Positions 1-53,787 of a stretch of DNA of 53,787 nucleotides are shown in pieces. The position numbers were made by a program, and so were the translations under genes. The notes below the pieces were generated by a model. That model made no database searches and was not told the DNA's origin. It saw only the letters and a program-made list of their open reading frames with translations. How positions within the stretch are numbered: position 1 is the stretch's first letter; every line of letters begins with the position of its first letter. Source of the stretch: Methanomassiliicoccales archaeon (lineage in GTDB: Archaea; Thermoplasmatota; Thermoplasmata; SG8-5; JAGLSY01); the NCBI GenBank assembly GCA_030672365.1, contig DAOVGM010000022.1, forward strand, positions 1 through 53,787, in the 5' to 3' direction.

Positions 1-3
1 AAC

Positions 4-804
4 TCACCTCTCCGAAATTATGCCTTTCTTCAAAAGCGGCTCGACTAATTTCCCTACCGCTTCCCGGGGTTCTCCCTCCAGGAACGCACACTCTCCCCGC
101 GACGGCGGAGAATACGTTTTGACAACCTCTGTAAAGGAGCCGTCCAGTCCGATTTTGGAGGAGTGCGCCCCGATGCTCTCCGCGTCCCAGACCTCTAAGG
201 GTTTCTTCTTCGCCTTCAGAATCCCGCTCATCGGCGGATATCCGGGCTCGAAAGATGTCGGCGGCATTGTTGCCAGCAACGCCGGCAACTTCACTTCAAG
301 CACCTGATAACCCTCCTCCGTCTGTTTATGAACTTCGATTTTCCGGCCCTCGCCGGCCTCGACCTTTTCGGCGTAGGTGACCTGCGGTATGCCGAGGTGC
401 TGGGCAAGCTCCGGCCCCACCTGGGCCGTGTCCCCATCTATCGCCTGCTGCCCGCATAGAATGAGGTCGAAAGGCCCGAGTTTGTTAATTGCCAGCGATA
501 ACGTGTATGATGTGGCCCATGTGTCTGCACCGGCAAATGCCCTGTCTGATAAGAGAACTGCATCGTCTACACCGAGGGCCAGGCATTTCATCAACGCGCT
601 CCTTGCCTGCGGCGGGCCCATTGAAATGACAGTTATCTTTCCTTCTCCCGCCAAATCCCTGATCCTTACGCTTTCCTCGACTGCGAATTGATCATAGGGA
701 TTCAAAATGCTCTCGACACCCTCTCTTATCAACGTGTTGGTCTTCGGGTCGATCTTGATCTCGGTGGTATCTGGAACCTGCTTCACACAGACTATTATCC
801 TCAT
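4..804 (-). CDS. etfB: Electron transfer flavoprotein, beta subunit
   Basis: 266-aa ORF with TGA stop at 4-6. MRIIVCVKQVPDT start, NPYDQFAVEE and LILCGQQAIDGDTAQVGP segments are typical of the ETF-beta/FixA family. Lies downstream of an acyl-CoA dehydrogenase gene. Confidence 0.9.
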   Translation of the reverse strand: MRIIVCVKQVPDTTEIKIDPKTNTLIREGVESILNPYDQFAVEESVRIRDLAGEGKITVISMGPPQARSALMKCLALGVDDAVLLSDRAFAGADTWATSYTLSLAINKLGPFDLILCGQQAIDGDTAQVGPELAQHLGIPQVTYAEKVEAGEGRKIEVHKQTEEGYQVLEVKLPALLATMPPTSFEPGYPPMSGILKAKKKPLEVWDAESIGAHSSKIGLDGSFTEVVKTYSPPSRGECAFLEGEPREAVGKLVEPLLKKGIISER

Positions 805-811
805 CTTTACC

Positions 812-960
812 CTCCAAAACCGAGCAGGTGAAGTCGATTTTTCTTATTTTCCGAATTTTTTTCTTTAGGAGCATCTTTCGCGTAAAATTCGCGAAAGATT
901 ATTTCGGGATGCAGAGCGACCCGAAATAACGCCAGCACAGGTTTTGGCAAAAGAAAAAAA
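812..960 (+). repeat. Family-A mosaic intergenic repeat, degenerate copy A8
   Basis: Contains CCGAGCAGGTGAAGTC (compare copy A3), the hairpin TTATTTCGGG-ATGCAGAGCGA-CCCGAAATAA (compare A4 and A5) followed by ACGCCAGC, and an extra 10-bp hairpin ATCTTTCGCG/CGCGAAAGAT. Confidence 0.6.
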
Positions 961-998
961 CTCTCCGGAACTTGCTTGACACAGACAATTATCCTCAT
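961..998 (-). pseudogene. Relic duplicate of the etfB 5' end (codons 1-11, MRIIVCVKQVP)
   Basis: About 34 nt at 964-998 match 770-804 with about 4 mismatches. The relic ATG at 998 lies 21 nt after the acyl-CoA dehydrogenase stop, which is operon-like spacing. The 63-aa ORF 807-998 otherwise translates repeat DNA. Confidence 0.55.
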
Positions 999-1019
999 TT
1001 TCTCCCGACCGATAATTGA

Positions 1020-2216
1020 CTAGCGATACGCCAGGAATTCCTTGCCCAGCAATTCTCTTGCGATTATCAGTTTCATGATTTCAACGGAGCCCTCGGCAAG
1101 CGTGAACGACCTCACACCTCTCAGTGCTTTCTGGTCAGGACACTCTTTCGTGTATCCGAAGGCCCCCTGCCATTGCATGACGTCGTTGATCGCGTCGAAC
1201 GCCCAGTTGGAGCATACGGATTTCGACATGGCAATTGCCATACTGACATCGAACCTCGATGCCTGGCCTTTCATCTCTTGATCGTATGTCCAGAGCGCTT
1301 TGTAGGTAAGTTCACGAAGTGCCTGTATTCGAACATAATGCTCCGCCAGCTTGAACTGGATTCCCTCATACTTGCCTATTGGTTTTCCGAAGGCTTTGCG
1401 CTCTTTGATGTAAGCAATGCCGTTATCGAGTGCTTTGGATGCCGCTCCGACGCAGACCAGTCCGATGAGGCCTCGCGCAAGTTCGTATCCCTCGTGCACT
1501 ATGTAGAACCCTTTGTTTTCCTCTCCGATGAGGTAGCGCTTCGGGATTTCGACGTTCTCGATGTTGAAGCCGCCGAACGATATTCCTTCCCTGCCCAGTT
1601 CTTCTATATAAGTGGGGGTGATGCCCGGTGTGTCCTTCAAAGGCAGGTAGAACAGGCTCAACCCTCTTGTGCCGGCATCCGTCATCTTCGCGAGTGTGAC
1701 GTGACCTCCGCTGTACTTCGTGGCCTCGCCGATGCCGCTGATGTACATCTTCTCTCCATTGACGACGTACTTGTCTCCCTCGCTCCTTATTTTGGTCTTC
1801 ATATTTCCGAGGTCTGAACCGATGTCCGATTCGGTTGTGGCTATCCCGACGAACTGCTCTCCTTTTACGGATTTCGGAAGTATCTCCTGCTTCGCTTCAT
1901 CGGTCCCGTATTTGTTCAGGACATACGACCAGGAATTGACTACCAGGAAAAAGACCGGAACTGCGCAACTGGGGTCTGCTCTGCCCAATTCTTCGGCTGC
2001 AATCCCCAAGGTCACTGGATCTGTTCCCAGACCGCCATACTCCGGGTCTACCATCATGCCGAGAAGTTCGAAGCCTGCCAATGCTTTGATGATTTCCTCG
2101 GGCATCTCTTTTGCTTGCTCTAGCATCTCGGCTTTCGGGGTAATCTCGCGTGCACAAAATTCTCTCATGCTCTCTCTGAATAGTTCTTGCTCCTCTGTAA
2201 AGCTATAATCCACCAT
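1020..2216 (-). CDS. Acyl-CoA dehydrogenase
   Basis: 398-aa ORF of typical ACAD length and layout. N-terminal FTEEQELFRESMREFCAREI and C-terminal LAEGSVEIMKLIIAREL resemble the ACAD family. Confidence 0.9.
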   Translation of the reverse strand: MVDYSFTEEQELFRESMREFCAREITPKAEMLEQAKEMPEEIIKALAGFELLGMMVDPEYGGLGTDPVTLGIAAEELGRADPSCAVPVFFLVVNSWSYVLNKYGTDEAKQEILPKSVKGEQFVGIATTESDIGSDLGNMKTKIRSEGDKYVVNGEKMYISGIGEATKYSGGHVTLAKMTDAGTRGLSLFYLPLKDTPGITPTYIEELGREGISFGGFNIENVEIPKRYLIGEENKGFYIVHEGYELARGLIGLVCVGAASKALDNGIAYIKERKAFGKPIGKYEGIQFKLAEHYVRIQALRELTYKALWTYDQEMKGQASRFDVSMAIAMSKSVCSNWAFDAINDVMQWQGAFGYTKECPDQKALRGVRSFTLAEGSVEIMKLIIARELLGKEFLAYR

Positions 2217-2299
2217 GTCTTTCCTCCTCCTATCATCGGGTGTTGGGGGTATCTAAAGTTAGTTATAATAAGTTTGCTCCCGCATCGATAATTGCAGGT

Positions 2300-3598
2300 C
2301 TACCTTCGCTCGTCAAAAACCCTTTTCGCCTTTATCGTGTCCTGCTGGATGTCGCCCGGATTTAAAACTTTAACATGAGGAGTGAGAGTTATCACGGCCT
2401 TGATTGCTGTTTGAATCTCCTTGGCCAGCATTTCCTTTTCCGCCTCCGGAATCGCCTGCTTCGTCTCCACCTCCACGAGCATCTGGTCCATGATTCCCTC
2501 TGTGTAAAGCGTGATCTTGTAATTCGTGCCCACTGCCGGTTTCTGCATAAGCACGTGCTCTATCTGGCTCGGGTAGATGTTGGTGCCGCGAATGATGAGC
2601 ATGTCGTCGCTCCGCCCCTTTATCGGCTCGTGCTTGAGATGAGTGCGGCCGCAATCGCACTGGCCGTCGTAGATGAAAGTGAGGTCCCGGGTCCGATACC
2701 GTAGTATCGGCATGCCCTCTTTCGTGAGAGTGGTGAGTACCAGCTCGCCCTCCTCCTCGACACCGACTGGTTCTCCTGTCTTTGGGTCGATGACCTCTGC
2801 CAGAAAATGGTCCTCCCATAGATGCAGGCCGTCGTGTTGGTCGCAGTCCGTGGAAACCCCGGGGCCGCACATCTCGGTCAGGCCGTAGATGTCGTGCACG
2901 TCCATCTCCCAGGTCTCGGCCAGTTTCCTCTTCAGGCCGGACGAGAACATCTCCGCGCCGAACAGGCCGTTGCGGACTTTCAGGTCTTTTGCAGGGTCCA
3001 TGCCCATCGCTGTCGCTTTCTGGCCGAGGTACGCGGCGTACGAAGCGACACCGGAAATGAACGTTGTTCCATAGTCTTTCATAAGCTGCAGCTGACGCTC
3101 TGTCTGGCCGCCGCCCGAAGGCACGACCATAGCACCCACCTTTTGAGCACCATAATGAAAACCGAAGGCACCTGTGAAAAGGCCGTACGGAATCGGATTT
3201 TGGAAAATATCAGAGGTGGTCAACCCGGACATCGAAAGGCATCTAGCCATTACCTCGGACCACACCTCCAAGTCATGAGGTGTGTAGCAGACCGTGATCG
3301 GTGAGCCGGTCGTCCCGCTGGATGCGTGCAGCTCGATGCAGCTCTCCAAATCAACGGCCATCAAGCCGAACGGGTAGTTGTCCCGAAGGTCGTTCTTCAC
3401 GGTGAACGGCAGCTTTCGGATGTTGTCCAGCGTTTTGATGTCCTCGGGGGCGACTTTCTTCGCATCCAGTGCCTGTTTGTAGTGACTAACGTTTTCGTAA
3501 GTATGTTTGACAACAGCCTTCAAACGCTTGAGCTGGAGTTCCTTTAGTTCGGGTTTCGGCATTGTTTCGATTTGTTTATTGAATATCAAATCAGACAT
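2300..3598 (-). CDS. paaK: Phenylacetate-CoA ligase family (PaaK-like adenylate-forming enzyme)
   Basis: SSGTTGSPI AMP-binding motif, YGLTE, and PILRYRTRDL motif. Start placed at the MSDLIFNK ATG (3598); the longer ORF start at 3646 adds 16 residues that do not look conserved. Confidence 0.85.
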   Translation of the reverse strand: MSDLIFNKQIETMPKPELKELQLKRLKAVVKHTYENVSHYKQALDAKKVAPEDIKTLDNIRKLPFTVKNDLRDNYPFGLMAVDLESCIELHASSGTTGSPITVCYTPHDLEVWSEVMARCLSMSGLTTSDIFQNPIPYGLFTGAFGFHYGAQKVGAMVVPSGGGQTERQLQLMKDYGTTFISGVASYAAYLGQKATAMGMDPAKDLKVRNGLFGAEMFSSGLKRKLAETWEMDVHDIYGLTEMCGPGVSTDCDQHDGLHLWEDHFLAEVIDPKTGEPVGVEEEGELVLTTLTKEGMPILRYRTRDLTFIYDGQCDCGRTHLKHEPIKGRSDDMLIIRGTNIYPSQIEHVLMQKPAVGTNYKITLYTEGIMDQMLVEVETKQAIPEAEKEMLAKEIQTAIKAVITLTPHVKVLNPGDIQQDTIKAKRVFDERR

Positions 3599-3734
3599 CT
3601 GGCCAACTCCAATTTGGAAGTGCGATACCGCCGTAGGCACCTTCACAAATTGGTGATGAGGCTCGAAGTATCTGACTTCGAGCCAGAAGTGCCTATGGCT
3701 GCCTAAATAGCACTTTATCGGCCCGCGGCCGAAT

Positions 3735-4046
3735 AAGTGCTAGGCACCGGACTGGTCGCCCGCACCTCATGCCGATGGTCAATGACCTTCTCGGTTCCGC
3801 CACCCCATGAGCGTTGGTAATATGCGGTTAAGCTGCTCCCGTCAGGGCCTCGCCCTTTCCCCGCAATCAAGAAGGACCACACCGCCCTCCGGCTGTGCGC
3901 GCCAATCACCTCCAACCCCGTGGGACAGAACCTCATAGTCGGGCACTGGTCCGACATAAAGCCGGTTACGCCGCATCCGGCCGTCACCCCCGCTAACGAC
4001 GATTTCGGTGTATAAGGGGACGCCGAGCCCCCCGGTTAGCCTAGCA
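3735..4046 (-). ncRNA. ffs: Signal recognition particle RNA (archaeal 7S/SRP RNA)
   Basis: The minus strand reads GCUAGGCUAACCGGGGGGCUCGGCGUCCCCUUAUACACCGAAAUCG, an archaeal Alu-domain 5' signature. It also contains AGG-CCC-UGAC-GGG-AGCAGC (helix-8-like) and a 3' GGUGCCUAGC that pairs with the 5' GCUAGGC. About 312 nt and GC-rich; the only ORF inside is an implausible 90-aa one. Confidence 0.85.
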
Positions 4047-4065
4047 AATCTGGTTAAGTGGGGGC

Positions 4066-4079
4066 AATATATAAAATTT
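4066..4079 (-). promoter_or_regulatory. TATA-box-like element upstream of the SRP RNA
   Basis: The minus strand reads AAATTTTATATAT, roughly 25 nt upstream of the inferred SRP RNA 5' end. Confidence 0.5.
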
Positions 4080-4110
4080 CGTCATGCCCCGTCTGTCAGA
4101 ACGGGGTATG

Positions 4111-5082
4111 TCACCGCCAGGTCACTTCAACATCATCCGTTCTGAACTTCTGGTCGACTCCCGAATCCTCGATTGAAGTCTCGATACCTGCCTTGTGCAT
4201 TATCAGGCCGGTCCAGGCTATCATCGCACCATTGTCAGAGCACAGATCACCGGGTGGAACGAACATGCTGGCCCCCCGCTCCTCCGCCATTATCCCGACC
4301 ATCTCTTGAAGACGGCGATTACATGCAACGCCGCCGCCAAGCAAGACCTCGTCGCGGTCGAGATGAGCCATCGCCCGCTCCGTGACCTCGATGAGCATCG
4401 CGAAGGTCGTTTCCTGAAGCGAATTGCAGACAACCGGCAATTCGGCTTTCGTGTTGAGCGCCGCTGTGAGTATGCCGGAAAACGCGACGTCCATTCCTTT
4501 GACCGAATAAGGGAGCGGCTGGTACTGGTCGGTTGTGGCGGCCAGTCTCTCGATTTCCGGGCCTGCGGGAAATGTCATGCCCTTCTCACGGCCGAACTTG
4601 TCCAACATATTACCGATGCCTATGTCGAGGGTTTCACCGAAGACGCGGTACTTGCCGTTGGCGAAGGCGATAACCTGTGTGTTGCCACCCGAAACGTATA
4701 ACAAAACCAGGTCCCCGCAGTCGAAAAGGCCCCTTCCAATCTCCAAATGCGCAACACAATGATTCACCCCCACGAGCGGCTTGCCCAAAGAGAGGGCCAG
4801 CGCCCGGGCAGATGTCGCGGCAGTCCGAAGGCAGGGGCCCAATCCCGGGCCTTGGGAGAACGCAATAAGGTCAATCTGGCTCTTGTCGATGCCCGCCTTC
4901 TCGATGGCTTCATTTATCACGCCGACGCCGTGCTCCGCATGGTGGTTCGCGGCCTCTCTCGGATGAATGCCGCCAACCTTCGGCACGTACATCTTCCACA
5001 AGTTAGCCAGTATCTCACAATCGCCATCAACAATCCCCACTCCGAAAGTGTGGGCAGTTCCCTCGATACCGAGACATATCAT
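4111..5082 (-). CDS. kae1: tRNA N6-adenosine threonylcarbamoyltransferase Kae1 (not fused to Bud32)
   Basis: 323 aa. MICLGIEGTAHTFGVGIV start, HHAEH metal-binding region, GPGLGPCLR and GGGVACN motifs of the Kae1/TsaD family. Confidence 0.92.
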   Translation of the reverse strand: MICLGIEGTAHTFGVGIVDGDCEILANLWKMYVPKVGGIHPREAANHHAEHGVGVINEAIEKAGIDKSQIDLIAFSQGPGLGPCLRTAATSARALALSLGKPLVGVNHCVAHLEIGRGLFDCGDLVLLYVSGGNTQVIAFANGKYRVFGETLDIGIGNMLDKFGREKGMTFPAGPEIERLAATTDQYQPLPYSVKGMDVAFSGILTAALNTKAELPVVCNSLQETTFAMLIEVTERAMAHLDRDEVLLGGGVACNRRLQEMVGIMAEERGASMFVPPGDLCSDNGAMIAWTGLIMHKAGIETSIEDSGVDQKFRTDDVEVTWR

Positions 5083-5184
5083 TGGTTGAGCATTCGTGGG
5101 ACGTTTAAAAAACTAATGCTCGCTCGGTCAACGCTTGACATGTCATATTAGGGTTTAAATAATAAATCAAATGATTATGGTTTT

Positions 5185-5940
5185 ATGGAAGATGAAGCTC
5201 CTGTTACTGTTTCAGTTAAGAAAATTATTGCCTTAATTCTTGTTGTTGTCATAGTCATCTCCGCTATCTGGGTGGTAAATATTTTGTTTACTTCAAGTGA
5301 CCCTCCGTGGATATTCTCTCACCCAGAGGTAACTGTCAATAAATCTTCAACCAACAATATTACTACTGAAACAATCATAGCGATGAATGATTGGGCGGAA
5401 AATTACCACGATAAGTATCATATTGACAGTATGTATATCACCATTACCACGGCGGTGGAGAACGATGAAACATATTTATTTTCCATATCAATTGATTTCA
5501 TTCCAGATTTAAATGTTTATACGTCAGAGAATGGGGGTGCTGGACCGATAACTGATGGTTTAATAAGTGTCTTCTCTGGCAACAGTATTACCTTATCAGA
5601 TGATTCAATCATATCAGAAATCACGAAAAATCGTGATTGGAAAATTACAGACAATGATCAAGTGTATTATATTGAAGAAGTAAGTGGTGTCCTTGAAGTC
5701 CACCTGCCTGGAACAGAATATGGTGAGTACTATTATCATGACAAATTATCCACTATTATTGAAAACGATGCTTGTCCAGTGGGCTATTTTGATGTTGATG
5801 GTGATTCATACCTGTCTGTTGGTGATTACTTTATTTCAGATGTTAGCAAGATAACTGAAGAATTTGATTATTTTGGATTTTATTATAAACTTAAATTTGG
5901 TGATCATTGGGAAAGCATCATAAAAAATGAAGGGGGCTAA
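5185..5940 (+). CDS. Hypothetical membrane-anchored protein (single N-terminal TM) in an AT-rich island
   Basis: 251-aa ORF with the hydrophobic segment IIALILVVVIVISAIWVVNILF. Rich in N/I/Y/D. Visibly lower G+C than its neighbours (not computed). I recognise no family. Confidence 0.6.
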   Translation: MEDEAPVTVSVKKIIALILVVVIVISAIWVVNILFTSSDPPWIFSHPEVTVNKSSTNNITTETIIAMNDWAENYHDKYHIDSMYITITTAVENDETYLFSISIDFIPDLNVYTSENGGAGPITDGLISVFSGNSITLSDDSIISEITKNRDWKITDNDQVYYIEEVSGVLEVHLPGTEYGEYYYHDKLSTIIENDACPVGYFDVDGDSYLSVGDYFISDVSKITEEFDYFGFYYKLKFGDHWESIIKNEGG

Positions 5941-5944
5941 ATTC

Positions 5945-6030
5945 TTTCGCTCCGAGCAGGCCTTTGGGGGTTGGGAAAGGCTAGCGGAGGAGCGGGGTGG
6001 GGGGATAATCAAAAGTTTGGGGCGGGCAGC
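5945..6030 (+). repeat. Family-A intergenic repeat, short form (A1)
   Basis: GCTCCGAGCAGGCC-TTTGGGGGTTGGG...AGCGGAGGAGCGGGGTGGGGGG...GGGGCGGGC. Lies between convergent genes. Confidence 0.7.
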
Positions 6031-6044
6031 CAGATAGCGAAAAA

Positions 6045-6290
6045 CTACTTCCCGATTGCCGCGATCTCACTCATCTTGTTTTTAATTTTGATGGCGCCCT
6101 CGACTGCTACATCATTGTGTACCAGTATGGGTACATTCTTCTCGATGAGCTCATAATATGCCGCATGGGCCATACCTTCCGGTGTGGACATGTCCATTAT
6201 TTTGACGTCCAGACCTTCCGGTATCTTTTCTTTCACGTAATCGCAGTTCTTGCAACTGGGTTTGGTAAATAAAATCGCTTCGTCAGGCAA
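6045..6290 (-). CDS. Glutaredoxin-like / thioredoxin-fold small protein
   Basis: 81 aa. The CKNC (CxxC) motif follows a beta-strand-like ILFTKPS segment, as in the NrdH/glutaredoxin-like fold. Confidence 0.7.
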   Translation of the reverse strand: MPDEAILFTKPSCKNCDYVKEKIPEGLDVKIMDMSTPEGMAHAAYYELIEKNVPILVHNDVAVEGAIKIKNKMSEIAAIGK

Positions 6291-6299
6291 AGTGCATCC

Positions 6300-6526
6300 C
6301 TCGTCCGAGGGGTATACACGACGGGGTTAAAAACCCTTTTCATTTAACGATGTTTAAGCAATCAGCCTACCAGCTGTATGCTTAAATTTAAGCGGTCATA
6401 TGCTCGACTTCTCAAAGTTACGGACTTTGAGTTTCTATGAAGGTTTAACGATTAGCATACGACGGTATTATTGGAAGTACTGGCTTTGAGATATGGTAAA
6501 TATATTGGGGCTGCAAACAAGATATT
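6300..6526. repeat. Family-B hairpin mosaic (B1)
   Basis: AT-rich spacer. CATATGCTCGAC plus the hairpin CTCAAAGT-TACGG-ACTTTGAG, and GATTAGCATACGACGGTAT, parallel CATATGCTCAAC plus the CTCGAAGCC...GGCTTCGAG hairpin and GATGAGCATACGGCGGTAT at 32490-32575. Confidence 0.4.
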
Positions 6527-7228
6527 TCAGTGATTGATGATGGTGACGTTCTCCTCGCCGTCCACCACTACCTGCCAGTTCCCCATGTTCTGGTAGTAGC
6601 CGAACTCGCCGATGACCTCTACACTTATGCCGTTCCCTAGGTCTTTCACGATGTCATCTTCGAACACCACGCAGCTGAGGTAATAGGTCGAATTGTCTTG
6701 CTCCGCGCGGAGGTTGAAAATCGCGCCTCCCGAAATCGTATCGTAGCTCCGGACCTCGCCCTTGACAGCCACCGTCATCCCGTCGAATATCTCGGGAGAG
6801 GCCAGTAGCTGCCAGATTTGGACACTGTTAGAAGTTGCTGGCTCGATGATTTTGATGTCTTCGGATGTGCCGATGACTATTTCGTATTCGTCGTTGTAAA
6901 TCTCGACGACGCCGGTCGCTTCAAGAGTCGCGCCCGGAATCGGGTCTGCCGTGCTTAGCCAGACCTCCGAAATGTCGGCGTTGAGGAATATCGTGATGGT
7001 GGCGTTTGTACCTAGGTCTACGAGTTCGATAGAGGTCGCCCCGCTGTCGAATGTCGATATCCGGCTGATGGTTCCGTTGAGTTGGACAAGGGAGCCGACG
7101 AGGTTCTCGTTCATCTCGGAAATTCCGACCTGCTTCGGTTTGATTGACGCCGAGTAAAAGAAAAGTGAAATAACGCCGACGAGGGACAGCACGATGACGA
7201 TAGCCAGCAGTTTGCGGTTGTCTATCAT
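6527..7228 (-). CDS. Membrane-anchored protein with two OB-fold-like domains
   Basis: 233 aa. N-terminal TM segment LLAIVIVLSLVGVISLFFY followed by two beta-rich segments (VQLNGTISRI..., VAVKGEVRSY...) resembling OB-fold nucleic-acid-binding domains. Its start lies 1 nt after the cdc6 stop. Confidence 0.65.
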   Translation of the reverse strand: MIDNRKLLAIVIVLSLVGVISLFFYSASIKPKQVGISEMNENLVGSLVQLNGTISRISTFDSGATSIELVDLGTNATITIFLNADISEVWLSTADPIPGATLEATGVVEIYNDEYEIVIGTSEDIKIIEPATSNSVQIWQLLASPEIFDGMTVAVKGEVRSYDTISGGAIFNLRAEQDNSTYYLSCVVFEDDIVKDLGNGISVEVIGEFGYYQNMGNWQVVVDGEENVTIINH

Positions 7229-7229
7229 T

Positions 7230-8417
7230 TTATCTCCTTTTGGATTGGAGGAGTTCGGTCACTTTTTCCTCGAGCACCTTCGCCGGAATGTCCGGCAGAG
7301 AGATGAGCTTTGTCTTGCCGAGATGCCCCTTTCCGGAGAGCCGGAGCCCGATGAAACCGTGGCCTTCCAGCTCTTTCAGATACTCCCAGAACTGTGTGTG
7401 GCCGCGCACCCGCTCCTCATACTCTTCGCACGCGACAGCGTAGCCCTTCTCCGACTGGCCGGTGGTGATGTAAGCCTTGCCTTTGATCTCATGGCTAATG
7501 CCGAGAAGTGTGAGAAGTTTGTGCATGTCCAGCATTCTCAACTTGTCCTCGGTGATCACCGAATGGGTCATGGCCTTGGCGGCGCGGACGTGGTCTGCAT
7601 TGACGAAATCCAAGCTTTCGTCGTTCGCTATGCGTCCCGCATTTTCCAAAAGCTCGATTGCGAATCTGGCATCGCCCCATTCGGACGCTATTTCCGCAAT
7701 GAGTTCTGTGGTTTCTTCCTCGATTGTGCCCGGATAAAACGCGAGCTCGACCCTATCGGCCAGTATTCCCCAGAGCTGCTCCTTGTCGTATTTATCGAAC
7801 TTGATGGTATTGGTGCGCTTGAACGTCGACAATGTCGCGGCGTCCAGAAACTCGATGAGGTCCTTTTGCGATATGAGAATGAGCGAAAGGCGATGCTCGC
7901 CTGCTATCCGTTCCTCGTCGAATCGCGTGAGGCTGTAGAGGAGGTCCGATCCTGATTTTTTCACGAGGACATTGGCCTCGTCAAGCACGACTATCAGATG
8001 CACTTTTTGGCGGTCGACGTGCTTTCTGAGGATTTCCAGCATTTCTGTAGTCGAAAACCCGCGGTCTGGGAAGTGTGGGTCGAAGCGCTCCAAAATTTTT
8101 AGAAGGACGGCGGAGGGCGTGTTTCTGGCCCTGCAATTCACGATTGCGAACTCGATCGCCTGGGACTTCTCCCTTGCCCATTCCTGGAAGTCCAGGCAGA
8201 ACCGTTTGGAAAGCACGGATTTGCCTGTGCCGACATTGCCCGTGAGAAAGGCCTTCTGCCCGACGTTCGAATCGACAATTTGCCTGAAAATCGAGAAGAG
8301 CTGTTTCATCTCCCTGTCGCGGTGCACCAGCCTGTCTGGCACATAATCGAAAGTAAGCTTGCTCGCGTCCGAAATGATGTTCTGCTGATAATCCTCGAAT
8401 GGGGCCATCGACACCAT
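7230..8417 (-). CDS. cdc6: Orc1/Cdc6 replication initiator
   Basis: 395 aa. Walker A GNVGTGKSV, Walker B IVVLDEAN, and a C-terminal winged-helix region (FWEYLKELEGHGFIGL). Confidence 0.93.
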   Translation of the reverse strand: MVSMAPFEDYQQNIISDASKLTFDYVPDRLVHRDREMKQLFSIFRQIVDSNVGQKAFLTGNVGTGKSVLSKRFCLDFQEWAREKSQAIEFAIVNCRARNTPSAVLLKILERFDPHFPDRGFSTTEMLEILRKHVDRQKVHLIVVLDEANVLVKKSGSDLLYSLTRFDEERIAGEHRLSLILISQKDLIEFLDAATLSTFKRTNTIKFDKYDKEQLWGILADRVELAFYPGTIEEETTELIAEIASEWGDARFAIELLENAGRIANDESLDFVNADHVRAAKAMTHSVITEDKLRMLDMHKLLTLLGISHEIKGKAYITTGQSEKGYAVACEEYEERVRGHTQFWEYLKELEGHGFIGLRLSGKGHLGKTKLISLPDIPAKVLEEKVTELLQSKRR

Positions 8418-8446
8418 AATCTATTCGGCCAAAATAATAGTTTTCC

Positions 8447-8683
8447 TTAGTCAATGTCAAGGGCGATCAGGGTCTCGGTCGAAACTATGCCCTCCACCTC
8501 TCTAATTTCGCGCACGACCATCGAGAGGAGCTTTGCGATGTCCTCGCCCTCGACAATCGAAATTATATCATAACTGCCTGTTACTGAATGAACTTCCCGG
8601 ATGCCTGGCACCTGCCTGAGTTCTTTGAAGACGGGCTCCAGGCTTCCAGCATTGACCTTGATTAACACGAAAATTTTTTCCAA
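8447..8683 (-). CDS. Stand-alone Lrp/AsnC ligand-binding (RAM) domain protein
   Basis: 78 aa. IFVLIKVNAGS...VHSVTGSYDIISIVEGED...VEGIVSTETLIAL matches the AsnC_trans_reg domain pattern. Confidence 0.75.
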   Translation of the reverse strand: MEKIFVLIKVNAGSLEPVFKELRQVPGIREVHSVTGSYDIISIVEGEDIAKLLSMVVREIREVEGIVSTETLIALDID

Positions 8684-8699
8684 ATGAACACCACTATGA

Positions 8700-8894
8700 T
8701 TATTTCATCGAAATTGCATCGTTGGGACACTCGCTCACGCAAGCCTCGCAGTCTATGCATTCGTCTGGGTTGACCTTGGCAACATCGTTCATTGATATTG
8801 CTTCCTGAGGACATGCGTCAACGCATACTCCGCATCCGATGCAATCATCTGGATTTACAACAGCCGGCATAGTTAACATCCTGTATATCGACAC
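8700..8894 (-). CDS. 2x[4Fe-4S] ferredoxin
   Basis: Two CxxCxxCxxxCP motifs (CIGCGVCVDACP and CIDCEACVSECP). An alternative start is the MPAVV ATG at 8870. Confidence 0.85.
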   Translation of the reverse strand: MSIYRMLTMPAVVNPDDCIGCGVCVDACPQEAISMNDVAKVNPDECIDCEACVSECPNDAISMK

Positions 8895-8977
8895 GGAATG
8901 GACAACCCCGTAAATATGCTTTTTGGATAGGCCGCGAACCTTTTAAATACGGGAAAAATCATATACATCATAGTCGA

Positions 8978-9217
8978 GTGAAAAGGCACTCGAACGGAGG
9001 CGGTTATGTGGGCATAGTCGACAAGTATGATTTGAGGAGACTGGACAAGTCGAATATTGAGCTGGCTTTCGATTGTCCGAATTGTAGGAAAACGCGCATC
9101 AGCATGAACGGCGGTAATGACGAAAAATTCTGGAACGAGGTCGAATGCCCGAAATGCAATTCGCAGATAGTGCTGGACGGATTCAGTCTGGCTGTTATCA
9201 AAAACAACGGAAATTGA
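8978..9217 (+). CDS. Small zinc-ribbon protein (hypothetical)
   Basis: 79 aa with CPNC...CPKC cysteine pairs. The GTG start is uncertain. Confidence 0.5.
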   Translation: MKRHSNGGGYVGIVDKYDLRRLDKSNIELAFDCPNCRKTRISMNGGNDEKFWNEVECPKCNSQIVLDGFSLAVIKNNGN

Positions 9218-9245
9218 TTAGATAAATTTTAAATCAAAGGCACCC

Positions 9246-10259
9246 ATGCCATCCTTGATGAAGTTGTTCGTCGAGTTGTCAGGAGAATATCCGGGCCTGG
9301 CCCAGGCCGAGATAATGGCACTTGCAGGTGCCGAAGACCCGAAAACCGAAATGATTGATTCTGATGACGGGGCACTCGTTATAGAAACAGAGTGCCCGCC
9401 GGAAAAAATCGCCGGACGTGCCGCGCTGGCCTGGCACGTCAACGAGCATTATTTTTCAGGCCGGATAGATGATGTGCCCGATAAAATCAAAGATTTGAAA
9501 ATTGCTGGTTCATTCGCCGTCCGCGCAAAGCGCATGGGGGAGAGGTGGTCGGGCGAGGAAGTTCGCCGGCTTACCGAAAAAGCCGGCGGCATATTGTCGG
9601 AAAGGGCGAAGGTGGATCTTGAAAAACCCGACACTACAATCAGAATCTTAATGTCTGGCAGATGCCACATCGGTCGGCGCCTGTGCGATGTTGACAGGGT
9701 GCAGTTCGAGGAGAGGAGGCCGAAGAACAGGCCGGTGTCTCACCCGGTGACCCTTCACCCGAAGCTCGCCCGTGCCCTCGTTAACATCTCCGGAATTCGG
9801 GCAGGCCAGACAATGCTCGACCCGTTCTGTGGAACAGGCGGTTTGCTCATCGAGGGAATGCTGGTCGGAGCGAAAGTCATCGGCTCCGACATAGACCCCG
9901 AAATGCTGGACAGCTGTCGCAAGAATTTCGAACATCTGGGGCTTCGTGATGGGTGTGAACTTCACGAGCTTGACGTCGGCCAGATAGGAAAATTCGGGGA
10001 GGTGGATGCTATCATCACCGACCCTCCCTACGGAAAATCGGCTACCACGATGAAGGAGGGCATCGGGGCCCTTTACCGCCGCTCGTTCAAAACCTTCGCC
10101 AAATTTCTCAGACCGGAGGGAAAACTCGTTATCGTTTTCCCGGACATGAAATTCGCAGAGTTGGCTGACGACTTTTTCGCACTGAAGGAAAAGCACGATG
10201 TGTTTGTGCACAGAAGTTTGACAAGGCACTTCTGTGTGTTTGAGCATCGGCCCAAGTAA
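9246..10259 (+). CDS. THUMP-domain tRNA (guanine-N2) methyltransferase (Trm11/Trm14-like)
   Basis: 337 aa. N-terminal THUMP-like region, SAM motif I DPFCGTGGLLIEG, and catalytic DPPYG. Confidence 0.8.
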   Translation: MPSLMKLFVELSGEYPGLAQAEIMALAGAEDPKTEMIDSDDGALVIETECPPEKIAGRAALAWHVNEHYFSGRIDDVPDKIKDLKIAGSFAVRAKRMGERWSGEEVRRLTEKAGGILSERAKVDLEKPDTTIRILMSGRCHIGRRLCDVDRVQFEERRPKNRPVSHPVTLHPKLARALVNISGIRAGQTMLDPFCGTGGLLIEGMLVGAKVIGSDIDPEMLDSCRKNFEHLGLRDGCELHELDVGQIGKFGEVDAIITDPPYGKSATTMKEGIGALYRRSFKTFAKFLRPEGKLVIVFPDMKFAELADDFFALKEKHDVFVHRSLTRHFCVFEHRPK

Positions 10260-10270
10260 ATGTCTGGCCG

Positions 10271-10466
10271 CGTCGAGCAGGCTTTTGGGGGAAGGGAAAA
10301 CTATTTCGTGTCAATTGCACGAAATATTACTTCGGGATGCGAAGCGAACCGAAGTTATCTGTCGTGACCGAAGGCGCGACAGATCATGTTGGAATGCAGA
10401 GCAATCCAACATGCCGCCAGCGCAGACGCGGAAGGGTGGGGGGCGACCCATCTATCGGGGCGGGCC
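10271..10466 (+). repeat. Family-A intergenic repeat, long mosaic form (A5)
   Basis: GTCGAGCAGGC-TTTTGGGGGAAGGG, then four hairpin modules: H1 ATTTCGTG-TCAATTG-CACGAAAT; H2 TTACTTCGG...CCGAAGTTA; H3 CTGTCG...CGACAG; H4 CATGTTGGA...TCCAACATG. Ends with GCCAGCGCAGACGCGGAAGGGTGGGGGG...GGGGCGGGC. Confidence 0.8.
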
Positions 10467-10510
10467 ACAAACAACCAGAACACTGGCCTGGGTGGGCTAA
10501 GATAACATAA

Positions 10511-12124
10511 CTAAATCAATTCTAGAAAAATCCTGATTTCCGGGTTGAGGTCAAAATTGTTCGGGTCCAGCAAGAGGTCTCCATAAAGGTATGCGGCTTC
10601 GATTATTATCGTCGCATTTCCCACCGCATTCGGTAAAATTCTCAGATTTATAGTTAGATTCGCGATCCCCATAGGTGCTATTTGGATTGACTGGGTCACG
10701 TCGGTGCCGTCAGTTACGTTTCCCCCGAAAAAAGTTACATTGCAAATACTTTCATTCGAACTGCTGGCTCGTAAAACTATCGTTGCCTCAACGTTACCGT
10801 TGTTCGCCAATGCCAAATCTTCCGTTCTATTGAGCCCTTGCGGAAACGCGTTGAAAGTGTAGGTGTGGGATGTCGTGAGTGTTCCGTCCGGCATGACGAG
10901 ATTGAATTCCACATCATATACTGGCTCCTCATAATCGAAAGGAATCGGCACGAAACATAGAACGAGTATCACGGCGGTGGCAATGCCGATGAGCTTGCGC
11001 TTGTCGTCCAGTTTCGTGACGTCATTCAGCGGTGGTGGATGTCTCAGCCCTAGGAACATGATGAGCATTGCAAAAATCAGCCAGCCAGTGAATTGGAGGC
11101 CAAGGATGAGCATGAGTATGAACGCACCGTAACTCGCCCATCTGGCTCTGTTGCCGAGAAGCGCCTGGGCGATGTGTCCTCCGTCCAGCTGGCCTGCCGG
11201 AAGAAGGTTGAGCGCCGTGACGAAAAGCCCGACCCAACCGGCGAAAGCAGTCGGATGGAGCAGCACGTTGTCCGGTATCGGAAGAACCGACCTCAGCGAC
11301 TGGAAGAGTATCGAATCGCCAATCAAAATCGTGCCGCCCTCGACGATGCCGGTTGGGTTGGGAATGGTGAGCGATGACGAGAGCATGAGCCCGATTATCG
11401 TGACAGGAATCGCGACCAGAAAGCCAGCTATGGGGCCAGAGATACCGATGTCCAGCAGTGCTTTTTTGTTCGGAATCGGCTCCCTGATGCTGATGAAGGC
11501 GCCCATCGTGCCCAGCGGCGGTATGAATATCGGTGGTACGGGAATGAAAAAGGGTAGGGATGCGGCGATGCCGTGCCTTTTTGCGGCATAGTAGTGAGCC
11601 ATCTCGTGAACTCCGAGAATGGTCATCAACGGCAGGGCGAAGAACAATGCGCCATTGGCCAGGTTTCCCAAATCGAACATCTGCCACATGCTGAGCGAAT
11701 CTGTCGGGTCGTTCATTATCAACAACCACAAAAGCGAGCCGGCCAGTATCGTCGTGATGATGGTTGCGATCAGGAGAACAAGATTGAACGTGATGCCCTT
11801 AAACTTCATCTTCGGCTGGCGGACCACGTGAACGACATATTCGCCTTTCTCGTATTTCAGAATCGGGATGTAATTATCTCCCTTCATCTCGTTGCGAAGG
11901 GCTTCGAACTGGCTCTCCAGTTGGCTTGGGTCTATGTTGCAATGAAGCGAGATGGTATTGAACTGGATACGCACCTCGTAGATTGGGAAGTACTTGCCCA
12001 CTATGCCTTTGACATGCTCGATCTCGTCCGGAAATGTCTCTGGCCCGCCTGATGGCGGAGGTGGTGGAGGTGCTCCCGGAAATCCGCCGGATTCCGGTGG
12101 CGGTATGTTCGACCAGCTGTCCAT
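10511..12124 (-). CDS. Site-2 protease family (M50) membrane metalloprotease with a C-terminal extracytoplasmic beta-rich domain
   Basis: 537 aa. HEMAHYY (HExxH), multiple TM segments, a downstream LNLLPAGQLDGGH motif, and a Pro/Gly-rich N-terminus. Confidence 0.85.
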   Translation of the reverse strand: MDSWSNIPPPESGGFPGAPPPPPPSGGPETFPDEIEHVKGIVGKYFPIYEVRIQFNTISLHCNIDPSQLESQFEALRNEMKGDNYIPILKYEKGEYVVHVVRQPKMKFKGITFNLVLLIATIITTILAGSLLWLLIMNDPTDSLSMWQMFDLGNLANGALFFALPLMTILGVHEMAHYYAAKRHGIAASLPFFIPVPPIFIPPLGTMGAFISIREPIPNKKALLDIGISGPIAGFLVAIPVTIIGLMLSSSLTIPNPTGIVEGGTILIGDSILFQSLRSVLPIPDNVLLHPTAFAGWVGLFVTALNLLPAGQLDGGHIAQALLGNRARWASYGAFILMLILGLQFTGWLIFAMLIMFLGLRHPPPLNDVTKLDDKRKLIGIATAVILVLCFVPIPFDYEEPVYDVEFNLVMPDGTLTTSHTYTFNAFPQGLNRTEDLALANNGNVEATIVLRASSSNESICNVTFFGGNVTDGTDVTQSIQIAPMGIANLTINLRILPNAVGNATIIIEAAYLYGDLLLDPNNFDLNPEIRIFLELI

Positions 12125-12175
12125 ACATGTTGTTATACAAGTTCACGATATTAATCTTTCCACAAATCGGCGGGT

Positions 12176-14854
12176 TCATGCCTGCTTGGCAAGTTCGATT
12201 GCGCGGTGCTTCATTTTCACGAGTGTCGCATGGTCAGCGTCCTTGGTGCCGATTTGGGCAAAATCGGGACGGCCGCCGCCGCCGTATCCGAACTCACTAG
12301 CCAGTTGATTTGCGATTGCCCCGCAATTGTGTTTTTCAGTCGAGGAAGTGAACAGGAGTTTTGACAGGTCTTTTGAGGAGCTGAGAACGGCGAAGACGTT
12401 CTCCTCGTTTCCGAGAAGACGGGAAACCTCAGTCGTTTGCGCAATCGAGCCCTCTATCTCTGCCTGAACATATCGGGCTCCGTCGACGGTTTCAGCATCG
12501 GCCAGTAGTTCATCGATTGACTTAGCAGCGCCCTTCTTGCCCTCCTTTTTCTTCTCCTTGGAAAATTCCTTCCACTCGTTGTAGATGAGCTCAACCGTAT
12601 CGGGCAGCTTATCGTGAGAGACCTTCAGAATATCGGACATCTCCAAGACTGTCTTGTGGTGCTTCTTCATCCAATCGTATAAGGGTTTGCCAGCAATGAA
12701 TTCCAGGCGCAAAACACCGTCCTGAATCCTCTTGCTCCGGAGAAGTTTTATCGGGCCGACCTCGGTCGTCCGTTTACAATGAATTCCGCCGCATGCCTCC
12801 ACGTCCACGCCCCGGACGTCAACGATTCTCAAATCGCGGCCTGGCACAGCCCCTCCCTGGTAAAGCCGCATGCCGAACTTCTTCTCGGCATCGCGGCGGT
12901 TCATGAAATACTGGTCGACCGGTATGTCAGCGATAACGTACTCGTTCGCCTTTTCTTCAATCTCATGGAACTCCTCGTTCGAGAGGGCGGCAAAGTGCGT
13001 GATGTCCAGTCTGGCCATTTCTTCTGTTTTATTGGCCCCGGTCTGCCATACATGATTGCCCAAAACTTCCCTGGCAGCGGCATTTATCAGGTGGGTTGCG
13101 GTGTGGTGGCGCATTAACTGCCTGCGCCTTATCCAGTCTATCTTGCAGTTCACCTTTTGACCGGCTTTGAGGTCGTGCTCGTCCGTCTCCAGAGTGTGCA
13201 CAACAACGTTTCCGTACTTTTGGACGTCAATGACCTTAAAGCCCTCGATTGTGCCGGTGTCGCATGCTTGGCCTCCGCCTTCAGCGTAGAAGTAGGTCTC
13301 GTCAAGCACGACATCCGGTCCATTGATGAGAACGACGGTTGCCTCGAACTCGTCTGTCTCCGGCTCGGTGTAGAACCCGATTTTTGTCGGAGGGGCGTCA
13401 ATCGTCTGTTCTCCATCTTCTGCCACAGCCATCCTTTGAGCTGAGTGTCTCTCCGCCACCATCTGATAGAAATCATCCGGAATCTCGATTTGATGGCTCG
13501 CAAATTCCTGAACCACCTCAGGGTTCAGCCCGTGTGAGTCGTAAAGGTCGACCAGATCCTCGGCCCCGATGGTCTTGCCGGACTCTGCGAGCCGCTCCTC
13601 CAGCCGCGATACAAGGGAGGTCCCTTTTCGCAGGGTTTCCTTGTATTTTCTGGACTCGACCTCGATGAGATTGAGTATTTCATCGCAGTTCACCCGCACG
13701 TCCTGAAAATCGTCCTTGAAGTATTCGATCTGGTCAGCCACGACCTCGGCCAGCGGTATTTCGAGAGAGAGAACGTCCATCGCCCTCATCGCCCTGCGAA
13801 CAAGCAATCTGGCGAAATAGCCAGCTTTAACGTTCGACGGTACTATCCCGTCGTTGAGCATGAACATGAGTGCCCGCGAGTGGTCGCAGACGATGTAAAT
13901 ATTCTCCAATGGCGTGACCTCTGCCTCCAGCTCCGGCACCCCGATTTTCAGGCGGTCGGCAACCCTCTGCTTGAGTTCACGAAGACTGCCGGGATTGTCG
14001 ATGTTCATTAGACCGGCAACTTTGGAATACTCGGCCAGCAGTTGTGAATCACCGGTTACGCCGGTTGCCTCTTTGAGCTTCTGAAGCGTCTGGCCGAACA
14101 CCGCCTCGTAGGCGCTGGACGTCCCCTGGGAGATCCATGTCATTCGCTCGAGGCCGTAGCCGGTGTCCACGACCTGCATGTTGAGCGGTTTCTTTGTCGG
14201 GCCGGATTCGTCGTACATCATGAAGACGAGGGTGCATAGCTCTACGCCATCGACCATGACCTCGAAACACGGGCCCGAATTGCCGCCGCCCTTCCACTCC
14301 GCTTCGATGTAGGCCAGTCTGTCCTGGGCGATGCCAAAATCATGTCGAAAAAAATTGTCGCAGATTTCCACAGTCCTGTCCTTGAAGTAGACATAATTAT
14401 CCTTTGTGTTGAATGCGTGGTGAGCCATCATCTCGAACATCGTGAGGTGGCTGCCGGTCCTTCCCACGTTGTCGATGTCGTTGAACCTGACGCAGGTCTG
14501 TGAGATGGCCAGCGGGTTGGCGGGGGGCTCGACCGCACCGCTGATCACCCACGGCTGAAATCCGTATATCGATGCCTGGGTGAAGAACACGTCGTCGCGC
14601 CATCTGGCTGTTATCGGATAGCGGTTGATTCTGGTGTGGTCGTTCCTCTCCAGAAATGTGAGAAAGAGCTCTCTGGTTTCATGTAGTGAGAACGATGCCT
14701 TCGTCGGCGGGTTTCCGATGAAAGAATATTCTATACATGGTGACTCACCGCAATCGTTTCTCTCGGTTCTGGCCCAGAAAAAACGCTTGCACTGCCGACA
14801 TTGTTGACGAATGAAACCCTCCGTCTCAAAGAATTCGATATCGTACTCGCTCAT
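12176..14854 (-). CDS. alaS: Alanine--tRNA ligase
   Basis: 892 aa with an archaeal AlaRS N-terminus (FFETEGFIRQQC...), the editing-domain HTATHL motif, CGGIHC, and a C-terminal GGGGRPDFAQ (DHHA1-like). Confidence 0.95.
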   Translation of the reverse strand: MSEYDIEFFETEGFIRQQCRQCKRFFWARTERNDCGESPCIEYSFIGNPPTKASFSLHETRELFLTFLERNDHTRINRYPITARWRDDVFFTQASIYGFQPWVISGAVEPPANPLAISQTCVRFNDIDNVGRTGSHLTMFEMMAHHAFNTKDNYVYFKDRTVEICDNFFRHDFGIAQDRLAYIEAEWKGGGNSGPCFEVMVDGVELCTLVFMMYDESGPTKKPLNMQVVDTGYGLERMTWISQGTSSAYEAVFGQTLQKLKEATGVTGDSQLLAEYSKVAGLMNIDNPGSLRELKQRVADRLKIGVPELEAEVTPLENIYIVCDHSRALMFMLNDGIVPSNVKAGYFARLLVRRAMRAMDVLSLEIPLAEVVADQIEYFKDDFQDVRVNCDEILNLIEVESRKYKETLRKGTSLVSRLEERLAESGKTIGAEDLVDLYDSHGLNPEVVQEFASHQIEIPDDFYQMVAERHSAQRMAVAEDGEQTIDAPPTKIGFYTEPETDEFEATVVLINGPDVVLDETYFYAEGGGQACDTGTIEGFKVIDVQKYGNVVVHTLETDEHDLKAGQKVNCKIDWIRRRQLMRHHTATHLINAAAREVLGNHVWQTGANKTEEMARLDITHFAALSNEEFHEIEEKANEYVIADIPVDQYFMNRRDAEKKFGMRLYQGGAVPGRDLRIVDVRGVDVEACGGIHCKRTTEVGPIKLLRSKRIQDGVLRLEFIAGKPLYDWMKKHHKTVLEMSDILKVSHDKLPDTVELIYNEWKEFSKEKKKEGKKGAAKSIDELLADAETVDGARYVQAEIEGSIAQTTEVSRLLGNEENVFAVLSSSKDLSKLLFTSSTEKHNCGAIANQLASEFGYGGGGRPDFAQIGTKDADHATLVKMKHRAIELAKQA

Positions 14855-15551
14855 TGGGCGGACATGGTAAACTTGATAATAATAATTATTGAAAACGCGG
14901 GAAGTTGGTGTGCTTGCTGGTGATAACCAAAGCGGGTTTATATAGGTCGGAGGAGATTGTTTAATGCGGGCAGAGAATGAAAAAGGAGGAGGCGGACTAG
15001 AGCCAGAGGCACTAATCCGTACATGGAATCATGCCCGGCCCTGGAGACAAGGAAATGCAAAAGAGAGGTTACGAATACGAATTGTGCATAGCGCACTTCG
15101 ATGAGGAATGTTCTGAACTTAGAGTGCAGAACATCAGCCTCAGCTCCCATTGCGGATTCTCTACCAGCAAAGGAACCAGTTTTTGCAACCTCGGATTTTG
15201 CAACATCAGGTACAAAAGCAGTTTTAAACCGAAAGTTGCCTCGATGAAAACACTATATCACTGATGGTCTTCCCGCCACGATGATTATCTATTTTCCTAT
15301 CCAGGGTTTCTATTTTTGAACATCCCCGCCCGACGCTTCGCTTTGGGCGGGGTTTTCACGAATCTTTGTAGGGTTCTGCTTGTCACATAAAACGCTAACA
15401 TATCGAAACCCCGCCCTCGTTAACGAATAATTATCGTACCAGACGGGGCATGACGCTGAATGCTGTACTTGAATACGTATTTTCTTCTGCTTGGTTATGG
15501 TAACTGGCTGGCGCTGGCAAGTTAAAAATGGAAAAATGGGTAGTTGGTTGT

Positions 15552-16709
15552 TTATACTACCCTTTTCTTGGCGACCTTCTTTGGCTCGTCCTCGTCGCCG
15601 CCTTCTTCGCCGCCTTCCTCGCCGCCCTCGCCCTCTATCTTGGTTCCGCAGGCGTAGCACATGATGGCATCGTTTGAGAGCATCGTACCGCAGGACGGAC
15701 ACGGAATCTCTTCATCGCCGCCGGCTTCTTCCGATGCTGGCTCTTCTTCGCCACCTTCTTCGCCGCCCTCGCCCTCAATCTTGGTTCCGCAGGCGTAACA
15801 CATGACGGCGTCCTTGGAAATCATGGTGCCACAGGATGGACATGCGATTTCATCGTCGCCCTCCGCTGCCTCTTCTGCCGGAGCTTCTTCATCTGCTGGA
15901 GGTTCTTCATCTGCTGGAGGTTCTTCCTCGGCAGGGGCCTCTTCGTCCTCTGCCGGGGCTTCTTCATCTGGCGGAGCCTCTTCATCAGCAGGAGGTTCAT
16001 CTTCGGTAGGGGCTTCTTCATCTGCTGGCTCCTCCTCGGCAGGGGGGGCTTCGTCTTCCATCGGCGGCGGTGCCGGCGCGGCATCGATATCTGCCTTCAT
16101 GCCCCTGAGCGATTCCTCTTTCTCGATGAGCTGCTGCTCCTTCTCCATGAGGCGCTTGCCGTCCTCGATAATCTTCTCTTTGCTCTGATTGAGCTCCTCT
16201 TCCTCTCTGGCCAGCGCTTTCTCTCGCTCTACGGTCTCCTCGCCCTTTGCCACGAGTTTTTCGACGACCTCTTTCAGCTCATTGTAACCGGAAGCCATCT
16301 CCTCTTCCCTGGCGATTATTGCGTTTCTCTTCTCCGTAATCTCGCCTTCCAGCTTATTGGCTTCCTCCATTTTAACATAAATCTCTTCCTCTCGTGATGC
16401 AAGCTCCTTCTGCTTGGTCCCGATTTCCGCCTCTCTGGTCTCGAAACCGGATTCCAATTCCACGATTCTGGCCTTCTCCGCTTCGAAGGCCTGCTTCTCG
16501 GCATTGACCTCGTTCAGCTTGCTTTCAATCTCATCCTGTTTGGAACTGAGGTCTGCCTCTTTGGCCTCCACCGAGTTCTTGAGCTCCTCGATTTCGCGCT
16601 CTTTCTCGTTCAAAGTCTCTTCTTTGGCTCTCAGCTCTTCCTCTTTACCTTTAAACTGTTCGGCTTGCTTTTGCATTACTTCCCATATCGATGGTTCTTC
16701 TTCGCCCAA
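15552..16709 (-). CDS. Coiled-coil / acidic-repeat / double zinc-ribbon protein (partner of KaiC-like ATPase I)
   Basis: 385 aa. About 200 aa of heptad-rich E/K sequence, then PPADEEAP-type acidic repeats, then two tandem CPSCGTM[IL]S..A[VI]MCYACGTKIEGEGGEEGGEE units (CxxC-x10-CxxC). Confidence 0.75.
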   Translation of the reverse strand: MGEEEPSIWEVMQKQAEQFKGKEEELRAKEETLNEKEREIEELKNSVEAKEADLSSKQDEIESKLNEVNAEKQAFEAEKARIVELESGFETREAEIGTKQKELASREEEIYVKMEEANKLEGEITEKRNAIIAREEEMASGYNELKEVVEKLVAKGEETVEREKALAREEEELNQSKEKIIEDGKRLMEKEQQLIEKEESLRGMKADIDAAPAPPPMEDEAPPAEEEPADEEAPTEDEPPADEEAPPDEEAPAEDEEAPAEEEPPADEEPPADEEAPAEEAAEGDDEIACPSCGTMISKDAVMCYACGTKIEGEGGEEGGEEEPASEEAGGDEEIPCPSCGTMLSNDAIMCYACGTKIEGEGGEEGGEEGGDEDEPKKVAKKRVV

Positions 16710-16783
16710 GGAAATCCCTCCGTTGTTTTGCCCAATTAACCGCGGGTATGCGGTTTTGTATTAAGTATTTTACGTAATTCCAT

Positions 16784-17491
16784 TCAGTCTGTATCAAAGA
16801 TTGGCCCTAAGACGACCATACCGCCCTTTCCGACCTCGACCGCGTGTTTCTCCATACTATGTTGCGAAGCCCTCATCTTCTCGACCTGCAGGTATCTCAC
16901 GAGTTTACCGCGGCTTCTGTCGAGACCGAGCATCATGATTCCGTCGACCAGGAAACCCTCGTTTCCAAGAAGCTGGCTTTCGCCTCCGAGGCCCCTCTCC
17001 ATGACGACGAAGCAAATGAGGTTGTTGTCTCTCAGCATCTTGAAGAAGTAGAACATCCTCTTTCGCATCTGGGTCACGTCTTCCATGAGTGAATAGAGAG
17101 CACCCAGCGAGTCCAGCGCGAACACGGTGAACTTGTCGCCGTATTTCTTCTTGAAGTGAACTATCATCTTCTCGATAAATTTGAGATAGTCAGTCTCCTC
17201 GCCGTCCTCGATCACCCTGTCGATTTCACGCAGGTCAGTGAAGTCCGAAATCTGCATGTTTGGCGAAAGCTTGAATCCCAGACTCTCCATGTTGCGAACA
17301 TGACTCTGGACAGTCTCCTCCAATGTGGTATAGAGCCCAAAATCCCCTGTCTGTTCGAGATACTGCGACATGATGGTGTAGCAAAAGCTGGTTTTCATAG
17401 AACCAGGCGGTCCCGTGACCAGCACGATTTGCGGCGGTTCGATGTCCGTTTTGAACACCTTGTCAAGTCCTGATACAGAGTTTCTGAACAA
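16784..17491 (-). CDS. KaiC/RecA-like ATPase (single domain), variant P-loop
   Basis: 235 aa. GLDKV...IVLVTGPPGSMKTSF (Walker A with Met before Lys), Walker B FTVFALDSLGAL, and a C-terminal RYLQVEKMR-type KaiC-family segment. Confidence 0.85.
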   Translation of the reverse strand: MFRNSVSGLDKVFKTDIEPPQIVLVTGPPGSMKTSFCYTIMSQYLEQTGDFGLYTTLEETVQSHVRNMESLGFKLSPNMQISDFTDLREIDRVIEDGEETDYLKFIEKMIVHFKKKYGDKFTVFALDSLGALYSLMEDVTQMRKRMFYFFKMLRDNNLICFVVMERGLGGESQLLGNEGFLVDGIMMLGLDRSRGKLVRYLQVEKMRASQHSMEKHAVEVGKGGMVVLGPIFDTD

Positions 17492-17680
17492 TATACCGAC
17501 CCCTTTGATGAATCACGTAATAAACTTTTATCATTTAAGGTTATTGTAAACGACCAGACCCTAATTTTTTTGGCAATTTTACGGGTCTGGAAGTTTACAC
17601 CACGGCAGTTGCACACTATAATTTCTCATGGCTAATTGTCATGAGGTTTTAAAGACATTTGCGCCCCGTGTGCAACGGTC

Positions 17681-18796
17681 TCATTTGCTTTGCAATAGAA
17701 GGGTTTCGATATCGAGCCAGCTTGCATTTGTCCGGAACGCTTTGGTGTTGTAATGGACAAGCGAGGCGCTGAACCCGCAATCGCGAAGTGCATCAACGAT
17801 CTTTTTAGTACCTGGAGGCAGTGTCTGCAGATGACTGGCTACCTCGTCCGTGTTGTAGTGGAATGGCGGCTCCGGCAGTTCTTCCGAGAGGGTGGTGAGC
17901 AACGATTTCGTATCTTCAGAAATCGTTGCATCCAGATGTTTTAGCAGGGCAGAGGCGCAATCAGGCTGGCTTAGGGGTCCGAGCCACAGCGGCCCTCCAA
18001 ACTGCTTTCCCTTTTCTGGCCATTTTGAAGTGCGGTACTCGCCGCTTTTTTCCTTGAGAATGTAGCCGATTTGGGCAAGCTGGCTGTCCGCGACCTTGGC
18101 TCCGTTCTTTTTTGTGAAATAGCACCTGAAATAATGGCCGCTGTAGTAACTGAGGAGGGGGAACAGGGCGATGTCGAAGGTGGCGGCGCGCTTTATTGCA
18201 TTGCCGACGAGAATTCGCAGGCCTACCTCGTGCATAATCGCGGTCCTCAGAGGTCTGGCTCCGTATCTTCTGATGCATGCTTTCGAGTAAGTTCCGCAGA
18301 GTGGTGCGGTGTCCGTGGCGGTGACGGAGAGCGTGCCTCCGTCCTTCACGGATTGGACGGCGGCATCGAGAAAGGACACCGGCGAGCCGAACGGATCGAT
18401 GTCCACCCAGTCGAAACGCTTGCTGGCCAGTATGCAGTTCAAATCCTTCTGGTGGAGAGTGATTCTGTCCTCACGCTCCCACTTGTTAACATTCTTTTGA
18501 AGAAGTTCGAAGGCCGGTTTGTTCCACTCGTTGATGTGGATGTTTATATCATGGGGTGCTTCTTCATAAATCCGCAGACCTCTGGCTCCGCAGCCTCCAA
18601 GGCCATCCAGTATTTTCATTCTATCTTTTCCGAATGCCCTGGCGTAGAGCACCGAAACGTCGCGGTTTCCCTTCATTGCCGGGTTGAAGAATACGGGGGC
18701 TTTTGATGCCGGCCCTTTTTTGTGCCCGGTTTCGGGGACGTAGAATGTAGATCCACCCTCCGTAATCTTCACTGGCTTAAAATTATCAGGTTTCAA
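17681..18796 (-). CDS. trm1: tRNA (guanine(26)-N2)-dimethyltransferase
   Basis: 371 aa. FYVP...FFNPAMKGNRD, ILDGLGGCGARGLR and DIDPFGSP motifs of Trm1. Confidence 0.9.
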   Translation of the reverse strand: MKPDNFKPVKITEGGSTFYVPETGHKKGPASKAPVFFNPAMKGNRDVSVLYARAFGKDRMKILDGLGGCGARGLRIYEEAPHDINIHINEWNKPAFELLQKNVNKWEREDRITLHQKDLNCILASKRFDWVDIDPFGSPVSFLDAAVQSVKDGGTLSVTATDTAPLCGTYSKACIRRYGARPLRTAIMHEVGLRILVGNAIKRAATFDIALFPLLSYYSGHYFRCYFTKKNGAKVADSQLAQIGYILKEKSGEYRTSKWPEKGKQFGGPLWLGPLSQPDCASALLKHLDATISEDTKSLLTTLSEELPEPPFHYNTDEVASHLQTLPPGTKKIVDALRDCGFSASLVHYNTKAFRTNASWLDIETLLLQSK

Positions 18797-19374
18797 AGCA
18801 ATTCGCCTTTTATCAGTTTCATGATTTTGTAAGGAAGGAGGTTGCGGTTGACCGGTGTGACCTCTAGAATTCGCACATCGTCTCGCCTTCTTATGTCCTG
18901 GAGGAGCGGGTTTCTGGACTTTTTGTGAAGCGTCAAAAGTATCATTTTGTCGCTGTCCAGCGCGTCCTCCACCGCAGTGACGAACGAGGGGCTCTCGACC
19001 TCCATCTTGCCCACCTCGTCTATTACTATCATGTCAGCTTCCTTCACCGCGTTCTTGATTGCAGCCACGCCTACGCTCTCCAGTGCCTTAACATCAACAC
19101 CATATTGCCCCACGAGGAATCTGGACTCGATGTTCACGTGCGCGAATTTTCTTCGTTTCTTAGTCATCCAGTCCTTGACGTAGAAGCCGACGCGCTTGTT
19201 TCGGAAAATGATGGGCTCGGTGATCATGCCGCCTACCACGAGCTCTTCCGCTTCCAGCATCTCGATAATTTTCAAAAGTATGGTGGTTTTGCCCGCGTTC
19301 GGCAGGCCGGTGATACCGATTTTCACGACATCCGACGCCTTGACATCCTCCTGCCCAGCATCCTCTGAAACCAT
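18793..19374 (-). CDS. Nucleoside-triphosphatase THEP1 family (NTPCR-like)
   Basis: KIGITGLPNAGKTT Walker A and MIVIDEVGKME Walker B. Start placed at the internal ATG (MVSEDAG); the ORF extends to 19458. Overlaps the trm1 start by 4 nt. Confidence 0.8.
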   Translation of the reverse strand: MVSEDAGQEDVKASDVVKIGITGLPNAGKTTILLKIIEMLEAEELVVGGMITEPIIFRNKRVGFYVKDWMTKKRRKFAHVNIESRFLVGQYGVDVKALESVGVAAIKNAVKEADMIVIDEVGKMEVESPSFVTAVEDALDSDKMILLTLHKKSRNPLLQDIRRRDDVRILEVTPVNRNLLPYKIMKLIKGELL

Positions 19375-19466
19375 AAGCTCTCTCCGTCTCTCTCTTACCC
19401 GGAGGATAATACATTCATCCTTAATAAAATATTGTAATAAATATAATTTTTCTGCCAAAACACTGG

Positions 19467-20891
19467 CTAAGCCGAAATTTGCTCTCCGACCATCCTGTCT
19501 GCGATTTTTAGGAACTCCTCCTCGGTGCCCGGAGGTATCGTCGCACCGGCGGCGATGTTGTGGCCGCCGCCGACCCCCCCCAGCTCGGCTGTCGCCTTGC
19601 CCATGAGTTCTGAGAGGTCCAGGCCTCTTTTCACGAGTTGTTTTGTAGCGCGGCCAGATACCTTGATCCCGTCGTCCGCCTCCGCGAAAGCGAACAACGG
19701 TTTATCGTCCGGAATGTCGCCGGAACCGAGGATCATCCCGGCCACGATGCCGATGATGCTGTCCATGACCTTGTCGCCTGCGTGAACATACTGGATGTGC
19801 TCCATCTCCTGAATACCGATGCCCCGGATCTTCTTCATCGATTCTACAAGGTTTTTCCGGTGGCCGCCCTGGAGTCCGAGGGCCCGGTCGAGGAACTGGC
19901 TCCTGTCGCCCTTGCAGACTTGCATGCCCAATTCCGCCCTCTCGTACCTGCCGCAGGAGTTCATGAGGGTCGCGAACTCCTTGGCGTCGTGGAGCGGGGT
20001 GCCGGTTTCTTCCTTCGGCAGGGTGTAGACCTCGGAAATCATCTGGTCCCTGTCGATATACTGGCTTAATGCGGATATCAATTTCCTCTGCTCTCCGCGG
20101 CTCAGGTCGGCCCAGGCTCTCCACCTCTCGCCGTCCTTCAGGTTTATCTCCAGGCTCATGAGGAATCGCATCGACGCCTTGTAGTTGCCGCTGAGCCCCT
20201 CGATTAACGGCTCGGAAGCATACTGGATGAACTTGTAGAGGGGGCGGGTCTCCCTGCCGAACCAGCGAATGTCTTGGCTGGCCTCCAGCACCCCTTCTTT
20301 GATGCCGTCTTCCAGAATCTCGCGGTTGGTGCCGACCAGTTTGCCGTGTTCTTTATCCTGAAGGTCCCCCACCGCTCCGACGATAGCCAGTGCTGCCAGC
20401 TCTTTCAAATCCTTGTCGAGGGCGAGTGCCACTAAATAGGTCGCCCCCGCGCCGCTCATATCGGTCGAGCCGTCCAGACCGGCCAGATGAGGGTTCACCT
20501 GCAGAATGTCGGGGTCGGAGGGAGCCATCGGCTCCCCGAAATCGAATAAGGTCTTCTTCGACTGGCCGCTGACTTTCTCGCCCCACAGGGTCTTCTCGGG
20601 AACGTGGTGGTCGGCAACAACACAATCCAGGTCAGCCAGTAAATGAAGATAGCCGCTTCCCAAGTCAGTGAACCATACCAAATCGTGCCCATCGGAATTC
20701 GACTTCAGATCATCGACAAGTGCCTCGTCCAGTTTCTTGACGAAACGCACATCATTCTCTATCCCCACAGCATCAAGGGCAAGCGAAGCAATACTACCCG
20801 CAGTTATCCCATCTGCATCGATATGACTGACAATCAAAACCTTGCTGGCTTCTCGCAATCGAGAAGCAACCTTCCGCGCCTGGTTTCGCAT
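19467..20891 (-). CDS. RecJ-like DHH/DHHA1 phosphoesterase (archaeal RecJ/GAN-type nuclease)
   Basis: DHH motifs SHIDADGITAG and VVADHHVP; DHHA1 motif GGGHNIAAGA. Start set at the MRNQARK ATG (20891), because the 63 upstream ORF codons translate the G-rich repeat A2 as a Pro-rich string. Confidence 0.85.
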   Translation of the reverse strand: MRNQARKVASRLREASKVLIVSHIDADGITAGSIASLALDAVGIENDVRFVKKLDEALVDDLKSNSDGHDLVWFTDLGSGYLHLLADLDCVVADHHVPEKTLWGEKVSGQSKKTLFDFGEPMAPSDPDILQVNPHLAGLDGSTDMSGAGATYLVALALDKDLKELAALAIVGAVGDLQDKEHGKLVGTNREILEDGIKEGVLEASQDIRWFGRETRPLYKFIQYASEPLIEGLSGNYKASMRFLMSLEINLKDGERWRAWADLSRGEQRKLISALSQYIDRDQMISEVYTLPKEETGTPLHDAKEFATLMNSCGRYERAELGMQVCKGDRSQFLDRALGLQGGHRKNLVESMKKIRGIGIQEMEHIQYVHAGDKVMDSIIGIVAGMILGSGDIPDDKPLFAFAEADDGIKVSGRATKQLVKRGLDLSELMGKATAELGGVGGGHNIAAGATIPPGTEEEFLKIADRMVGEQISA

Positions 20892-20974
20892 GTCAGGGGG
20901 TATGGGGAAGGGTTTATTTATCCTATTGGAGGGGTTCCTGAAAGTAATATAATGTTTGGGGGCAGATGCTAATC

Positions 20975-21058
20975 CGCTCCGAGCAGGCCTTGGGGGGTTT
21001 GGGCAAGGCCAGCGGAGGAGCGGAAGGGTGGGGGGAGGAGGTACTGGCTGGGGTGGGA
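20975..21058 (+). repeat. Family-A intergenic repeat, short form (A2)
   Basis: CCGCTCCGAGCAGGCC-TTGGGGGGTTTGGGC...GCCAGCGGAGGAGCGGAAGGGTGGGGGG...GGGGTGGG. Lies in a divergent promoter region. Confidence 0.75.
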
Positions 21059-21107
21059 AGAACATATTTTCCCCTCCCATCTACACCTTCAAAAACACAG
21101 ATGTAGT

Positions 21108-22847
21108 ATGCATGTACACACTCGGGATATTAATAGTGAGGAACTACTCGGTCTCATGAGCCCCATAAGTTTGCTGATTGCGGTCGTGATATTCACACTC
21201 CTCGGCTGTGTTGCCGGAATAGTGACCGGACTTGTGCCGGGGTTACATGTGAATAATATTGCTCACATCGTCCTCGTCTCGGAGAGTGCGATGATATCAC
21301 TGGCCACCGTTCTTTTCGGCTGGGCAAATCCCAGTATTGCAGAACTTACGATTATCATCTCCTCCTTGATCATCGGGACTGTGGTTACCCACACGTTCCT
21401 CGATTTCATTCCCTCCGCGTTTTTGGGAGCCCCGGACGCTGATACCGCGTTGTCGGTTTTGCCAGGCCATAGGATGATGCTGGCCGGGCGCGGCTACGAA
21501 GCTGTAAAATGCTCGGTAATCGGCAGCTTCGGGGCAATCGTCGTCGCCCTCATCCTGATTATTCCACTGCGACTCTTCATCGGAGAGCCGGTTGATGCAT
21601 ACTCGAAGTTCGAAGGTTTAATTCACTTTGTCTTAATCGCTGTCAGCGTTTTTCTTATTCTTGGGGAGATGGCCAGACCAAAATCCGAGTTCGGAAATTT
21701 TAACAGTTTCGAAGTCGACGGATTCGTGCTTTCATCGGCTGTCGGTGTCGGGGAGGCAGCGCATAAGGATGTTCTCGTCGGTTCCGAAATCCACAAAGAC
21801 ACGGAAGAGCCGGTTGCGATTTCCGGAAAGGTGAAGGAGGTCGTGGACGGAAAGGACGGAAATTACCTCTGGTTGAAGTGCGACGGGAAAAACGTCCGCG
21901 TGAGGATGAACGCGCGAAATCACTACGAGCCAGGTGTCGGGGATTCGGTTACCGTCATAGGCGACGTTTCGCCGGTTGCCACGTGGAAGGACCACATGGC
22001 CAAACGCGGGATGGCTTTGGGAGTGTTTTTACTGGCTGGCCTGTTCGGAGTTATACTGCTTTCGAGCTCCGGGATATGTGGTCAGAACTTGTATCTGGTG
22101 CACATTCCGACATCCGACACAGGCATAATTCTCCTGTTCCCGATGTTCACCGGCCTCTTCGGAATTCCGACTCTCCTCCTGAGCTTGAAGGACAAGCCCA
22201 CGATCCCGAGCCAGAAGGTTAAAAATGTGAAAGTGAACGTAGCACCGAAAGACCAGGCGAAGAACATCGTGTCGGGAAGCATAGCCAGCATATCAAGTCT
22301 GTTTCCGGGAATATCGAGCGCGATTTCGACGATGATCGCGGTGAACTTGCACGGCGACAAGGACGATTCCGGGAGGAAAAAGGACGAGTCCAGCGAGTTT
22401 ATCATCTCGGTCTCGGCTGTGAACACCTCGGTGGGCATCTTCAACTTGCTGGCCTTGTTCATAATCATGAAGTCGAGGAGCGGCGCGATGAAGTCAGTCG
22501 AGGCAATAATGGGCGACAGGATTACAGAATGGAGCTCGGTGGCCAGCGTTCCGTTGGAGCTGAGCGCGATGCTCGTAGCGGCGGTAATCGCGGCAGTCAT
22601 CGCCCTCTTCCTCACACTTTACTTCGGAAAACTGTTCGCCAAGCACTGCTCGAAAATTGACTATCAGAAATTGGTGTGGGGAGTCATAATCTTCCTGCTA
22701 GCCATGACAATAATCTTCTCTGGCCTGCTGGGCCTCGTGATACTCGGAATCGGCACCTGCATAGGCCTCATCCCGCCACTGGTCGGCATCAGAAGAGTTC
22801 ACCTGATGGGAAGTTTGGTCCTCCCCATCATTCTTCATTTTCTGTAA
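21108..22847 (+). CDS. Polytopic membrane protein (TctA/DUF112-like) with an inserted soluble OB-like domain
   Basis: 579 aa with many TM segments and a GLVPGLHVNN-type N-terminal motif. A central hydrophilic insert (about residues 190-290: GKVKEVVDGKDGNYLWLKCDGKNVRVRM...) looks OB-like. The true start may be the MSPISLL ATG at 21156. Confidence 0.6.
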   Translation: MHVHTRDINSEELLGLMSPISLLIAVVIFTLLGCVAGIVTGLVPGLHVNNIAHIVLVSESAMISLATVLFGWANPSIAELTIIISSLIIGTVVTHTFLDFIPSAFLGAPDADTALSVLPGHRMMLAGRGYEAVKCSVIGSFGAIVVALILIIPLRLFIGEPVDAYSKFEGLIHFVLIAVSVFLILGEMARPKSEFGNFNSFEVDGFVLSSAVGVGEAAHKDVLVGSEIHKDTEEPVAISGKVKEVVDGKDGNYLWLKCDGKNVRVRMNARNHYEPGVGDSVTVIGDVSPVATWKDHMAKRGMALGVFLLAGLFGVILLSSSGICGQNLYLVHIPTSDTGIILLFPMFTGLFGIPTLLLSLKDKPTIPSQKVKNVKVNVAPKDQAKNIVSGSIASISSLFPGISSAISTMIAVNLHGDKDDSGRKKDESSEFIISVSAVNTSVGIFNLLALFIIMKSRSGAMKSVEAIMGDRITEWSSVASVPLELSAMLVAAVIAAVIALFLTLYFGKLFAKHCSKIDYQKLVWGVIIFLLAMTIIFSGLLGLVILGIGTCIGLIPPLVGIRRVHLMGSLVLPIILHFL

Positions 22848-22874
22848 TTATAAGAACAAGCCAGATTGGTTGAC

Positions 22875-22952
22875 GCCGAGCAGGTGAGTCAGGGGAAGGG
22901 GACGAACCAGCGGAGGCGTCGGGTGGGGGGCCAACCTATCGTTTGGGGCGGG
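22875..22952 (+). repeat. Family-A intergenic repeat, short form (A3)
   Basis: GCCGAGCAGGTGAGTCAGGGGAAGGGG...CCAGCGGAGGCGTCGGGTGGGGGG...GGGGCGGG. Confidence 0.7.
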
Positions 22953-22958
22953 ATAGAA

Positions 22959-23801
22959 TTAAAAGACCTCATCTATCTCCAGAGAAAAGTTGGCTGCCTT
23001 GGCTGAGTGTGTGAGCCAGCCGAGTGATATCACATCCGCGAACTTCGCGTATTGGGTGATGTTGTCGGGTGTGATGCCGCCCGAAATTTCTATCTCGATT
23101 TTGGGGTTTATTTCCCTGATTTTTGCTGCAGCCAGTGCCCCTGTGTCCGGGGTAAAATTGTCGAGCATTATTCTGTCGGGATGGGCTTTGGCGGCCTCGA
23201 TTGCCCCATCCATGTCGACGACCTCGACCTCCACCTTTTTGCCGGAGCCGGATGTTTTGGCTAAAGCCACCGCCTTAGTTATCGAGCCCACGATTTTGAG
23301 GTGGTTGTCCTTTATCAGAATCATGTCCCAGAGACCTTGCCTGTGGCTTACGCCGCCGCCGAGTATGACCGCTTTTTTCTCGTACTGGCGAAAGCCGGGC
23401 GTGGTCTTTCTGGTGGCTGATATCTGAACGTTCGGATTGATTTGTCGGCACCTGTCTACAAGGGCCCTGGTCTCGGTGGCTATCCCGCTCATCTTGCATA
23501 TGAAATTGAGGGTCAGCCTCTCGACTTTGAGGATTTGCTTTGCGAAGCCGGAGATTTCGAGAATCGTGGCACCGTTTCTGACTTGCTGGCCGTCGTTCGC
23601 TCTCGGGCTCGCGCGCAGGCCCTCATGCTCGAAGATGCGGACTGCCTCTTCGAGGCCTGCCAGAATTGAGTCTTCTTTCGCGATGATTATTGCTCTGGCC
23701 TCCTGATTTTGGATGACTGCTTCGGACGTCGCGTCGCCGTCTCCCAGGTCTTCTGCAAGATATTCGTAGGGCTCGCTCATGGTGATTACATATCCTCTCA
23801 T
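22959..23801 (-). CDS. nadC: Nicotinate-nucleotide pyrophosphorylase (quinolinate phosphoribosyltransferase)
   Basis: 280 aa. DLGDGDATSEA, ATRKTTPG, LGGGVSHR, ILIKDNH and MLDNF motifs of NadC. Confidence 0.9.
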   Translation of the reverse strand: MRGYVITMSEPYEYLAEDLGDGDATSEAVIQNQEARAIIIAKEDSILAGLEEAVRIFEHEGLRASPRANDGQQVRNGATILEISGFAKQILKVERLTLNFICKMSGIATETRALVDRCRQINPNVQISATRKTTPGFRQYEKKAVILGGGVSHRQGLWDMILIKDNHLKIVGSITKAVALAKTSGSGKKVEVEVVDMDGAIEAAKAHPDRIMLDNFTPDTGALAAAKIREINPKIEIEISGGITPDNITQYAKFADVISLGWLTHSAKAANFSLEIDEVF

Positions 23802-24403
23802 GTATTTAGAATTTGCTCGATGTGGCCTTTTGACCTGGCTATGGTGATGGCCGCGTCGATGTCTGGAGTTTTGGTACGTTTTGTTGTGCTGGATTCGTCC
23901 ACTATTTCAACGATGCTGAACAGTTGGCTCACCTTGTTGAGTATTTGATTGCGGGAATCGGGAGCGCCGTGCCCTATTCTGAGCCGCGAGCGCTCGAAAC
24001 AATAGGCCTCCAGCATGTCCTTGACTATCTTGATGGCTTGCTCAGTCGAGTTCGCCTGCAGGGCTTCGATGACCTCTCCCTCCACGACGACCGCGATGCC
24101 GGGGTATTTTCCGGGGTCCGCGCCGATGACCAGTTCTTTGAAGGGGCCGTCGCCGCAGAGCATCTGGATTGCTTCCCTGACTCCCCGATAGACGTCGGTC
24201 ACATTCACTTTGGGGCTGAAATCGACTTTGTCAAAATCCTCCTGGCCGGTCATGACAACCCCGATGTCTAAATTCACCGGCTCGTCGAAATTGAGGCTCC
24301 GAAACTCGAGTTTTCTGGCTTTCAGAACTTTCACGAGGTCGAAATAGAGGCGGGAGTTCGTGGTCAGTAGACCAATGATCTTATCATATCTCGCATTTCC
24401 CAA
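23798..24403 (-). CDS. Hypothetical protein with a putative RNase H-fold (RuvC/YqgF-like) C-terminal half
   Basis: 201 aa. VIGADPGKYPGIAVVVEG resembles the first strand and catalytic Asp of RuvC-like nucleases. DIDAAITIA resembles the terminal catalytic Asp helix. Pattern recognition only. Confidence 0.45.
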   Translation of the reverse strand: MGNARYDKIIGLLTTNSRLYFDLVKVLKARKLEFRSLNFDEPVNLDIGVVMTGQEDFDKVDFSPKVNVTDVYRGVREAIQMLCGDGPFKELVIGADPGKYPGIAVVVEGEVIEALQANSTEQAIKIVKDMLEAYCFERSRLRIGHGAPDSRNQILNKVSQLFSIVEIVDESSTTKRTKTPDIDAAITIARSKGHIEQILNT

Positions 24404-24431
24404 AAAATCCTCCTCATTTTCCTAAATTCCC

Positions 24432-24971
24432 TCAACCCATTATTACCGTGAAATCGAACTCGCACATCGGGCACTTGTCCGGCTGGCCCTCGAGAATCGC
24501 ACCGCAGAGCTGGCAGTATTCCACGTCCGAGATTTCGTCGTCCTCGTCGTCGCTGAACAGCCTGAATATGTGCTCTCTCGTGCCGTCCCAGACCCCCATG
24601 TCGCCGTCCCAGTCGTCCCCGATTTCGCCGAACTCCACCTCGATGTCCTTCATGACCTCTTCGGCCTTGTACTTCATCTTTGTCGTCGCCTTCCCCAGAT
24701 AGACGATAGCCAGATAGAAATTCTCACCGAGCTCGATCATGATGTTCTTGTTCTCGAATTCAAGATTCTTGAGGCTGAACTGCCCCTGCCCGAAAGTGTC
24801 CTTCACAAATGCCTGGATAGCGGTCAGCATGCCGACGGTCAAGTCGTAATCGACCTGCACGTTCTCCTCCAGCGTGTGGTGGCCGATAAGGCATCCGCTC
24901 TTGTGAACTAGGAATGCCTCTTCTATTGCTGGTGTGTCTCTCGTTAACATCATCACCATTATTCTGCCCAT
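24432..24971 (-). CDS. Roadblock/longin-like alpha/beta domain protein with acidic linker and C-terminal zinc ribbon
   Basis: 179 aa. The N-terminal AFLVHKSGCLIGHHT...MLTAIQAFVKDTF...YLAIVYLG segment shares the FL[LV]x[RK]xGxxIxHHT motif with the C-terminus of the 28717-30012 protein. The ribbon is CQLC-x10-CPMC. Confidence 0.55.
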   Translation of the reverse strand: MGRIMVMMLTRDTPAIEEAFLVHKSGCLIGHHTLEENVQVDYDLTVGMLTAIQAFVKDTFGQGQFSLKNLEFENKNIMIELGENFYLAIVYLGKATTKMKYKAEEVMKDIEVEFGEIGDDWDGDMGVWDGTREHIFRLFSDDEDDEISDVEYCQLCGAILEGQPDKCPMCEFDFTVIMG

Positions 24972-25005
24972 ATACCGATAATCAGTCGAAGTTAATAAGC
25001 ATTAC

Positions 25006-25425
25006 TTACGGTTCAAAACCATGCTGCTCCAACCGCTCCGAGCAGGCTCTGGGGGGGGTTGGGCATCTGTCGTGACCACTGGCGCGACAGATCATGTTGG
25101 AATGTGAGGCAATCCAACATGACGGCCAGTGGCCCGACATAGGGTTCCCCTCGGGCTCTTTCAACCAAAATGCAACTCCTCGTGAGTTCAGCTTCACACA
25201 TCTCCGGGGCCCACCCCCGGCTGCGTTTCCGGGGCCGGCTTCGTAGTGCTTTCTGAAGCGGGTGACGTATCCAGCGATTTTGTTTCGCATTTGCACGGTC
25301 GTGACGTCTGTCATCTCAGCTACCATCTTCTTGTTGTGCTGGTAGTCGTCCGTGAACTTCTCTGGATACCGCTTCACCAACTCGATAGCTACTCTTTTGA
25401 TATAGGTCGGCCTTATATTTCCCAT
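25006..25425 (-). CDS. rps17e: Ribosomal protein S17e, with a ~75-residue C-terminal extension read through repeat A6
   Basis: [38 protein letters not shown]...[11 protein letters not shown] is canonical S17e (normally about 60-70 aa). The ORF has no stop until 25006 and runs across the family-A repeat. Confidence 0.85.
25033..25160 (+). repeat. Family-A intergenic repeat (A6), 5' module plus hairpins H3 and H4, lacking the usual 3' G-rich module
   Basis: CCGCTCCGAGCAGGCTCTGGGGGGGGTTGGGC, then ATCTGTCGTGACC-ACT-GGCGCGACAGAT, then CATGTTGGAATGTGAGGCAATCCAACATG. Confidence 0.75.
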
Positions 25426-25586
25426 GCTGTACCTCGAATTGCTGGAGAAGTCCTTTTCCTACATAAACCTTTAGATAATTGCATTGTTTTCAGAACTAAC
25501 CAAAAGTATATATTTCTTGATGCAATATTGTGACCTGCGAATAGATTACCGTTGGTTATCCATTTGCGATAGGGGTAGGAAAGTAT

Positions 25587-27848
25587 ATGGCTCTGTTCGG
25601 CAAGAAGAAGAAAAAGAAAGATTCTGAAGCAGAAGATAAAATCGGTGACATGGGGGCGCTGACCGACGCGAAATCCGGCTTCCATTTTGGCAGGGACAAG
25701 GACGAACCAGAGGAAGAACCGACAGAAGAAGAGTTTTATGATGACGAAGACGACGATGTAGACGGAGTAGTTTGCCCGGTTTGCGAAGAATCTTCCCCGC
25801 CCGGAACCGAGGAGTGCGTCCATTGCGGCAACGCGCTGGATGATTCATTGGGCTTCCTGGGTGCAGAGCCTGAAGAGGAAGACGTGCCCGAGCCCGAAGA
25901 ATCGGACATCAAAGATGTCACCGAAGTCGAAGCTGAGTCAGAGGTTTTAGAGGATTCTGTAGAAGAAGTTGTTGAGGGAGAGCCAGACTTTGTAGAAGCT
26001 GAGACTCCCGACGAGGAAGAGGTCGTCGAGGAAGAAGAAATCGAATATGTCGAAGAGCCGGTAGAAGAAGCTTCTATCGGTGAGGAACCGGTAGAAGAAG
26101 AGTTGGAATTCATGCTCGAGACTGAAGACGTGCCTGAACCAGAAGAGCCAGCTGCTCCAGTCATGTCCGACAAGGAGAGAAAAGATGTAGAAAAGGCGGT
26201 CAATAAGAAAATCAAGTCACTGTACAAGGATTTGAAGAAGGGTAAAATCACGCAGGATGATTATGACCAACAAGTTCGCGATGTCAAGATTTCATTAGGA
26301 TTGCTGGCTCCCGAGCCGGTAGAAGAGTTTGTTGAGGAGGACATCAAAGATGTCACCGGTATCGAAGATACCACCGATATCGAAGAGACTCCACCGCCGC
26401 CTTCTGAACCGGAGCCAGAACCTCCAGCTGTTGAGGAAGTTGTGGAAGAGGTCGCCGAGGAAATTATCGACGAGCCAGATGAGGACATCGGAGATGTCAC
26501 CGGTATCGAAGATGCCACCGATATCGTACTCTCCGAAGAGCTCGTTCGCGCCGAGGGCATCGAAGGTATCACCGAAATCGAGGAGGAGTTCGAACTCGAT
26601 GCGGAGGACCTTCTGGGAGAGGTTGTGGCAACAGAGAATGGACTCGAAAACGGTTTCGACATCGATGATATTTTGCCTCCCGAGCTTTTGATTCTCGAAG
26701 AGCTGGAGTTTCTTCCTGAAGAGGTCGTGGAGGAAGAGACGGGGCCTGCAGTAGTACCTGATGGGAAAGTCGAGGCGGAGCCGGAAAAGGTCGGGTTCAT
26801 GGAAACCAGAAGAAAGCGGAAGGAGAAAATCACCAAACTCGACGTAAGAGAGGCCGAACTTGAAACTGTAGAGACTAAGCTGGAGGAAAGAAAGGAGGAG
26901 CTTGAGGAGGAAGCCACAAAAGTCGAAGAGGACATCATCAGGGCTCAGACTGAGTTGCAAATCGCCCAGACTAAAACCCAGGTGCTGGATGCCCGCGAAG
27001 CCGAATTGAGCCGGCGCGAGCAGGAGCTCGTGGCCGGTCAGGAAGAATTGGATGCGAAGAAGGAAGAGGTTCGCGAGATATCTAAGCGAATGAAGGGCAG
27101 AAAAGAGGAACTGGATACCCGCGAAGAAACCATGACGTCCAGAGAGGACCAGTTCAATGAAAGGCAGAGAATTCTTACCCAGCGAGAGGATGATTTCCGT
27201 GAGAAGGAAGCAACTTTCAGGGAGCAAAGAGAGGTAATTCTTGAAAAAGAGAGGGGGCTTAAGGAGAAGGCAAGCGAGCTGAATACCCAGGAAGACGAGC
27301 TGGACGAGGAAAGGATGGCTGCCAGACGGCGTGCTAGTGAACTCGACGATGTTCGCAGGGACCTTGATGCCAGGGAGCGCGAATTCGAGGGCCGTGAGAG
27401 GGAGATCAACGAGAATGAAGAGGATATCCAGCAACGCGAGGAATCGCTTTCGACGAAAGAGGCAGACCTAAACAGGATGAGGGAAGATGCCATTGCCCTC
27501 GAGAACGAGTTGAACACCAAGGGCGGAGAGCTGGCCGGCCAGGAAGCGGACCTCAGGCAGAGAGAGGATAGGCACGAGGAATGGAAGAAGCGGCTGGAAG
27601 AGAGAGAGGAGGATTTGGCCACGCGGAGCAACGACCTCGAAAGTAAGCTGGCTAATTTACGTGCTCAGGAAAGAGACGTCGAAGACAGGAAAGGCCGAAT
27701 CAAGGAAAAGGTCATGGAAATCAAGGAGCTGGAAAGTGATACTCTGCGCAGAAAGAAGGACGTCGACAAGATTGAGCTCTTGTTGATCGAGAAGGAAACC
27801 GAGTTATTCGAGAAGGAGCAGGATATCGTCAGGAAGGCCGCGAAATAA
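25587..27848 (+). CDS. Zinc-ribbon / hyper-acidic / long coiled-coil protein (cassette gene 1)
   Basis: 753 aa. CPVC-x10-CVHC ribbon near the N-terminus, about 350 aa of D/E-rich sequence with three DI[KG]DVT[GE][IV]E repeats, and a C-terminal ~330-aa heptad-rich region with recurring [RK]EEEL/REDD units. Confidence 0.8.
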   Translation: MALFGKKKKKKDSEAEDKIGDMGALTDAKSGFHFGRDKDEPEEEPTEEEFYDDEDDDVDGVVCPVCEESSPPGTEECVHCGNALDDSLGFLGAEPEEEDVPEPEESDIKDVTEVEAESEVLEDSVEEVVEGEPDFVEAETPDEEEVVEEEEIEYVEEPVEEASIGEEPVEEELEFMLETEDVPEPEEPAAPVMSDKERKDVEKAVNKKIKSLYKDLKKGKITQDDYDQQVRDVKISLGLLAPEPVEEFVEEDIKDVTGIEDTTDIEETPPPPSEPEPEPPAVEEVVEEVAEEIIDEPDEDIGDVTGIEDATDIVLSEELVRAEGIEGITEIEEEFELDAEDLLGEVVATENGLENGFDIDDILPPELLILEELEFLPEEVVEEETGPAVVPDGKVEAEPEKVGFMETRRKRKEKITKLDVREAELETVETKLEERKEELEEEATKVEEDIIRAQTELQIAQTKTQVLDAREAELSRREQELVAGQEELDAKKEEVREISKRMKGRKEELDTREETMTSREDQFNERQRILTQREDDFREKEATFREQREVILEKERGLKEKASELNTQEDELDEERMAARRRASELDDVRRDLDAREREFEGREREINENEEDIQQREESLSTKEADLNRMREDAIALENELNTKGGELAGQEADLRQREDRHEEWKKRLEEREEDLATRSNDLESKLANLRAQERDVEDRKGRIKEKVMEIKELESDTLRRKKDVDKIELLLIEKETELFEKEQDIVRKAAK

Positions 27849-27949
27849 CGTTGGCTTGTTCCCCGCACCCGCAAAAATCATTTATATATCTTTATCATAT
27901 CACTTCCAAGTCTCACTTGATGTAACATCAAGATTATTGGGGGGCTTTA

Positions 27950-28693
27950 ATGAACGGAGAAGCAGAAACGACAGATTCAGGTACGAAGAAAAATGAGAGA
28001 ATACCTACCTACGTTATCGGGTTGGATGACATCCTGGAGGGCGGCGTTCCGAAGGACTACATAGTTCTAGTTTGCGGTCACGCCGGAACGATGAAATCGT
28101 CCGTGGGATACAGCATCATCTACAACGGCGCCAAAAACAGCAATTTGAAAGCCATTTACCTAACGCTGGAACAGGGGAAAGAGAGTATCATAGAACACAT
28201 GGAAAAACTGGGAATGCCGTCGACAGGACTGGACAGTCTCGTTGTCGTCGACCTTTCTAGGGTCAGGAAAGACATCACCGAAGACAAGACCAAACCGCAG
28301 AACGTCGACTGGCTCAAGTCAATCATCGGTGTGCTCAGGAACTACAAGGAGAGATTCGGATGTGAAGTCCTTGTGTTGGACTCTCTGGCTGCCCTTTATG
28401 CTCTTACGACCTTCAAAAACCCGCGTGGTGAGTTGTTCCACTTCTTTGAACAGATTAGAGATCTGGGTGTCACGACATTCCTCATCTCTGAGATGCCGAC
28501 CGACAGAGAAGTTTTCGGTCTCTACGGAATCGAGGATTTCCTTTCAGACGGTATCATTCACCTGAAGGTCGAGTTCACGGACCAGGGCGCGAACCTGTAT
28601 CTGGGTGTTGTGAAAATGAGAAAAACGCATCACTCCAGAAAATACATGCCTTTGATATTCGAGAACGGAGCCTTTGAGGTAGTTAGACAGTAG
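27950..28693 (+). CDS. KaiC/RecA-like ATPase (single domain), variant P-loop (cassette gene 2)
   Basis: 247 aa. GLDDILEGGVPKDYIVLVCGHAGTMKSSV (Walker A with Met before Lys), Walker B EVLVLDSLAAL, and YLGVVKMRKTHHS, a KaiC-family C-terminal motif. Confidence 0.85.
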   Translation: MNGEAETTDSGTKKNERIPTYVIGLDDILEGGVPKDYIVLVCGHAGTMKSSVGYSIIYNGAKNSNLKAIYLTLEQGKESIIEHMEKLGMPSTGLDSLVVVDLSRVRKDITEDKTKPQNVDWLKSIIGVLRNYKERFGCEVLVLDSLAALYALTTFKNPRGELFHFFEQIRDLGVTTFLISEMPTDREVFGLYGIEDFLSDGIIHLKVEFTDQGANLYLGVVKMRKTHHSRKYMPLIFENGAFEVVRQ

Positions 28694-28716
28694 TCAAATT
28701 GACAAGGGGTAACCTG

Positions 28717-30012
28717 ATGGCTAAGAAAAAAGGTGGTTCAAAGAAAAAGAGAACGTCTTCCAAATCGAAGAAGAAGGGAGCGCCTAAATCGAAGGCGAGG
28801 CAAAAGGCAAAGAAGGAAGAACCGGTAGTTGCGCCGGAGCCGGTCGAAGAGCTTCCTCCCCCGCCGCCACCGCCCGAGCCAGAGGAACCCGACATCAAAG
28901 ATGTCACCGGCATCGAAGATGCCACCGATATCGAAGATATCACCGATACCGAAGGTGTCACCGAAATCGAGCCCGAGGAAGAAGAGTCGAAACTCAGTGA
29001 TGCTGTTTCGGCTGTCATAGGTGATGATGATGCGAAGCCAAAATCCAAGGAGAAGAAGTCGCCGACCCAGCAAAAGAGAGAAAAATTAATTCTCCAGTGG
29101 ACTGCCGAGGGTTACAATGTCGACCACCTTGAAGACCTTTTGGCCAGCGGTGTGAAGAAGGGCGTGAAAAAGGCCTTCGACGATTTTGAAAAGGGCATCA
29201 GCAGAATTGAGGAAATCAAGGAGGAATTGGACGGTGCCAACATCGCCGACGTCGAGGCAGAGTATAACGATTTAACGGCCATGTTATCATCCCCCGGAGA
29301 CATCGGGAACATTGAGACCGCTTTCGTTAACTTGAAAGCCCGGATCAAGGCCAAGGAGTTGGAGAAGGAACTGGACGGCATGAAACTGCCGCAGTTTAAA
29401 GATCAGATTGACGAAATCCGTGAAATGCTGGCTGACCCAGATAGAGTCGACGAAGCCGAGAAGGCCATCGAAGACTTCAAGAAGGGTTATAAGGAAGCTT
29501 ATTTCGAAGATAGTGTGGCCTCGCTTGTTACGGGCCCGGAAACCGCAAAACCGAAGGCGGCGAAACCGACTGCTCCGAGACCCGGCGCGGTAAAAACCCC
29601 GATGACAGTCCGCGATATATTCTTGCTTTACAGAAACGGCAAGTTCATTTCCCACCATACTGGCCGTGTCGTTCCGAAGGAGGAGCAGGAGCAGTTGTTC
29701 GCAGACCTGAAGACCGGCCGCAACTACCTCAAATCACCGAATTACAAGCCCAAAAAATTGAATGTCATCTCTGTCAACAACAGGAAAATCCTCGTTCAGG
29801 GCGGACTGTTTACCGTCGTGGTCATCATCGCCGAGGGCGAGGTCAATCCGTGGACAGAAAAAATCGTCGGAAAGGTTCTCGGCCTCATGGAGAAGGAGGA
29901 CCGGGTTCCGCTGCAGAACTGGAACGGCGACGTTGCCTCGCTGAAGAGTGCCGGCAAGTACATGACCGCCCTTCTGTACGCGACGATGAAGCTCGGGAAA
30001 AAGGCAGATTAG
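28717..30012 (+). CDS. Lys-rich / acidic-repeat / helical protein with a C-terminal roadblock/longin-like domain (cassette gene 3)
   Basis: About 431 aa from the ATG at 28717 (the ORF opens at TTG 28699). Order of segments: KKKGGSKKKR..., PPPPPPP, DIKDVTGIEDATDIEDITDTEGVTEIE, helical middle (LILQWTAEGYNVDHLEDLL...), and C-terminal IFLLYRNGKFISHHTG...FTVVVIIAEG domain. Confidence 0.75.
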   Translation: MAKKKGGSKKKRTSSKSKKKGAPKSKARQKAKKEEPVVAPEPVEELPPPPPPPEPEEPDIKDVTGIEDATDIEDITDTEGVTEIEPEEEESKLSDAVSAVIGDDDAKPKSKEKKSPTQQKREKLILQWTAEGYNVDHLEDLLASGVKKGVKKAFDDFEKGISRIEEIKEELDGANIADVEAEYNDLTAMLSSPGDIGNIETAFVNLKARIKAKELEKELDGMKLPQFKDQIDEIREMLADPDRVDEAEKAIEDFKKGYKEAYFEDSVASLVTGPETAKPKAAKPTAPRPGAVKTPMTVRDIFLLYRNGKFISHHTGRVVPKEEQEQLFADLKTGRNYLKSPNYKPKKLNVISVNNRKILVQGGLFTVVVIIAEGEVNPWTEKIVGKVLGLMEKEDRVPLQNWNGDVASLKSAGKYMTALLYATMKLGKKAD

Positions 30013-30084
30013 ATTTGTGGCTTCCAACAGTTAATTTTAGATATGAAAACTCACATATGCCACAATATACAGTGAGGGAAAATT

Positions 30085-30408
30085 ATGGATGCTGCAGAGG
30101 TTGTTCTCGGATTTTTGAAGTTGGCAGGCATAGTATTGGCCGCCGCCGGAGTTATTCTTGCATTGACAAAGGGACGGAAAGCTTTGTCGTTCACAGGCGG
30201 GGGCATCATCGGAAAGGTCATGCTTTACACGATGGTTGCCACGATAATATATCTCATCGCATTCATTCTGGATGCCACCAGCGTGGTCTGGGGTGACTTC
30301 TTTGACGCTTTGAAAACAATCGTCCTATTCGGTCTGGGTGTCTGCTTTTTCGCAGTTCTCTGGGAAATAATAGAGCATCTGGAGGATTTTAAGAAATATG
30401 TCGGGTGA
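30085..30408 (+). CDS. Small integral membrane protein, about 3 TM (cassette gene 4)
   Basis: 107 aa with three hydrophobic stretches (LKLAGIVLAAAGVILAL, VMLYTMVATIIYLIAFIL, IVLFGLGVCFFAVLW). A GAGGG lies upstream of the ATG. Confidence 0.6.
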   Translation: MDAAEVVLGFLKLAGIVLAAAGVILALTKGRKALSFTGGGIIGKVMLYTMVATIIYLIAFILDATSVVWGDFFDALKTIVLFGLGVCFFAVLWEIIEHLEDFKKYVG

Positions 30409-30412
30409 TTGA

Positions 30413-30682
30413 CTGGATTCTAATGCTTTCATTTCAGATATTGAGGAAAAACTCACGCCCATCGCCCCCATAATCAAGTTCGCAATAAAAAAGCAGCTGG
30501 AGGACATCGGTGCGGACCGCGACAACCTGACTCCGGAGCAGGCCATCCAGTTCATAAATAACATGATTGAGGCCTTGGGTCTCTTCCTCGGCAACAGGGG
30601 GGCTGGGGAATCGAGAAAGTTCATGATGAGTGCCCTCAGAAAATATGCCCCAGATTATTTCGAAGAGCATTCTTTGATATAG
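30413..30682 (+). CDS. Protein-like 89-codon ORF without a canonical start (cassette gene 5?)
   Basis: Stop-to-stop open frame LDSNAFISDIEEKLTPIAPIIKFAIKKQLEDIGADRDNLTPEQAIQFINNMIEALGLFLGNRGAGESRKFMMSALRKYAPDYFEEHSLI. The first internal ATG is at codon 51. An in-frame ATG-TCG-GGT-GAT-TGA lies immediately upstream (30398-30412). Confidence 0.45.
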   Translation: MDSNAFISDIEEKLTPIAPIIKFAIKKQLEDIGADRDNLTPEQAIQFINNMIEALGLFLGNRGAGESRKFMMSALRKYAPDYFEEHSLI

Positions 30683-30689
30683 TGATCTC

Positions 30690-31229
30690 ATGACAGTCAT
30701 AGTACTATCCGGTATGCCCGGTGCAGGGAAGGAGATATTTGTGAAAACCGCGGTTGAGAAAGGTTTCGAAGTCGTCAGAATGGGCGACGTGGTTCGGCAG
30801 TTCGCAGACGATGCTGGATTGGGAAAAGACGATGACTCGGTCGGCGGTTTCGCAAACTCGGAGAGAGAAAAGCACGGCCTGGACATCTGGGCGAAACGGA
30901 CGGTCGAGCAACTGTCTGCCCCCCGTTCTCTGATTGACGGCTGCCGAAGTCTACACGAACTTGATCATTTCAAGGGCCGGATACCCGGTGTGACCACGGT
31001 CAGTGTGAATGCAGACGAGCGAATCAGGTTCGCTCGCCTGAAGATGCGGGGGAGGGAGGATGATCCTTCTGCGTTCGAGGATTTCAAAAAGCGAGAGGCT
31101 AGGGAAATCGGATGGGGAATATTGGATGCGGTGGGGCGCGCCGACATCCGGCTGAAGAACGAGGCCAGTATATCACAATTCGAAGAAAAATGCAGGGAAA
31201 TCATTTCGGAAATCATGGGCCGGGATTGA
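30690..31229 (+). CDS. P-loop NMP-kinase-like protein (archaeal UPF0200 family type)
   Basis: 179 aa. VIVLSGMPGAGKE P-loop, VVRMGDVVR..., and a small-kinase layout resembling the archaeal UPF0200 / dephospho-CoA-kinase-like proteins. Confidence 0.75.
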   Translation: MTVIVLSGMPGAGKEIFVKTAVEKGFEVVRMGDVVRQFADDAGLGKDDDSVGGFANSEREKHGLDIWAKRTVEQLSAPRSLIDGCRSLHELDHFKGRIPGVTTVSVNADERIRFARLKMRGREDDPSAFEDFKKREAREIGWGILDAVGRADIRLKNEASISQFEEKCREIISEIMGRD

Positions 31230-31291
31230 GAAAAGTATATAATCGAAACCGTAGTTGGGGGGTGACCCCTGACTTGGAAAAGGTGGTAAGC

Positions 31292-32431
31292 ATGAAGGAA
31301 ATGAACATTCAGGAAACAGAAGCCAGACACATTATGAGCAAGAAACTGGTAACCGTCGACTGCCGGGACGAGCTTTCGCACGTTCTCGGGCAGATGCGCG
31401 AACATGGCCTCAGCGACCTGCCCGTGGTCGATAATTCAAAACTGGTGGGGCACGTCAGCTATGACACGTTCCTCAAGAGGCGCAATATCCCTCTGACTAC
31501 CAAGGTAGAGAACTTCATGAGCTTTCCGCCGAAGCTTGCCCAGGGCAATTCCATCATGGAGATTGCCGAGCTTATGTTATCATCCGGCTATCGTGCCGTG
31601 CCTGTCACGAAAGATGAAAAAATCGTCGGCATCGTGACGCGTACCGACCTCATGAAAATCATTCCGCAGATGAAAATTCTCAACAAAATTCAAGTAAAGG
31701 AGATAATGACGCATTCGCCGCATTGTGTCAGCGAAAAGGACAAGCTGGATAAAGCGAAAAGTTTGATGAGCCGCCTCGATGTCCGAGCACTGCCCGTCGT
31801 CGATGCCAAGAATAAAATTACGGGCGTCATCGGTATCAAAGACATCACGGAATATGCATGGCGGGACAAAAGCAGGGTGAGTATGTACGAGGGCGGTGGA
31901 GAAAGCTCTCCTGTCAAAATCACGGTGTCCAGCGTCATGAACAAGCCGCCGATAAGCATCGACGAGAAATCCATGATACCGGACGCGGTCAAACTGATGG
32001 TGGAAAACAGCATTTCGACGATCGTTGTCACCGAGAGAGACACCCCCATCGGCGTCATAACCCAATACGACCTCATGGAATTGTTAGCCAGCTTCCAGGA
32101 AAAAGAGGGTGTTTTCGTTCAGATATCGGGATTGGAAATGGCCGAATCGGACGTCTACGATATGATGTATGACCTCATCCAGAAGTCGATGAAGCGCCTC
32201 GGAAAACTCGTCAAGCCGAAGATATTCACGATCCACGTGAGCATGCACAGCGAGGGAAAGGACCACCACTCCGGGAGATACCACCTTACCGGCCGCCTCA
32301 CCACAGACCATGAGATGTACTATGCCAACTCAATTGACTGGGATTTGATGAAGTGCATGAGCGAGATGCTGAGCCAGCTTGACAGAATGATAAGAAAGGA
32401 CAAGAGGAAGAGGACAGAACATCGTAAATAA
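31292..32431 (+). CDS. Four-CBS-domain protein fused to a C-terminal HPF/RaiA-like (ribosomal S30AE-type) domain
   Basis: Start at the MKEMNIQ ATG (AGGTGG upstream); the longer ORF start at 31112 would overlap the preceding gene. Four CBS repeats (IMSKKLVTV..., FMSFPPKLA..., IMTHSPHCV..., VMNKPPISI...). The C-terminus VFVQISGLEMAESDVYDMMYDLIQKSMKRLGK...FTIHVSMH...YHLTGRL...YYANSIDWDLMKCMSEMLSQLDRMIRKDKRK aligns by eye with E. coli HPF. Confidence 0.8.
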   Translation: MKEMNIQETEARHIMSKKLVTVDCRDELSHVLGQMREHGLSDLPVVDNSKLVGHVSYDTFLKRRNIPLTTKVENFMSFPPKLAQGNSIMEIAELMLSSGYRAVPVTKDEKIVGIVTRTDLMKIIPQMKILNKIQVKEIMTHSPHCVSEKDKLDKAKSLMSRLDVRALPVVDAKNKITGVIGIKDITEYAWRDKSRVSMYEGGGESSPVKITVSSVMNKPPISIDEKSMIPDAVKLMVENSISTIVVTERDTPIGVITQYDLMELLASFQEKEGVFVQISGLEMAESDVYDMMYDLIQKSMKRLGKLVKPKIFTIHVSMHSEGKDHHSGRYHLTGRLTTDHEMYYANSIDWDLMKCMSEMLSQLDRMIRKDKRKRTEHRK

Positions 32432-32435
32432 CCAG

Positions 32436-32600
32436 GCCATTAATGATCTCACATTGTGAGCATGGCCTGGATATTTCCTCTCAGCAGCCATATGCTCAAC
32501 CTCTCGAAGCCAGAAATTCCATTTGCTGGCTTCGAGTTCTTATGAATAGTTTTCGATGAGCATACGGCGGTATCACTCTGCATCGTATAATTTTTAAAAT
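32436..32600. repeat. Family-B hairpin mosaic (B3)
   Basis: CAGCAGCCATATGCTCAA-CCT-CTCGAAGCCAGAAATTCCATTTGCTGGCTTCGAG plus GATGAGCATACGGCGGTATC. Its reverse complement recurs at 38483-38530. Confidence 0.5.
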
Positions 32601-32655
32601 TTGGTTGATGAACGAAAAATAGTTATGGTTCTCTTGTCCCTTATGTATTAGCATC

Positions 32656-34209
32656 ATGAGTAAAAAACTGACAATTGAAGATATGCAGAAGCTTGCAGAG
32701 TCGAGAGGTGGGAAGTGCTTATCAAAGGAGTACGTAAACACTAAAAGAAAAATTATCTGGCAATGTGGCAATGGTCATACATGGGAAGCCTCACCTCAAA
32801 GTGTTAAACAAGGTGGCTGGTGTCAATATTGTGCTAACATTCAGTTAAGCAAAGAGAGACGATTGGATTTTAACATTGTTTTACATAAAATCAAAGAACT
32901 GGACGGAGAATATATTTCAGGAAAATATAGGAATAATCAATCAAAATTATTTATTCGATGCAAAGAAGGCCATGAATGGCAAACAAACTACGCTAATATT
33001 CAGAACGGGAGATGGTGTCCAATATGCGCTAGAATTAAGCAAGCAGATCGACAAAGGGGTAATATTGACGAGATGAAAGAAATTGCGAAACAAAGAGGTG
33101 GCATATGCATCTCAGAGAAATATGTAGATTCTCACACACCCCTCAACTGGAGTTGTGCTGAAGGTCACGAGTGGTTTTCATCACCTCTTTCTGTAAAAAA
33201 TCAAGGAACATGGTGTCCAGAATGTAATATTTTCATCGGTGAAAAGATTTGCAAAGAAATTTTCACTATATTATTTAATAAAAAATTTCGAAAAGCAAGG
33301 CCAGAATGGTTAATTAATCCAAAAACAGGCAGATGTATGGAACTCGACGGATATAATAAGGAATTAAAATTAGCTTTTGAACACCATGGAATTCAGCATT
33401 ATTTTCAAGATGAAAAGCATTTTCACAAAGTTAATAAATTCAGAGACCAGCAAGAAAGAGATATTATCAAAAAGAAATTATGTGCTGAACAGAAAGTCAA
33501 ATTAGTGGTTATACCATATTATGTTCACCATAATCGGAAGTTGCAATTTATTATAGACCAGTGCAAATCATATGGTTATAAAATTGATAATATTCCCCTT
33601 GAACTTTATGATTTTAAAAATCTCTCTATCTATAAAAAAGAACGACTTAAAGAAATAAGGGAAATCGCAGAGTCTAAAGGTGGTAAATGTTTAAATGAGT
33701 CGTTTATAGACTATCAAACAAAAATGAAATTTCAATGTGAAAATGGGCACATATTTTCAATGTCAAGTGCACAAATAAAATATCATAAAAGCTGGTGTCT
33801 TGAATGTGCTGGCATAAAACGATATACAAAAAATGATATGATAAAGTTGTCAAAATCACGGAATGGAAAATTCTTGTCTGATGACTTTACTAATGTTAAT
33901 GAAATCCATGAATGGCAATGTTCAAAGGGTCACCGATGGAAAACCCGGCCTGGGAATATAATCAAAGGCCACTGGTGTCCTCATTGTGCGGGTCAAGGCA
34001 AACTATCAATTGAATTGATGAAGCAAATAGCCAGTGAACGAGGGGGAGAGTGCCTTTCAGATGTTTATGTAAATGCAAAAACAAAATTACATTTTAAATG
34101 TGAAAATGGGCATGAATGGTGGGCACAACCGTACCATATCAAAAAAGGTGCTTGGTGTCATTATTGTTCAGGAAGACGCAAGTGGCCACCAAGCGTCCCG
34201 AGCAGGTAG
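32656..34209 (+). CDS. Six-fold zinc-ribbon repeat protein with a central PD-(D/E)xK-like nuclease core (AT-rich island)
   Basis: 517 aa. Six units of the type GGxC[LI]S..Y.....(W/F)xCxxGHxW......[IV]xxGxWCxxC, arranged 3+3 around ELDGYNKELKLAFEHHGIQHY...VKLVVIPY. The ribbons resemble the 'probable zinc-ribbon' (DUF4379-type) domain. Visibly AT-rich. The last ~10 codons and the stop lie in repeat A7. Confidence 0.75.
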   Translation: MSKKLTIEDMQKLAESRGGKCLSKEYVNTKRKIIWQCGNGHTWEASPQSVKQGGWCQYCANIQLSKERRLDFNIVLHKIKELDGEYISGKYRNNQSKLFIRCKEGHEWQTNYANIQNGRWCPICARIKQADRQRGNIDEMKEIAKQRGGICISEKYVDSHTPLNWSCAEGHEWFSSPLSVKNQGTWCPECNIFIGEKICKEIFTILFNKKFRKARPEWLINPKTGRCMELDGYNKELKLAFEHHGIQHYFQDEKHFHKVNKFRDQQERDIIKKKLCAEQKVKLVVIPYYVHHNRKLQFIIDQCKSYGYKIDNIPLELYDFKNLSIYKKERLKEIREIAESKGGKCLNESFIDYQTKMKFQCENGHIFSMSSAQIKYHKSWCLECAGIKRYTKNDMIKLSKSRNGKFLSDDFTNVNEIHEWQCSKGHRWKTRPGNIIKGHWCPHCAGQGKLSIELMKQIASERGGECLSDVYVNAKTKLHFKCENGHEWWAQPYHIKKGAWCHYCSGRRKWPPSVPSR

Positions 34210-34446
34210 GGGACGGCCAGCGCAGGGACGCAACGGTTAGGGGATGGTTGGGGCATGCCCCGTCTGTAAGGGCGGGGTTAATTCCTCGCCGAATTATCGA
34301 CTTCGGCGAGTGGGTGATGGACAAACTGGCTCTGATTTGAGAGCCCCGTGTGTGAGCACGGGGGTGTCAAATATAACATTGAGCGAAAGGGTGGGGGGCC
34401 AACCCATTGTTTGGGGTGGGTAAAAACAACCATCCGGGGCGGGCCA
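34196..34446 (+). repeat. Family-A intergenic repeat, long divergent mosaic (A7)
   Basis: CCCGAGCAGGTAGGGGACGGCCAGCGCAGGG..., hairpins GGGGCATGCCCC, CTCGCCGAA-TTATCGAC-TTCGGCGAG and CCCCGTG-TGTGAG-CACGGGG, then AAGGGTGGGGGGCCAACCCATTGTTTGGGGTGGG...GGGGCGGGC. Confidence 0.75.
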
Positions 34447-34447
34447 A

Positions 34448-35458
34448 TCACCCAACATCCCAATACTTTTTCTGAATCTCCACCGCCACATCAATGAATT
34501 CTTCTCCAACACAGTCCCTATCCAGCACGTTCGTAAATTCAAGTGGTACAGTTTTATTTTCAAACATCGCAATTGTCCCGCAAACTGTCTCCGCCTGCGC
34601 CCTGAGATTGTAGCCGCCCTCCAAGGCGAATGCGATGCGATTCTCTGTGTTCTCCTTCGCGAAGTTCAGCAATCTTTTGATTAGATTGAGGTAGCCTGGG
34701 CTCGATAATGAGAGGGATGCCAGTGTCTCTGTGTAATGGGCGTCCGCACCATAACTGACGATCATGAACTTTGGCTCGAACTGCTGCAAGATGGGCATGA
34801 TGATTTTGTCGTAGGCCAGCTCGAAGGTTGTGTCGCCTGCTTGGCTAAGCATCGGGATGTTCACGTTGAAACCTTCTCCAGGGCCTTCCCCGACATCGGC
34901 TGGATGGCCGGTTCCCGGGTAAATACCCCATTGGTGGGTTGATATGTACAAGACATCTGGGTTCTCGGAAAATATGTCATTGGTTCCGTTGCCATGGTGT
35001 ACGTCCATGTCCACGATCGCCACCTTGCCGACCTTTTTCGACATCTGGCAAGCCGCAACTGCCACGCTGTTGAAGTAGCAAAAGCCGCCTCCGTGATCCG
35101 GCCCTGCATGATGGCCGGGGGGGCGGACGAGGGCGTATGCCGGCCTTTTGTTATCGTGAGAGAGTTCAGCGGCTTTGACCACTCCGCCGACTGCCAACCT
35201 CGCCATCTCGAAGGTGTGGGGGTGGATGTACGAATCTGCATCCATGTGGCCCTGGCCGAAATCCTTGATGAAATCTATGTAATCTTCGTCGTGAGCCAGC
35301 GCGATTGTTTGCTCCGGCGCCGGCTCGGGTTGGACTCGCTCGACGTTTGGAAGGACTTCGTCGAGCATTTCCATGATTGAAAAATAGCGTTCCGGGCACT
35401 CGGGATGGCCCGGCGTTTGGGTCAGCTGGCCGTAGTCCTCATGATGGATTACCGTCAT
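34448..35458 (-). CDS. Histone deacetylase / acetoin-utilisation (AcuC/AphA) family deacetylase
   Basis: RPPGHHA, DVHHGNGT and EGGY motifs. Start set at the MTVIHHEDYG ATG (35458); the upstream 43 ORF codons overlap the RDD gene. Confidence 0.88.
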   Translation of the reverse strand: MTVIHHEDYGQLTQTPGHPECPERYFSIMEMLDEVLPNVERVQPEPAPEQTIALAHDEDYIDFIKDFGQGHMDADSYIHPHTFEMARLAVGGVVKAAELSHDNKRPAYALVRPPGHHAGPDHGGGFCYFNSVAVAACQMSKKVGKVAIVDMDVHHGNGTNDIFSENPDVLYISTHQWGIYPGTGHPADVGEGPGEGFNVNIPMLSQAGDTTFELAYDKIIMPILQQFEPKFMIVSYGADAHYTETLASLSLSSPGYLNLIKRLLNFAKENTENRIAFALEGGYNLRAQAETVCGTIAMFENKTVPLEFTNVLDRDCVGEEFIDVAVEIQKKYWDVG

Positions 35459-35978
35459 TGTGGTATTCTCCTGGTCTCTCTTCTGTTGGCTGCTCTTCTT
35501 CCGGGGGCTGGGTGTCTGTCTCGGTTTCCGTTTTCTTGTGCAGATGGAAGTCCGGCTCTTTGATCTGGATGACAGTCGTCTGTGCAATTCTGTCGAACAT
35601 TCTCTGTCTGGGGTCGCCGCGTGTGGCCAATCCTATCACCGTGTCCAGCGGGAGAAGGACGAACCAGAAGAGTTTCGGGACGTTGCGAAGGATTATTCGA
35701 TTTCCGGGCTTGTCGCTCGTAAGTGGCCGGATTTTGAGACCGGCCAGCTTCTTTCCTATCGTGAAGTCAAATGAGTATTCTAGGGTTGCCGAGTAAAGGA
35801 AAAAAGCCGTGGACGAGAAAAGGCCGGCGAAGACATAATCATTGTAATCGATGAGCCAGAAGATTATACCTAAGGTCACGAATACAATTATGCCGTCGAT
35901 GATTATGGCCAGTGCTCTGAAGGCCCAGTGCCTTTGAAGGCGCTTGTCGTGACCCAGAATGTCGAAGCCCGTGACCAT
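35439..35978 (-). CDS. RDD-family membrane protein
   Basis: 179 aa. RALAIIIDGIIVF, 3 TM segments, LRPLTSDK... and a DR/RDD-type motif; acidic, Pro-rich tail. Confidence 0.7.
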   Translation of the reverse strand: MVTGFDILGHDKRLQRHWAFRALAIIIDGIIVFVTLGIIFWLIDYNDYVFAGLFSSTAFFLYSATLEYSFDFTIGKKLAGLKIRPLTSDKPGNRIILRNVPKLFWFVLLPLDTVIGLATRGDPRQRMFDRIAQTTVIQIKEPDFHLHKKTETETDTQPPEEEQPTEERPGEYHNDGNPS

Positions 35979-36021
35979 GAAAACCGTGGGGTAATCGCTC
36001 TCAGGATAATTAAAATGACGC

Positions 36022-37209
36022 TCAGAGCAGGAGTGCGCCCACGATTATCATGAAAATCATGGTGCTGGCTATCGACGGCCACATCCTCTTGAAATAGTCC
36101 TTGAGGCTGACCTTGAAGTACTCGATGGAGACCGTGTTGCAGGGGTGCACAGGCGAGATGAGGTATCCGAGGAACACGCTGAAATACATCACCGCGAAAC
36201 TCACTGGCTCCATTGATGTCACCGTGAAGTTCGTCATGTAAATCGGGATTATGATGGTAATTGGCAGCTGGATGCGGCCAGTTGCGAAGCCCAGTAAGAA
36301 CCCGATGAGCACCAGAAGGACGACCTTCGGCGGGTTGAAATCGGATATCAACTCCGGCGCGCCGGATTCCTTGAAGATGTTCAAGAACACGAACATGCCC
36401 ATCACGATGAGGGCGAATCTCCACGGCCTCATTTTTTTGGTGACCTTTTTGATTCCTCTAATTTTAATCCGGCTGATGTAGAGTGCGAGGGCCAGCGACA
36501 CAGTCACCGCAATCACCAGGCTGATTTCCCGGTATGCGAAATCGATTGTGTTCAGGAGTGTGAAGTCGAGAACCGGAGCGACCATGATGATGCCCAGCGG
36601 GATTGCCAGGCCCCTGAGCGAAAATGCCTTGCTGTAATCTATCCGGCCTCTGACAAACCGGACGAAAAAGATGTAGCCCACGACCAGCAGGAGGAAGAAG
36701 AACGGCATGAGGTACGGAATCGCGGTGTAAATCTCCAGGCCGGCGATCTTCGCGCCTACTATAAGCGATGTCGAGAGCGGGTAAACGAGATAAAGCGCGT
36801 GACGGTACCAGACATTGATAGCCACCTTGTCGACATCCGGCACTCCCCTGCCACCCTTTTGGACCAGCGGCGCCGACAGGAGGGCGCCGCCCGGCATGGG
36901 CAACATTCCGACAAGTGCCGGTGAAAACATCAGGAATGGCTTTTTTCCGATTCTGAGATTGTTGACCAGCGACTCCATGAGGCCGCGGCGGTCCATGATG
37001 CCCCCGATTATGGGGATGAGGCCGACGGCCAGCGTCAAGAGGAGTACTGAGGGGTCGAGTAACGTCCCGTAGATAATTTCCCACATCTCGTGGGGGATGG
37101 CCAGAAAGCCGAGAACGAAGCCTGCGGCAAACATCGCGACCCATAAACTCCAGCGTGACATTATGAGAAGGATTGCAAGTGCGGCGATGAAGCCGACGAG
37201 CGCGTTCAT
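36022..37209 (-). CDS. Polytopic membrane protein, putative permease (DUF401-like)
   Basis: 395 aa with about 10-11 hydrophobic segments. The family assignment is from memory of DUF401/TIGR00529-type proteins and is tentative. Confidence 0.6.
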   Translation of the reverse strand: MNALVGFIAALAILLIMSRWSLWVAMFAAGFVLGFLAIPHEMWEIIYGTLLDPSVLLLTLAVGLIPIIGGIMDRRGLMESLVNNLRIGKKPFLMFSPALVGMLPMPGGALLSAPLVQKGGRGVPDVDKVAINVWYRHALYLVYPLSTSLIVGAKIAGLEIYTAIPYLMPFFFLLLVVGYIFFVRFVRGRIDYSKAFSLRGLAIPLGIIMVAPVLDFTLLNTIDFAYREISLVIAVTVSLALALYISRIKIRGIKKVTKKMRPWRFALIVMGMFVFLNIFKESGAPELISDFNPPKVVLLVLIGFLLGFATGRIQLPITIIIPIYMTNFTVTSMEPVSFAVMYFSVFLGYLISPVHPCNTVSIEYFKVSLKDYFKRMWPSIASTMIFMIIVGALLL

Positions 37210-37254
37210 GGCAACCCCGAGAGATTAAGCTGGCTTAATTATTTCTGAAACAAG

Positions 37255-37425
37255 GCAGCTCGTGGCTTCGTTAGAAAAGAGAAATCTCATGGCTGACCTA
37301 TCGGCAGCCATCCTCATGATTGGGCTCCGCCAATCATAAAAAGGACGGTATGCTTCGCACACCATCTAAAAAGGCCGGAAAGCCCAGGCACTTTCTTCGA
37401 AAGCTTGCCTGGACTATCCAGTTAA
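37255..37425. repeat. Family-B hairpin mosaic (B4)
   Basis: Hairpins CATGGCTGACCTATCGGCAGCCAT, CATGATTGGGCTCCGCCAATCAT and CCAGGCACTTTC-TTC-GAAAGCTTGCCTGG. AAAAAGGACGG is the reverse complement of CCGTCCTTTTT at about 45300. Confidence 0.45.
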
Positions 37426-37428
37426 AAG

Positions 37429-37537
37429 CGCCATCGAGCGGGCTCGAACCGCTGACCTTCCGGTCTCCGCGTCTGATGGCGAGCTTGTCTCGCCGTCAGT
37501 TAACAGCCGGATGCTCCACCTGCTGAGCTACGATGGC
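37429..37537 (-). tRNA. tRNA-Asn (anticodon GUU) with a ~36-nt intron at the canonical 37/38 position
   Basis: The minus strand reads: GCCATCG-TA-GCTC-AGCAGGTG-GAGC-A-TCCGG-CTGTTA, then the intron ACTGACGGCGAGACAAGCTCGCCATCAGACGCGGAG, then A-CCGGA-AGGTC-AGCGG-TTCGAGC-CCGCT-CGATGGC-G. All four stems pair and the intron contains its own hairpin (BHB-compatible). Confidence 0.88.
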
Positions 37538-37825
37538 TTATTGCACTTCTTTCAACGATTTCTGGAGCTCTTTTATGGTCTTGTTCAGGATGTCCATGTC
37601 CTTTTTCAGGTCTCTGAGGAATTTCTGGGTTTTATTGGTCGTCCGCGCGCCGGTTTGGGTGGCGTCGATGATGCCGTCCTTTTCCAGCAGTCTGAGCGAG
37701 TACCTGACCTTGTGCTGCGGAAGTTTCAGTTGGGTAGCCAGCTTGATGATGCCGATTGGTTCGTTTTCTGAAACTGCGCGCAACATCAGCACATGCCTTT
37801 GAAGCAGTTTGAGGTCGTCGCTCAT
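37538..37825 (-). CDS. Winged-helix transcriptional regulator (small archaeal wHTH)
   Basis: 95 aa. LRAVSENEPIGIIKLATQLKLPQHKVRYSLRLLEKDGII is a wHTH pattern, followed by a C-terminal coiled tail. Confidence 0.7.
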   Translation of the reverse strand: MSDDLKLLQRHVLMLRAVSENEPIGIIKLATQLKLPQHKVRYSLRLLEKDGIIDATQTGARTTNKTQKFLRDLKKDMDILNKTIKELQKSLKEVQ

Positions 37826-37931
37826 CTTCTTCGACAGGACGCGGGTTTTTCCAGTCAGTCAATTCCTCCTTGGGCTGTGCCACAGCATAGCACGTCGATA
37901 TTTTAAGGTTTCGAGGATATTCACCCTCGTT

Positions 37932-38450
37932 ATGAGTGCGAAGGACATCATCAAGAAACTCAAGCGTGGGAACGAGCGTTTCGTGTCCCTGAAATATCAC
38001 GACGTCGTGGCAAATGCCCGTAGCCAGTCTCCCGACGTAGCAGTTCTCACTTGCGCAGATTCGCGAGTTCCCCCTGAGCTCATTTTCAGCAAGGGCATCG
38101 GCGATCTGTTCGTCGTGAGGGTCGCCGGAAACGTCGCGTTCGAGCCGTCGGTAATCGAATCTCTCGAATACTCCGTTGCCCACCTCGGCGTGAAGGTCAT
38201 CCTCGTCCTGGGACATACCAGGTGCGGTGCGGTCGGCGCCACGTTGAACGGCGCAAAAAGCCCTCTGATGGACGAAATCCGAGCCGGCTTCAGGTCACAG
38301 GTGAAACCGGAGGTTGCGAATCTGACCAGGCAGCTGGAAATGCTGCCGGAAAGGAGCCCGGTCATTGCCAAGGCGGTTGCAGATGGGGAAGTTGTTTTGG
38401 CCGGAGCGATGTATGACCTGGAGACTGGTGCGGTGGAATTTCTGGAATAG
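37932..38450 (+). CDS. Beta-class carbonic anhydrase
   Basis: LKRGNERF, CADSRVPPE, FVVRVAGN and GHTRCGAV motifs. Start set at the MSAKDII ATG (37932). Confidence 0.88.
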   Translation: MSAKDIIKKLKRGNERFVSLKYHDVVANARSQSPDVAVLTCADSRVPPELIFSKGIGDLFVVRVAGNVAFEPSVIESLEYSVAHLGVKVILVLGHTRCGAVGATLNGAKSPLMDEIRAGFRSQVKPEVANLTRQLEMLPERSPVIAKAVADGEVVLAGAMYDLETGAVEFLE

Positions 38451-38454
38451 ACTG

Positions 38455-38560
38455 CCGTATGCTCCACCAATTACATGCAAAACTCGAAGCCATAAATGCT
38501 GGCTTCGAGCAATTGAGCATATGGCTGCTTGAATATGAACTTCCAGACCATTAGGCTGGT
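38455..38560. repeat. Family-B hairpin mosaic (B5)
   Basis: CTCGAAGCCATAAATGCTGGCTTCGAG-CAA-TTGAGCATATGGCTGCT is the reverse complement of the B3 unit at about 32484-32536. Confidence 0.5.
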
Positions 38561-38619
38561 AGTTCTTAGAAAAGACTATATTTCCTAAGGCCATTACACC
38601 TCCTGCTCTGTCGGAGGAT

Positions 38620-39480
38620 ATGATGGGATTCGAAGTACGCAAGATACCAACCGCAGTTAGCGATTTTGACGCCATAATTCAAGGCGGATTGCCCGAGGGC
38701 TCTGTCGTACTTTTGCTGGGTGATGTGGGAGCTGGTCAGCATGAGTTTGTCTATACCTCCGCCTCGAAGACTGCGATCGTCAAGGAACACCCGAACCTGA
38801 GTGAGTACTATCTCGGATCCTTCGCTGATGTCGGATCTCTTCCAGAAAAAATATGTTACGTCTCTTTCTCGAGGTCGAAGGAGGACGTTTTACGTGAAGT
38901 TGGCTCGTCCTTCAACTCGCATTATCACGACGCTCTAAAGCGGAAACTTATTTTCAAAGATCTTTCGTCCAGTTACTTCAAAAAGAGCCTCGTCCCGCAG
39001 AGCTGGACAGACGAGGACAATGACGGGAACAAGCCTGCCAATCCGTTTTCAACAGCCCCGAAAGAAGGGGTTTTAGAATCGCTCGTCAACTTTCTGGACG
39101 AGAACGCGAAGGATGCGGTCATAATCGTGGATTCGCTGACAGACCTCGTTGTTACCAATACTGTGGACACGAGAGAGCTTGTGGGGGTGCTCAAGGGCAT
39201 TCAGCGCGCCGCGAAGAAATGGAACGGTATCATCTACTTACTGCTGACTCAGGGCATACTGGACAAGCGCGAGGAGCAGATGCTGGTCGACAGCGTGGAT
39301 GGCGTCCTCATCTTCGAGTGGAACAAGTATTTCCGGACGACGAAGCGCCAGCGTTACCTCTTCATCGAGAAGTTCATGAGCGTTCTGCCTCACATTGAGG
39401 GAGATAGAATAGCCAGATTCCCCACGATGATTACCTCGCGAAGCGGTCTGGTCGTTATCAACATGGAGAGAATTTCATAG
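38620..39480 (+). CDS. KaiC/RecA-like protein with a degenerate Walker A (probably a non-catalytic paralog)
   Basis: 286 aa. FDAIIQGGLPEGSVVLLLGDVGAGQHEF has Gln-His where GK[ST] is expected. Walker-B-like VIIVDSLTDL and the KaiC-family C-terminal layout are present. Confidence 0.7.
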   Translation: MMGFEVRKIPTAVSDFDAIIQGGLPEGSVVLLLGDVGAGQHEFVYTSASKTAIVKEHPNLSEYYLGSFADVGSLPEKICYVSFSRSKEDVLREVGSSFNSHYHDALKRKLIFKDLSSSYFKKSLVPQSWTDEDNDGNKPANPFSTAPKEGVLESLVNFLDENAKDAVIIVDSLTDLVVTNTVDTRELVGVLKGIQRAAKKWNGIIYLLLTQGILDKREEQMLVDSVDGVLIFEWNKYFRTTKRQRYLFIEKFMSVLPHIEGDRIARFPTMITSRSGLVVINMERIS

Positions 39481-39483
39481 GTG

Positions 39484-39595
39484 AGTTGAATGAGTGAGCA
39501 GAGCGAATACATTCAACAGCACCGAACGAAGAGAGGTGATGCAGAATGAGTGAGAGTAGAGAACACATTCAAAAGCTCCGACCGAAAGGAGGAGA
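39484..39595 (+). repeat. Family-C intercistronic hairpin repeat, two tandem copies (C1, C2)
   Basis: TTGAATGAGTGAGCAGAGCGAATACATTCAACAGCACCGAACGAA and CAGAATGAGTGAGAGTAGAGAACACATTCAAAAGCTCCGACCGAAAGG. A third copy lies at 51096-51140. Confidence 0.6.
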
Positions 39596-39600
39596 TTATT

Positions 39601-40302
39601 ATGGCTGAGGAGAAAGTAGCAACTGGGATTCAAGGCTTAGACGAAATGCTCGGCGGGGGCATTCCCGCAGGTCACATACTCGCGGTTCTGGGCTCGTGCG
39701 GGACAGGAAAGTCGACTCTCACGCTCCAATACATCTGGCAGGGCCTTCAGAACGGAGAAAAAGCAATTTTCATCAGCCTCGAAGAGGATGAGAATTCCAT
39801 CAAGAAGAATGCCGCTAATTTCGGCTGGGACTTACAGCCGTTCATCGACAACAACTCTCTCTCTCTAGTTAAGCTCGAGCCCGCGGACGCAAAGAACACG
39901 GTCCAGAAGATAAACAGCGAACTGCCAGGATTCATCAAGGAGTTCGGTGCCAAGAGGGTGGTGCTGGATTCAGTGTCCCTGCTCAGCATGATGTTCGACA
40001 ACGAGTCCGAGAAGAGAACCAATCTATTCGGTTTGTGCGACCAGATAAAGGAGACTGGCTCCACCGCGTTGTTCACGGCGGAGGTCAAGGACGACAACCC
40101 GAACGTCTCGCGGGGCGGCCTCGTGGAGTACGTGGCAGACGGCGTTCTCCTCCTGCGATATCGGGAATCGGCAGACTCAAGTGAGGTCCAGCTGTCATTG
40201 AGAATTGTAAAAATGAGGCGCGCCCAGCACTCCCGTAGAATCAAACCTTACAGCATTACGAGCAAAGGCATCGAGGTGCATACCCAAGCAGAAGTTTTTT
40301 GA
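39601..40302 (+). CDS. KaiC/RecA-like ATPase, canonical P-loop
   Basis: Start at the MAEEK ATG with GGAGG upstream. GIQGLDEMLGGGIPAGHILAVLGSCGTGKSTL, Walker B RVVLDSVSLL, and LRIVKMRRAQHS. Confidence 0.88.
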   Translation: MAEEKVATGIQGLDEMLGGGIPAGHILAVLGSCGTGKSTLTLQYIWQGLQNGEKAIFISLEEDENSIKKNAANFGWDLQPFIDNNSLSLVKLEPADAKNTVQKINSELPGFIKEFGAKRVVLDSVSLLSMMFDNESEKRTNLFGLCDQIKETGSTALFTAEVKDDNPNVSRGGLVEYVADGVLLLRYRESADSSEVQLSLRIVKMRRAQHSRRIKPYSITSKGIEVHTQAEVF

Positions 40303-40371
40303 TTCCCTCTCCTACCGGAGCCTTGATCGGTTGGGTATAGGAAAAAAGTGGTAGGCCAGCAATTCTGCTAA

Positions 40372-40677
40372 CTAATATTCGCGCCAGGAATTTTCGCATT
40401 TCACACATCGATAGATGCGGGTCTCGGGCTCGTCCGCGGCCCGGGTCTGCCTCAAGACCCAATATGCCTCGTTGTGACCGCATTTCGGGCATTCCGCCTT
40501 GGTCTTCGGGAGCGTGTCCAAGTTTCCCTCGATAACCATCATTTCCTTGTCCTTCGAGCGCTCGGTAACTATCTTGTCCGGCGCATTGCCGTTGCTCTCG
40601 CCGCTGTGACCGCATTTCTTGCACAGCCAGTCACCTTCGGACGGAACCATTAAAGCCTTGCACTTCGGACAGAACAT
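40372..40677 (-). CDS. tfs: Transcription factor S (TFS; RNA polymerase subunit M-like)
   Basis: 101 aa. N-terminal ribbon CPKC...CKKC and C-terminal ribbon CPKCGHNEAYW...QTRAADEP...YRCVKC carrying the acidic DE loop. Confidence 0.92.
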   Translation of the reverse strand: MFCPKCKALMVPSEGDWLCKKCGHSGESNGNAPDKIVTERSKDKEMMVIEGNLDTLPKTKAECPKCGHNEAYWVLRQTRAADEPETRIYRCVKCENSWREY

Positions 40678-40767
40678 CGGAACACTCCCGCGGCCAAATC
40701 ACAGTGGGCGTATAAATAGTTTTATTAATGGTATCCATAATGTCAGTATAGTAGGGATGGTGTCGTG

Positions 40768-43700
40768 ATGAGAAGAGGATTTACCATTGCACTCGTATTG
40801 TCTTTGATTGTTTCCGGATTCGGAGTCATAGGTCTGGCCATAACCGGCTCGGCCAGCAATGATAACTCTGAGGTCATGGCGCCTGTCGCTCCACACGCGC
40901 CGATAAGGATTGATGGGGATGCGGATTTCTTAACCGTTGACGGTGTGACAAATAATGCTACTGGCAATGGTACAGTTTGGAATCCTTGGATAATTGAGAA
41001 CTGGGACATCAATGGAACTGGGGTTGGTTATTGTATTTATGTCGGGAATACGACAGATTATTTTGTTGTGAGGAATTGTAGTTTGCAAAATGCCAGCGGT
41101 GTTGAAAGTTTTCCTTATTACAGAAATGCTGGATTGCATTTATACAATAGTACAAATGGATTAATTAGAGATAATAATGTTTCATTCAACGGTATTTGCC
41201 TATATGTCCAGCAATCTTCCAATAATTCAATTATTAATAATACAGCTATTTCCTTCAAGCAACCCCTGAATAGGGGTGTCTTTCTCTATGGGAGCGAAAA
41301 TATTAGTGTAAAAAACAATAAAATATCAAAACAAGATGAATGCATTTCAATTTTTGGAAACTTTAATAATATCACAAACAACACCGTATTTGATGCGGCC
41401 TTTGGATTTAAACTTGAAGAATCCAATAACAATTCTATTATTAATAACAGTATCTCTGAATGTGAACTGGTGGGTGTTTGGTGTGGTGGACTTATCGATG
41501 GTTCTAACAACAACACCATAATTCATAATTACTTCATTGACAATGGCAACAACGCCATGGATTTCGGTAATAATTTCTGGGACAGTGGCTATCCCTCCGG
41601 GGGCAACTACTGGGCGGATTATACTTGGGTTGATCTCTTTCACGGCCCGGACCAGAACCTCACTGGCTCTGATGGAATCGGCGATACAAATTACACATTT
41701 GCCACAGGTGTTGACAATTATCCTTTGTTGTTTGAAACAGATTCTCCATTCGCCCTCGACCAATCCCCGAATGGGACGGGGATTTCGATTGCAACAAGTA
41801 TTACAATTTCCTGGAATGAAACAATGAACTGGACATCCGTTGAAAATGCGTTCAATTTTACAGATAATATAACTGTTTGGAGTTCTGCAGATGGGGCTTG
41901 GATGTATAATTCAACCACTAATGTTTCTACCTTCAATCCAAATTCGGACTTGGCCTATAATACAACCTACTGGGTGAATGTTAATATTACTGCAACAGAC
42001 GTTGCTGGTAATGCATTGGATCAAGACAAAAACGGAACTGGTGGATATTGGCCAGTGGATGTCTTATCATGGAGTTTCACGACCATGTTGGAACCGGAAT
42101 CCATACAGCCATTCATCAATTTCACATCACCCAACGGCACCTACGAGCCCCTCGGCGTCAACTTCACAATCGAATGGAACGAGACGATGAACTGGGCGTC
42201 TGTCAACGCCTCGTTCAATTATACCGATAATGTTACTGTCTGGACATCTGCAAACGGGACATGGACTCACAACTCCACATCCAACGTTTCTGTATTCGAC
42301 CCGGCAGCCCTTTTAGATTACGGGATGACATACTGGCTCACCGTAAACACGACCGCTACCGACGTCGCCGGCAATCCTCTCGCCGCCAACTTCACCTGGA
42401 ATTTCACCACAGAGCTGGCCCCGCCGATAGTGATGCTCACCAGTCCGGCTGATGCCGTTGTCGAAGTCAACCCTTACAACAACATCACTATCGTGTTCAG
42501 CAACGAGATGAACACGACGAGCGTCGAGGCCGCGTTTTCATACACGAACGGAACTGCCAGCTACAATCAGACCAACGGCACGTTCACTTGGACTGCCGGG
42601 AACAAGACGGCGTCCTTCGACCCGACAGACGATTTGGAGTTGAACATGACCTACAATTGCAGTCTGAATGGCTCGCTGGCTGCCGATATTTACGGAAAAC
42701 TCCTAGACGGAAATAAGGATACAGTCGGAGGGGACAATTACACGTGGAATTTCACTACCTGGCCTCACACTCCCCCGCCCGAGGTCAACGCCACCTATCC
42801 GTTCAACGGTGCAATTAATATCAATGTCAACACGTACATCATGCTGGCGTTCGACTGGCCGATGAATAATGCCATTACCGAGAGCGCGTTCAGCATGACA
42901 GATGGAAGCACCGTTATCGATGCAAACGACGGCGACTTCACTTGGTCGATGGGCAACAAGCTGATGACCTTCCAGCCGGACGTTTATTTGCTCTACAATA
43001 CGACCTACACGGTGCGGCTCCTCGGAACTGCGGAGTCCGTTTCACCGTACGAGGCCTCGCTTGACGGCGACTCCGATGGTGTGGCGGAGGGGAGCCCCGC
43101 AGACGATTTCGTCTTCAACTTCACGACGTCTCTGGTCCCGCCCACTATCCTGTTGACCGAGCCGGAAAACGGTGCCGTGAACGTCGAAACAACTCTGAGC
43201 CAGATAACCTTCGAGTTCAGCGCGGAGATGGATAATGTCTCGGTTCAGAATGCTATGTTGTTTACACCCACCCTTCCGCATAATAAAATGTGGTCTATGA
43301 GTAACACGTTGCTAACCTTGACACCAACTGTGAATTTGTCATACAATGTGACGTACATCATATCATTTGATGCGAACATCGCGAAGGACCTGGCCGGTAC
43401 GAAATTGGACGGAAACGGTGACGGTGCCTACGGCGACGATTTCCAGCTATGGTTCACGACGGAGATGGCGCCGGACACCTCCATTCCGACGATCGTGAGC
43501 GTGTTTCCGCCAGCCAACAGGACCGACGTTCCAGTTCACACTTACATCAGGGTTACTTTTAGCGAACCGATGGACAATGCCAGTATGCTACAGGCTTTCA
43601 CACTTAGAAATGATACCAGCACAATTCTGGGAAATCTCTCTTGGAATGAGGATTATACCCGTTTTATATTCCATCCGGCTCAAAATCTTTCGGCTAATAC

Positions 43701-44196
43701 CACATACGCTGTAATAGTCAACGGCTCGGTTTCGGACCTGGACGGTAATCCCTTGGGTCAGGACTATTCCTGGTCCTTTACGACTGAAAATGTTGTACCC
43801 GGGGAGAGCTGGCCTATACTCTATTATCTATTCGTTACTTTGGTTATAATTCTCCTGGCCCTCGTTCTGATATTATCCAGCGCCAACAAGCATTTGAGAA
43901 AGGAATTGCGGCGAGCCAGAGTTAAATCCAAGAAGATGAGAACGGCTATGAAGGAGGCGGGTGTCGAAATGCCGAAGAAAAAAAGTATAGAAAAGCCGCC
44001 ACCCGAATCTGCCGAAGTGAGTGAAGTGGAAGAATCGAAGGGGCTTTACGATACGGGTGAACCTCCTATGGAACAACCAGCAGAGTCTCCTGAATCTGCA
44101 GCAGAGCCGCCTGCCGAAACACCGGAATCTACAGAGCCAGATATTTCTACTGAAGTCGAGGAAACCCCGGATATTACAGAAGAAAAACCAGAATAA
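40768..44196 (+). CDS. Large cell-surface glycoprotein: signal/TM, right-handed beta-helix (NosD/pectin-lyase-like) region, multiple Ig-like (SbsA/Big_5-like) domains, C-terminal TM and acidic tail
   Basis: 1142 aa. N-terminal hydrophobic ALVLSLIVSGFGVIGLAI, parallel-beta-helix repeats (NNSIINN..., NNITNN...), and repeated ~100-aa modules ending in ...W.FTT. Very many N-x-S/T sequons. C-terminal TM ILYYLFVTLVIILLALVLIL, then a K/R and E-rich tail. Confidence 0.8.
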   Translation: MRRGFTIALVLSLIVSGFGVIGLAITGSASNDNSEVMAPVAPHAPIRIDGDADFLTVDGVTNNATGNGTVWNPWIIENWDINGTGVGYCIYVGNTTDYFVVRNCSLQNASGVESFPYYRNAGLHLYNSTNGLIRDNNVSFNGICLYVQQSSNNSIINNTAISFKQPLNRGVFLYGSENISVKNNKISKQDECISIFGNFNNITNNTVFDAAFGFKLEESNNNSIINNSISECELVGVWCGGLIDGSNNNTIIHNYFIDNGNNAMDFGNNFWDSGYPSGGNYWADYTWVDLFHGPDQNLTGSDGIGDTNYTFATGVDNYPLLFETDSPFALDQSPNGTGISIATSITISWNETMNWTSVENAFNFTDNITVWSSADGAWMYNSTTNVSTFNPNSDLAYNTTYWVNVNITATDVAGNALDQDKNGTGGYWPVDVLSWSFTTMLEPESIQPFINFTSPNGTYEPLGVNFTIEWNETMNWASVNASFNYTDNVTVWTSANGTWTHNSTSNVSVFDPAALLDYGMTYWLTVNTTATDVAGNPLAANFTWNFTTELAPPIVMLTSPADAVVEVNPYNNITIVFSNEMNTTSVEAAFSYTNGTASYNQTNGTFTWTAGNKTASFDPTDDLELNMTYNCSLNGSLAADIYGKLLDGNKDTVGGDNYTWNFTTWPHTPPPEVNATYPFNGAININVNTYIMLAFDWPMNNAITESAFSMTDGSTVIDANDGDFTWSMGNKLMTFQPDVYLLYNTTYTVRLLGTAESVSPYEASLDGDSDGVAEGSPADDFVFNFTTSLVPPTILLTEPENGAVNVETTLSQITFEFSAEMDNVSVQNAMLFTPTLPHNKMWSMSNTLLTLTPTVNLSYNVTYIISFDANIAKDLAGTKLDGNGDGAYGDDFQLWFTTEMAPDTSIPTIVSVFPPANRTDVPVHTYIRVTFSEPMDNASMLQAFTLRNDTSTILGNLSWNEDYTRFIFHPAQNLSANTTYAVIVNGSVSDLDGNPLGQDYSWSFTTENVVPGESWPILYYLFVTLVIILLALVLILSSANKHLRKELRRARVKSKKMRTAMKEAGVEMPKKKSIEKPPPESAEVSEVEESKGLYDTGEPPMEQPAESPESAAEPPAETPESTEPDISTEVEETPDITEEKPE

Positions 44197-44574
44197 AAAG
44201 GGTTGTCCCTCGGCCGTAACAGGTAGCATCATCGTAAGCTCGGCTCTCTCCGCGCCCTGACCCTGGCCGAGGGAATGTTGGACGTCCGGGTTGTCTTCCT
44301 CTCATCCAGAGGTGTCACACCTTAGTCAAGGAGGGACCCATAAAGACGTCCAGCTCCCGCCTGCACCCCGTATCATCGTATCAACGGGGCCTTCTGAGCA
44401 GAAGCATCCTCCAATTGTGCCTCATAGGTCATATAATTTTCGATTGGATTTATCATGCTGACTTACGCATGATTTTTAGAAAAGTATTTATATAATTACT
44501 TCATGTTGCTTTATAATCTATCTCTGTAAATAAAAAATGGGATGTCGGAAGGGATATTGATTGGAGAGATAAAT

Positions 44575-45180
44575 ATGACAGATGATAACGTTAAAGAAGT
44601 TAGGATGTGCTTCGCCGAACCCGCTGCTTTGGGTCTGCTTGGCCTTGCCATTGTTACACTCGTAGCATCATCTCAAAAGCTCGGCTGGACAGAGGGCATT
44701 GACGGCATGCTTCCGTGGGTTTTCTTCTTCGGTGCATTTGCCCAGATAATCGCCTCGTTAACCGAGTTCAAGAGGAACAACGCATTTGGAGCGACGGCAT
44801 TCGCAGCATACGGTCTGTTCTGGTTCGCAATTGGTATGACCTGGTACTTGGGCTATCAAAATGATGCTGCGTATCTGAAACAGCTCGGCTTCGCAATTAT
44901 CGGTATGTTGATATTCAACACCTACATGTTATACGGTGCCGGAGCCATGAACAAGGGCATGTTCTTCGTGTTCTTCTTCATCGAACTGCTTTTCATCGGA
45001 ATGATACTGAACATATTCATGGATTTCACTCCGATATTCGCGGGCATTGCCGAACTGGGTGTTGCGATTTCAGCATTCTACACCTCCGCGGCAGTGGTTC
45101 TCGAAGCGACTGCGGGTTTCCCGGTCTTGCCATATGGTAAGCCCCTCTGGAAGCTTAATAAAGTCGAAATAAAATTGTAG
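44575..45180 (+). CDS. Acetate/succinate uptake transporter family (GPR1/FUN34/YaaH, SatP-like)
   Basis: FAEPAALGLLGLA (NPAPLG-type motif region), FGATAFAAYGLFWFAIG, and 6 TM segments. Start set at the MTDDNV ATG (44575); the ORF opens at 44542. Confidence 0.8.
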   Translation: MTDDNVKEVRMCFAEPAALGLLGLAIVTLVASSQKLGWTEGIDGMLPWVFFFGAFAQIIASLTEFKRNNAFGATAFAAYGLFWFAIGMTWYLGYQNDAAYLKQLGFAIIGMLIFNTYMLYGAGAMNKGMFFVFFFIELLFIGMILNIFMDFTPIFAGIAELGVAISAFYTSAAVVLEATAGFPVLPYGKPLWKLNKVEIKL

Positions 45181-45184
45181 GTCG

Positions 45185-45490
45185 TCTTCGGCCTACTCTC
45201 TTTTCATTTTTCTGTGGCTAGCGAAGCTTGCCGCATTTTTTATGATTGACGATAGTTCAATCATGAGACGATGATAGCCAAGCGCATGTCATTTCAATGA
45301 CAAGCGAGGCTTTCCGTCCTTTTTCGGATGGATAGCATCGCTTTCCATCCGTTTTGTGGCAGAATTTTCATCTGCCACGAGATGACCGACGCCAGTTCGG
45401 TCATGAGGCAATTGGCTAGCGAAGCTTGCCGTTCTTTTTGTGGCTGACGACAGTTCAGCCACGAGGCATTTGGATTGCGAAGCTTTAGCT
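45185..45490. repeat. Family-B hairpin array (B6), at least 6 consecutive short hairpins
   Basis: Hairpins ATGATTGACGATAGTTCAATCAT, ATGTCATTTCAATGACA, GGATGGATAGCATCGCTTTCCATCC, GTGGCAGAATTTTCATCTGCCAC, ATGACCGACGCCAGTTCGGTCAT and GTGGCTGACGACAGTTCAGCCAC, most followed by GAG. GCTAGCGAAGCTTGCCG occurs twice. Confidence 0.6.
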
Positions 45491-45545
45491 ATCGTAATGT
45501 TAATCTACGGTAATTCCATTCCCGCTTCAAATCACAGGTGATGGA

Positions 45546-47183
45546 ATGCAGAACGATCTTGACTACGACAAGGAATTCGATGACTGGACATGGGACATCC
45601 CGGAACGGTTCAACATGGGCTACGATTGCGTCGACAAGCATGTAGCAGATGGCAAGGGAGACAAACTGGCCCTCATCTGGGAGAACGATGAGGGAAAAAC
45701 CGAGCAATACACATTCAACCGGATAAAGGAGTTGAGCGACAAGTTCGGAAATGTTCTGCGCTCGCTGGGCCTGGGCAAGGGCGATAGATTTCTCATTCGC
45801 CTGCCGAACATCCCGCAGTTCCAGATTGCCTTTATCGGTGGCTGCAAGATCGGGGCTGTGCCGATACCATCGTCGTGCATGTTCAAGCCCCACGAGGTAG
45901 AATATAGGCTTGTCGATTCAAACTCAAAGCTGGCAATATCTGTTCCCGAATATGTGTCTGCAATAGACGATGTACGAGATAATTGTCCAGACCTGAAAAA
46001 CACGATTGTGGTGGGAGATGCTGAAGCCAATCACTTGTCCTTTGATGACCTGATGACCGTTGCCAGTGCTGAGCTTGTACTAGAAAATACAAAGGCAGAG
46101 GATATTGCCTTTTTCTGCTACACATCTGGCACAACCGGACCTCCAAAGGGCGCTGTCCATCTTCATCAGTGGACTATCGGCTATGACCCGAATGTTATTT
46201 ACTGGCACAATTGCCGGGAGGATGAGATACTGGCACATACCGGCGATTTGAATTGGATATTTCCGCTGGGCAATGGGTTTTTATACGCCTGGCGACATGG
46301 AATGACGACGTTCGTCTACAATGGCCGGTTCAAACCGGAGAAGTGGTTCGAACTCATTGAAAAACACAAAATAAACAATCTGGCCTCGGTGCCGACCTGT
46401 TACAGGATGTTCCTTCAAGTAGAGAATTTTGAAAAGAGGTGGGACCTGTCGTCACTTCGACATTGTGTCTCTGCCGGTGAGCCATTAAATCCCGAGGTAG
46501 TGGTTGAGTGGAAAAAATTAACCGGACTCGACATCCTGGATGGCATCGGAATGACCGAATGCATGGTTTATCTCTCCAACCTTAAGGGAATGGTCATTAA
46601 ACCTGGTTCCTGTGGAAAACCGCAACCGGGCCACGTCTGCGCCATCGTCGACGAGAACGGTAAGACACTGGGCTCCAGACAGGAAGGGACGCTCGGTATT
46701 AAAATCGGTGACCCAGCCCTTTTCAAGGAATATTGGAACAAACCTGAAAAAACCGCCGAGGTGTTCAAAAACGGCTGGTTCCTCACTGGGGATACACTGT
46801 ACACTGACGAGGACGGATACTACTGGTTCGCGGGGCGGGGCGACGACCTCATCATGACTGCTGGCTATCGCGTATCCCCCTTTGACGTGGAATCGTCTGT
46901 GAACATGCACCCGGCGGTACTTGAATCCGCCGCCGTTGCCTCCCCCGATGAAATTCGCGGGGTCATAGTCAAGTCATTTGTCATCCTGAACCCCGGGTAT
47001 GAGCCGAAGGAATCGCTCGTTTGGGAAATCCAGGCTCATTGTAAGAAGACCATTGCCGCATACGAATATCCGAGGGTCATTGAATTCGTGGACAGCCTCC
47101 CGAAAACCCAGAGCGGCAAGACGATGCGCAAGGTTCTGAGAGAGGCGGAGATTGATAAATTCAAAACTCAGAAAAATGGTTGA
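45546..47183 (+). CDS. AMP-forming acyl-CoA synthetase (acetyl/medium-chain acyl-CoA synthetase family)
   Basis: 545 aa. YTSGTTGPPKGAV, TGD..Y.DEDGYYWF.GR.DD, and PKTQSGK motifs. Confidence 0.88.
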   Translation: MQNDLDYDKEFDDWTWDIPERFNMGYDCVDKHVADGKGDKLALIWENDEGKTEQYTFNRIKELSDKFGNVLRSLGLGKGDRFLIRLPNIPQFQIAFIGGCKIGAVPIPSSCMFKPHEVEYRLVDSNSKLAISVPEYVSAIDDVRDNCPDLKNTIVVGDAEANHLSFDDLMTVASAELVLENTKAEDIAFFCYTSGTTGPPKGAVHLHQWTIGYDPNVIYWHNCREDEILAHTGDLNWIFPLGNGFLYAWRHGMTTFVYNGRFKPEKWFELIEKHKINNLASVPTCYRMFLQVENFEKRWDLSSLRHCVSAGEPLNPEVVVEWKKLTGLDILDGIGMTECMVYLSNLKGMVIKPGSCGKPQPGHVCAIVDENGKTLGSRQEGTLGIKIGDPALFKEYWNKPEKTAEVFKNGWFLTGDTLYTDEDGYYWFAGRGDDLIMTAGYRVSPFDVESSVNMHPAVLESAAVASPDEIRGVIVKSFVILNPGYEPKESLVWEIQAHCKKTIAAYEYPRVIEFVDSLPKTQSGKTMRKVLREAEIDKFKTQKNG

Positions 47184-47232
47184 AAACCCCGCGAACGAGC
47201 GCGGGGTTCTCGTTAAAATTTGGTGGTCTGGC

Positions 47233-48156
47233 TTATTGCAGACCACCGTCGTTCAGAATCGACAGGAGTTCTGGTCCGAACTCTGTGGCTTTCACGTCGC
47301 CGATTCCGTAGACGTTTTGGAGGTCTTCGATCGATTCGGGATTTTTAATGGCCAGCTCCTTGATGGTCCTGTTCTGGAGGATGAGGTAGATAGGCCTGCC
47401 CTCGATTTCCGCCCTTGACTTGCGCCAGTTCTTGAGTTTTTCAACTTTTACGTTGAAGTCCTCGCCGTCGTAGACAGTGTTGACCGAGGACAGTGGCAGT
47501 TCGTCACCGCTGCCTGCGCCCTCGAGAGTTTCCCTTCCTTTTTCGGATATCGTCAAGGTGGGGTAAGTCTCGTCCTCCGCGAACTGAATGTAGCCTTCGT
47601 CGATGAGCCAGTCTATCAGATAGAGCGTCTCTTTCTGAGACACGTCTTTCGCGACGCCGTAGGCCCTCAACTCGTCGATTCCCATCGTCAAAACGCATTT
47701 TGACATTGAGCCGGTCAGTAATCTGGCTATTCGCACGCGCCCGTACTTGCCCTCGAGGTCTGAAACGCATCTCAATATCGTGAGCGCGAGGCTGTCGAAT
47801 TCCTGACTGGCAGGCACGCCGCAGAGGCTGTAGACCTCCTCGAACATCAACGAGAGGTGCTGGCCGTCGTCTGTCGTCGCGATGAGCTCGATTTCCGCAT
47901 CGAGCACGTTTCTGGCCAGGGAGATCTCCGCTCCCTCACCTATGTAGCAGATGGGGCGTATTCCCTCGCTGAGGTTCTGCACGACCAGGCTGCCGTTCGG
48001 GCGCACCATGGCCAGTACCTTTGACGAGAATTCTTTCGAGACTTCTCCGTTGTGGTATGTACCCAGGCAGTTGCCTATGACCACTATGGTCTGAAGGTTC
48101 GTGGTTTCGTTCGTTTTGCTGTCGTTTGTTTCTATTTCGTGATTCATTTTTATCAC
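47233..48156 (-). CDS. Helicase-less RQC-like winged helix + HRDC protein with a beta-rich N-terminal domain
   Basis: 307 aa. ILRCVSDLEGKYGRVRIARLLTGS resembles the RecQ RQC winged helix. LKNWRKSRAEIEGRPIYLILQNRTIKELA...LQNVYGIGDVKATEFGPELL is an HRDC pattern. The N-terminal ~110 aa (VVIGNCLGTYHNGE...VRPNGSLVVQN) loosely resembles the NucS N-terminal barrel. Confidence 0.65.
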   Translation of the reverse strand: MIKMNHEIETNDSKTNETTNLQTIVVIGNCLGTYHNGEVSKEFSSKVLAMVRPNGSLVVQNLSEGIRPICYIGEGAEISLARNVLDAEIELIATTDDGQHLSLMFEEVYSLCGVPASQEFDSLALTILRCVSDLEGKYGRVRIARLLTGSMSKCVLTMGIDELRAYGVAKDVSQKETLYLIDWLIDEGYIQFAEDETYPTLTISEKGRETLEGAGSGDELPLSSVNTVYDGEDFNVKVEKLKNWRKSRAEIEGRPIYLILQNRTIKELAIKNPESIEDLQNVYGIGDVKATEFGPELLSILNDGGLQ

Positions 48157-48322
48157 CTTTTTTTTTCACGCTTCGTTTTTTGGAAGCTGAGACAAAAATC
48201 GAGCCCGGAGTATTTAACGAGCTTGAATACAGGTAGGTTACAAGTATACCCGAAAACGGGTCAAAAATGCGAAATCACGAAATAGCCAACGCTCAAAATA
48301 CTGTTAAAATTCGGGGGTCTGA

Positions 48323-49024
48323 CTACTTGCTTCGAACGCGCTCTTTCAGAAGGCGGAGCATGATTTTCGAGCCGTCCTTCAACGCGCTGAGCTTGGCCTG
48401 ATTCGGTCTTTTCATGTAGTTTATCGGAATCTCTCCGACCGTGAAACCGGACTTGATGCATTTCGAGTATAACTCGGCTTCAATGTCGAACGCATCGGCA
48501 TCCAGCTCCAGACAGTCTACGACGTCGTCCCTGAGGCCCCACATACCGGTGCACACGTCGGTTACGGTGTGGCCGTTCGGGAAGAGGAAGTTGGCTGTCA
48601 TGCTGAGTGTCTTGTTTCCTATGAAGTTCAAAGAAGTCATGGCGTCCTTTTTTACGGAGCCGTTCAGTCGCGAGCCGAGAATGACATCGTAGCGCTCGTT
48701 TTCCAGCATCGGAAGCATCTGCAAAATGACGTCTGGCTCGTAAGTGTTATCTGCATCTAGCATGAAAAGATAGTTACCCTCGAAAGACTCGAAGGCGGTC
48801 CTGACAGCATCACCTTTCCCATGACCTTTTTGTTTCACCAGCCGTGCACCCTTTGACTGTGCGATTTCAGCGGTCATGTCATTGCTGTGGCCGTCCACGA
48901 CCATTACCTGGGTGTCATACCCCATTGCCGATATTCGGTCTCTTGGTATCCTGTCGATTACCTGCCCAATGGTTTCTGCCTCGTTAAGAGCTGGTAAAAG
49001 GACACATATTGATTTTCCGTGCAT
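48323..49024 (-). CDS. Family-2 glycosyltransferase (dolichyl-phosphate sugar synthase-like)
   Basis: 233 aa. ICVLLPALNEAETIG, VVDGHSNDMT and a DAD (DxD) motif. Confidence 0.85.
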   Translation of the reverse strand: MHGKSICVLLPALNEAETIGQVIDRIPRDRISAMGYDTQVMVVDGHSNDMTAEIAQSKGARLVKQKGHGKGDAVRTAFESFEGNYLFMLDADNTYEPDVILQMLPMLENERYDVILGSRLNGSVKKDAMTSLNFIGNKTLSMTANFLFPNGHTVTDVCTGMWGLRDDVVDCLELDADAFDIEAELYSKCIKSGFTVGEIPINYMKRPNQAKLSALKDGSKIMLRLLKERVRSK

Positions 49025-49151
49025 TGGTCCATCCCGTTCTACACGAGAATTAACTTAGTATATAAAATTATCTAAAAATCGGCAGGTTTTTTACAAATAA
49101 AAGTAATAGATTATATAAAAATTAAAATATTAATCGCTTATATTGATGCCC

Positions 49152-49228
49152 GTAAACTACCGGGCCTGAACCTGGCAAGTTCAGCATCCTAGTGTGAACG
49201 CCAGGTCCTTTGGGGCCTGGTAGTTTAC
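49152..49228 (-). terminator. Long imperfect hairpin immediately after the aEF-1beta stop, followed by T-rich sequence (possible terminator or 3'-UTR RNA element)
   Basis: GTAAACTACCGGGCC (49152-49166) pairs with GGCCTGGTAGTTTAC (49214-49228). An inner hairpin CTGAAC-CTGGCAA-GTTCAG is present. On the minus strand the element is followed by ATTTTAATTTTTAT. Confidence 0.3.
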
Positions 49229-49494
49229 AGTAATCTCCCCATTTCGGTCATGTCCGCGCTCTGGACACCGGATATTTCCGCAATGCTGGCCTCTATTTTG
49301 TCCAGCATTCCCTCCGCGTCCTCTACCACGACCTTGACGTTCAGTGCCTTCAGGCCGAAGGCGACTGGCATCTCCTCGATGCCCTGCAATTTGCACAAAC
49401 CCGACAATCTGGATTCCAGGCTGCTTTTCAACTCGCCGAGGTCTGTCTCCAGGCCATCTGGCATGACCTTAAAAGTAATCGCTACCTCTCCCAT
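49225..49494 (-). CDS. ef1b: Translation elongation factor aEF-1 beta
   Basis: 89 aa from the MGEVAITFKVMP start. ...VAFGLKALNVKVVVEDAEG... is typical of aEF-1beta. The ORF opens 5 codons earlier. Confidence 0.88.
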   Translation of the reverse strand: MGEVAITFKVMPDGLETDLGELKSSLESRLSGLCKLQGIEEMPVAFGLKALNVKVVVEDAEGMLDKIEASIAEISGVQSADMTEMGRLL

Positions 49495-49519
49495 TTTTTC
49501 ATCCTCCATCTAGTCCCCT

Positions 49520-49684
49520 TCAGGGGCCGGCGAAACCGCATTCGGGGCACTGGTACGCAACGCTCTGATTCCTGCATTTCGGGCATCTTCCAATATTCCC
49601 TTTCCCGCAGCTGGGGCACTTGAACTGCGTGCTTCCCGTTTCCAAGAGCGGGGTTCCGCATGACGTACACACGACTTCGTCCAT
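49520..49684 (-). CDS. Small four-Cys-pair zinc-finger protein (COG2888-type, commonly adjacent to aEF-1beta)
   Basis: 54 aa from MDEVVC. Cysteine pairs CTSC...CPSC...CPKC...CPEC. The upstream 58 ORF codons look non-coding. Confidence 0.75.
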   Translation of the reverse strand: MDEVVCTSCGTPLLETGSTQFKCPSCGKGNIGRCPKCRNQSVAYQCPECGFAGP

Positions 49685-49892
49685 ACATTCACCTAGCGCT
49701 GGGAAGAACTCATCATTGAAATAGGTTTGCGGCCCATTACTTCTTTTTATGGCTTTCTGTGCTGGATGCCCCTCCAAAAAGAAGTATAGGGGTAAACAAG
49801 AAAAACTCGGGGCATCCTGCTCGAAAGCCAGACCGATCGGGTCGATGAAGGATAACAAGAAAAATTCGCAAAGCTTGGCTCTGCCAAGATTA

Positions 49893-50064
49893 AGCCTGCT
49901 CGCTCGGTCGTCACCTTTGGTCTCCTTGCTCCGAGCAGGACACTGGGGGACGGGTCAATGTTGTGTCAATTGCACAACATTTTACTTCGGGATGCATAGC
50001 GAACCGAAGTAACGCCAGCGGAGGAGCGGAAGGGCGGGGGGAGTACCAAATGAATGGGGCGGGC
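49893..50064 (+). repeat. Family-A intergenic repeat (A4) with an extra inverted 5' module
   Basis: GCCTGCTCGCTCGG (inverted) ... GCTCCGAGCAGGAC-ACTGGGGGACGGG, then H1 ATGTTGTG-TCAATTG-CACAACAT, then H2 TTACTTCGG-GATGCATAGCGAA-CCGAAGTAA, then CGCCAGCGGAGGAGCGGAAGGGCGGGGGG...GGGGCGGGC. Confidence 0.8.
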
Positions 50065-50150
50065 ACTAACCCACCCACTGGCCCACCCAGAATCTGGAGC
50101 GGGAAAATCTCGGATAAAGGTTTTATAGAAGTATATATCTGCCAATACCA

Positions 50151-51098
50151 ATGAACCGCGATGAATTGGTCAAGGACGTTCGGAACATGCTGGTAAAGAC
50201 TGGTTTCAGTTCTTCAGACCCGTCGTTTCTCCAGCACGCTGGCTTCGACCTGGTCGCGCGCCGCGACCGGCTAATTATGATTCTCAAGATTTTGACGAAC
50301 GTCGATTCCGTGGACAGGCAGGGGATGGCCAGCATGGTCGCGCTGGCCAGAGCTGTCGAAGGAACCCCTATAATCATCGGGCTGAAGATGGCCAGTGCCG
50401 CGATGGAGGACGGCGTCGTGTATTCGAGATATGGAATACCGGCCTTCACCCGCAACACGCTCTTCGACCTTTTTGTCGAGGGGGTGCCGCCGATGGTCTA
50501 TTCTGCGCCGGGAGGTCTGTACGTTCGTCTGGACAGCGATGTGCTGCGCGAAATGCGGGAAAAGGGCATGTCCCTCGGAGAACTGGCTGAGGTTGCGGGG
50601 GTCTCGAGACGGACTATCCAGATGTATGAGGACGGCATGGGGGCCAAGCTCGAGGCTGCGATACGCCTGGAGGAGCATCTGGGCATCGAGCTGATAAACC
50701 CCATCGACCCGCTGTCGATCTCGCAGAAGTACTACGAAGGTTCTCTTGATATGGACGGGGCCGTCGTGCCCGACATGATGAAGGCGATTTTCGAGCAGCT
50801 GCACGACATGGGGTATTCCGTTCAGTTAACGAACAGGTGCCCGTTCGACGCGCTTACTTCAGACCGCAGGAATCTTCTGTTCACGGGGGTTGGCCAGCTG
50901 GACTCCCACATAAAAAGGAGAGCCAGGGTGATGGCTAACATTTCTAAACTCCTGGAACGGAAATCCGTGTTCTTCGTCGAACGGCGGAAGGGGCGGGTCA
51001 GTCTCGAGGGCACGCCGTTAATCGAGTATTCGGAGCTGGGCACAATTCACGAGAAGAAAAAGATAATCCAGATAATCGACGACAGGGGGTCGGATTGA
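50151..51098 (+). CDS. Archaeal HTH (XRE-type) transcriptional regulator, COG1395-type
   Basis: 315 aa. GFDLVARR...ILKILTNVDS..., GVVYSRYGIPA, and the central HTH MSLGELAEVAGVSRRTIQMYEDG match the conserved ~320-aa archaeal 'putative HTH-type transcriptional regulatory protein' layout. Confidence 0.85.
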   Translation: MNRDELVKDVRNMLVKTGFSSSDPSFLQHAGFDLVARRDRLIMILKILTNVDSVDRQGMASMVALARAVEGTPIIIGLKMASAAMEDGVVYSRYGIPAFTRNTLFDLFVEGVPPMVYSAPGGLYVRLDSDVLREMREKGMSLGELAEVAGVSRRTIQMYEDGMGAKLEAAIRLEEHLGIELINPIDPLSISQKYYEGSLDMDGAVVPDMMKAIFEQLHDMGYSVQLTNRCPFDALTSDRRNLLFTGVGQLDSHIKRRARVMANISKLLERKSVFFVERRKGRVSLEGTPLIEYSELGTIHEKKKIIQIIDDRGSD

Positions 51099-51140
51099 AT
51101 GAGTGAGCAGAAGCGAACACATTCAACAGCCCCACATGAA
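51096..51140 (+). repeat. Family-C intercistronic hairpin repeat (C3)
   Basis: TTGAATGAGTGAGCAGAAGCGAACACATTCAACAGCCCCACATGAAATGGGGGG, immediately before the next start codon. Confidence 0.55.
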
Positions 51141-51148
51141 ATGGGGGG

Positions 51149-51799
51149 ATGCTGATGGTTGTGGGTGGCGGCGAGGTGCTGGTTGTCGGGGCGGTGCGCG
51201 GCCTCGTTTCGGAATCCGAGGCCGTTCGACAGTCCTCTAAATCATTTCAGCCGGATGCTGTTGCCATTTCGATTTCAAAGGAGCAGTTGCAGGCGATGTT
51301 AGAGCACATCGGCTCTGGTGCTGACATGGCGGAACTGGACAACATCGAGGAGGAGTTCTACGTCGAGGGGCTGAAAAGGTTCGGCGAAGTGAAGAAGCCG
51401 CCGCCGTGCTTTGTCGAGGCCTGGAGGCTGTGCGATAAGGAGAAAATTCCGCTGTATCCGGTCGATTTCGACGACGTGGAGTTCACAGACCTCTACTGCC
51501 ACTACGTCTCTGGTCTGGAATGGCTCCGCCAGCCATCTAAACAAAGGACGCTGGCCAAGAAGAAGTTCTACAGCAAGACCGCGCAGGAGTTCACTGTCGA
51601 GTGGGACAAAATCGTGAACCGCTCGAAGGGTCTCCGGAGCATGGAGCAAGCCCGAGAGGACAAGATTGCGAGGGAAACCGGACGTCTGGCTGCCGAGCAT
51701 TCCCGGGTCATGCTCGTCGTTGATTATGAGAGAGCGGGGGCTGTGGCCGGCATGCTTAGCTCTGCAGGCGTTCGTTTACGAGCTCCGCAAGCCGAATGA
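51149..51799 (+). CDS. Hypothetical protein, weakly TraB/PrgY-like
   Basis: 216 aa. VLVVGAVRGLVSESEAVRQSSKSFQPDAVAISISKEQL loosely resembles the TraB-family N-terminus (GTAHVS..S...V......PD.V.vEL). Its 3' end overlaps the convergent M20 gene by 44 nt. Confidence 0.45.
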   Translation: MLMVVGGGEVLVVGAVRGLVSESEAVRQSSKSFQPDAVAISISKEQLQAMLEHIGSGADMAELDNIEEEFYVEGLKRFGEVKKPPPCFVEAWRLCDKEKIPLYPVDFDDVEFTDLYCHYVSGLEWLRQPSKQRTLAKKKFYSKTAQEFTVEWDKIVNRSKGLRSMEQAREDKIARETGRLAAEHSRVMLVVDYERAGAVAGMLSSAGVRLRAPQAE

Positions 51800-52835
51800 A
51801 GGCGCTGGCTCCGTTTGAAATCGCATCGATTTCAATCCACTCGTCGGGCTGATGGGCCGGCTTCGGATATCCGGGGCCGAAAAGAATGACGTTCGGATTC
51901 GTCTGGCCGAATATAGCCATTTCGGTCGCATACGGCACCTTTCCCGCCTTCGAGAACTCATTTTTGATTATAGCCATCAAATCGCTGGAAATCCGCGATT
52001 TGATTTCCGGAATCTTGTGTAATATTTCAAAAACCAGCTGGCCGTCGGGCGACATTGTCTGCTCCAACTTGTCGTAGACATCGTATTTCGTGAAGTCCGG
52101 GCTGTAACGGATGTCGATGCTGGCTTCGGCCTTGCTGGCCACCATGTTTATGAGCTCGCCGCCTGAAATCATGCTGATGTTGAAGGTGATCGGCTCTTCG
52201 CTCGTCTCGCCGAAGAAATCGGAACTCTTCAGACGTTCGAGGGAGGCTAGCAACTTGTTGATTGCGCTGTCGCCTGTCTCCGTCATGCTGGCATGTGCGC
52301 TCTTCCCTTCGGCCAGCACCTTGACCTGCAAAACTCCCTTCTCTTCGGTAACCGGCACCATATCGGTGGGCTCGGCAACGACTATCAGCGGAATTTCATT
52401 TATCTCTGGATGTTCCCGGGCCAGCACCTCCGCGCCTGCCATGCTGACCTCCTCGTCGGTCGTGAAGGTCAAGGCAATGCCCTGCCCAGTCTCGATAATC
52501 TTGCTGGCTGCGAGCAGTATCGATACACAGGGGCCTTTCATGTCTAAGACCCCGCGGCCGTAAATTCTGTCGCCCTCGATTTGCCCCTGCTCCTTCGTCC
52601 ATCCTGTTCCCAGATTAACCGTGTCCAGATGGCCGGAGAACATTATCGTGGGAGTGCCGTGGACAGCGTAGAGGGCCGGCGCGCCGTCGTTCTCGTGCCT
52701 GGTGACTTTCATGCCGAGGTTTTCGAGCATGCTTGTCATAACCTCGATAACTTGAGATTTATCGCAGTCTGGCTCCGACTTCGCCTCTAGCAGTTTCATC
52801 AGCATTTTCATGGCATTGTCCCTGGAAAATTCCAT
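51756..52835 (-). CDS. M20-family metallopeptidase / deacylase (ArgE/DapE/LysK-like)
   Basis: 359 aa. FSGHLDTV, RGVLDMKG, TTDEE and HQPDEWIE motifs. Confidence 0.85.
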   Translation of the reverse strand: MEFSRDNAMKMLMKLLEAKSEPDCDKSQVIEVMTSMLENLGMKVTRHENDGAPALYAVHGTPTIMFSGHLDTVNLGTGWTKEQGQIEGDRIYGRGVLDMKGPCVSILLAASKIIETGQGIALTFTTDEEVSMAGAEVLAREHPEINEIPLIVVAEPTDMVPVTEEKGVLQVKVLAEGKSAHASMTETGDSAINKLLASLERLKSSDFFGETSEEPITFNISMISGGELINMVASKAEASIDIRYSPDFTKYDVYDKLEQTMSPDGQLVFEILHKIPEIKSRISSDLMAIIKNEFSKAGKVPYATEMAIFGQTNPNVILFGPGYPKPAHQPDEWIEIDAISNGASAFIRLAELVNERLQS

Positions 52836-52865
52836 CGGGTGAAGAACGACTCGCCAGATTTAAAA

Positions 52866-53787
52866 TTATATGTTGTCCGCAACCCAGGTGTCTGCCTCAG
52901 TTATGTACAGCCAGTATCCTTTTCCCGGGTGCATCATATCTGTCACCTGCAGCTCCTCTACATTGTACGGCTGGCTGCTATTTTGGGCCCCGACAGTGTC
53001 GTAAGAAAGACCTGAGAGCGCGTCCTGAACTGACATGGAATCGTGGAAAGGATATGAGACAAAATTCCAGCCGATAAGGAGGTCTATCGATATGTCAACT
53101 ACCTCGCCGACGGTGGCGAAGACATCGACACCGGGCGCATATACCCAGAGTGCCATCTTGTTGTCAACCGAGTTCAACTCGTTTAAAACCGGATCTCTGG
53201 CGGTGACGTTCAATTTCCAATGATCAACTAAATCAGAGGCGTTATAATACCATACGCTCTCATAGCCAGCAATCGTGGCAAGTGCAGAGTATAGCGGCTC
53301 ACCGGTCTGCGGAAACGGCGTCGAAATCAGGTTCCAGCCGGGCTCGATTTCCATTCCCGCCTTTCCGACAATTGTGGAACACTGGCCGTAGTTCCTGGCG
53401 CGATCTCTCGCCCTGATCTGGTAATAATAATTGGAAGTGTTGCCATCCCCGAGCCCAGGCTCGGGGACGGCCAGGTCCCCGGTCGTGCCGTAGATTTCAG
53501 TGCCCAAAGCAGACAGGTTATTCGAGCGGAAGATCTCGTAGTCGATGACGTCTGCCGAAATTGAGCCAGTCCAGTATATTTTAATGTCTGTTTTGTTCTC
53601 GTCGCCGGTTCTCTCCGCCAGGAAAATTCTCCGCGTGCCACTATGTCCACCATACCAGATTCTCAGAACGTCTCCGTCGAACATTGCAGAGCAGTATCTG
53701 ACACTCACATCCAGCTCAGGCGCGACCCCAGAGTCAACGGCCACCCCTTGTTTAATCCACGTCAGACCATCGGAGGAGGTCGCCTCG
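52866..53787 (-). CDS. Extracellular protein, 5' end truncated by the window edge
   Basis: The frame stays open upstream of the listed ATG (53744) to the window end and reads ...TSSDGLTWIKQGVAVDSG (an Asp-box/BNR-like SxDGxTW). Also an FN3-like YYYQIRARDRARNYG segment and two GWN[LF][IV]S.PF repeats. Confidence 0.55.
   Translation of the reverse strand, partial: EATSSDGLTWIKQGVAVDSGVAPELDVSVRYCSAMFDGDVLRIWYGGHSGTRRIFLAERTGDENKTDIKIYWTGSISADVIDYEIFRSNNLSALGTEIYGTTGDLAVPEPGLGDGNTSNYYYQIRARDRARNYGQCSTIVGKAGMEIEPGWNLISTPFPQTGEPLYSALATIAGYESVWYYNASDLVDHWKLNVTARDPVLNELNSVDNKMALWVYAPGVDVFATVGEVVDISIDLLIGWNFVSYPFHDSMSVQDALSGLSYDTVGAQNSSQPYNVEELQVTDMMHPGKGYWLYITEADTWVADNI

Follow-up and report, generated by a model that had tools for sequence, protein, structure and literature searches.

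The window, by which we mean the whole 53,787-nucleotide stretch of contig DAOVGM010000022.1 analysed here (assembly GCA_030672365.1, Methanomassiliicoccales archaeon), carries nine or ten copies and one fragment of an interspersed, non-coding element of about 80–250 nt, and every copy is intergenic or lies at a gene end, with housekeeping genes as neighbours. At a density of about one per 5–6 kb in this contig, the element is a major feature of these genomes. The focal copy is a long form of type A (G type) and spans 10268–10464 on the plus strand. Its outer helix, P1, pairs CCGCGTC (10268–10274) with GACGCGG (10425–10431) at 7 of 7 positions and is followed inward by a junction (GAGCA, 10275–10279; AGCGCA, 10419–10424), a second helix, P2 (10280–10286 with 10297–10300 and 10416–10418), and an apical G-loop, GGGGGAAGGG, at 10287–10296. 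Four inserted hairpin modules fill 10301–10413, namely H1 (10301–10326, loop GUCAAUUGC), H2 (10327–10357), H3 (10358–10383) and H4 (10384–10413), and the tail consists of G-box1 (10434–10443), a spacer and G-box2 (10457–10464). The RNA fold of this copy has a z-score of −5.8.

Six further type A copies lie on the same strand. Three are short: 5947–6026 (core 5947–5995, G tail 5996–6026; covariance-model score 63.6 bits, E=7.6e-17), which starts 7 nt past the stop of the plus-strand gene 5185–5940; 20974–21057 (core 20974–21023, tail 21024–21057; 69 bits, E=1.7e-18), between two divergent genes, one of the DHH family (−) and one for a TctA transporter (+); and 22871–22952 (60.8 bits), which starts 24 nt past the TctA stop codon in a convergent region and has tandem G.A/A.G pairs in P2 (GGUGAGUC/GACGAACC). 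The long copy at 49926–50063 has P1 at 49926–49932 with 50023–50029, H1 at 49956–49981, H2 at 49982–50012, G-box1 at 50032–50041 and G-box2 at 50056–50063. A composite copy at 34193–34443 (38.7 bits, E=2.9e-9) overlaps the end of the low-GC gene 32656–34209, stop codon included; the copy's minimal core (34193–34231) is followed by private hairpins, a second P1′-like remnant with G-box1 at 34389–34398, and two G-box2 sequences (34413–34420 and 34436–34443). The remaining long copy, 25033–25160, retains the 5′ half and G-loop (25033–25065), H3 (25066–25091) and H4 (25092–25122), with the H3–H4 family 87% identical to 10357–10416, and its 3′ half is degenerate, with no intact 3′ strand of the junction, no P1′ and no G tail.

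Two copies belong to a second subtype, type B (U/A type), in which the loop is U-rich and the tail A-rich. The first, 815–961 (+), lies antisense to both adjacent genes and comprises P1 (CAAAACC at 815–821 with GGTTTTG at 940–946), U-tract 1 (836–850), U-tract 2 (856–870), a private hairpin (871–899), H2 (900–929) and the tail CAAAAGAAAAAAAC (948–961), which is complementary to U-tract 2 over 11 nt. The second, 49733–49829 on the minus strand, precedes a small HVO_2753-like zinc-finger gene and has the same orientation as that gene; the copy's P1 is GGCTTTC/GAAAGCC, its U-tracts 1 and 2 are UUUUUCUU and CUUCUUUUU, and its tail, AUAAAAAGAAG, matches U-tract 2 over 11 nt in antiparallel Watson–Crick register, while it matches U-tract 1 over 8 nt in parallel and only 5 nt in antiparallel register. 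Directly upstream, a further type B copy is represented by a 5′ fragment, ACCGAGCGAGCAGGCTTAATC, at 49888–49908 (−). An earlier note, made from the letters of this window, had described eight copies of a non-coding, intergenic family without terminal inverted repeats. All eight are present within a few bases of where it placed them, and on the plus strand, and its general characterization stands; its total misses the minus-strand copy and the fragment, the copy at 25033–25160 is not a full one, and 815–961, being of another subtype, has no G boxes.

The similarity among copies is far beyond what shuffled sequence yields. In the window, the motif CGAGCAGG occurs 11 times against 1.98 expected, a count reached by 0 of 100 shuffles; CCAGCGSAG occurs 5 times against 0.99, the hairpin-loop motif GGRATGYRNRGCRAYCC 5 times against 0.07, and the combined scaffold pattern 3 times against 0.00. 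The earlier note had proposed a covariance model and a search for further copies beyond the contig, and both were obtained: the family occurs in about 14 Thermoplasmatota metagenome-assembled genomes (MAGs), with type B also on about 19 metagenome contigs, and a model built from the copies scores window members at 38.7 to 69 bits. The hosts are uncultured sediment and soda-lake Thermoplasmata related to the SG8-5 group. G-runs are common, and our scan pattern also matched GC-rich bacteria, which might suggest a chance likeness of G-rich, low-complexity intergenic sequence. P1 pairing separates true copies cleanly from such matches, however, with 5–7 of 7 positions paired in Thermoplasmatota matches (6–7 in most) against 1–6, mostly 1–4, in the bacterial ones, and this difference, together with the strong covariation described below for both subtypes, refutes chance similarity and leaves it a negligible probability.

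No copy matched Rfam 15 when the whole window was searched at gathering score and at E≤10, and seven loci searched with permissive filters gave no match either, the only overlap being a spurious lncRNA match (E=6.8). The scaffold pattern had 0 matches in IMG/VR viral contigs and hence shows no sign of viral origin, and an exact-sequence look-up of one window protein returned nothing on record. We conclude that this is a previously uncatalogued family of small folded elements of uncultured Thermoplasmata archaea, missing from RNA and repeat catalogues, in agreement with the earlier note, which did not recognise it as a described element. A covariance model of the family would improve annotation and, since contigs of these lineages probably break at the repeats, aid MAG assembly and binning.

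The scaffold is a hairpin of two covarying helices separated by an internal loop that does not vary. P1 is a 7-bp helix of nearly any sequence closed by an invariant C:G pair; the junction is an invariant asymmetric internal loop, 5′-GAGCA/5′-AGCGSA; P2 consists of GG/CC plus 5–9 variable pairs, frequently with tandem G.A; the apical loop is bipartite, and the 3′ tail begins 0–4 nt past P1. In a type A alignment of 38 copies from the window and about 14 MAGs, 88.9% of cells pair compared to 35–44% in slid controls, and 140 cells are doubly changed compared to 42 in shuffles, with 0 of 500 shuffles reaching 140. The 21-copy type B alignment behaves in the same way, with 88.3% of cells paired (slid controls, 22–39%) and 91 doubly changed cells against 30. 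P1 is so variable that 16 copies of a single MAG carry 11 different sequences. The three-part scaffold of the earlier note consists of real parts, all of which are present, yet they form a hairpin and not loose boxes; that account had missed the pairing and covariation of the bases flanking GAGCAGG and CCAGCGSAG.

Fold energies, with z near −6 on both strands, are uninformative as to which strand folds. G.U pairs outnumber A.C pairs 29 to 4, identifying the G-rich strand as the folding one, and a further 85 G.A/A.G cells have no equivalent on the other strand. One reading of the junction gives tandem G.A pairs followed by two G:C pairs and finally an A.A mismatch, and GAGC/GCGA-type tandem G.A steps recur in P1, junction and P2. 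With its tandem sheared G.A steps and the sharp bend that the geometry demands, the junction resembles a kink-turn, but the canonical kink-turn layout cannot be drawn on GAGCA/AGCGSA: a 3-nt bulge followed by G.A and A.G fits in no register in either direction, with S being G or C. The archaeal bulge-helix-bulge was likewise rejected, since the unpaired bases here are directly opposed and the central helix has 2 bp, in contrast to two 3-nt bulges staggered across a 4-bp helix, as were the sarcin-ricin, SRP helix-8 and group II intron domain V motifs, whose textbook consensus the invariant bases do not fit. The junction is a new conserved motif, backed by very strong covariation.

Modules are shared unevenly among window copies: the focal copy carries H1–H4, 49926–50063 carries H1 and H2, 25033–25122 carries H3 and H4, and 815–961 combines a private hairpin with H2. 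All enter between the apical loop and the 3′ strand of P2, turning P2 into a multi-branch junction. The loops of the modules are conserved, H2 and H4 having GGRAUGYRNRGCRAYCC in common, and direct reading of the H1 stems of the focal copy and of 49956–49981 reveals two compensated changes. A search for the H2/H4 loop type found it in 0 of 105 loci from other genomes, and this module type looks specific to the window's lineage. The hairpin modules and private hairpins reported earlier are thus present as described, except that in 34193–34443 the extras follow the scaffold hairpin, and the elements are modular as claimed, but in place of shuffling, H1–H4 are better described as lineage-specific hairpin expansions of P2 at one site, on the 3′ side of the apical loop.

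The kind of loop goes with the kind of tail. Type A pairs a G5-NN-G3 loop with a GGGYGGGGGG...GGGGYGGG tail, giving two tracts of at least three Gs in the loop and four or five in the tail, so that the four tracts needed for an intramolecular G-quadruplex are available. On the same scaffold, type B has the loop U(4-6)CU(n) ... U(n)CU(m) and the tail A(m)GA(n). Of the covariance-model matches not selected on the tail, 7 of 7 have G tails, and all of the roughly 19 type B matches selected without a tail constraint have A-rich ones. In a third subtype, type C (L015, L067 and L086), the loop is G5-hairpin-G3, and the tail is GGGYGGG in 3 of 5 copies, which leaves exactly four G3 tracts (2+2); the other two have longer G tails. 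The family amounts to a natural "swap experiment", in which one scaffold carries either G/G or U/A loop-tail pairs and the hypothesis of tertiary docking becomes directly testable.

The match in type B is specific to each copy. The tail is the reverse complement of its own second U-tract over 9–13 bp, with a longest perfect complement averaging 10.6 nt within copies compared to 8.7 nt between copies (permutation p<1e-4), and that U-tract runs straight into the 3′ strand of P2. Loop and tail lengths covary (U7CU4 with A4GA7 in L009; U5CU6 with A6GA5 in L152), and where the loop has two Cs, in L136 and the minus-strand window copy, the tail has two Gs. A parallel match between tail and U-tract 1 averages 8.3 nt within copies compared to 7.9 nt between them (p=0.07), and its register also fits the asymmetric cases, L156 and the minus-strand window copy; the Hoogsteen part of a type B triplex is suggestive only. 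In type A, the ViennaRNA gquad option found little or no G-quadruplex gain for the tail with its long central loop, in a model that cannot represent a long-range 2+2 arrangement of loop and tail. The spacer separating the two G boxes varies widely, even where the cores are otherwise nearly identical (L038 and L049), and, in the nine copies captured, it shows no copy-specific complementarity to the upstream flank, core or downstream flank as a guide or pseudoknot partner would (p>0.7). In the lineages of L036, L055 and L095, G-box1 pairs with a downstream C-run instead.

Loop-tail matching of G with G and U with A suggests a self-capping RNA structure, of a kind not reported before in archaea or bacteria. 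Linkers are short, with medians of 2 nt from P1′ to the pseudoknot and 0 nt from U-tract 2 to P2′, and P2 spans about 11 layers, about equal to P1 plus junction; given these lengths, a reversal of direction at the junction is the only way for the tail to arrive at the loop. We infer that the element acts as RNA, that the conserved junction would bend sharply to lay P1 beside P2, and that this bend would allow docking of the 3′ tail on the apical loop. For type B the product would be a pseudoknot, probably with a U.A-U/C+.G-C triple helix, and for type A, by analogy, it may be a 2+2 loop-tail G-quadruplex. Either would yield a compact end resistant to 3′-exonuclease, which could stabilise the element's own transcript or an upstream mRNA. 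That an uncatalogued family, spread by copying, acts as RNA with such a docked, nuclease-resistant end is the best joint explanation that we can offer, and we consider the chances that it holds to be about even.

The type B arrangement resembles the ENE with its A-tract, as found in KSHV PAN, MALAT1/MEN-beta and the dENEs of plant and fungal transposons. Type B, and type B only, has the two helix-flanked U-rich strands, each with an interspersed C, and the Watson–Crick A-tract of these systems. The A-rich tract is likewise encoded in the genome downstream, with a matching G and in the order U1-U2-A; it pairs with U2 and has a parallel-register match to U1, and an association with mobile elements is seen in transposon ENEs as well. 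Unlike in ENEs, the U-tracts lie in an apical and not an internal loop, P1, as a second helix, and the conserved junction tether the tail, Hoogsteen pairing is putative, and type A has G-tracts in place of U and A. A 2026 review reports no ENE-type elements from archaea or bacteria, the triple helices known there being in riboswitches. If tail docking is true, 3′-end protection by triple helix or quadruplex is not confined to eukaryotic viruses, lncRNAs and transposons but includes archaea. The fullest version of this reading, in which transcribed elements use the junction as a U-turn device to dock the tail on the loop, as a counterpart of ENE/MALAT1 with a G-quadruplex version, and are copied non-autonomously via an RNA or single-stranded intermediate that leaves 31–49-bp target duplications, seems to us rather unlikely as a whole; it would supply the first 3′-end-capping RNA structures, and perhaps the first SINE-like retroposition, to be described in archaea.

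Several features show spread by copying. Copy 815–961 is flanked by a 38-nt direct repeat (770–807 and 964–1001, spanning 770–1001) that is identical at 33 of 38 positions, scores 25.5 against a null maximum of 10, and duplicates the start of an ETF gene (MRIIVCVKQ, minus strand). Of 23 type B copies, 7 have long direct repeats of 31–49 bp in their flanks, and in 6 of these the score far exceeds that of shuffled controls; the family therefore is or was mobile. Nested copies, fragments and near-identical cores in different flanks were observed as well. Among about 45 type A copies, no flanking direct repeat rises above the shuffled null. The duplications are unusually long and match no known prokaryotic transposition chemistry.

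These same features, along with presence/absence between sites, are what one would expect of a DNA-level mobile element, with RNA effects incidental, in which a single-stranded DNA hairpin, for instance on the lagging-strand template, is recognised by a trans-acting HUH transposase or recombinase, as with REP/RAYT, the ends of IS200/IS605 or integron attC. We judge this the leading alternative, though a distinctly less probable one than an RNA with a docked end. DNA, too, can form G.T wobbles, sheared G.A pairs, T.A-T triplexes and G-quadruplexes. The orientation of the element is unrelated to adjacent genes (9 sense and 11 antisense in tandem intergenic regions, on crude ORF calls), which argues against a purely mRNA-embedded role in cis, yet copies are locally co-oriented, with all eight originally claimed window copies on the plus strand and 12 of 14 adjacent pairs overall in agreement, and this fits a replication-linked DNA process better. 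No ORB repeats were found beside the Orc1/Cdc6 gene. Set against a DNA-level element are the absence of any transposase, integrase or Y1/HUH enzyme, RAYT included, among the 40 window proteins scanned, the lack of a conserved target tetranucleotide or cleavage motif at the element ends and of conserved bases 5′ of P1, and duplications of a length that no known DNA transposase produces. Hypervariable helices with conserved loops are, moreover, unusual for recently transposed DNA, and the excess of G.U over A.C and the abundant tandem G.A are more typical of RNA.

The REP/BIME sequences of bacteria share with this archaeal family high copy number, short, extragenic, non-coding hairpins, frequent at gene ends and arranged in module mosaics, compensatory stem variation and a lack of terminal inverted repeats; they differ in the GTAG head, which is missing here along with any RAYT/Y1 gene in the scanned set, and in having neither an invariant internal loop between hypervariable helices nor loop-tail matching. 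MITEs, those of archaea included, are also small intergenic elements in many copies, non-autonomous, nested into one another in places and polymorphic for presence/absence, but the only end pairing in our family is P1, which varies from copy to copy, no 2–10-bp target duplication occurs (type A has none, type B 31–49 bp), helices are hypervariable and not near-identical, and no parent IS is known. The earlier label of MITE/REP-like or sRNA-like accordingly survives as a set of broad categories (REP/BIME-like, MITE-like dispersed, or RNA element), while the terminal inverted repeats, short target duplications, GTAG head and RAYT that would narrow it were not seen. The architecture is also attC-like: it is strand-specific and conserved in structure over sequence, an unpaired centre separates the outer from the inner helix, and the terminal structure is variable and able to grow into branched hairpins; here, however, the central loop is conserved and the outer helix variable, the reverse of attC. 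With no R/L boxes (GTTRRRY), integrase or cassette array, integron attC was rejected, as were IS200/IS605-type ends, which lack a conserved flanking tetranucleotide and a TnpA or TnpB gene in the window.

Related genomes were compared, as suggested in the earlier note. The DHH–TctA intergenic region holds a copy both in the window and in MAG RS_9_71 (locus L002), where TctA is 61% identical; the two copies differ in P2 by fully compensated changes, and their flanks cannot be aligned. The copy upstream of TctA is absent from L099, L104 and L105, and with this distribution vertical retention and repeated insertion are inseparable. The pair L002 and L105 suggests presence/absence between relatives, though not cleanly, as the upstream gene differs.

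Independence from neighbouring orientation would also suit a large paralogous family of small-RNA genes with their own promoters, in which P1, P2 or the 12–14-nt G-box spacer gives target specificity. Conserved loops on variable stems recall tRNA or C/D sRNA families, the spacer varies greatly between near-identical cores, and AT-rich runs are broadly enriched at −45 to −20. That enrichment is lost, however, once copies are split by context, and no TATA/BRE at a fixed distance upstream of P1 is then consistent; about half of all copies begin ≤30 nt past an upstream stop codon, the spacer lacks the complementarity noted above, and fragmentary or nested copies are what mobile DNA, not a gene family, typically shows. 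We consider small-RNA genes very improbable.

Proximity to gene ends bears on another possibility, that the elements are exapted, bidirectional intergenic punctuation serving as a transcription terminator, insulator or RNA-processing site, with type B giving oligo-T on both strands and type A a stable block. This is improbable in our view, though a little less so than small-RNA genes. Type A lacks T-tracts, with no oligo-T terminator downstream and a T content of 0.2–0.29, and intergenic regions that are divergent or on the promoter side hold many of the copies. The type B U-tracts are potential archaeal oligo-T terminators that could halt transcription before the tail, but a stop at U-tract 1 or 2 would leave P2′, P1′ and the tail untranscribed despite the structural constraint on them. 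In favour of punctuation, window copies prefer convergent intergenic regions and sit tight against genes, 7–24 nt past stops at 5947, 10268 and 22871 and overlapping a stop at 34193, and type B offers T4–7 tracts in sense and T-rich tracts in antisense. In the metagenomes, three copies directly adjoin convergent tRNA genes at their 3′ ends, and the convergent TctA–QRPTase region holds a type A copy in the window and a type B copy in L100.

All eight plus-strand copies of the small, G-rich, non-coding repeat reported in the earlier note were found in place, and their similarity holds under statistics, with motif counts in the window far above the expectation from dinucleotide-preserving shuffles: 11 occurrences of CGAGCAGG (2.0 expected), 5 of CCAGCGSAG (1.0), 5 of the hairpin-loop motif GGRATGYRNRGCRAYCC (0.07), and 3 of the joint scaffold pattern (0.00). 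Repeat finding yielded the same families and common modules (families D5, D8-D13, and D18). A stricter census counts ten copies and one fragment; new among these are a full copy on the minus strand (49733-49829) and the fragment, a 5' piece also on the minus strand (49888-49908). Rfam 15 contains nothing similar. The repeat family is genuine, exceeds what was first described, and is absent from catalogues.

The copies share a fold more than a sequence. Bases 5' of GAGCAGG pair with bases 3' of CCAGCGSA to form a helix (P1) whose sequence varies from copy to copy (e.g. CCGCTCC/GGAGCGG, CCGCGTC/GACGCGG, GACGCC/GGCGTC, and GCGTCCC/GGGACGC). Energy minimization returns one identical fold for every short copy: a 7-bp P1, an internal-loop junction of GA-GC-A opposite A-GC-GSA, a second 7-bp helix (P2), a 10-11-nt apical loop of the form G5-NN-G3, and an unpaired G-rich tail. 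In an alignment of 38 copies of this kind (type A), 88.9% of cells are standard pairs, compared with 35-44% when partners are slid; 140 cells are changed on both sides vs 42 in shuffles (0/500), with compensatory change at 11 of 16 pairs. Invariant bases fall in the junction (G8 A9 G10 C11 A12 and A39 G40 C41 G42 A44), which is in effect built of a GAGC/GCGA step that also occurs in P1 of many copies of the U/A subtype (type B) described below; in half of the copies, P2 contains a tandem G.A/A.G (GGYGAGC/GCGAGCC). Because G.U cells far outnumber A.C cells (29 vs 4) and G.A cells number 85, the folding strand is the G-rich one. Our confidence in this family architecture is high.

A scan for the scaffold pattern in one genome per GTDB species matched at least 98 stretches, and those listed separate cleanly into two groups by P1 pairing. 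About 14 listed assemblies are Thermoplasmata, Methanomassiliicoccales, and "Methanobacteriota" MAGs, including Ca. Haladaptatiplasma, and the listed archaeal MAG matches pair at 5-7 of 7 P1 positions, mostly 6-7. Listed matches in GC-rich bacteria such as Streptomyces pair at 1-6 of 7, mostly 1-4, and were rejected as chance matches inside genes. With a core covariance model, short copies from the window and MAG loci score 39-69 bits (E 3e-9 to 2e-18); this model and the wider scan extend the family to other Thermoplasmatota MAGs.

The same model also matched copies in which P1, the junction, and P2 are unchanged but the loop and tail differ. These type B copies (e.g. window 815-961 and 49733-49829(-), and loci L009 and L100 from other assemblies) have a long U-rich apical loop and an A-rich tail, and a metagenome scan with the tail left unconstrained recovered about 19 more real copies. 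All of these share two U-tracts separated by a linker (U1, U4-6 C U2-5; U2, U3-7 C U3-6) and a tail A(m) G A(n) placed after P1', the 3' strand of P1. Covariation in their P1 and P2 is as strong as that of type A, with 88.3% of cells paired and 91 doubly changed cells vs 30 in shuffles. Over 9-13 nt, tail and U2 are reverse complements, and lengths and C/G positions covary: U7CU4 is matched by A4GA7 (L009), U5CU6 by A6GA5 (L152), and CU3CU3 by A3GA3G (L121), while U2 tracts with two Cs accompany tails with two Gs (L136 and 49733-49829(-)). Within copies, the longest perfect match of tail to U2 complement is 10.6 nt on average, vs 8.7 nt when the two come from different copies (permutation p<1e-4). 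The tail is also matched by U1, here in the parallel register needed for a Hoogsteen strand, including in asymmetric copies where U1 is unable to pair antiparallel (L156, U6CU2CU vs A6GA2GA; 49733-49829(-), U5CU2 vs A5GA2); over all copies this parallel signal is weak (p=0.07). Loop and tail kinds are strictly matched throughout, with A-tails on 23 of 23 U-loops and G-tails on G-loops, including 7 of 7 model matches picked without regard to tail. A third subtype (type C) has a G5-hairpin-G3 loop; three of its five copies have the tail GGGYGGG, for a total of exactly four G3 tracts, and the other two have longer G tails. At three metagenome loci (L133, L138, and L146), the A-rich tail adjoins the CCA end of an opposite-strand tRNA gene, forming an oligo-T tract right after the tRNA on the tRNA strand.

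In design, type B is nearest to ENE + A-tract triple helices, with which it shares the order U1-U2-A, interspersed C matched to G, and flanking helices. The examples of such helices listed in a 2026 review are confined to lncRNAs, viruses, and transposons of plants or fungi, and its prokaryotic RNA triple helices are all in riboswitches. Geometry constrains how a type B tail could dock. U2 is directly continuous with the 3' strand of P2, the linker between them having a median of 0 nt; the tail begins about 2 nt after P1', and P2 comprises about 11 stacked layers, roughly equal to P1 plus the junction. Were P1, junction, and P2 coaxial, the 2-nt linker would need to bridge more than 20 layers. 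We infer that all three helices could form together only if the conserved junction turns back and places P1 alongside P2, which would explain why the junction is invariant while both helices vary freely. By the same logic, the two loop G-tracts of type A would come together with the tail's first two in a 2+2 quadruplex, for which the ViennaRNA quadruplex model offers neither support nor a test. In three lineages (L036, L055, and L095), the first tail G-box pairs with a downstream C-run instead, and the common denominator of these variants is a very stable structure directly 3' of P1.

Four window copies start ≤24 nt past the stop codon of a gene in the same sense, or overlap that codon, and across 48 copies the median distance from the end of an upstream gene on the same strand is ~26 nt, a position that fits a role at mRNA 3' ends. 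Sense and antisense copies are, by crude ORF calls, taken as equally frequent in tandem intergenic regions (9 vs 11), no fixed promoter was seen for element copies, and neighboring copies usually lie on one strand; an element working as folded single-stranded DNA is therefore a plausible alternative to RNA. We favor RNA on two grounds, its G.U and tandem G.A pairs and a layout like that of ENEs. A tail-docked, exonuclease-resistant RNA fold would benefit the element's own transcript and, for sense copies, the upstream mRNA as well, a proposal to which we give about an even chance.

The MITE/REP-like label of the earlier note holds in part: REP/BIME and MITE elements are nearest in lifestyle, but the family fails the defining tests of both. 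We class it with small structured interspersed elements, and there is a credible chance that it is something newer. Multiple lines of evidence point to spread by copying. Nested copies, in which a whole copy comes after a 5' fragment, occur at five loci (L038, L043, L070, L026, and L098) and likewise on the window minus strand (49888-49908, then 49733-49829); L038 and L049 have near-identical cores with unrelated flanks and spacers; and longer repeated units are found in the MAG CAYRFL (common 5' AATCCTCATTCTT plus a 3' hairpin GGTCGGC...GCCGACC) and at L036 (at least 70 nt of upstream sequence in common). Direct repeats of 31-49 nt, 75-95% identical and abutting the element, flank 7 of 23 type B copies (weakly at L152, with an 11-nt exact core only), and none were found at type A copies; in the window, a 38-nt repeat (770-807 and 964-1001) duplicates the start of an ETF gene. 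We know of no transposase chemistry that fits these lengths, and the duplications resemble variable target-primed or replication-associated ones. The DHH-TctA intergenic region carries a copy in the window and in the relative RS_9_71, with P2 fully compensated and flanks that otherwise do not align, and none in the other relatives compared. The TctA-QRPTase region holds type A in the window and type B in L100. At L108, near-identical inverted type B copies (8442-8534(-) and 9006-9098(+)) bracket one 106-aa ORF (8602-8922, -) and may form a small composite unit.

Hairpin modules had been placed between the scaffold halves and read as shuffled. The placement stands for 10268-10464, 49926-50063, 25033-25160, and 815-961, where all extra hairpins occupy one site, after the apical loop and before the 3' strand of P2, so that P2 closes a multi-branch loop; at 34193-34443 the hairpins instead come after P1', and this copy is marked as composite by a second remnant of P1' and G-box. 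Modules H2 and H4 share one hairpin design (long stem, A.A mismatch, UGC/GCR, then triloop), and H1 has the loop GUCAAUUGC on stems that differ among copies through compensated changes. With one insertion site and the H2/H4 loop motif in 0 of 105 loci from other genomes, the modules look like lineage-specific peripheral expansions, not freely shuffled parts. In several type A copies (window 10465-10500 and 34421-34435; L009 and L086), a semi-conserved (A)GAACAACCAG lies 3' of the second G-box, and the element's 3' boundary may therefore lie beyond it.

The window, the whole of a 53.8-kb contig from an uncultured archaeon, carries housekeeping genes (AlaRS, Kae1, Orc1/Cdc6, Trm1, QRPTase, KaiC-like ATPases, and others) and an archaeal SRP RNA (3738-4046, -), with no transposase or integrase among 40 proteins scanned. 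For the TctA transporter, identity is 61-67% to "Thermoplasmata archaeon" MAG proteins and 54% to SG8-5 "Proteinoplasmatales" TctA. A 109-nt tRNA at 37429-37537(-) (Rfam, 54.7 bits; no ARAGORN call) presumably contains an archaeal intron, and 44199-44462(-), which matches H/ACA sRNA HgcG/Pab40 over the full model length but below the gathering score (60 bits vs 77, E=8e-14), is probably a genuine but divergent multi-hairpin H/ACA guide RNA. Beside Orc1/Cdc6 (7230-8417, -), 830 bp without a convincing ORF (8418-9245) may represent a replication origin. The only repeats found there are two weak ones of 13-14 nt, and none is ORB-like. Element copies on either side are on the plus strand, so if an origin is active there, element orientation does not flip across it.

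Three islands (5185-5940(+), 32656-34209(+), and 41000-42000) have 34-42% GC vs ~52% overall. Two are single genes, one lacking a Pfam match and one with 34-nt repeats inside it, encoding a DUF4379 zinc-finger protein; both directly precede an element copy (5947 and 34193), and copies may mark insertion points of foreign genes. A conserved ~56-nt motif, AGNAGMGAACACATTCAAMAGC...GGAGGNGAT...ATG, precedes a KaiC-like gene at 39550 in two tandem copies (39499-39554 and 39555-39610) and an unannotated gene at 51149 (51109-51164), and looks like a common leader or regulatory site. Two 53-nt direct repeats, 81% identical (TGGCTAGCGAAGCTTGCCG...; 45215-45267 and 45413-45465), lie upstream of an acyl-CoA synthetase-like gene (45546-47183). 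Finally, three proteins (15552-16709(-), 25587-27848(+), and 28699-30012(+)), two without a Pfam match, have long acidic tandem repeats of DIKDVTGIED-like units with 18-nt periodicity, with units common to 26.3-26.6 kb and 28.9 kb.

Follow-up and report, generated by a model that had tools for sequence, protein, structure and literature searches.

The window, a 53,787-nucleotide stretch of DNA from an uncultured Thermoplasmata archaeon, harbors a conserved, uncharacterised gene pair, g2-g3, coding for a single-domain KaiC-family ATPase and a longin-fold partner protein. The first-pass annotation had described a cassette of five co-directional open reading frames (g1 to g5). All five are present as described, four of them being clearly real genes. 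However, since g1 and g5 are confined to one subclade and g4 lacks homologues, the conserved unit is not a cassette of five genes but the two-gene core g2-g3, whose accessories are lineage-specific. We tentatively propose (probability roughly 0.4) that the pair forms a nucleotide-dependent switch and adaptor module, by which g1 and g5 were recruited in the subclade of the window. The features of the region are as follows.

25587..27848, + strand: g1, 753 aa, accessory scaffold protein, N-terminus MALFGKKKKKK
27881..27888, + strand: TATA-box-like TTTATATA, about 60 nt upstream of the g2 ATG, recognized by sequence inspection only
27950..28693, + strand: g2, single-domain KaiC-family (RecA-fold) ATPase, 247 aa, core component 1
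28717..30012, + strand: g3, 431 aa from ATG, partner protein, core component 2
28717..28824, + strand: polybasic N-terminal tail of g3, MAKKKGGSKKKR..., 47% K+R, disordered in the AF2 prediction
28873..28973, + strand: acidic hexapeptide repeat of g3, DIKDVT-GIEDAT-DIEDIT..., common to g1
29062..29529, + strand: helical domain of g3, residues 116-271, AF2 pLDDT >90
29605..30000, + strand: C-terminal longin-fold domain of g3, residues 297-428, AF2 pLDDT >90
30085..30408, + strand: g4, 107 aa, three predicted transmembrane segments, genome-specific
30404..30409, + strand: Shine-Dalgarno-like GGTGAT, 3 nt upstream of the g5 CTG, overlapping the g4 stop codon
30413..30682, + strand: g5, 89-codon frame, helical protein, accessory in the same subclade as g1

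Wherever the upstream flank of a g3 locus is preserved (about 17 distinct genomes, Thermoplasmata MAGs), the ATPase gene precedes g3 by 5-43 nt on the same strand. The loci span several Thermoplasmata orders, and the surrounding genes vary between them. The synteny of the ATPase orthologs expected from the earlier annotation thus holds for the longin gene g3, but for the coiled-coil gene g1 it is restricted to one subclade (the window, L008-L010, L018, L023 and L024), in which g1 and g5 accompany the pair; most g2-g3 loci lack both. In other subclades, the positions of g1, g4 and g5 are occupied by membrane proteins, downstream or divergent, with one (C7) or four (C2) transmembrane segments or of a polytopic type with TPR (C14); a surface protein (C3) and, in L021, a divergently encoded V4R-DUF835 protein are also among the neighbours. 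ATPase relatives at ≤68% identity have no g3 within 7 kb in L002, L003 and L007, indicating that the ATPase can work without g3. Association of the broader longin-like family with KaiC was observed at 0 of 80 metagenome loci.

The view of g2 as a KaiC-like ATPase with a variant P-loop was borne out by a match to Pfam KaiC (PF06745; E 4.7e-45, 154 bits) and by its Walker A motif, GHAGTMKS, in which Met replaces the second conserved Gly, as it does in 117 of 118 aligned relatives. The other motifs are the catalytic LEQ, Walker B LDS and the arginine finger KMR. Across the 118 sequences, down to 50% identity, the family retains the invariant set GxAGTMKS, LEQ, DS and KMRxTxH, which argues for purifying selection on a working nucleotide site. 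End-to-end alignments were obtained with the KaiC CI domain (PDB 8zn5, full length, E 4.5e-28) and with the archaeal single-domain proteins PH0186, PH0284 and SSO2452; scores were under the NCBIfam cut-offs for KaiC_arch_3, KaiC_arch_4 and ArlH. Like the archaeal single-domain ATPases of PF06745 (ArlH, PH0186/PH0284, SSO2452, GvpD), g2 is built from a single KaiC domain of RecA fold (about 240 aa) and keeps the Walker A Lys and Ser, the Walker B Asp, the first catalytic Glu and the Arg finger, but instead of GxxGxGK[ST] and LEE its family invariantly has GxAGTMKS and LEQ. The protein, presumably hexameric like other family members, has a conserved but unusual active site, and the exchanges of the Walker A Gly for Met and of the second catalytic Glu for Gln suggest that function has been kept, with a slow, switch-like turnover of ATP. 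With the cyanobacterial KaiABC clock, g2 has in common its full-length homology to KaiC CI and, plausibly, such turnover. In contrast to the two-domain KaiC, g2 has a single domain and hence lacks the CII autokinase domain. A Pfam scan of 13 nearby ORFs of the window revealed neither KaiA nor KaiB nor any archaellum component, in line with the earlier statement that the locus is not an archaellum locus or a Kai clock.

The partner protein g3 may alternatively start at a TTG at 28699, resulting in 437 aa. Its family comprises about 58 clusters at 90% identity, all annotated as 'hypothetical' and without Pfam domains. The Lys-rich N-terminus, poly-Pro and helical middle ascribed to it are all present: besides the tail listed above, whose start MA(K/R)(K/R)(K/R) is kept in 17 orthologues, there is a run of seven to eight Pro residues and a confidently modelled helical domain. 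The latter comprises one full and one partial copy of a helical repeat of about 95 aa, 'W..(D/E)GY.V..LE', which is represented in neither Pfam nor NCBIfam; a Foldseek search of the PDB with the domain gave no structural neighbour (best E about 1). In profile searches, its first ~100 positions recurred in tandem up to 29-30 times in proteins of 3,000 aa. The roadblock/longin-like character suggested for the C-terminus was corroborated by Foldseek searches with the AF2 model, which retrieved the longin domains of AP sigma, zeta-COP, Sec22b, Ykt6 and VAMP7 with probability 1.0 and target-normalised TM-scores of up to 0.72, those of roadblock, MglB and LAMTOR being lower (0.37-0.44). The topology is beta-beta-alpha-beta-beta-beta-alpha-alpha, and invariant positions include a FISHHT motif and W-x-G-D; at the sequence level, neither Pfam Longin nor Robl_LC7 matched g3.

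The first-pass annotation had known of no described system of this composition, and indeed no Pfam, NCBIfam, PADLOC or PDB-sequence match assigns g1, g3, g4 or g5 to a characterised complex. Proteins of the longin/roadblock superfamily classically form dimeric platforms that regulate P-loop NTPases. As in MglB-MglA, Ragulator-Rag and SRX-SRbeta, a gene of longin topology is genetically coupled to a P-loop NTPase here, but this is a RecA/KaiC-type ATPase and not a Ras-like GTPase, and the host belongs to the Thermoplasmata rather than to Asgard archaea or eukaryotes. KaiC-like ATPases with many adaptor domains have been proposed to be archaeal signalling hubs (Makarova et al. 2017, as cited in PMC5847659). 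The pairing of g2 with a lineage-specific, non-enzymatic partner agrees with that idea; g2 differs from the archaeal KaiC-like ATPases in that its partner has both a helical repeat and a longin fold. This combination was not found described in the literature searched, although Makarova et al. 2017 may list the neighbourhood. DUF835 (PF05763), which occurs in archaeal signalling proteins, is an inactivated KaiC-like domain according to PMC5847659. It is found beside the pair in L021. In L020, it is part of a fusion protein that also contains the g3 helical repeat and a DnaA-type AAA+ domain, providing an independent link of the repeat to KaiC-like domains. The ATPase g2 itself, having kept its catalytic residues, is not a DUF835 protein.

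In the proposed module, g3 would act as a dedicated adaptor or regulator of g2. Its helical repeat module joins the longin domain to a long disordered arm, made up of an acidic stretch and a polybasic tip. Through this arm the complex may be tethered to membrane lipids or nucleic acid as an anionic surface. In the subclade of the window, the module would have recruited g1, a long coiled-coil scaffold with a similar polybasic N-terminus and acidic arm, and the small helical g5 as a further component, and the nucleotide state of the ATPase might then control assembly or remodelling of the g1 scaffold; g4 would be a recent addition specific to this genome. The proteins would interact physically, and the g1 scaffold would be the output of the system. 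Membrane tethering is suggested indirectly, by the membrane-protein neighbours elsewhere and the hydrophobic/polybasic N-termini of g1 and of the g3 orthologue in L001 (MGLFGRKKKKK). The polybasic tails, the HHH_5 domain of the L001 orthologue and the RecA-superfamily ATPase would suit a role on DNA equally well. Because most subclades lack g1 and g5, scaffold output cannot be what the core pair does in general.

All three elements attributed to g1 (a CxxC ribbon, a hyper-acidic region and a coiled coil) were recognized in its 753-aa product. The ribbon CxxC-x10-CxxC (residues 63-80, 25773-25826) is an insertion found only in this genome among the orthologues compared. Residues 40-405 form an acidic disordered region (38% D+E, net charge -120), and residues 406-753 (26802-27845) a charged, Pro-free coiled coil of 348 aa, the last ~90 residues of which are highly conserved. 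Orthologues with 44-45% identity lie directly upstream of the ATPase gene in L008-L010, and those of L018 and L023, in different flanks, share 29-32% identity (E about 1e-23).

It might be argued that only g2 and g3 cooperate, and that g1, g4 and g5 are unrelated neighbours whose apparent cassette reflects collinearity among close relatives. L008-L010 are collinear from nadC to the CBS-domain gene, housekeeping genes included, so that synteny there says little. Candidate TATA boxes before g2 and g4 suggest separate transcripts, TTTATATA being the putative promoter of a g2-g3 transcript; moreover, in the clade of the window an AAA_18 kinase gene follows g5 at a distance of 7 nt, g4 is found in this genome only, and g1 and g5 are lacking at most g2-g3 loci. 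However, g1 and g5 flank the pair in L018 and L023 despite otherwise entirely different neighbours (ATPase 73-77%, g3 about 44% identical). The acidic repeat claimed to be common to genes 1 and 3 is 96% identical at the DNA level over 47 nt (family D1; 26340-26386 in g1, 28891-28937 in g3) with a period of 18 nt, i.e., a hexapeptide, although g3 orthologues in L008-L010 lack it; likewise, the N-terminal motif of g1 recurs on the L001 g3. A comparable arrangement occurs elsewhere in the window, together with a relative of g3:

15552..16709, - strand: 385-aa protein, immediately downstream of the second ATPase, Pfam Zn_ribbon_3 and DZR
16784..17491, - strand: second KaiC-like ATPase, 235 aa, Walker A GPPGSMKT (Met), Pfam KaiC E 1.9e-30
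24432..24971, - strand: longin/roadblock-like paralogue, 179 aa, with C-terminal Zn ribbon, matching the g3 longin HMM

The second ATPase, which lies 10 kb upstream, is 32% identical to g2, and its 385-aa neighbour contains the same ingredients as g1, namely a coiled coil, an acidic and Pro-rich region and two Zn ribbons. We count this parallel module, a Met-type KaiC ATPase beside a coiled-coil/Zn-ribbon protein, in favour of the ATPase-scaffold reading, and regard mere collinearity as a somewhat unlikely explanation. The 179-aa paralogue matches the g3 longin HMM with E 5e-6 (its L010 orthologue, 2e-9) and clusters with g3 by BLAST; its Pfam Robl_LC7 score of 15.9 bits is below the cut-off, and it belongs to a broader 'FLIYKDGRLI.H...WDGD' family.

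We consider it unlikely that the locus encodes a DNA- or chromatin-associated machine, in which the ATPase would act on DNA, g1 and g3 would bind nucleic acid via polybasic tails or HHH, and an SMC-like coiled coil would bridge or organise DNA for repair, segregation or replication control. The g3 orthologue in L001 carries an HHH_5 domain (E 2.6e-14), as does the C-terminus of the divergent neighbour C14, a DnaA-type ATPase domain is fused to the helical repeat in L020, and Lys- or Arg-rich N-termini are kept. The PDB relatives of g2 include SSO2452, a KaiC-like paralogue from Sulfolobus, whose group has been linked to DNA repair, and crenarchaeal KaiC-like RadC paralogues work on DNA. However, HHH_5 is restricted to one g3 lineage, and the weak matches of g1 to SMC and JetC fall far short of the cut-offs and are such as any coiled coil would give. 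The pair has no conserved nuclease, helicase, topoisomerase or recombinase gene beside it, and its recurrent neighbours are membrane proteins.

These neighbours in other subclades, together with the best structural matches of g3 to eukaryotic coat-adaptor and SNARE longin domains, would also be consistent with a trafficking-like system in which the longin domain, an ESCRT-III-like N-terminus and the coiled coil shape the membrane of the wall-less Thermoplasmata, the KaiC-like ATPase serving as disassembly or recycling motor. The 'M-x-L-F-G-K/R' N-termini of g1 and the L001 g3 presumably resemble those of ESCRT-III. Nevertheless, g1 gave no Pfam match to Snf7 or PspA, the vicinity has no conserved Vps4-type AAA+ ATPase or small GTPase, and the longin/roadblock fold, ancient and widespread, is in itself no sign of trafficking, which makes such a system quite improbable. 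A mobile element or anti-phage defence island can effectively be excluded, as the G+C content across the region equals the genome average, no integrase or repeats flank the pair, which is surrounded by housekeeping genes and seems to be conserved by vertical descent across orders, and the PADLOC matches (g1 to JetC, g2 to mad8, E 4e-4 to 2e-3) are very weak and due to coiled-coil or P-loop composition.

Turning to the small genes, hydropathy peaks of g4 at residues 6, 50 and 78 agree with the approximately three transmembrane segments predicted before. No homologue of g4 was detected by tblastn in any related locus, and it forms a singleton cluster in a collection of 15 billion proteins. The protein-like frame of 89 codons, g5, is a real gene, judging from its conservation over all 89 codons at 40-76% amino-acid identity; its family comprises 18 clusters with neither a Pfam domain nor a PDB relative. 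The frame contains no ATG, GTG or TTG before codon 51 and is immediately preceded by an in-frame TGA. The frame opens with ATG in L018 and L023 and with TTG in L024; the window and L008-L010 have CTG instead, at which g5 most likely starts. The preceding GGTGAT is the same in all four genomes compared, whereas the three bases after it differ (TGA, TCT, ACA, AAG).

The plus strand of the window carries, between positions 25587 and 30682, five co-directional ORFs (g1 to g5), which the first-pass annotation had taken for a five-gene cassette. The ORFs exist, and the ATPase gene g2 and the longin-type gene g3 are syntenic in related genomes. The unit, however, is a two-gene core and not a cassette, because g1 and g5 are accessories limited to one subclade, and g4 is a private addition without homologues (none in any related locus; singleton cluster).

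25587–27848, plus strand: g1, 753-aa coiled-coil protein with a CxxC-x10-CxxC ribbon
27950–28693, plus strand: g2, KaiC-like ATPase, a full-length single KaiC domain (Pfam E 4.7e-45)
28717–30012, plus strand: g3, partner protein comprising a Lys-rich tail and proline run, an acidic repeat, helices in the middle and an alpha/beta domain at the C-terminus
29062–29346, plus strand: one full copy of the helical repeat in g3, residues 116–210
30085–30408, plus strand: g4, 107-aa protein with three hydrophobic segments
30413–30682, plus strand: g5, 89-codon frame

The features previously noted for g1 (ribbon, acidic region and coiled coil) and g3 (Lys-rich N-terminus, proline run, acidic repeat and helical middle), and the 89-codon ORF of g5, are present as described.

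The g2 protein matches Pfam PF06745 with 154.2 bits (cut-off 26.6), residues 18–244 covering profile positions 1–226 of 231, and its alignments with KaiC CI and with PH0186, PH0284 and SSO2452 from archaea run over the full length. Its Walker A motif GHAGTMKS and its catalytic motif LEQ depart from the canonical GxxxxGK[ST] and paired EE, which agrees with the earlier description of an atypical single-domain KaiC-like ATPase with a variant P-loop. About 120 relatives share 50–90% identity with g2, all from Thermoplasmatota-type sources. Across 118 aligned sequences the G-x-A-G-T-M-K-S motif with Met for the second conserved Gly (hereafter Met-type), the L-E-Q at the position of E-E in KaiC, the Walker B D-S and the arginine-finger segment K-M-R-x-T-x-H show no variation or almost none. 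In g2, the first Glu and the Arg finger are present, as are the Lys and Ser of Walker A and the Asp of Walker B, and because a deviant but complete nucleotide site is so tightly conserved, these motifs suggest that the protein is probably a working, likely slow, ATPase or ATP-dependent switch and not a dead domain.

The first-pass annotation had also rejected a Kai clock and an archaellum locus, and both exclusions hold. Cyanobacterial KaiC consists of two tandem KaiC domains, whereas g2 has a single one and stays below the clock cut-offs of NF006799 (111 bits versus 408) and TIGR02655 (61 bits versus 546); neither KaiA nor KaiB occurs among the 13 nearby ORFs scanned with Pfam. Against ArlH (FlaH), g2 scored 37.4 bits at a cut-off of 215, and no archaellum genes (ArlI, ArlJ, archaellins) turned up around it in the window or in those related loci for which Pfam annotations were available. 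Scores were likewise below the NCBIfam cut-offs of KaiC_arch_3 (TIGR03880, 107.9 versus 249.45 bits) and KaiC_arch_4 (TIGR03881, 92 versus 247.8 bits). The g2 ATPase is a new subfamily within a known family.

The window is of Thermoplasmata type, with a gene for ribosomal protein S17e and an SRP RNA, and the MAGs behind its closest related loci carry the labels Thermoplasmata, Thermoplasmatota, Methanobacteriota, Proteinoplasmatales and Methanomassiliicoccales. At the loci with ATPase relatives of 76–82% identity (L001 and L004–L006), the next gene is a g3 homologue; no g3-like longin/helical domain was found within 7 kb of the ATPases of L007 (68% identity), L002 (62%) and L003 (53%). When sixteen genome loci and three contigs were surveyed starting from g3, a Met-type ATPase 73–88% identical to g2 immediately preceded g3 in the same orientation at every locus that included the flank, at a distance of 5–43 nt, and the g3 N-terminus read MA(K/R)(K/R)(K/R) in all orthologues compared. 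The genes g1, g2, g3 and g5 occur together in the window, in L008–L010, L018 and L023, and in the partial locus L024. The synteny of L008–L010 is uninformative, since these loci match the gene order of the window throughout, nadC and the CBS-domain gene being the limits of the collinear stretch. In L018 and L023, g1 (29–32% identity across the C-terminal 270–340 residues, E ~1e-23) and g5 (40–48% identity) flank the pair though every other neighbour differs. Elsewhere the surroundings of the pair change: in the group around the MAGs labelled Methanomassiliicoccales archaeon UBA147 and UBA280, a divergent giant surface protein is encoded upstream and a one-TM and a four-TM protein downstream; in another group, its neighbour is a divergent polytopic protein that contains a Zn ribbon as well as TPR and HHH domains; and in L020 and L021 divergent DUF835 proteins adjoin it. 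Inspection of the window revealed candidate TATA boxes 5' of g1, of g2 (TTTATATA at 27881) and of g4, suggesting three transcripts. The g2–g3 pair is not described in the literature searched, but may be listed among the neighbourhoods of Makarova et al. 2017, and looking in the literature for an archaeal KaiC combined with a roadblock or longin protein yielded nothing relevant. The logic of a KaiC-like hub with an adaptor was proposed earlier.

The g3 family is small, comprising about 58 clusters at 90% identity, all annotated as hypothetical and none with a Pfam domain. An AlphaFold2 model built from 54 sequences predicted disorder at residues 1–114, a confidently modelled helical domain at residues 116–271, and a beta-beta-alpha-beta-beta-beta-alpha-alpha domain at residues 297–428 with pLDDT above 90. 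In Foldseek searches of the PDB, the C-terminal domain matched AP sigma subunits, zeta-COP and the longin domains of Sec22b, Ykt6 and VAMP7 with probability 1.0 and E-values of 1e-4 to 3e-3. The best target-normalised TM-score was 0.72 (Sec22b, 0.71–0.72), compared with 0.37–0.44 for the weaker matches Roadblock, MglB and LAMTOR. As modelled, the C-terminus has a longin fold; the earlier label "roadblock/longin-like" was correct, and longin is the better description. Neither Pfam Longin (PF13774) nor Robl_LC7 (PF03259) matched g3, even at E-values up to 10, and PDB profile searches with g3 and g5 gave no match. Pfam, NCBIfam and PADLOC scans of g1, g3, g4 and g5 yielded nothing meaningful; PADLOC-DB returned weak coiled-coil and P-loop matches only (E ≥4e-4, 16–17 bits), indicating no membership in a known anti-phage defence system.

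The helical part of g3 belongs to a much wider set of proteins. A profile of the helical and longin regions, searched against 1.84 billion representative proteins, matched 948 proteins at E ≤1e-3, and its first ~100 positions proved to be tandemly repeated: proteins 3,090 and 3,143 aa long contain up to 29–30 matched stretches, many matched proteins have 2–11 copies, and C-terminal Zn ribbons are common. The repeat, of ~95 aa, consists of the motif W..(D/E)GY.V..LE followed by three longer helices. Tandem arrays of 2 to ~30 copies occur in hundreds of proteins (for example P0179, P0180, P0181, P0231 and P0240), and 27 of the 146 top representatives are built like g3, from a single repeat and a single longin-like domain; as judged by eye, g3 also carries a partial second copy. 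Pfam and NCBIfam contain no model for the repeat, and the g3 helical domain, modelled alone with a pLDDT of 91.5, had no structural neighbour when searched alone against the PDB with Foldseek (best E ~1). The ~95-aa repeat is a candidate new domain family, and g3 is a known fold joined to an undescribed repeat. The "DEATH-like adaptor" idea, reportedly put forward by Makarova et al. in 2017, may apply to this helical domain; the Foldseek result neither supports nor contradicts it. At the one locus of a multi-repeat protein examined, a KaiC neighbour was not found. In L020, a 778-aa protein (814–3147, minus strand) combines the helical repeat with a Zn ribbon, a DnaA-type AAA+ domain and DUF835. 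DUF835 has been described as an inactivated KaiC-like domain (Galperin et al., PMC5847659), so that this fusion provides a second, independent link between the repeat and a KaiC-like domain. The DnaA ATPase domain of this protein is of bacterial type (Pfam E 2.8e-59) and has an Hda lid; the architecture of the protein as a whole is unusual.

The signature FLIYKDGRLI.H...WDGD marks a larger family to which the longin domain of g3 belongs as a divergent member; another member is encoded in the window:

24432–24971, minus strand: 179-aa longin/roadblock-like protein with a Zn ribbon, a "WDGD" family member and paralogue of the g3 C-terminus
23798–24403, minus strand: 201-aa protein with a weak DUF460 match

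The 179-aa protein scored 15.9 bits against Robl_LC7, below the cut-off of 23. Both genes are kept upstream in close relatives, and in the more distant L001 a homologue of the 201-aa protein is encoded immediately 5' of the ATPase. None of 80 metagenome loci of the broader "WDGD" family had a KaiC-like ATPase within 6 kb, which argues against a general KaiC association of that family and indicates that the KaiC link is specific to the g3 subfamily. In L027 (648–4936), the gene for a small protein of one repeat plus a longin-like domain has that of a HerA-like ATPase on one side and, on the other, that of a P-loop protein resembling GTPases (GDRASGKTT ... DVSGED ... AKHD), both assigned by eye from motifs; the same adaptor architecture may have another NTPase partner there.

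A second Met-type module is located elsewhere in the window:

16784–17491, minus strand: second KaiC-like ATPase (GPPGSMKT), 32% identical to g2, Pfam KaiC 1.9e-30
15552–16709, minus strand: coiled-coil protein directly downstream of the second ATPase, with an acidic/Pro-rich region and two Zn ribbons

The coiled-coil protein has the same ingredients as g1, in which a 366-aa region with 38% Asp+Glu occurs together with a 348-aa charged coiled coil devoid of proline. Since this module parallels g2 and g1, it lends support to a functional connection of acidic coiled-coil proteins with Met-type KaiC ATPases. A look-up of the second ATPase gave just a short contig with the identical protein; L021 contains two more paralogues of the xMKS/LEQ type. 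The acidic repeat said to be shared by g1 and g3 is visible in the DNA (47 nt, 96% identity, 18-nt period); as the orthologues lack it, it is read as a recent intragenomic exchange.

Among the candidate signalling ATPases of archaea, those of the KaiC-like type have expanded most and are understood least, and to our knowledge very few of them have known partners. In the model we favour, with a probability of about 0.4, a g2 hexamer would act as a slow nucleotide switch and g3, through its longin domain, as its adaptor or regulator. This role is proposed for g3 because the longin/roadblock superfamily regulates other P-loop NTPases, as in MglB–MglA, Ragulator–Rag and SRX–SRbeta. The coupling of g2 and g3 that is observed is genetic linkage, and a reading in which these two are the only functionally linked genes appears rather unlikely. 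In the switch/adaptor model, the complex would be anchored to an anionic surface by the disordered acidic arm of g3 and its polybasic tip; in the subclade of the window, g1, whose N-terminus is of the same kind as that of g3, would contribute a long scaffold of coiled coil, and g5 would be a small cofactor. Membrane association of the complex is suggested by the membrane-protein neighbours in other subclades, by the hydrophobic and polybasic N-termini (MALFGKKKKKK in g1, MGLFGRKKKKK in the L001 orthologue of g3) and by g4, a predicted membrane protein. The complex might instead be bound to DNA; the HHH_5 domains, the fusion to DnaA and the descent of the ATPase from RecA support this variant, but we consider it unlikely.

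The switch/adaptor model can be extended to a joint reading, which is improbable as a whole: a longin-fold protein would regulate a RecA/KaiC-type ATPase and not a small GTPase, both would control a membrane-bound coiled-coil scaffold in Thermoplasmata, and the system would represent an unrecognised class of NTPase–longin switches outside Asgard archaea and eukaryotes, using a new spectrin-like ~95-aa repeat of which, on the same reading, giant rods are also made, with as many as ~30 copies in one protein. A nucleotide switch organising a coiled-coil scaffold would be a new element of archaeal cell organisation in an uncultured lineage; if the pair turns out not to be one, two protein families worth annotating are still defined. 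The two genes are a clean, strictly linked ATPase–partner pair, GxAGTMKS and LEQ form a diagnostic active-site signature open to mutagenesis, and the longin-fold partner would extend the idea of NTPase regulation by longin/roadblock proteins to a RecA-type ATPase in a non-Asgard archaeal lineage. The helical repeat, for its part, is widespread and has neither a Pfam entry nor a relative of solved structure.

The start of g5 is unusual. All 89 codons are conserved in relatives, and the product matches no Pfam domain and lacks relatives in the PDB. In the window, codon 1 comes straight after an in-frame TGA, and the next ATG, GTG or TTG follows only at codon 51. Codon 1 is ATG in L018 and L023, TTG in L024, and CTG in the window and L008–L010; the CTG genomes have an invariant Shine-Dalgarno-like GGTGAT 3 nt upstream (window region 30404–30415), which overlaps the g4 stop codon, whereas the intervening triplet varies. 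M-D-S or M-N-S stands at the start position in 12 of 17 other aligned sequences. The simplest reading of these alignments is Shine-Dalgarno-led initiation at CTG, which would explain why the exact g5 protein is absent from the protein collection (no 100% match); gene callers truncated g5 to 69 aa in L008 and 76 aa in L010. A g4–g5 fusion by frameshift was rejected, as relatives lack g4 and yet g5 starts at the same codon in all of them, and the ATG at 30398 was discarded as a start since an in-frame TGA follows four codons later.

Some further features of the window were recorded. The S17e ORF (25006–25425, minus strand) comprises 139 aa, whereas those of L008 and L010 have 63 aa; it lacks the stop after "...HYEA" and stays open for 76 codons more, perhaps because the stop codon was lost or because the assembly is wrong at this point. 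A low-GC island (32656–34209, plus strand, G+C 0.34–0.43), which separates the CBS-domain gene from the histone-deacetylase gene, encodes a 517-aa protein in which DUF4379 treble-clef Zn-finger units are repeated. The site resembles a variable hotspot of insertion, because it is occupied by restriction-modification genes in L010 and empty in L008 and L009. Rfam identified an archaeal SRP RNA (3738–4046, minus strand) and a tRNA of 109 nt (37429–37537, minus strand), presumably intron-containing, that was missed by ARAGORN. Low-GC stretches also occur at 5001–6000 and 41001–42000 (0.38, compared with ~0.52 elsewhere).
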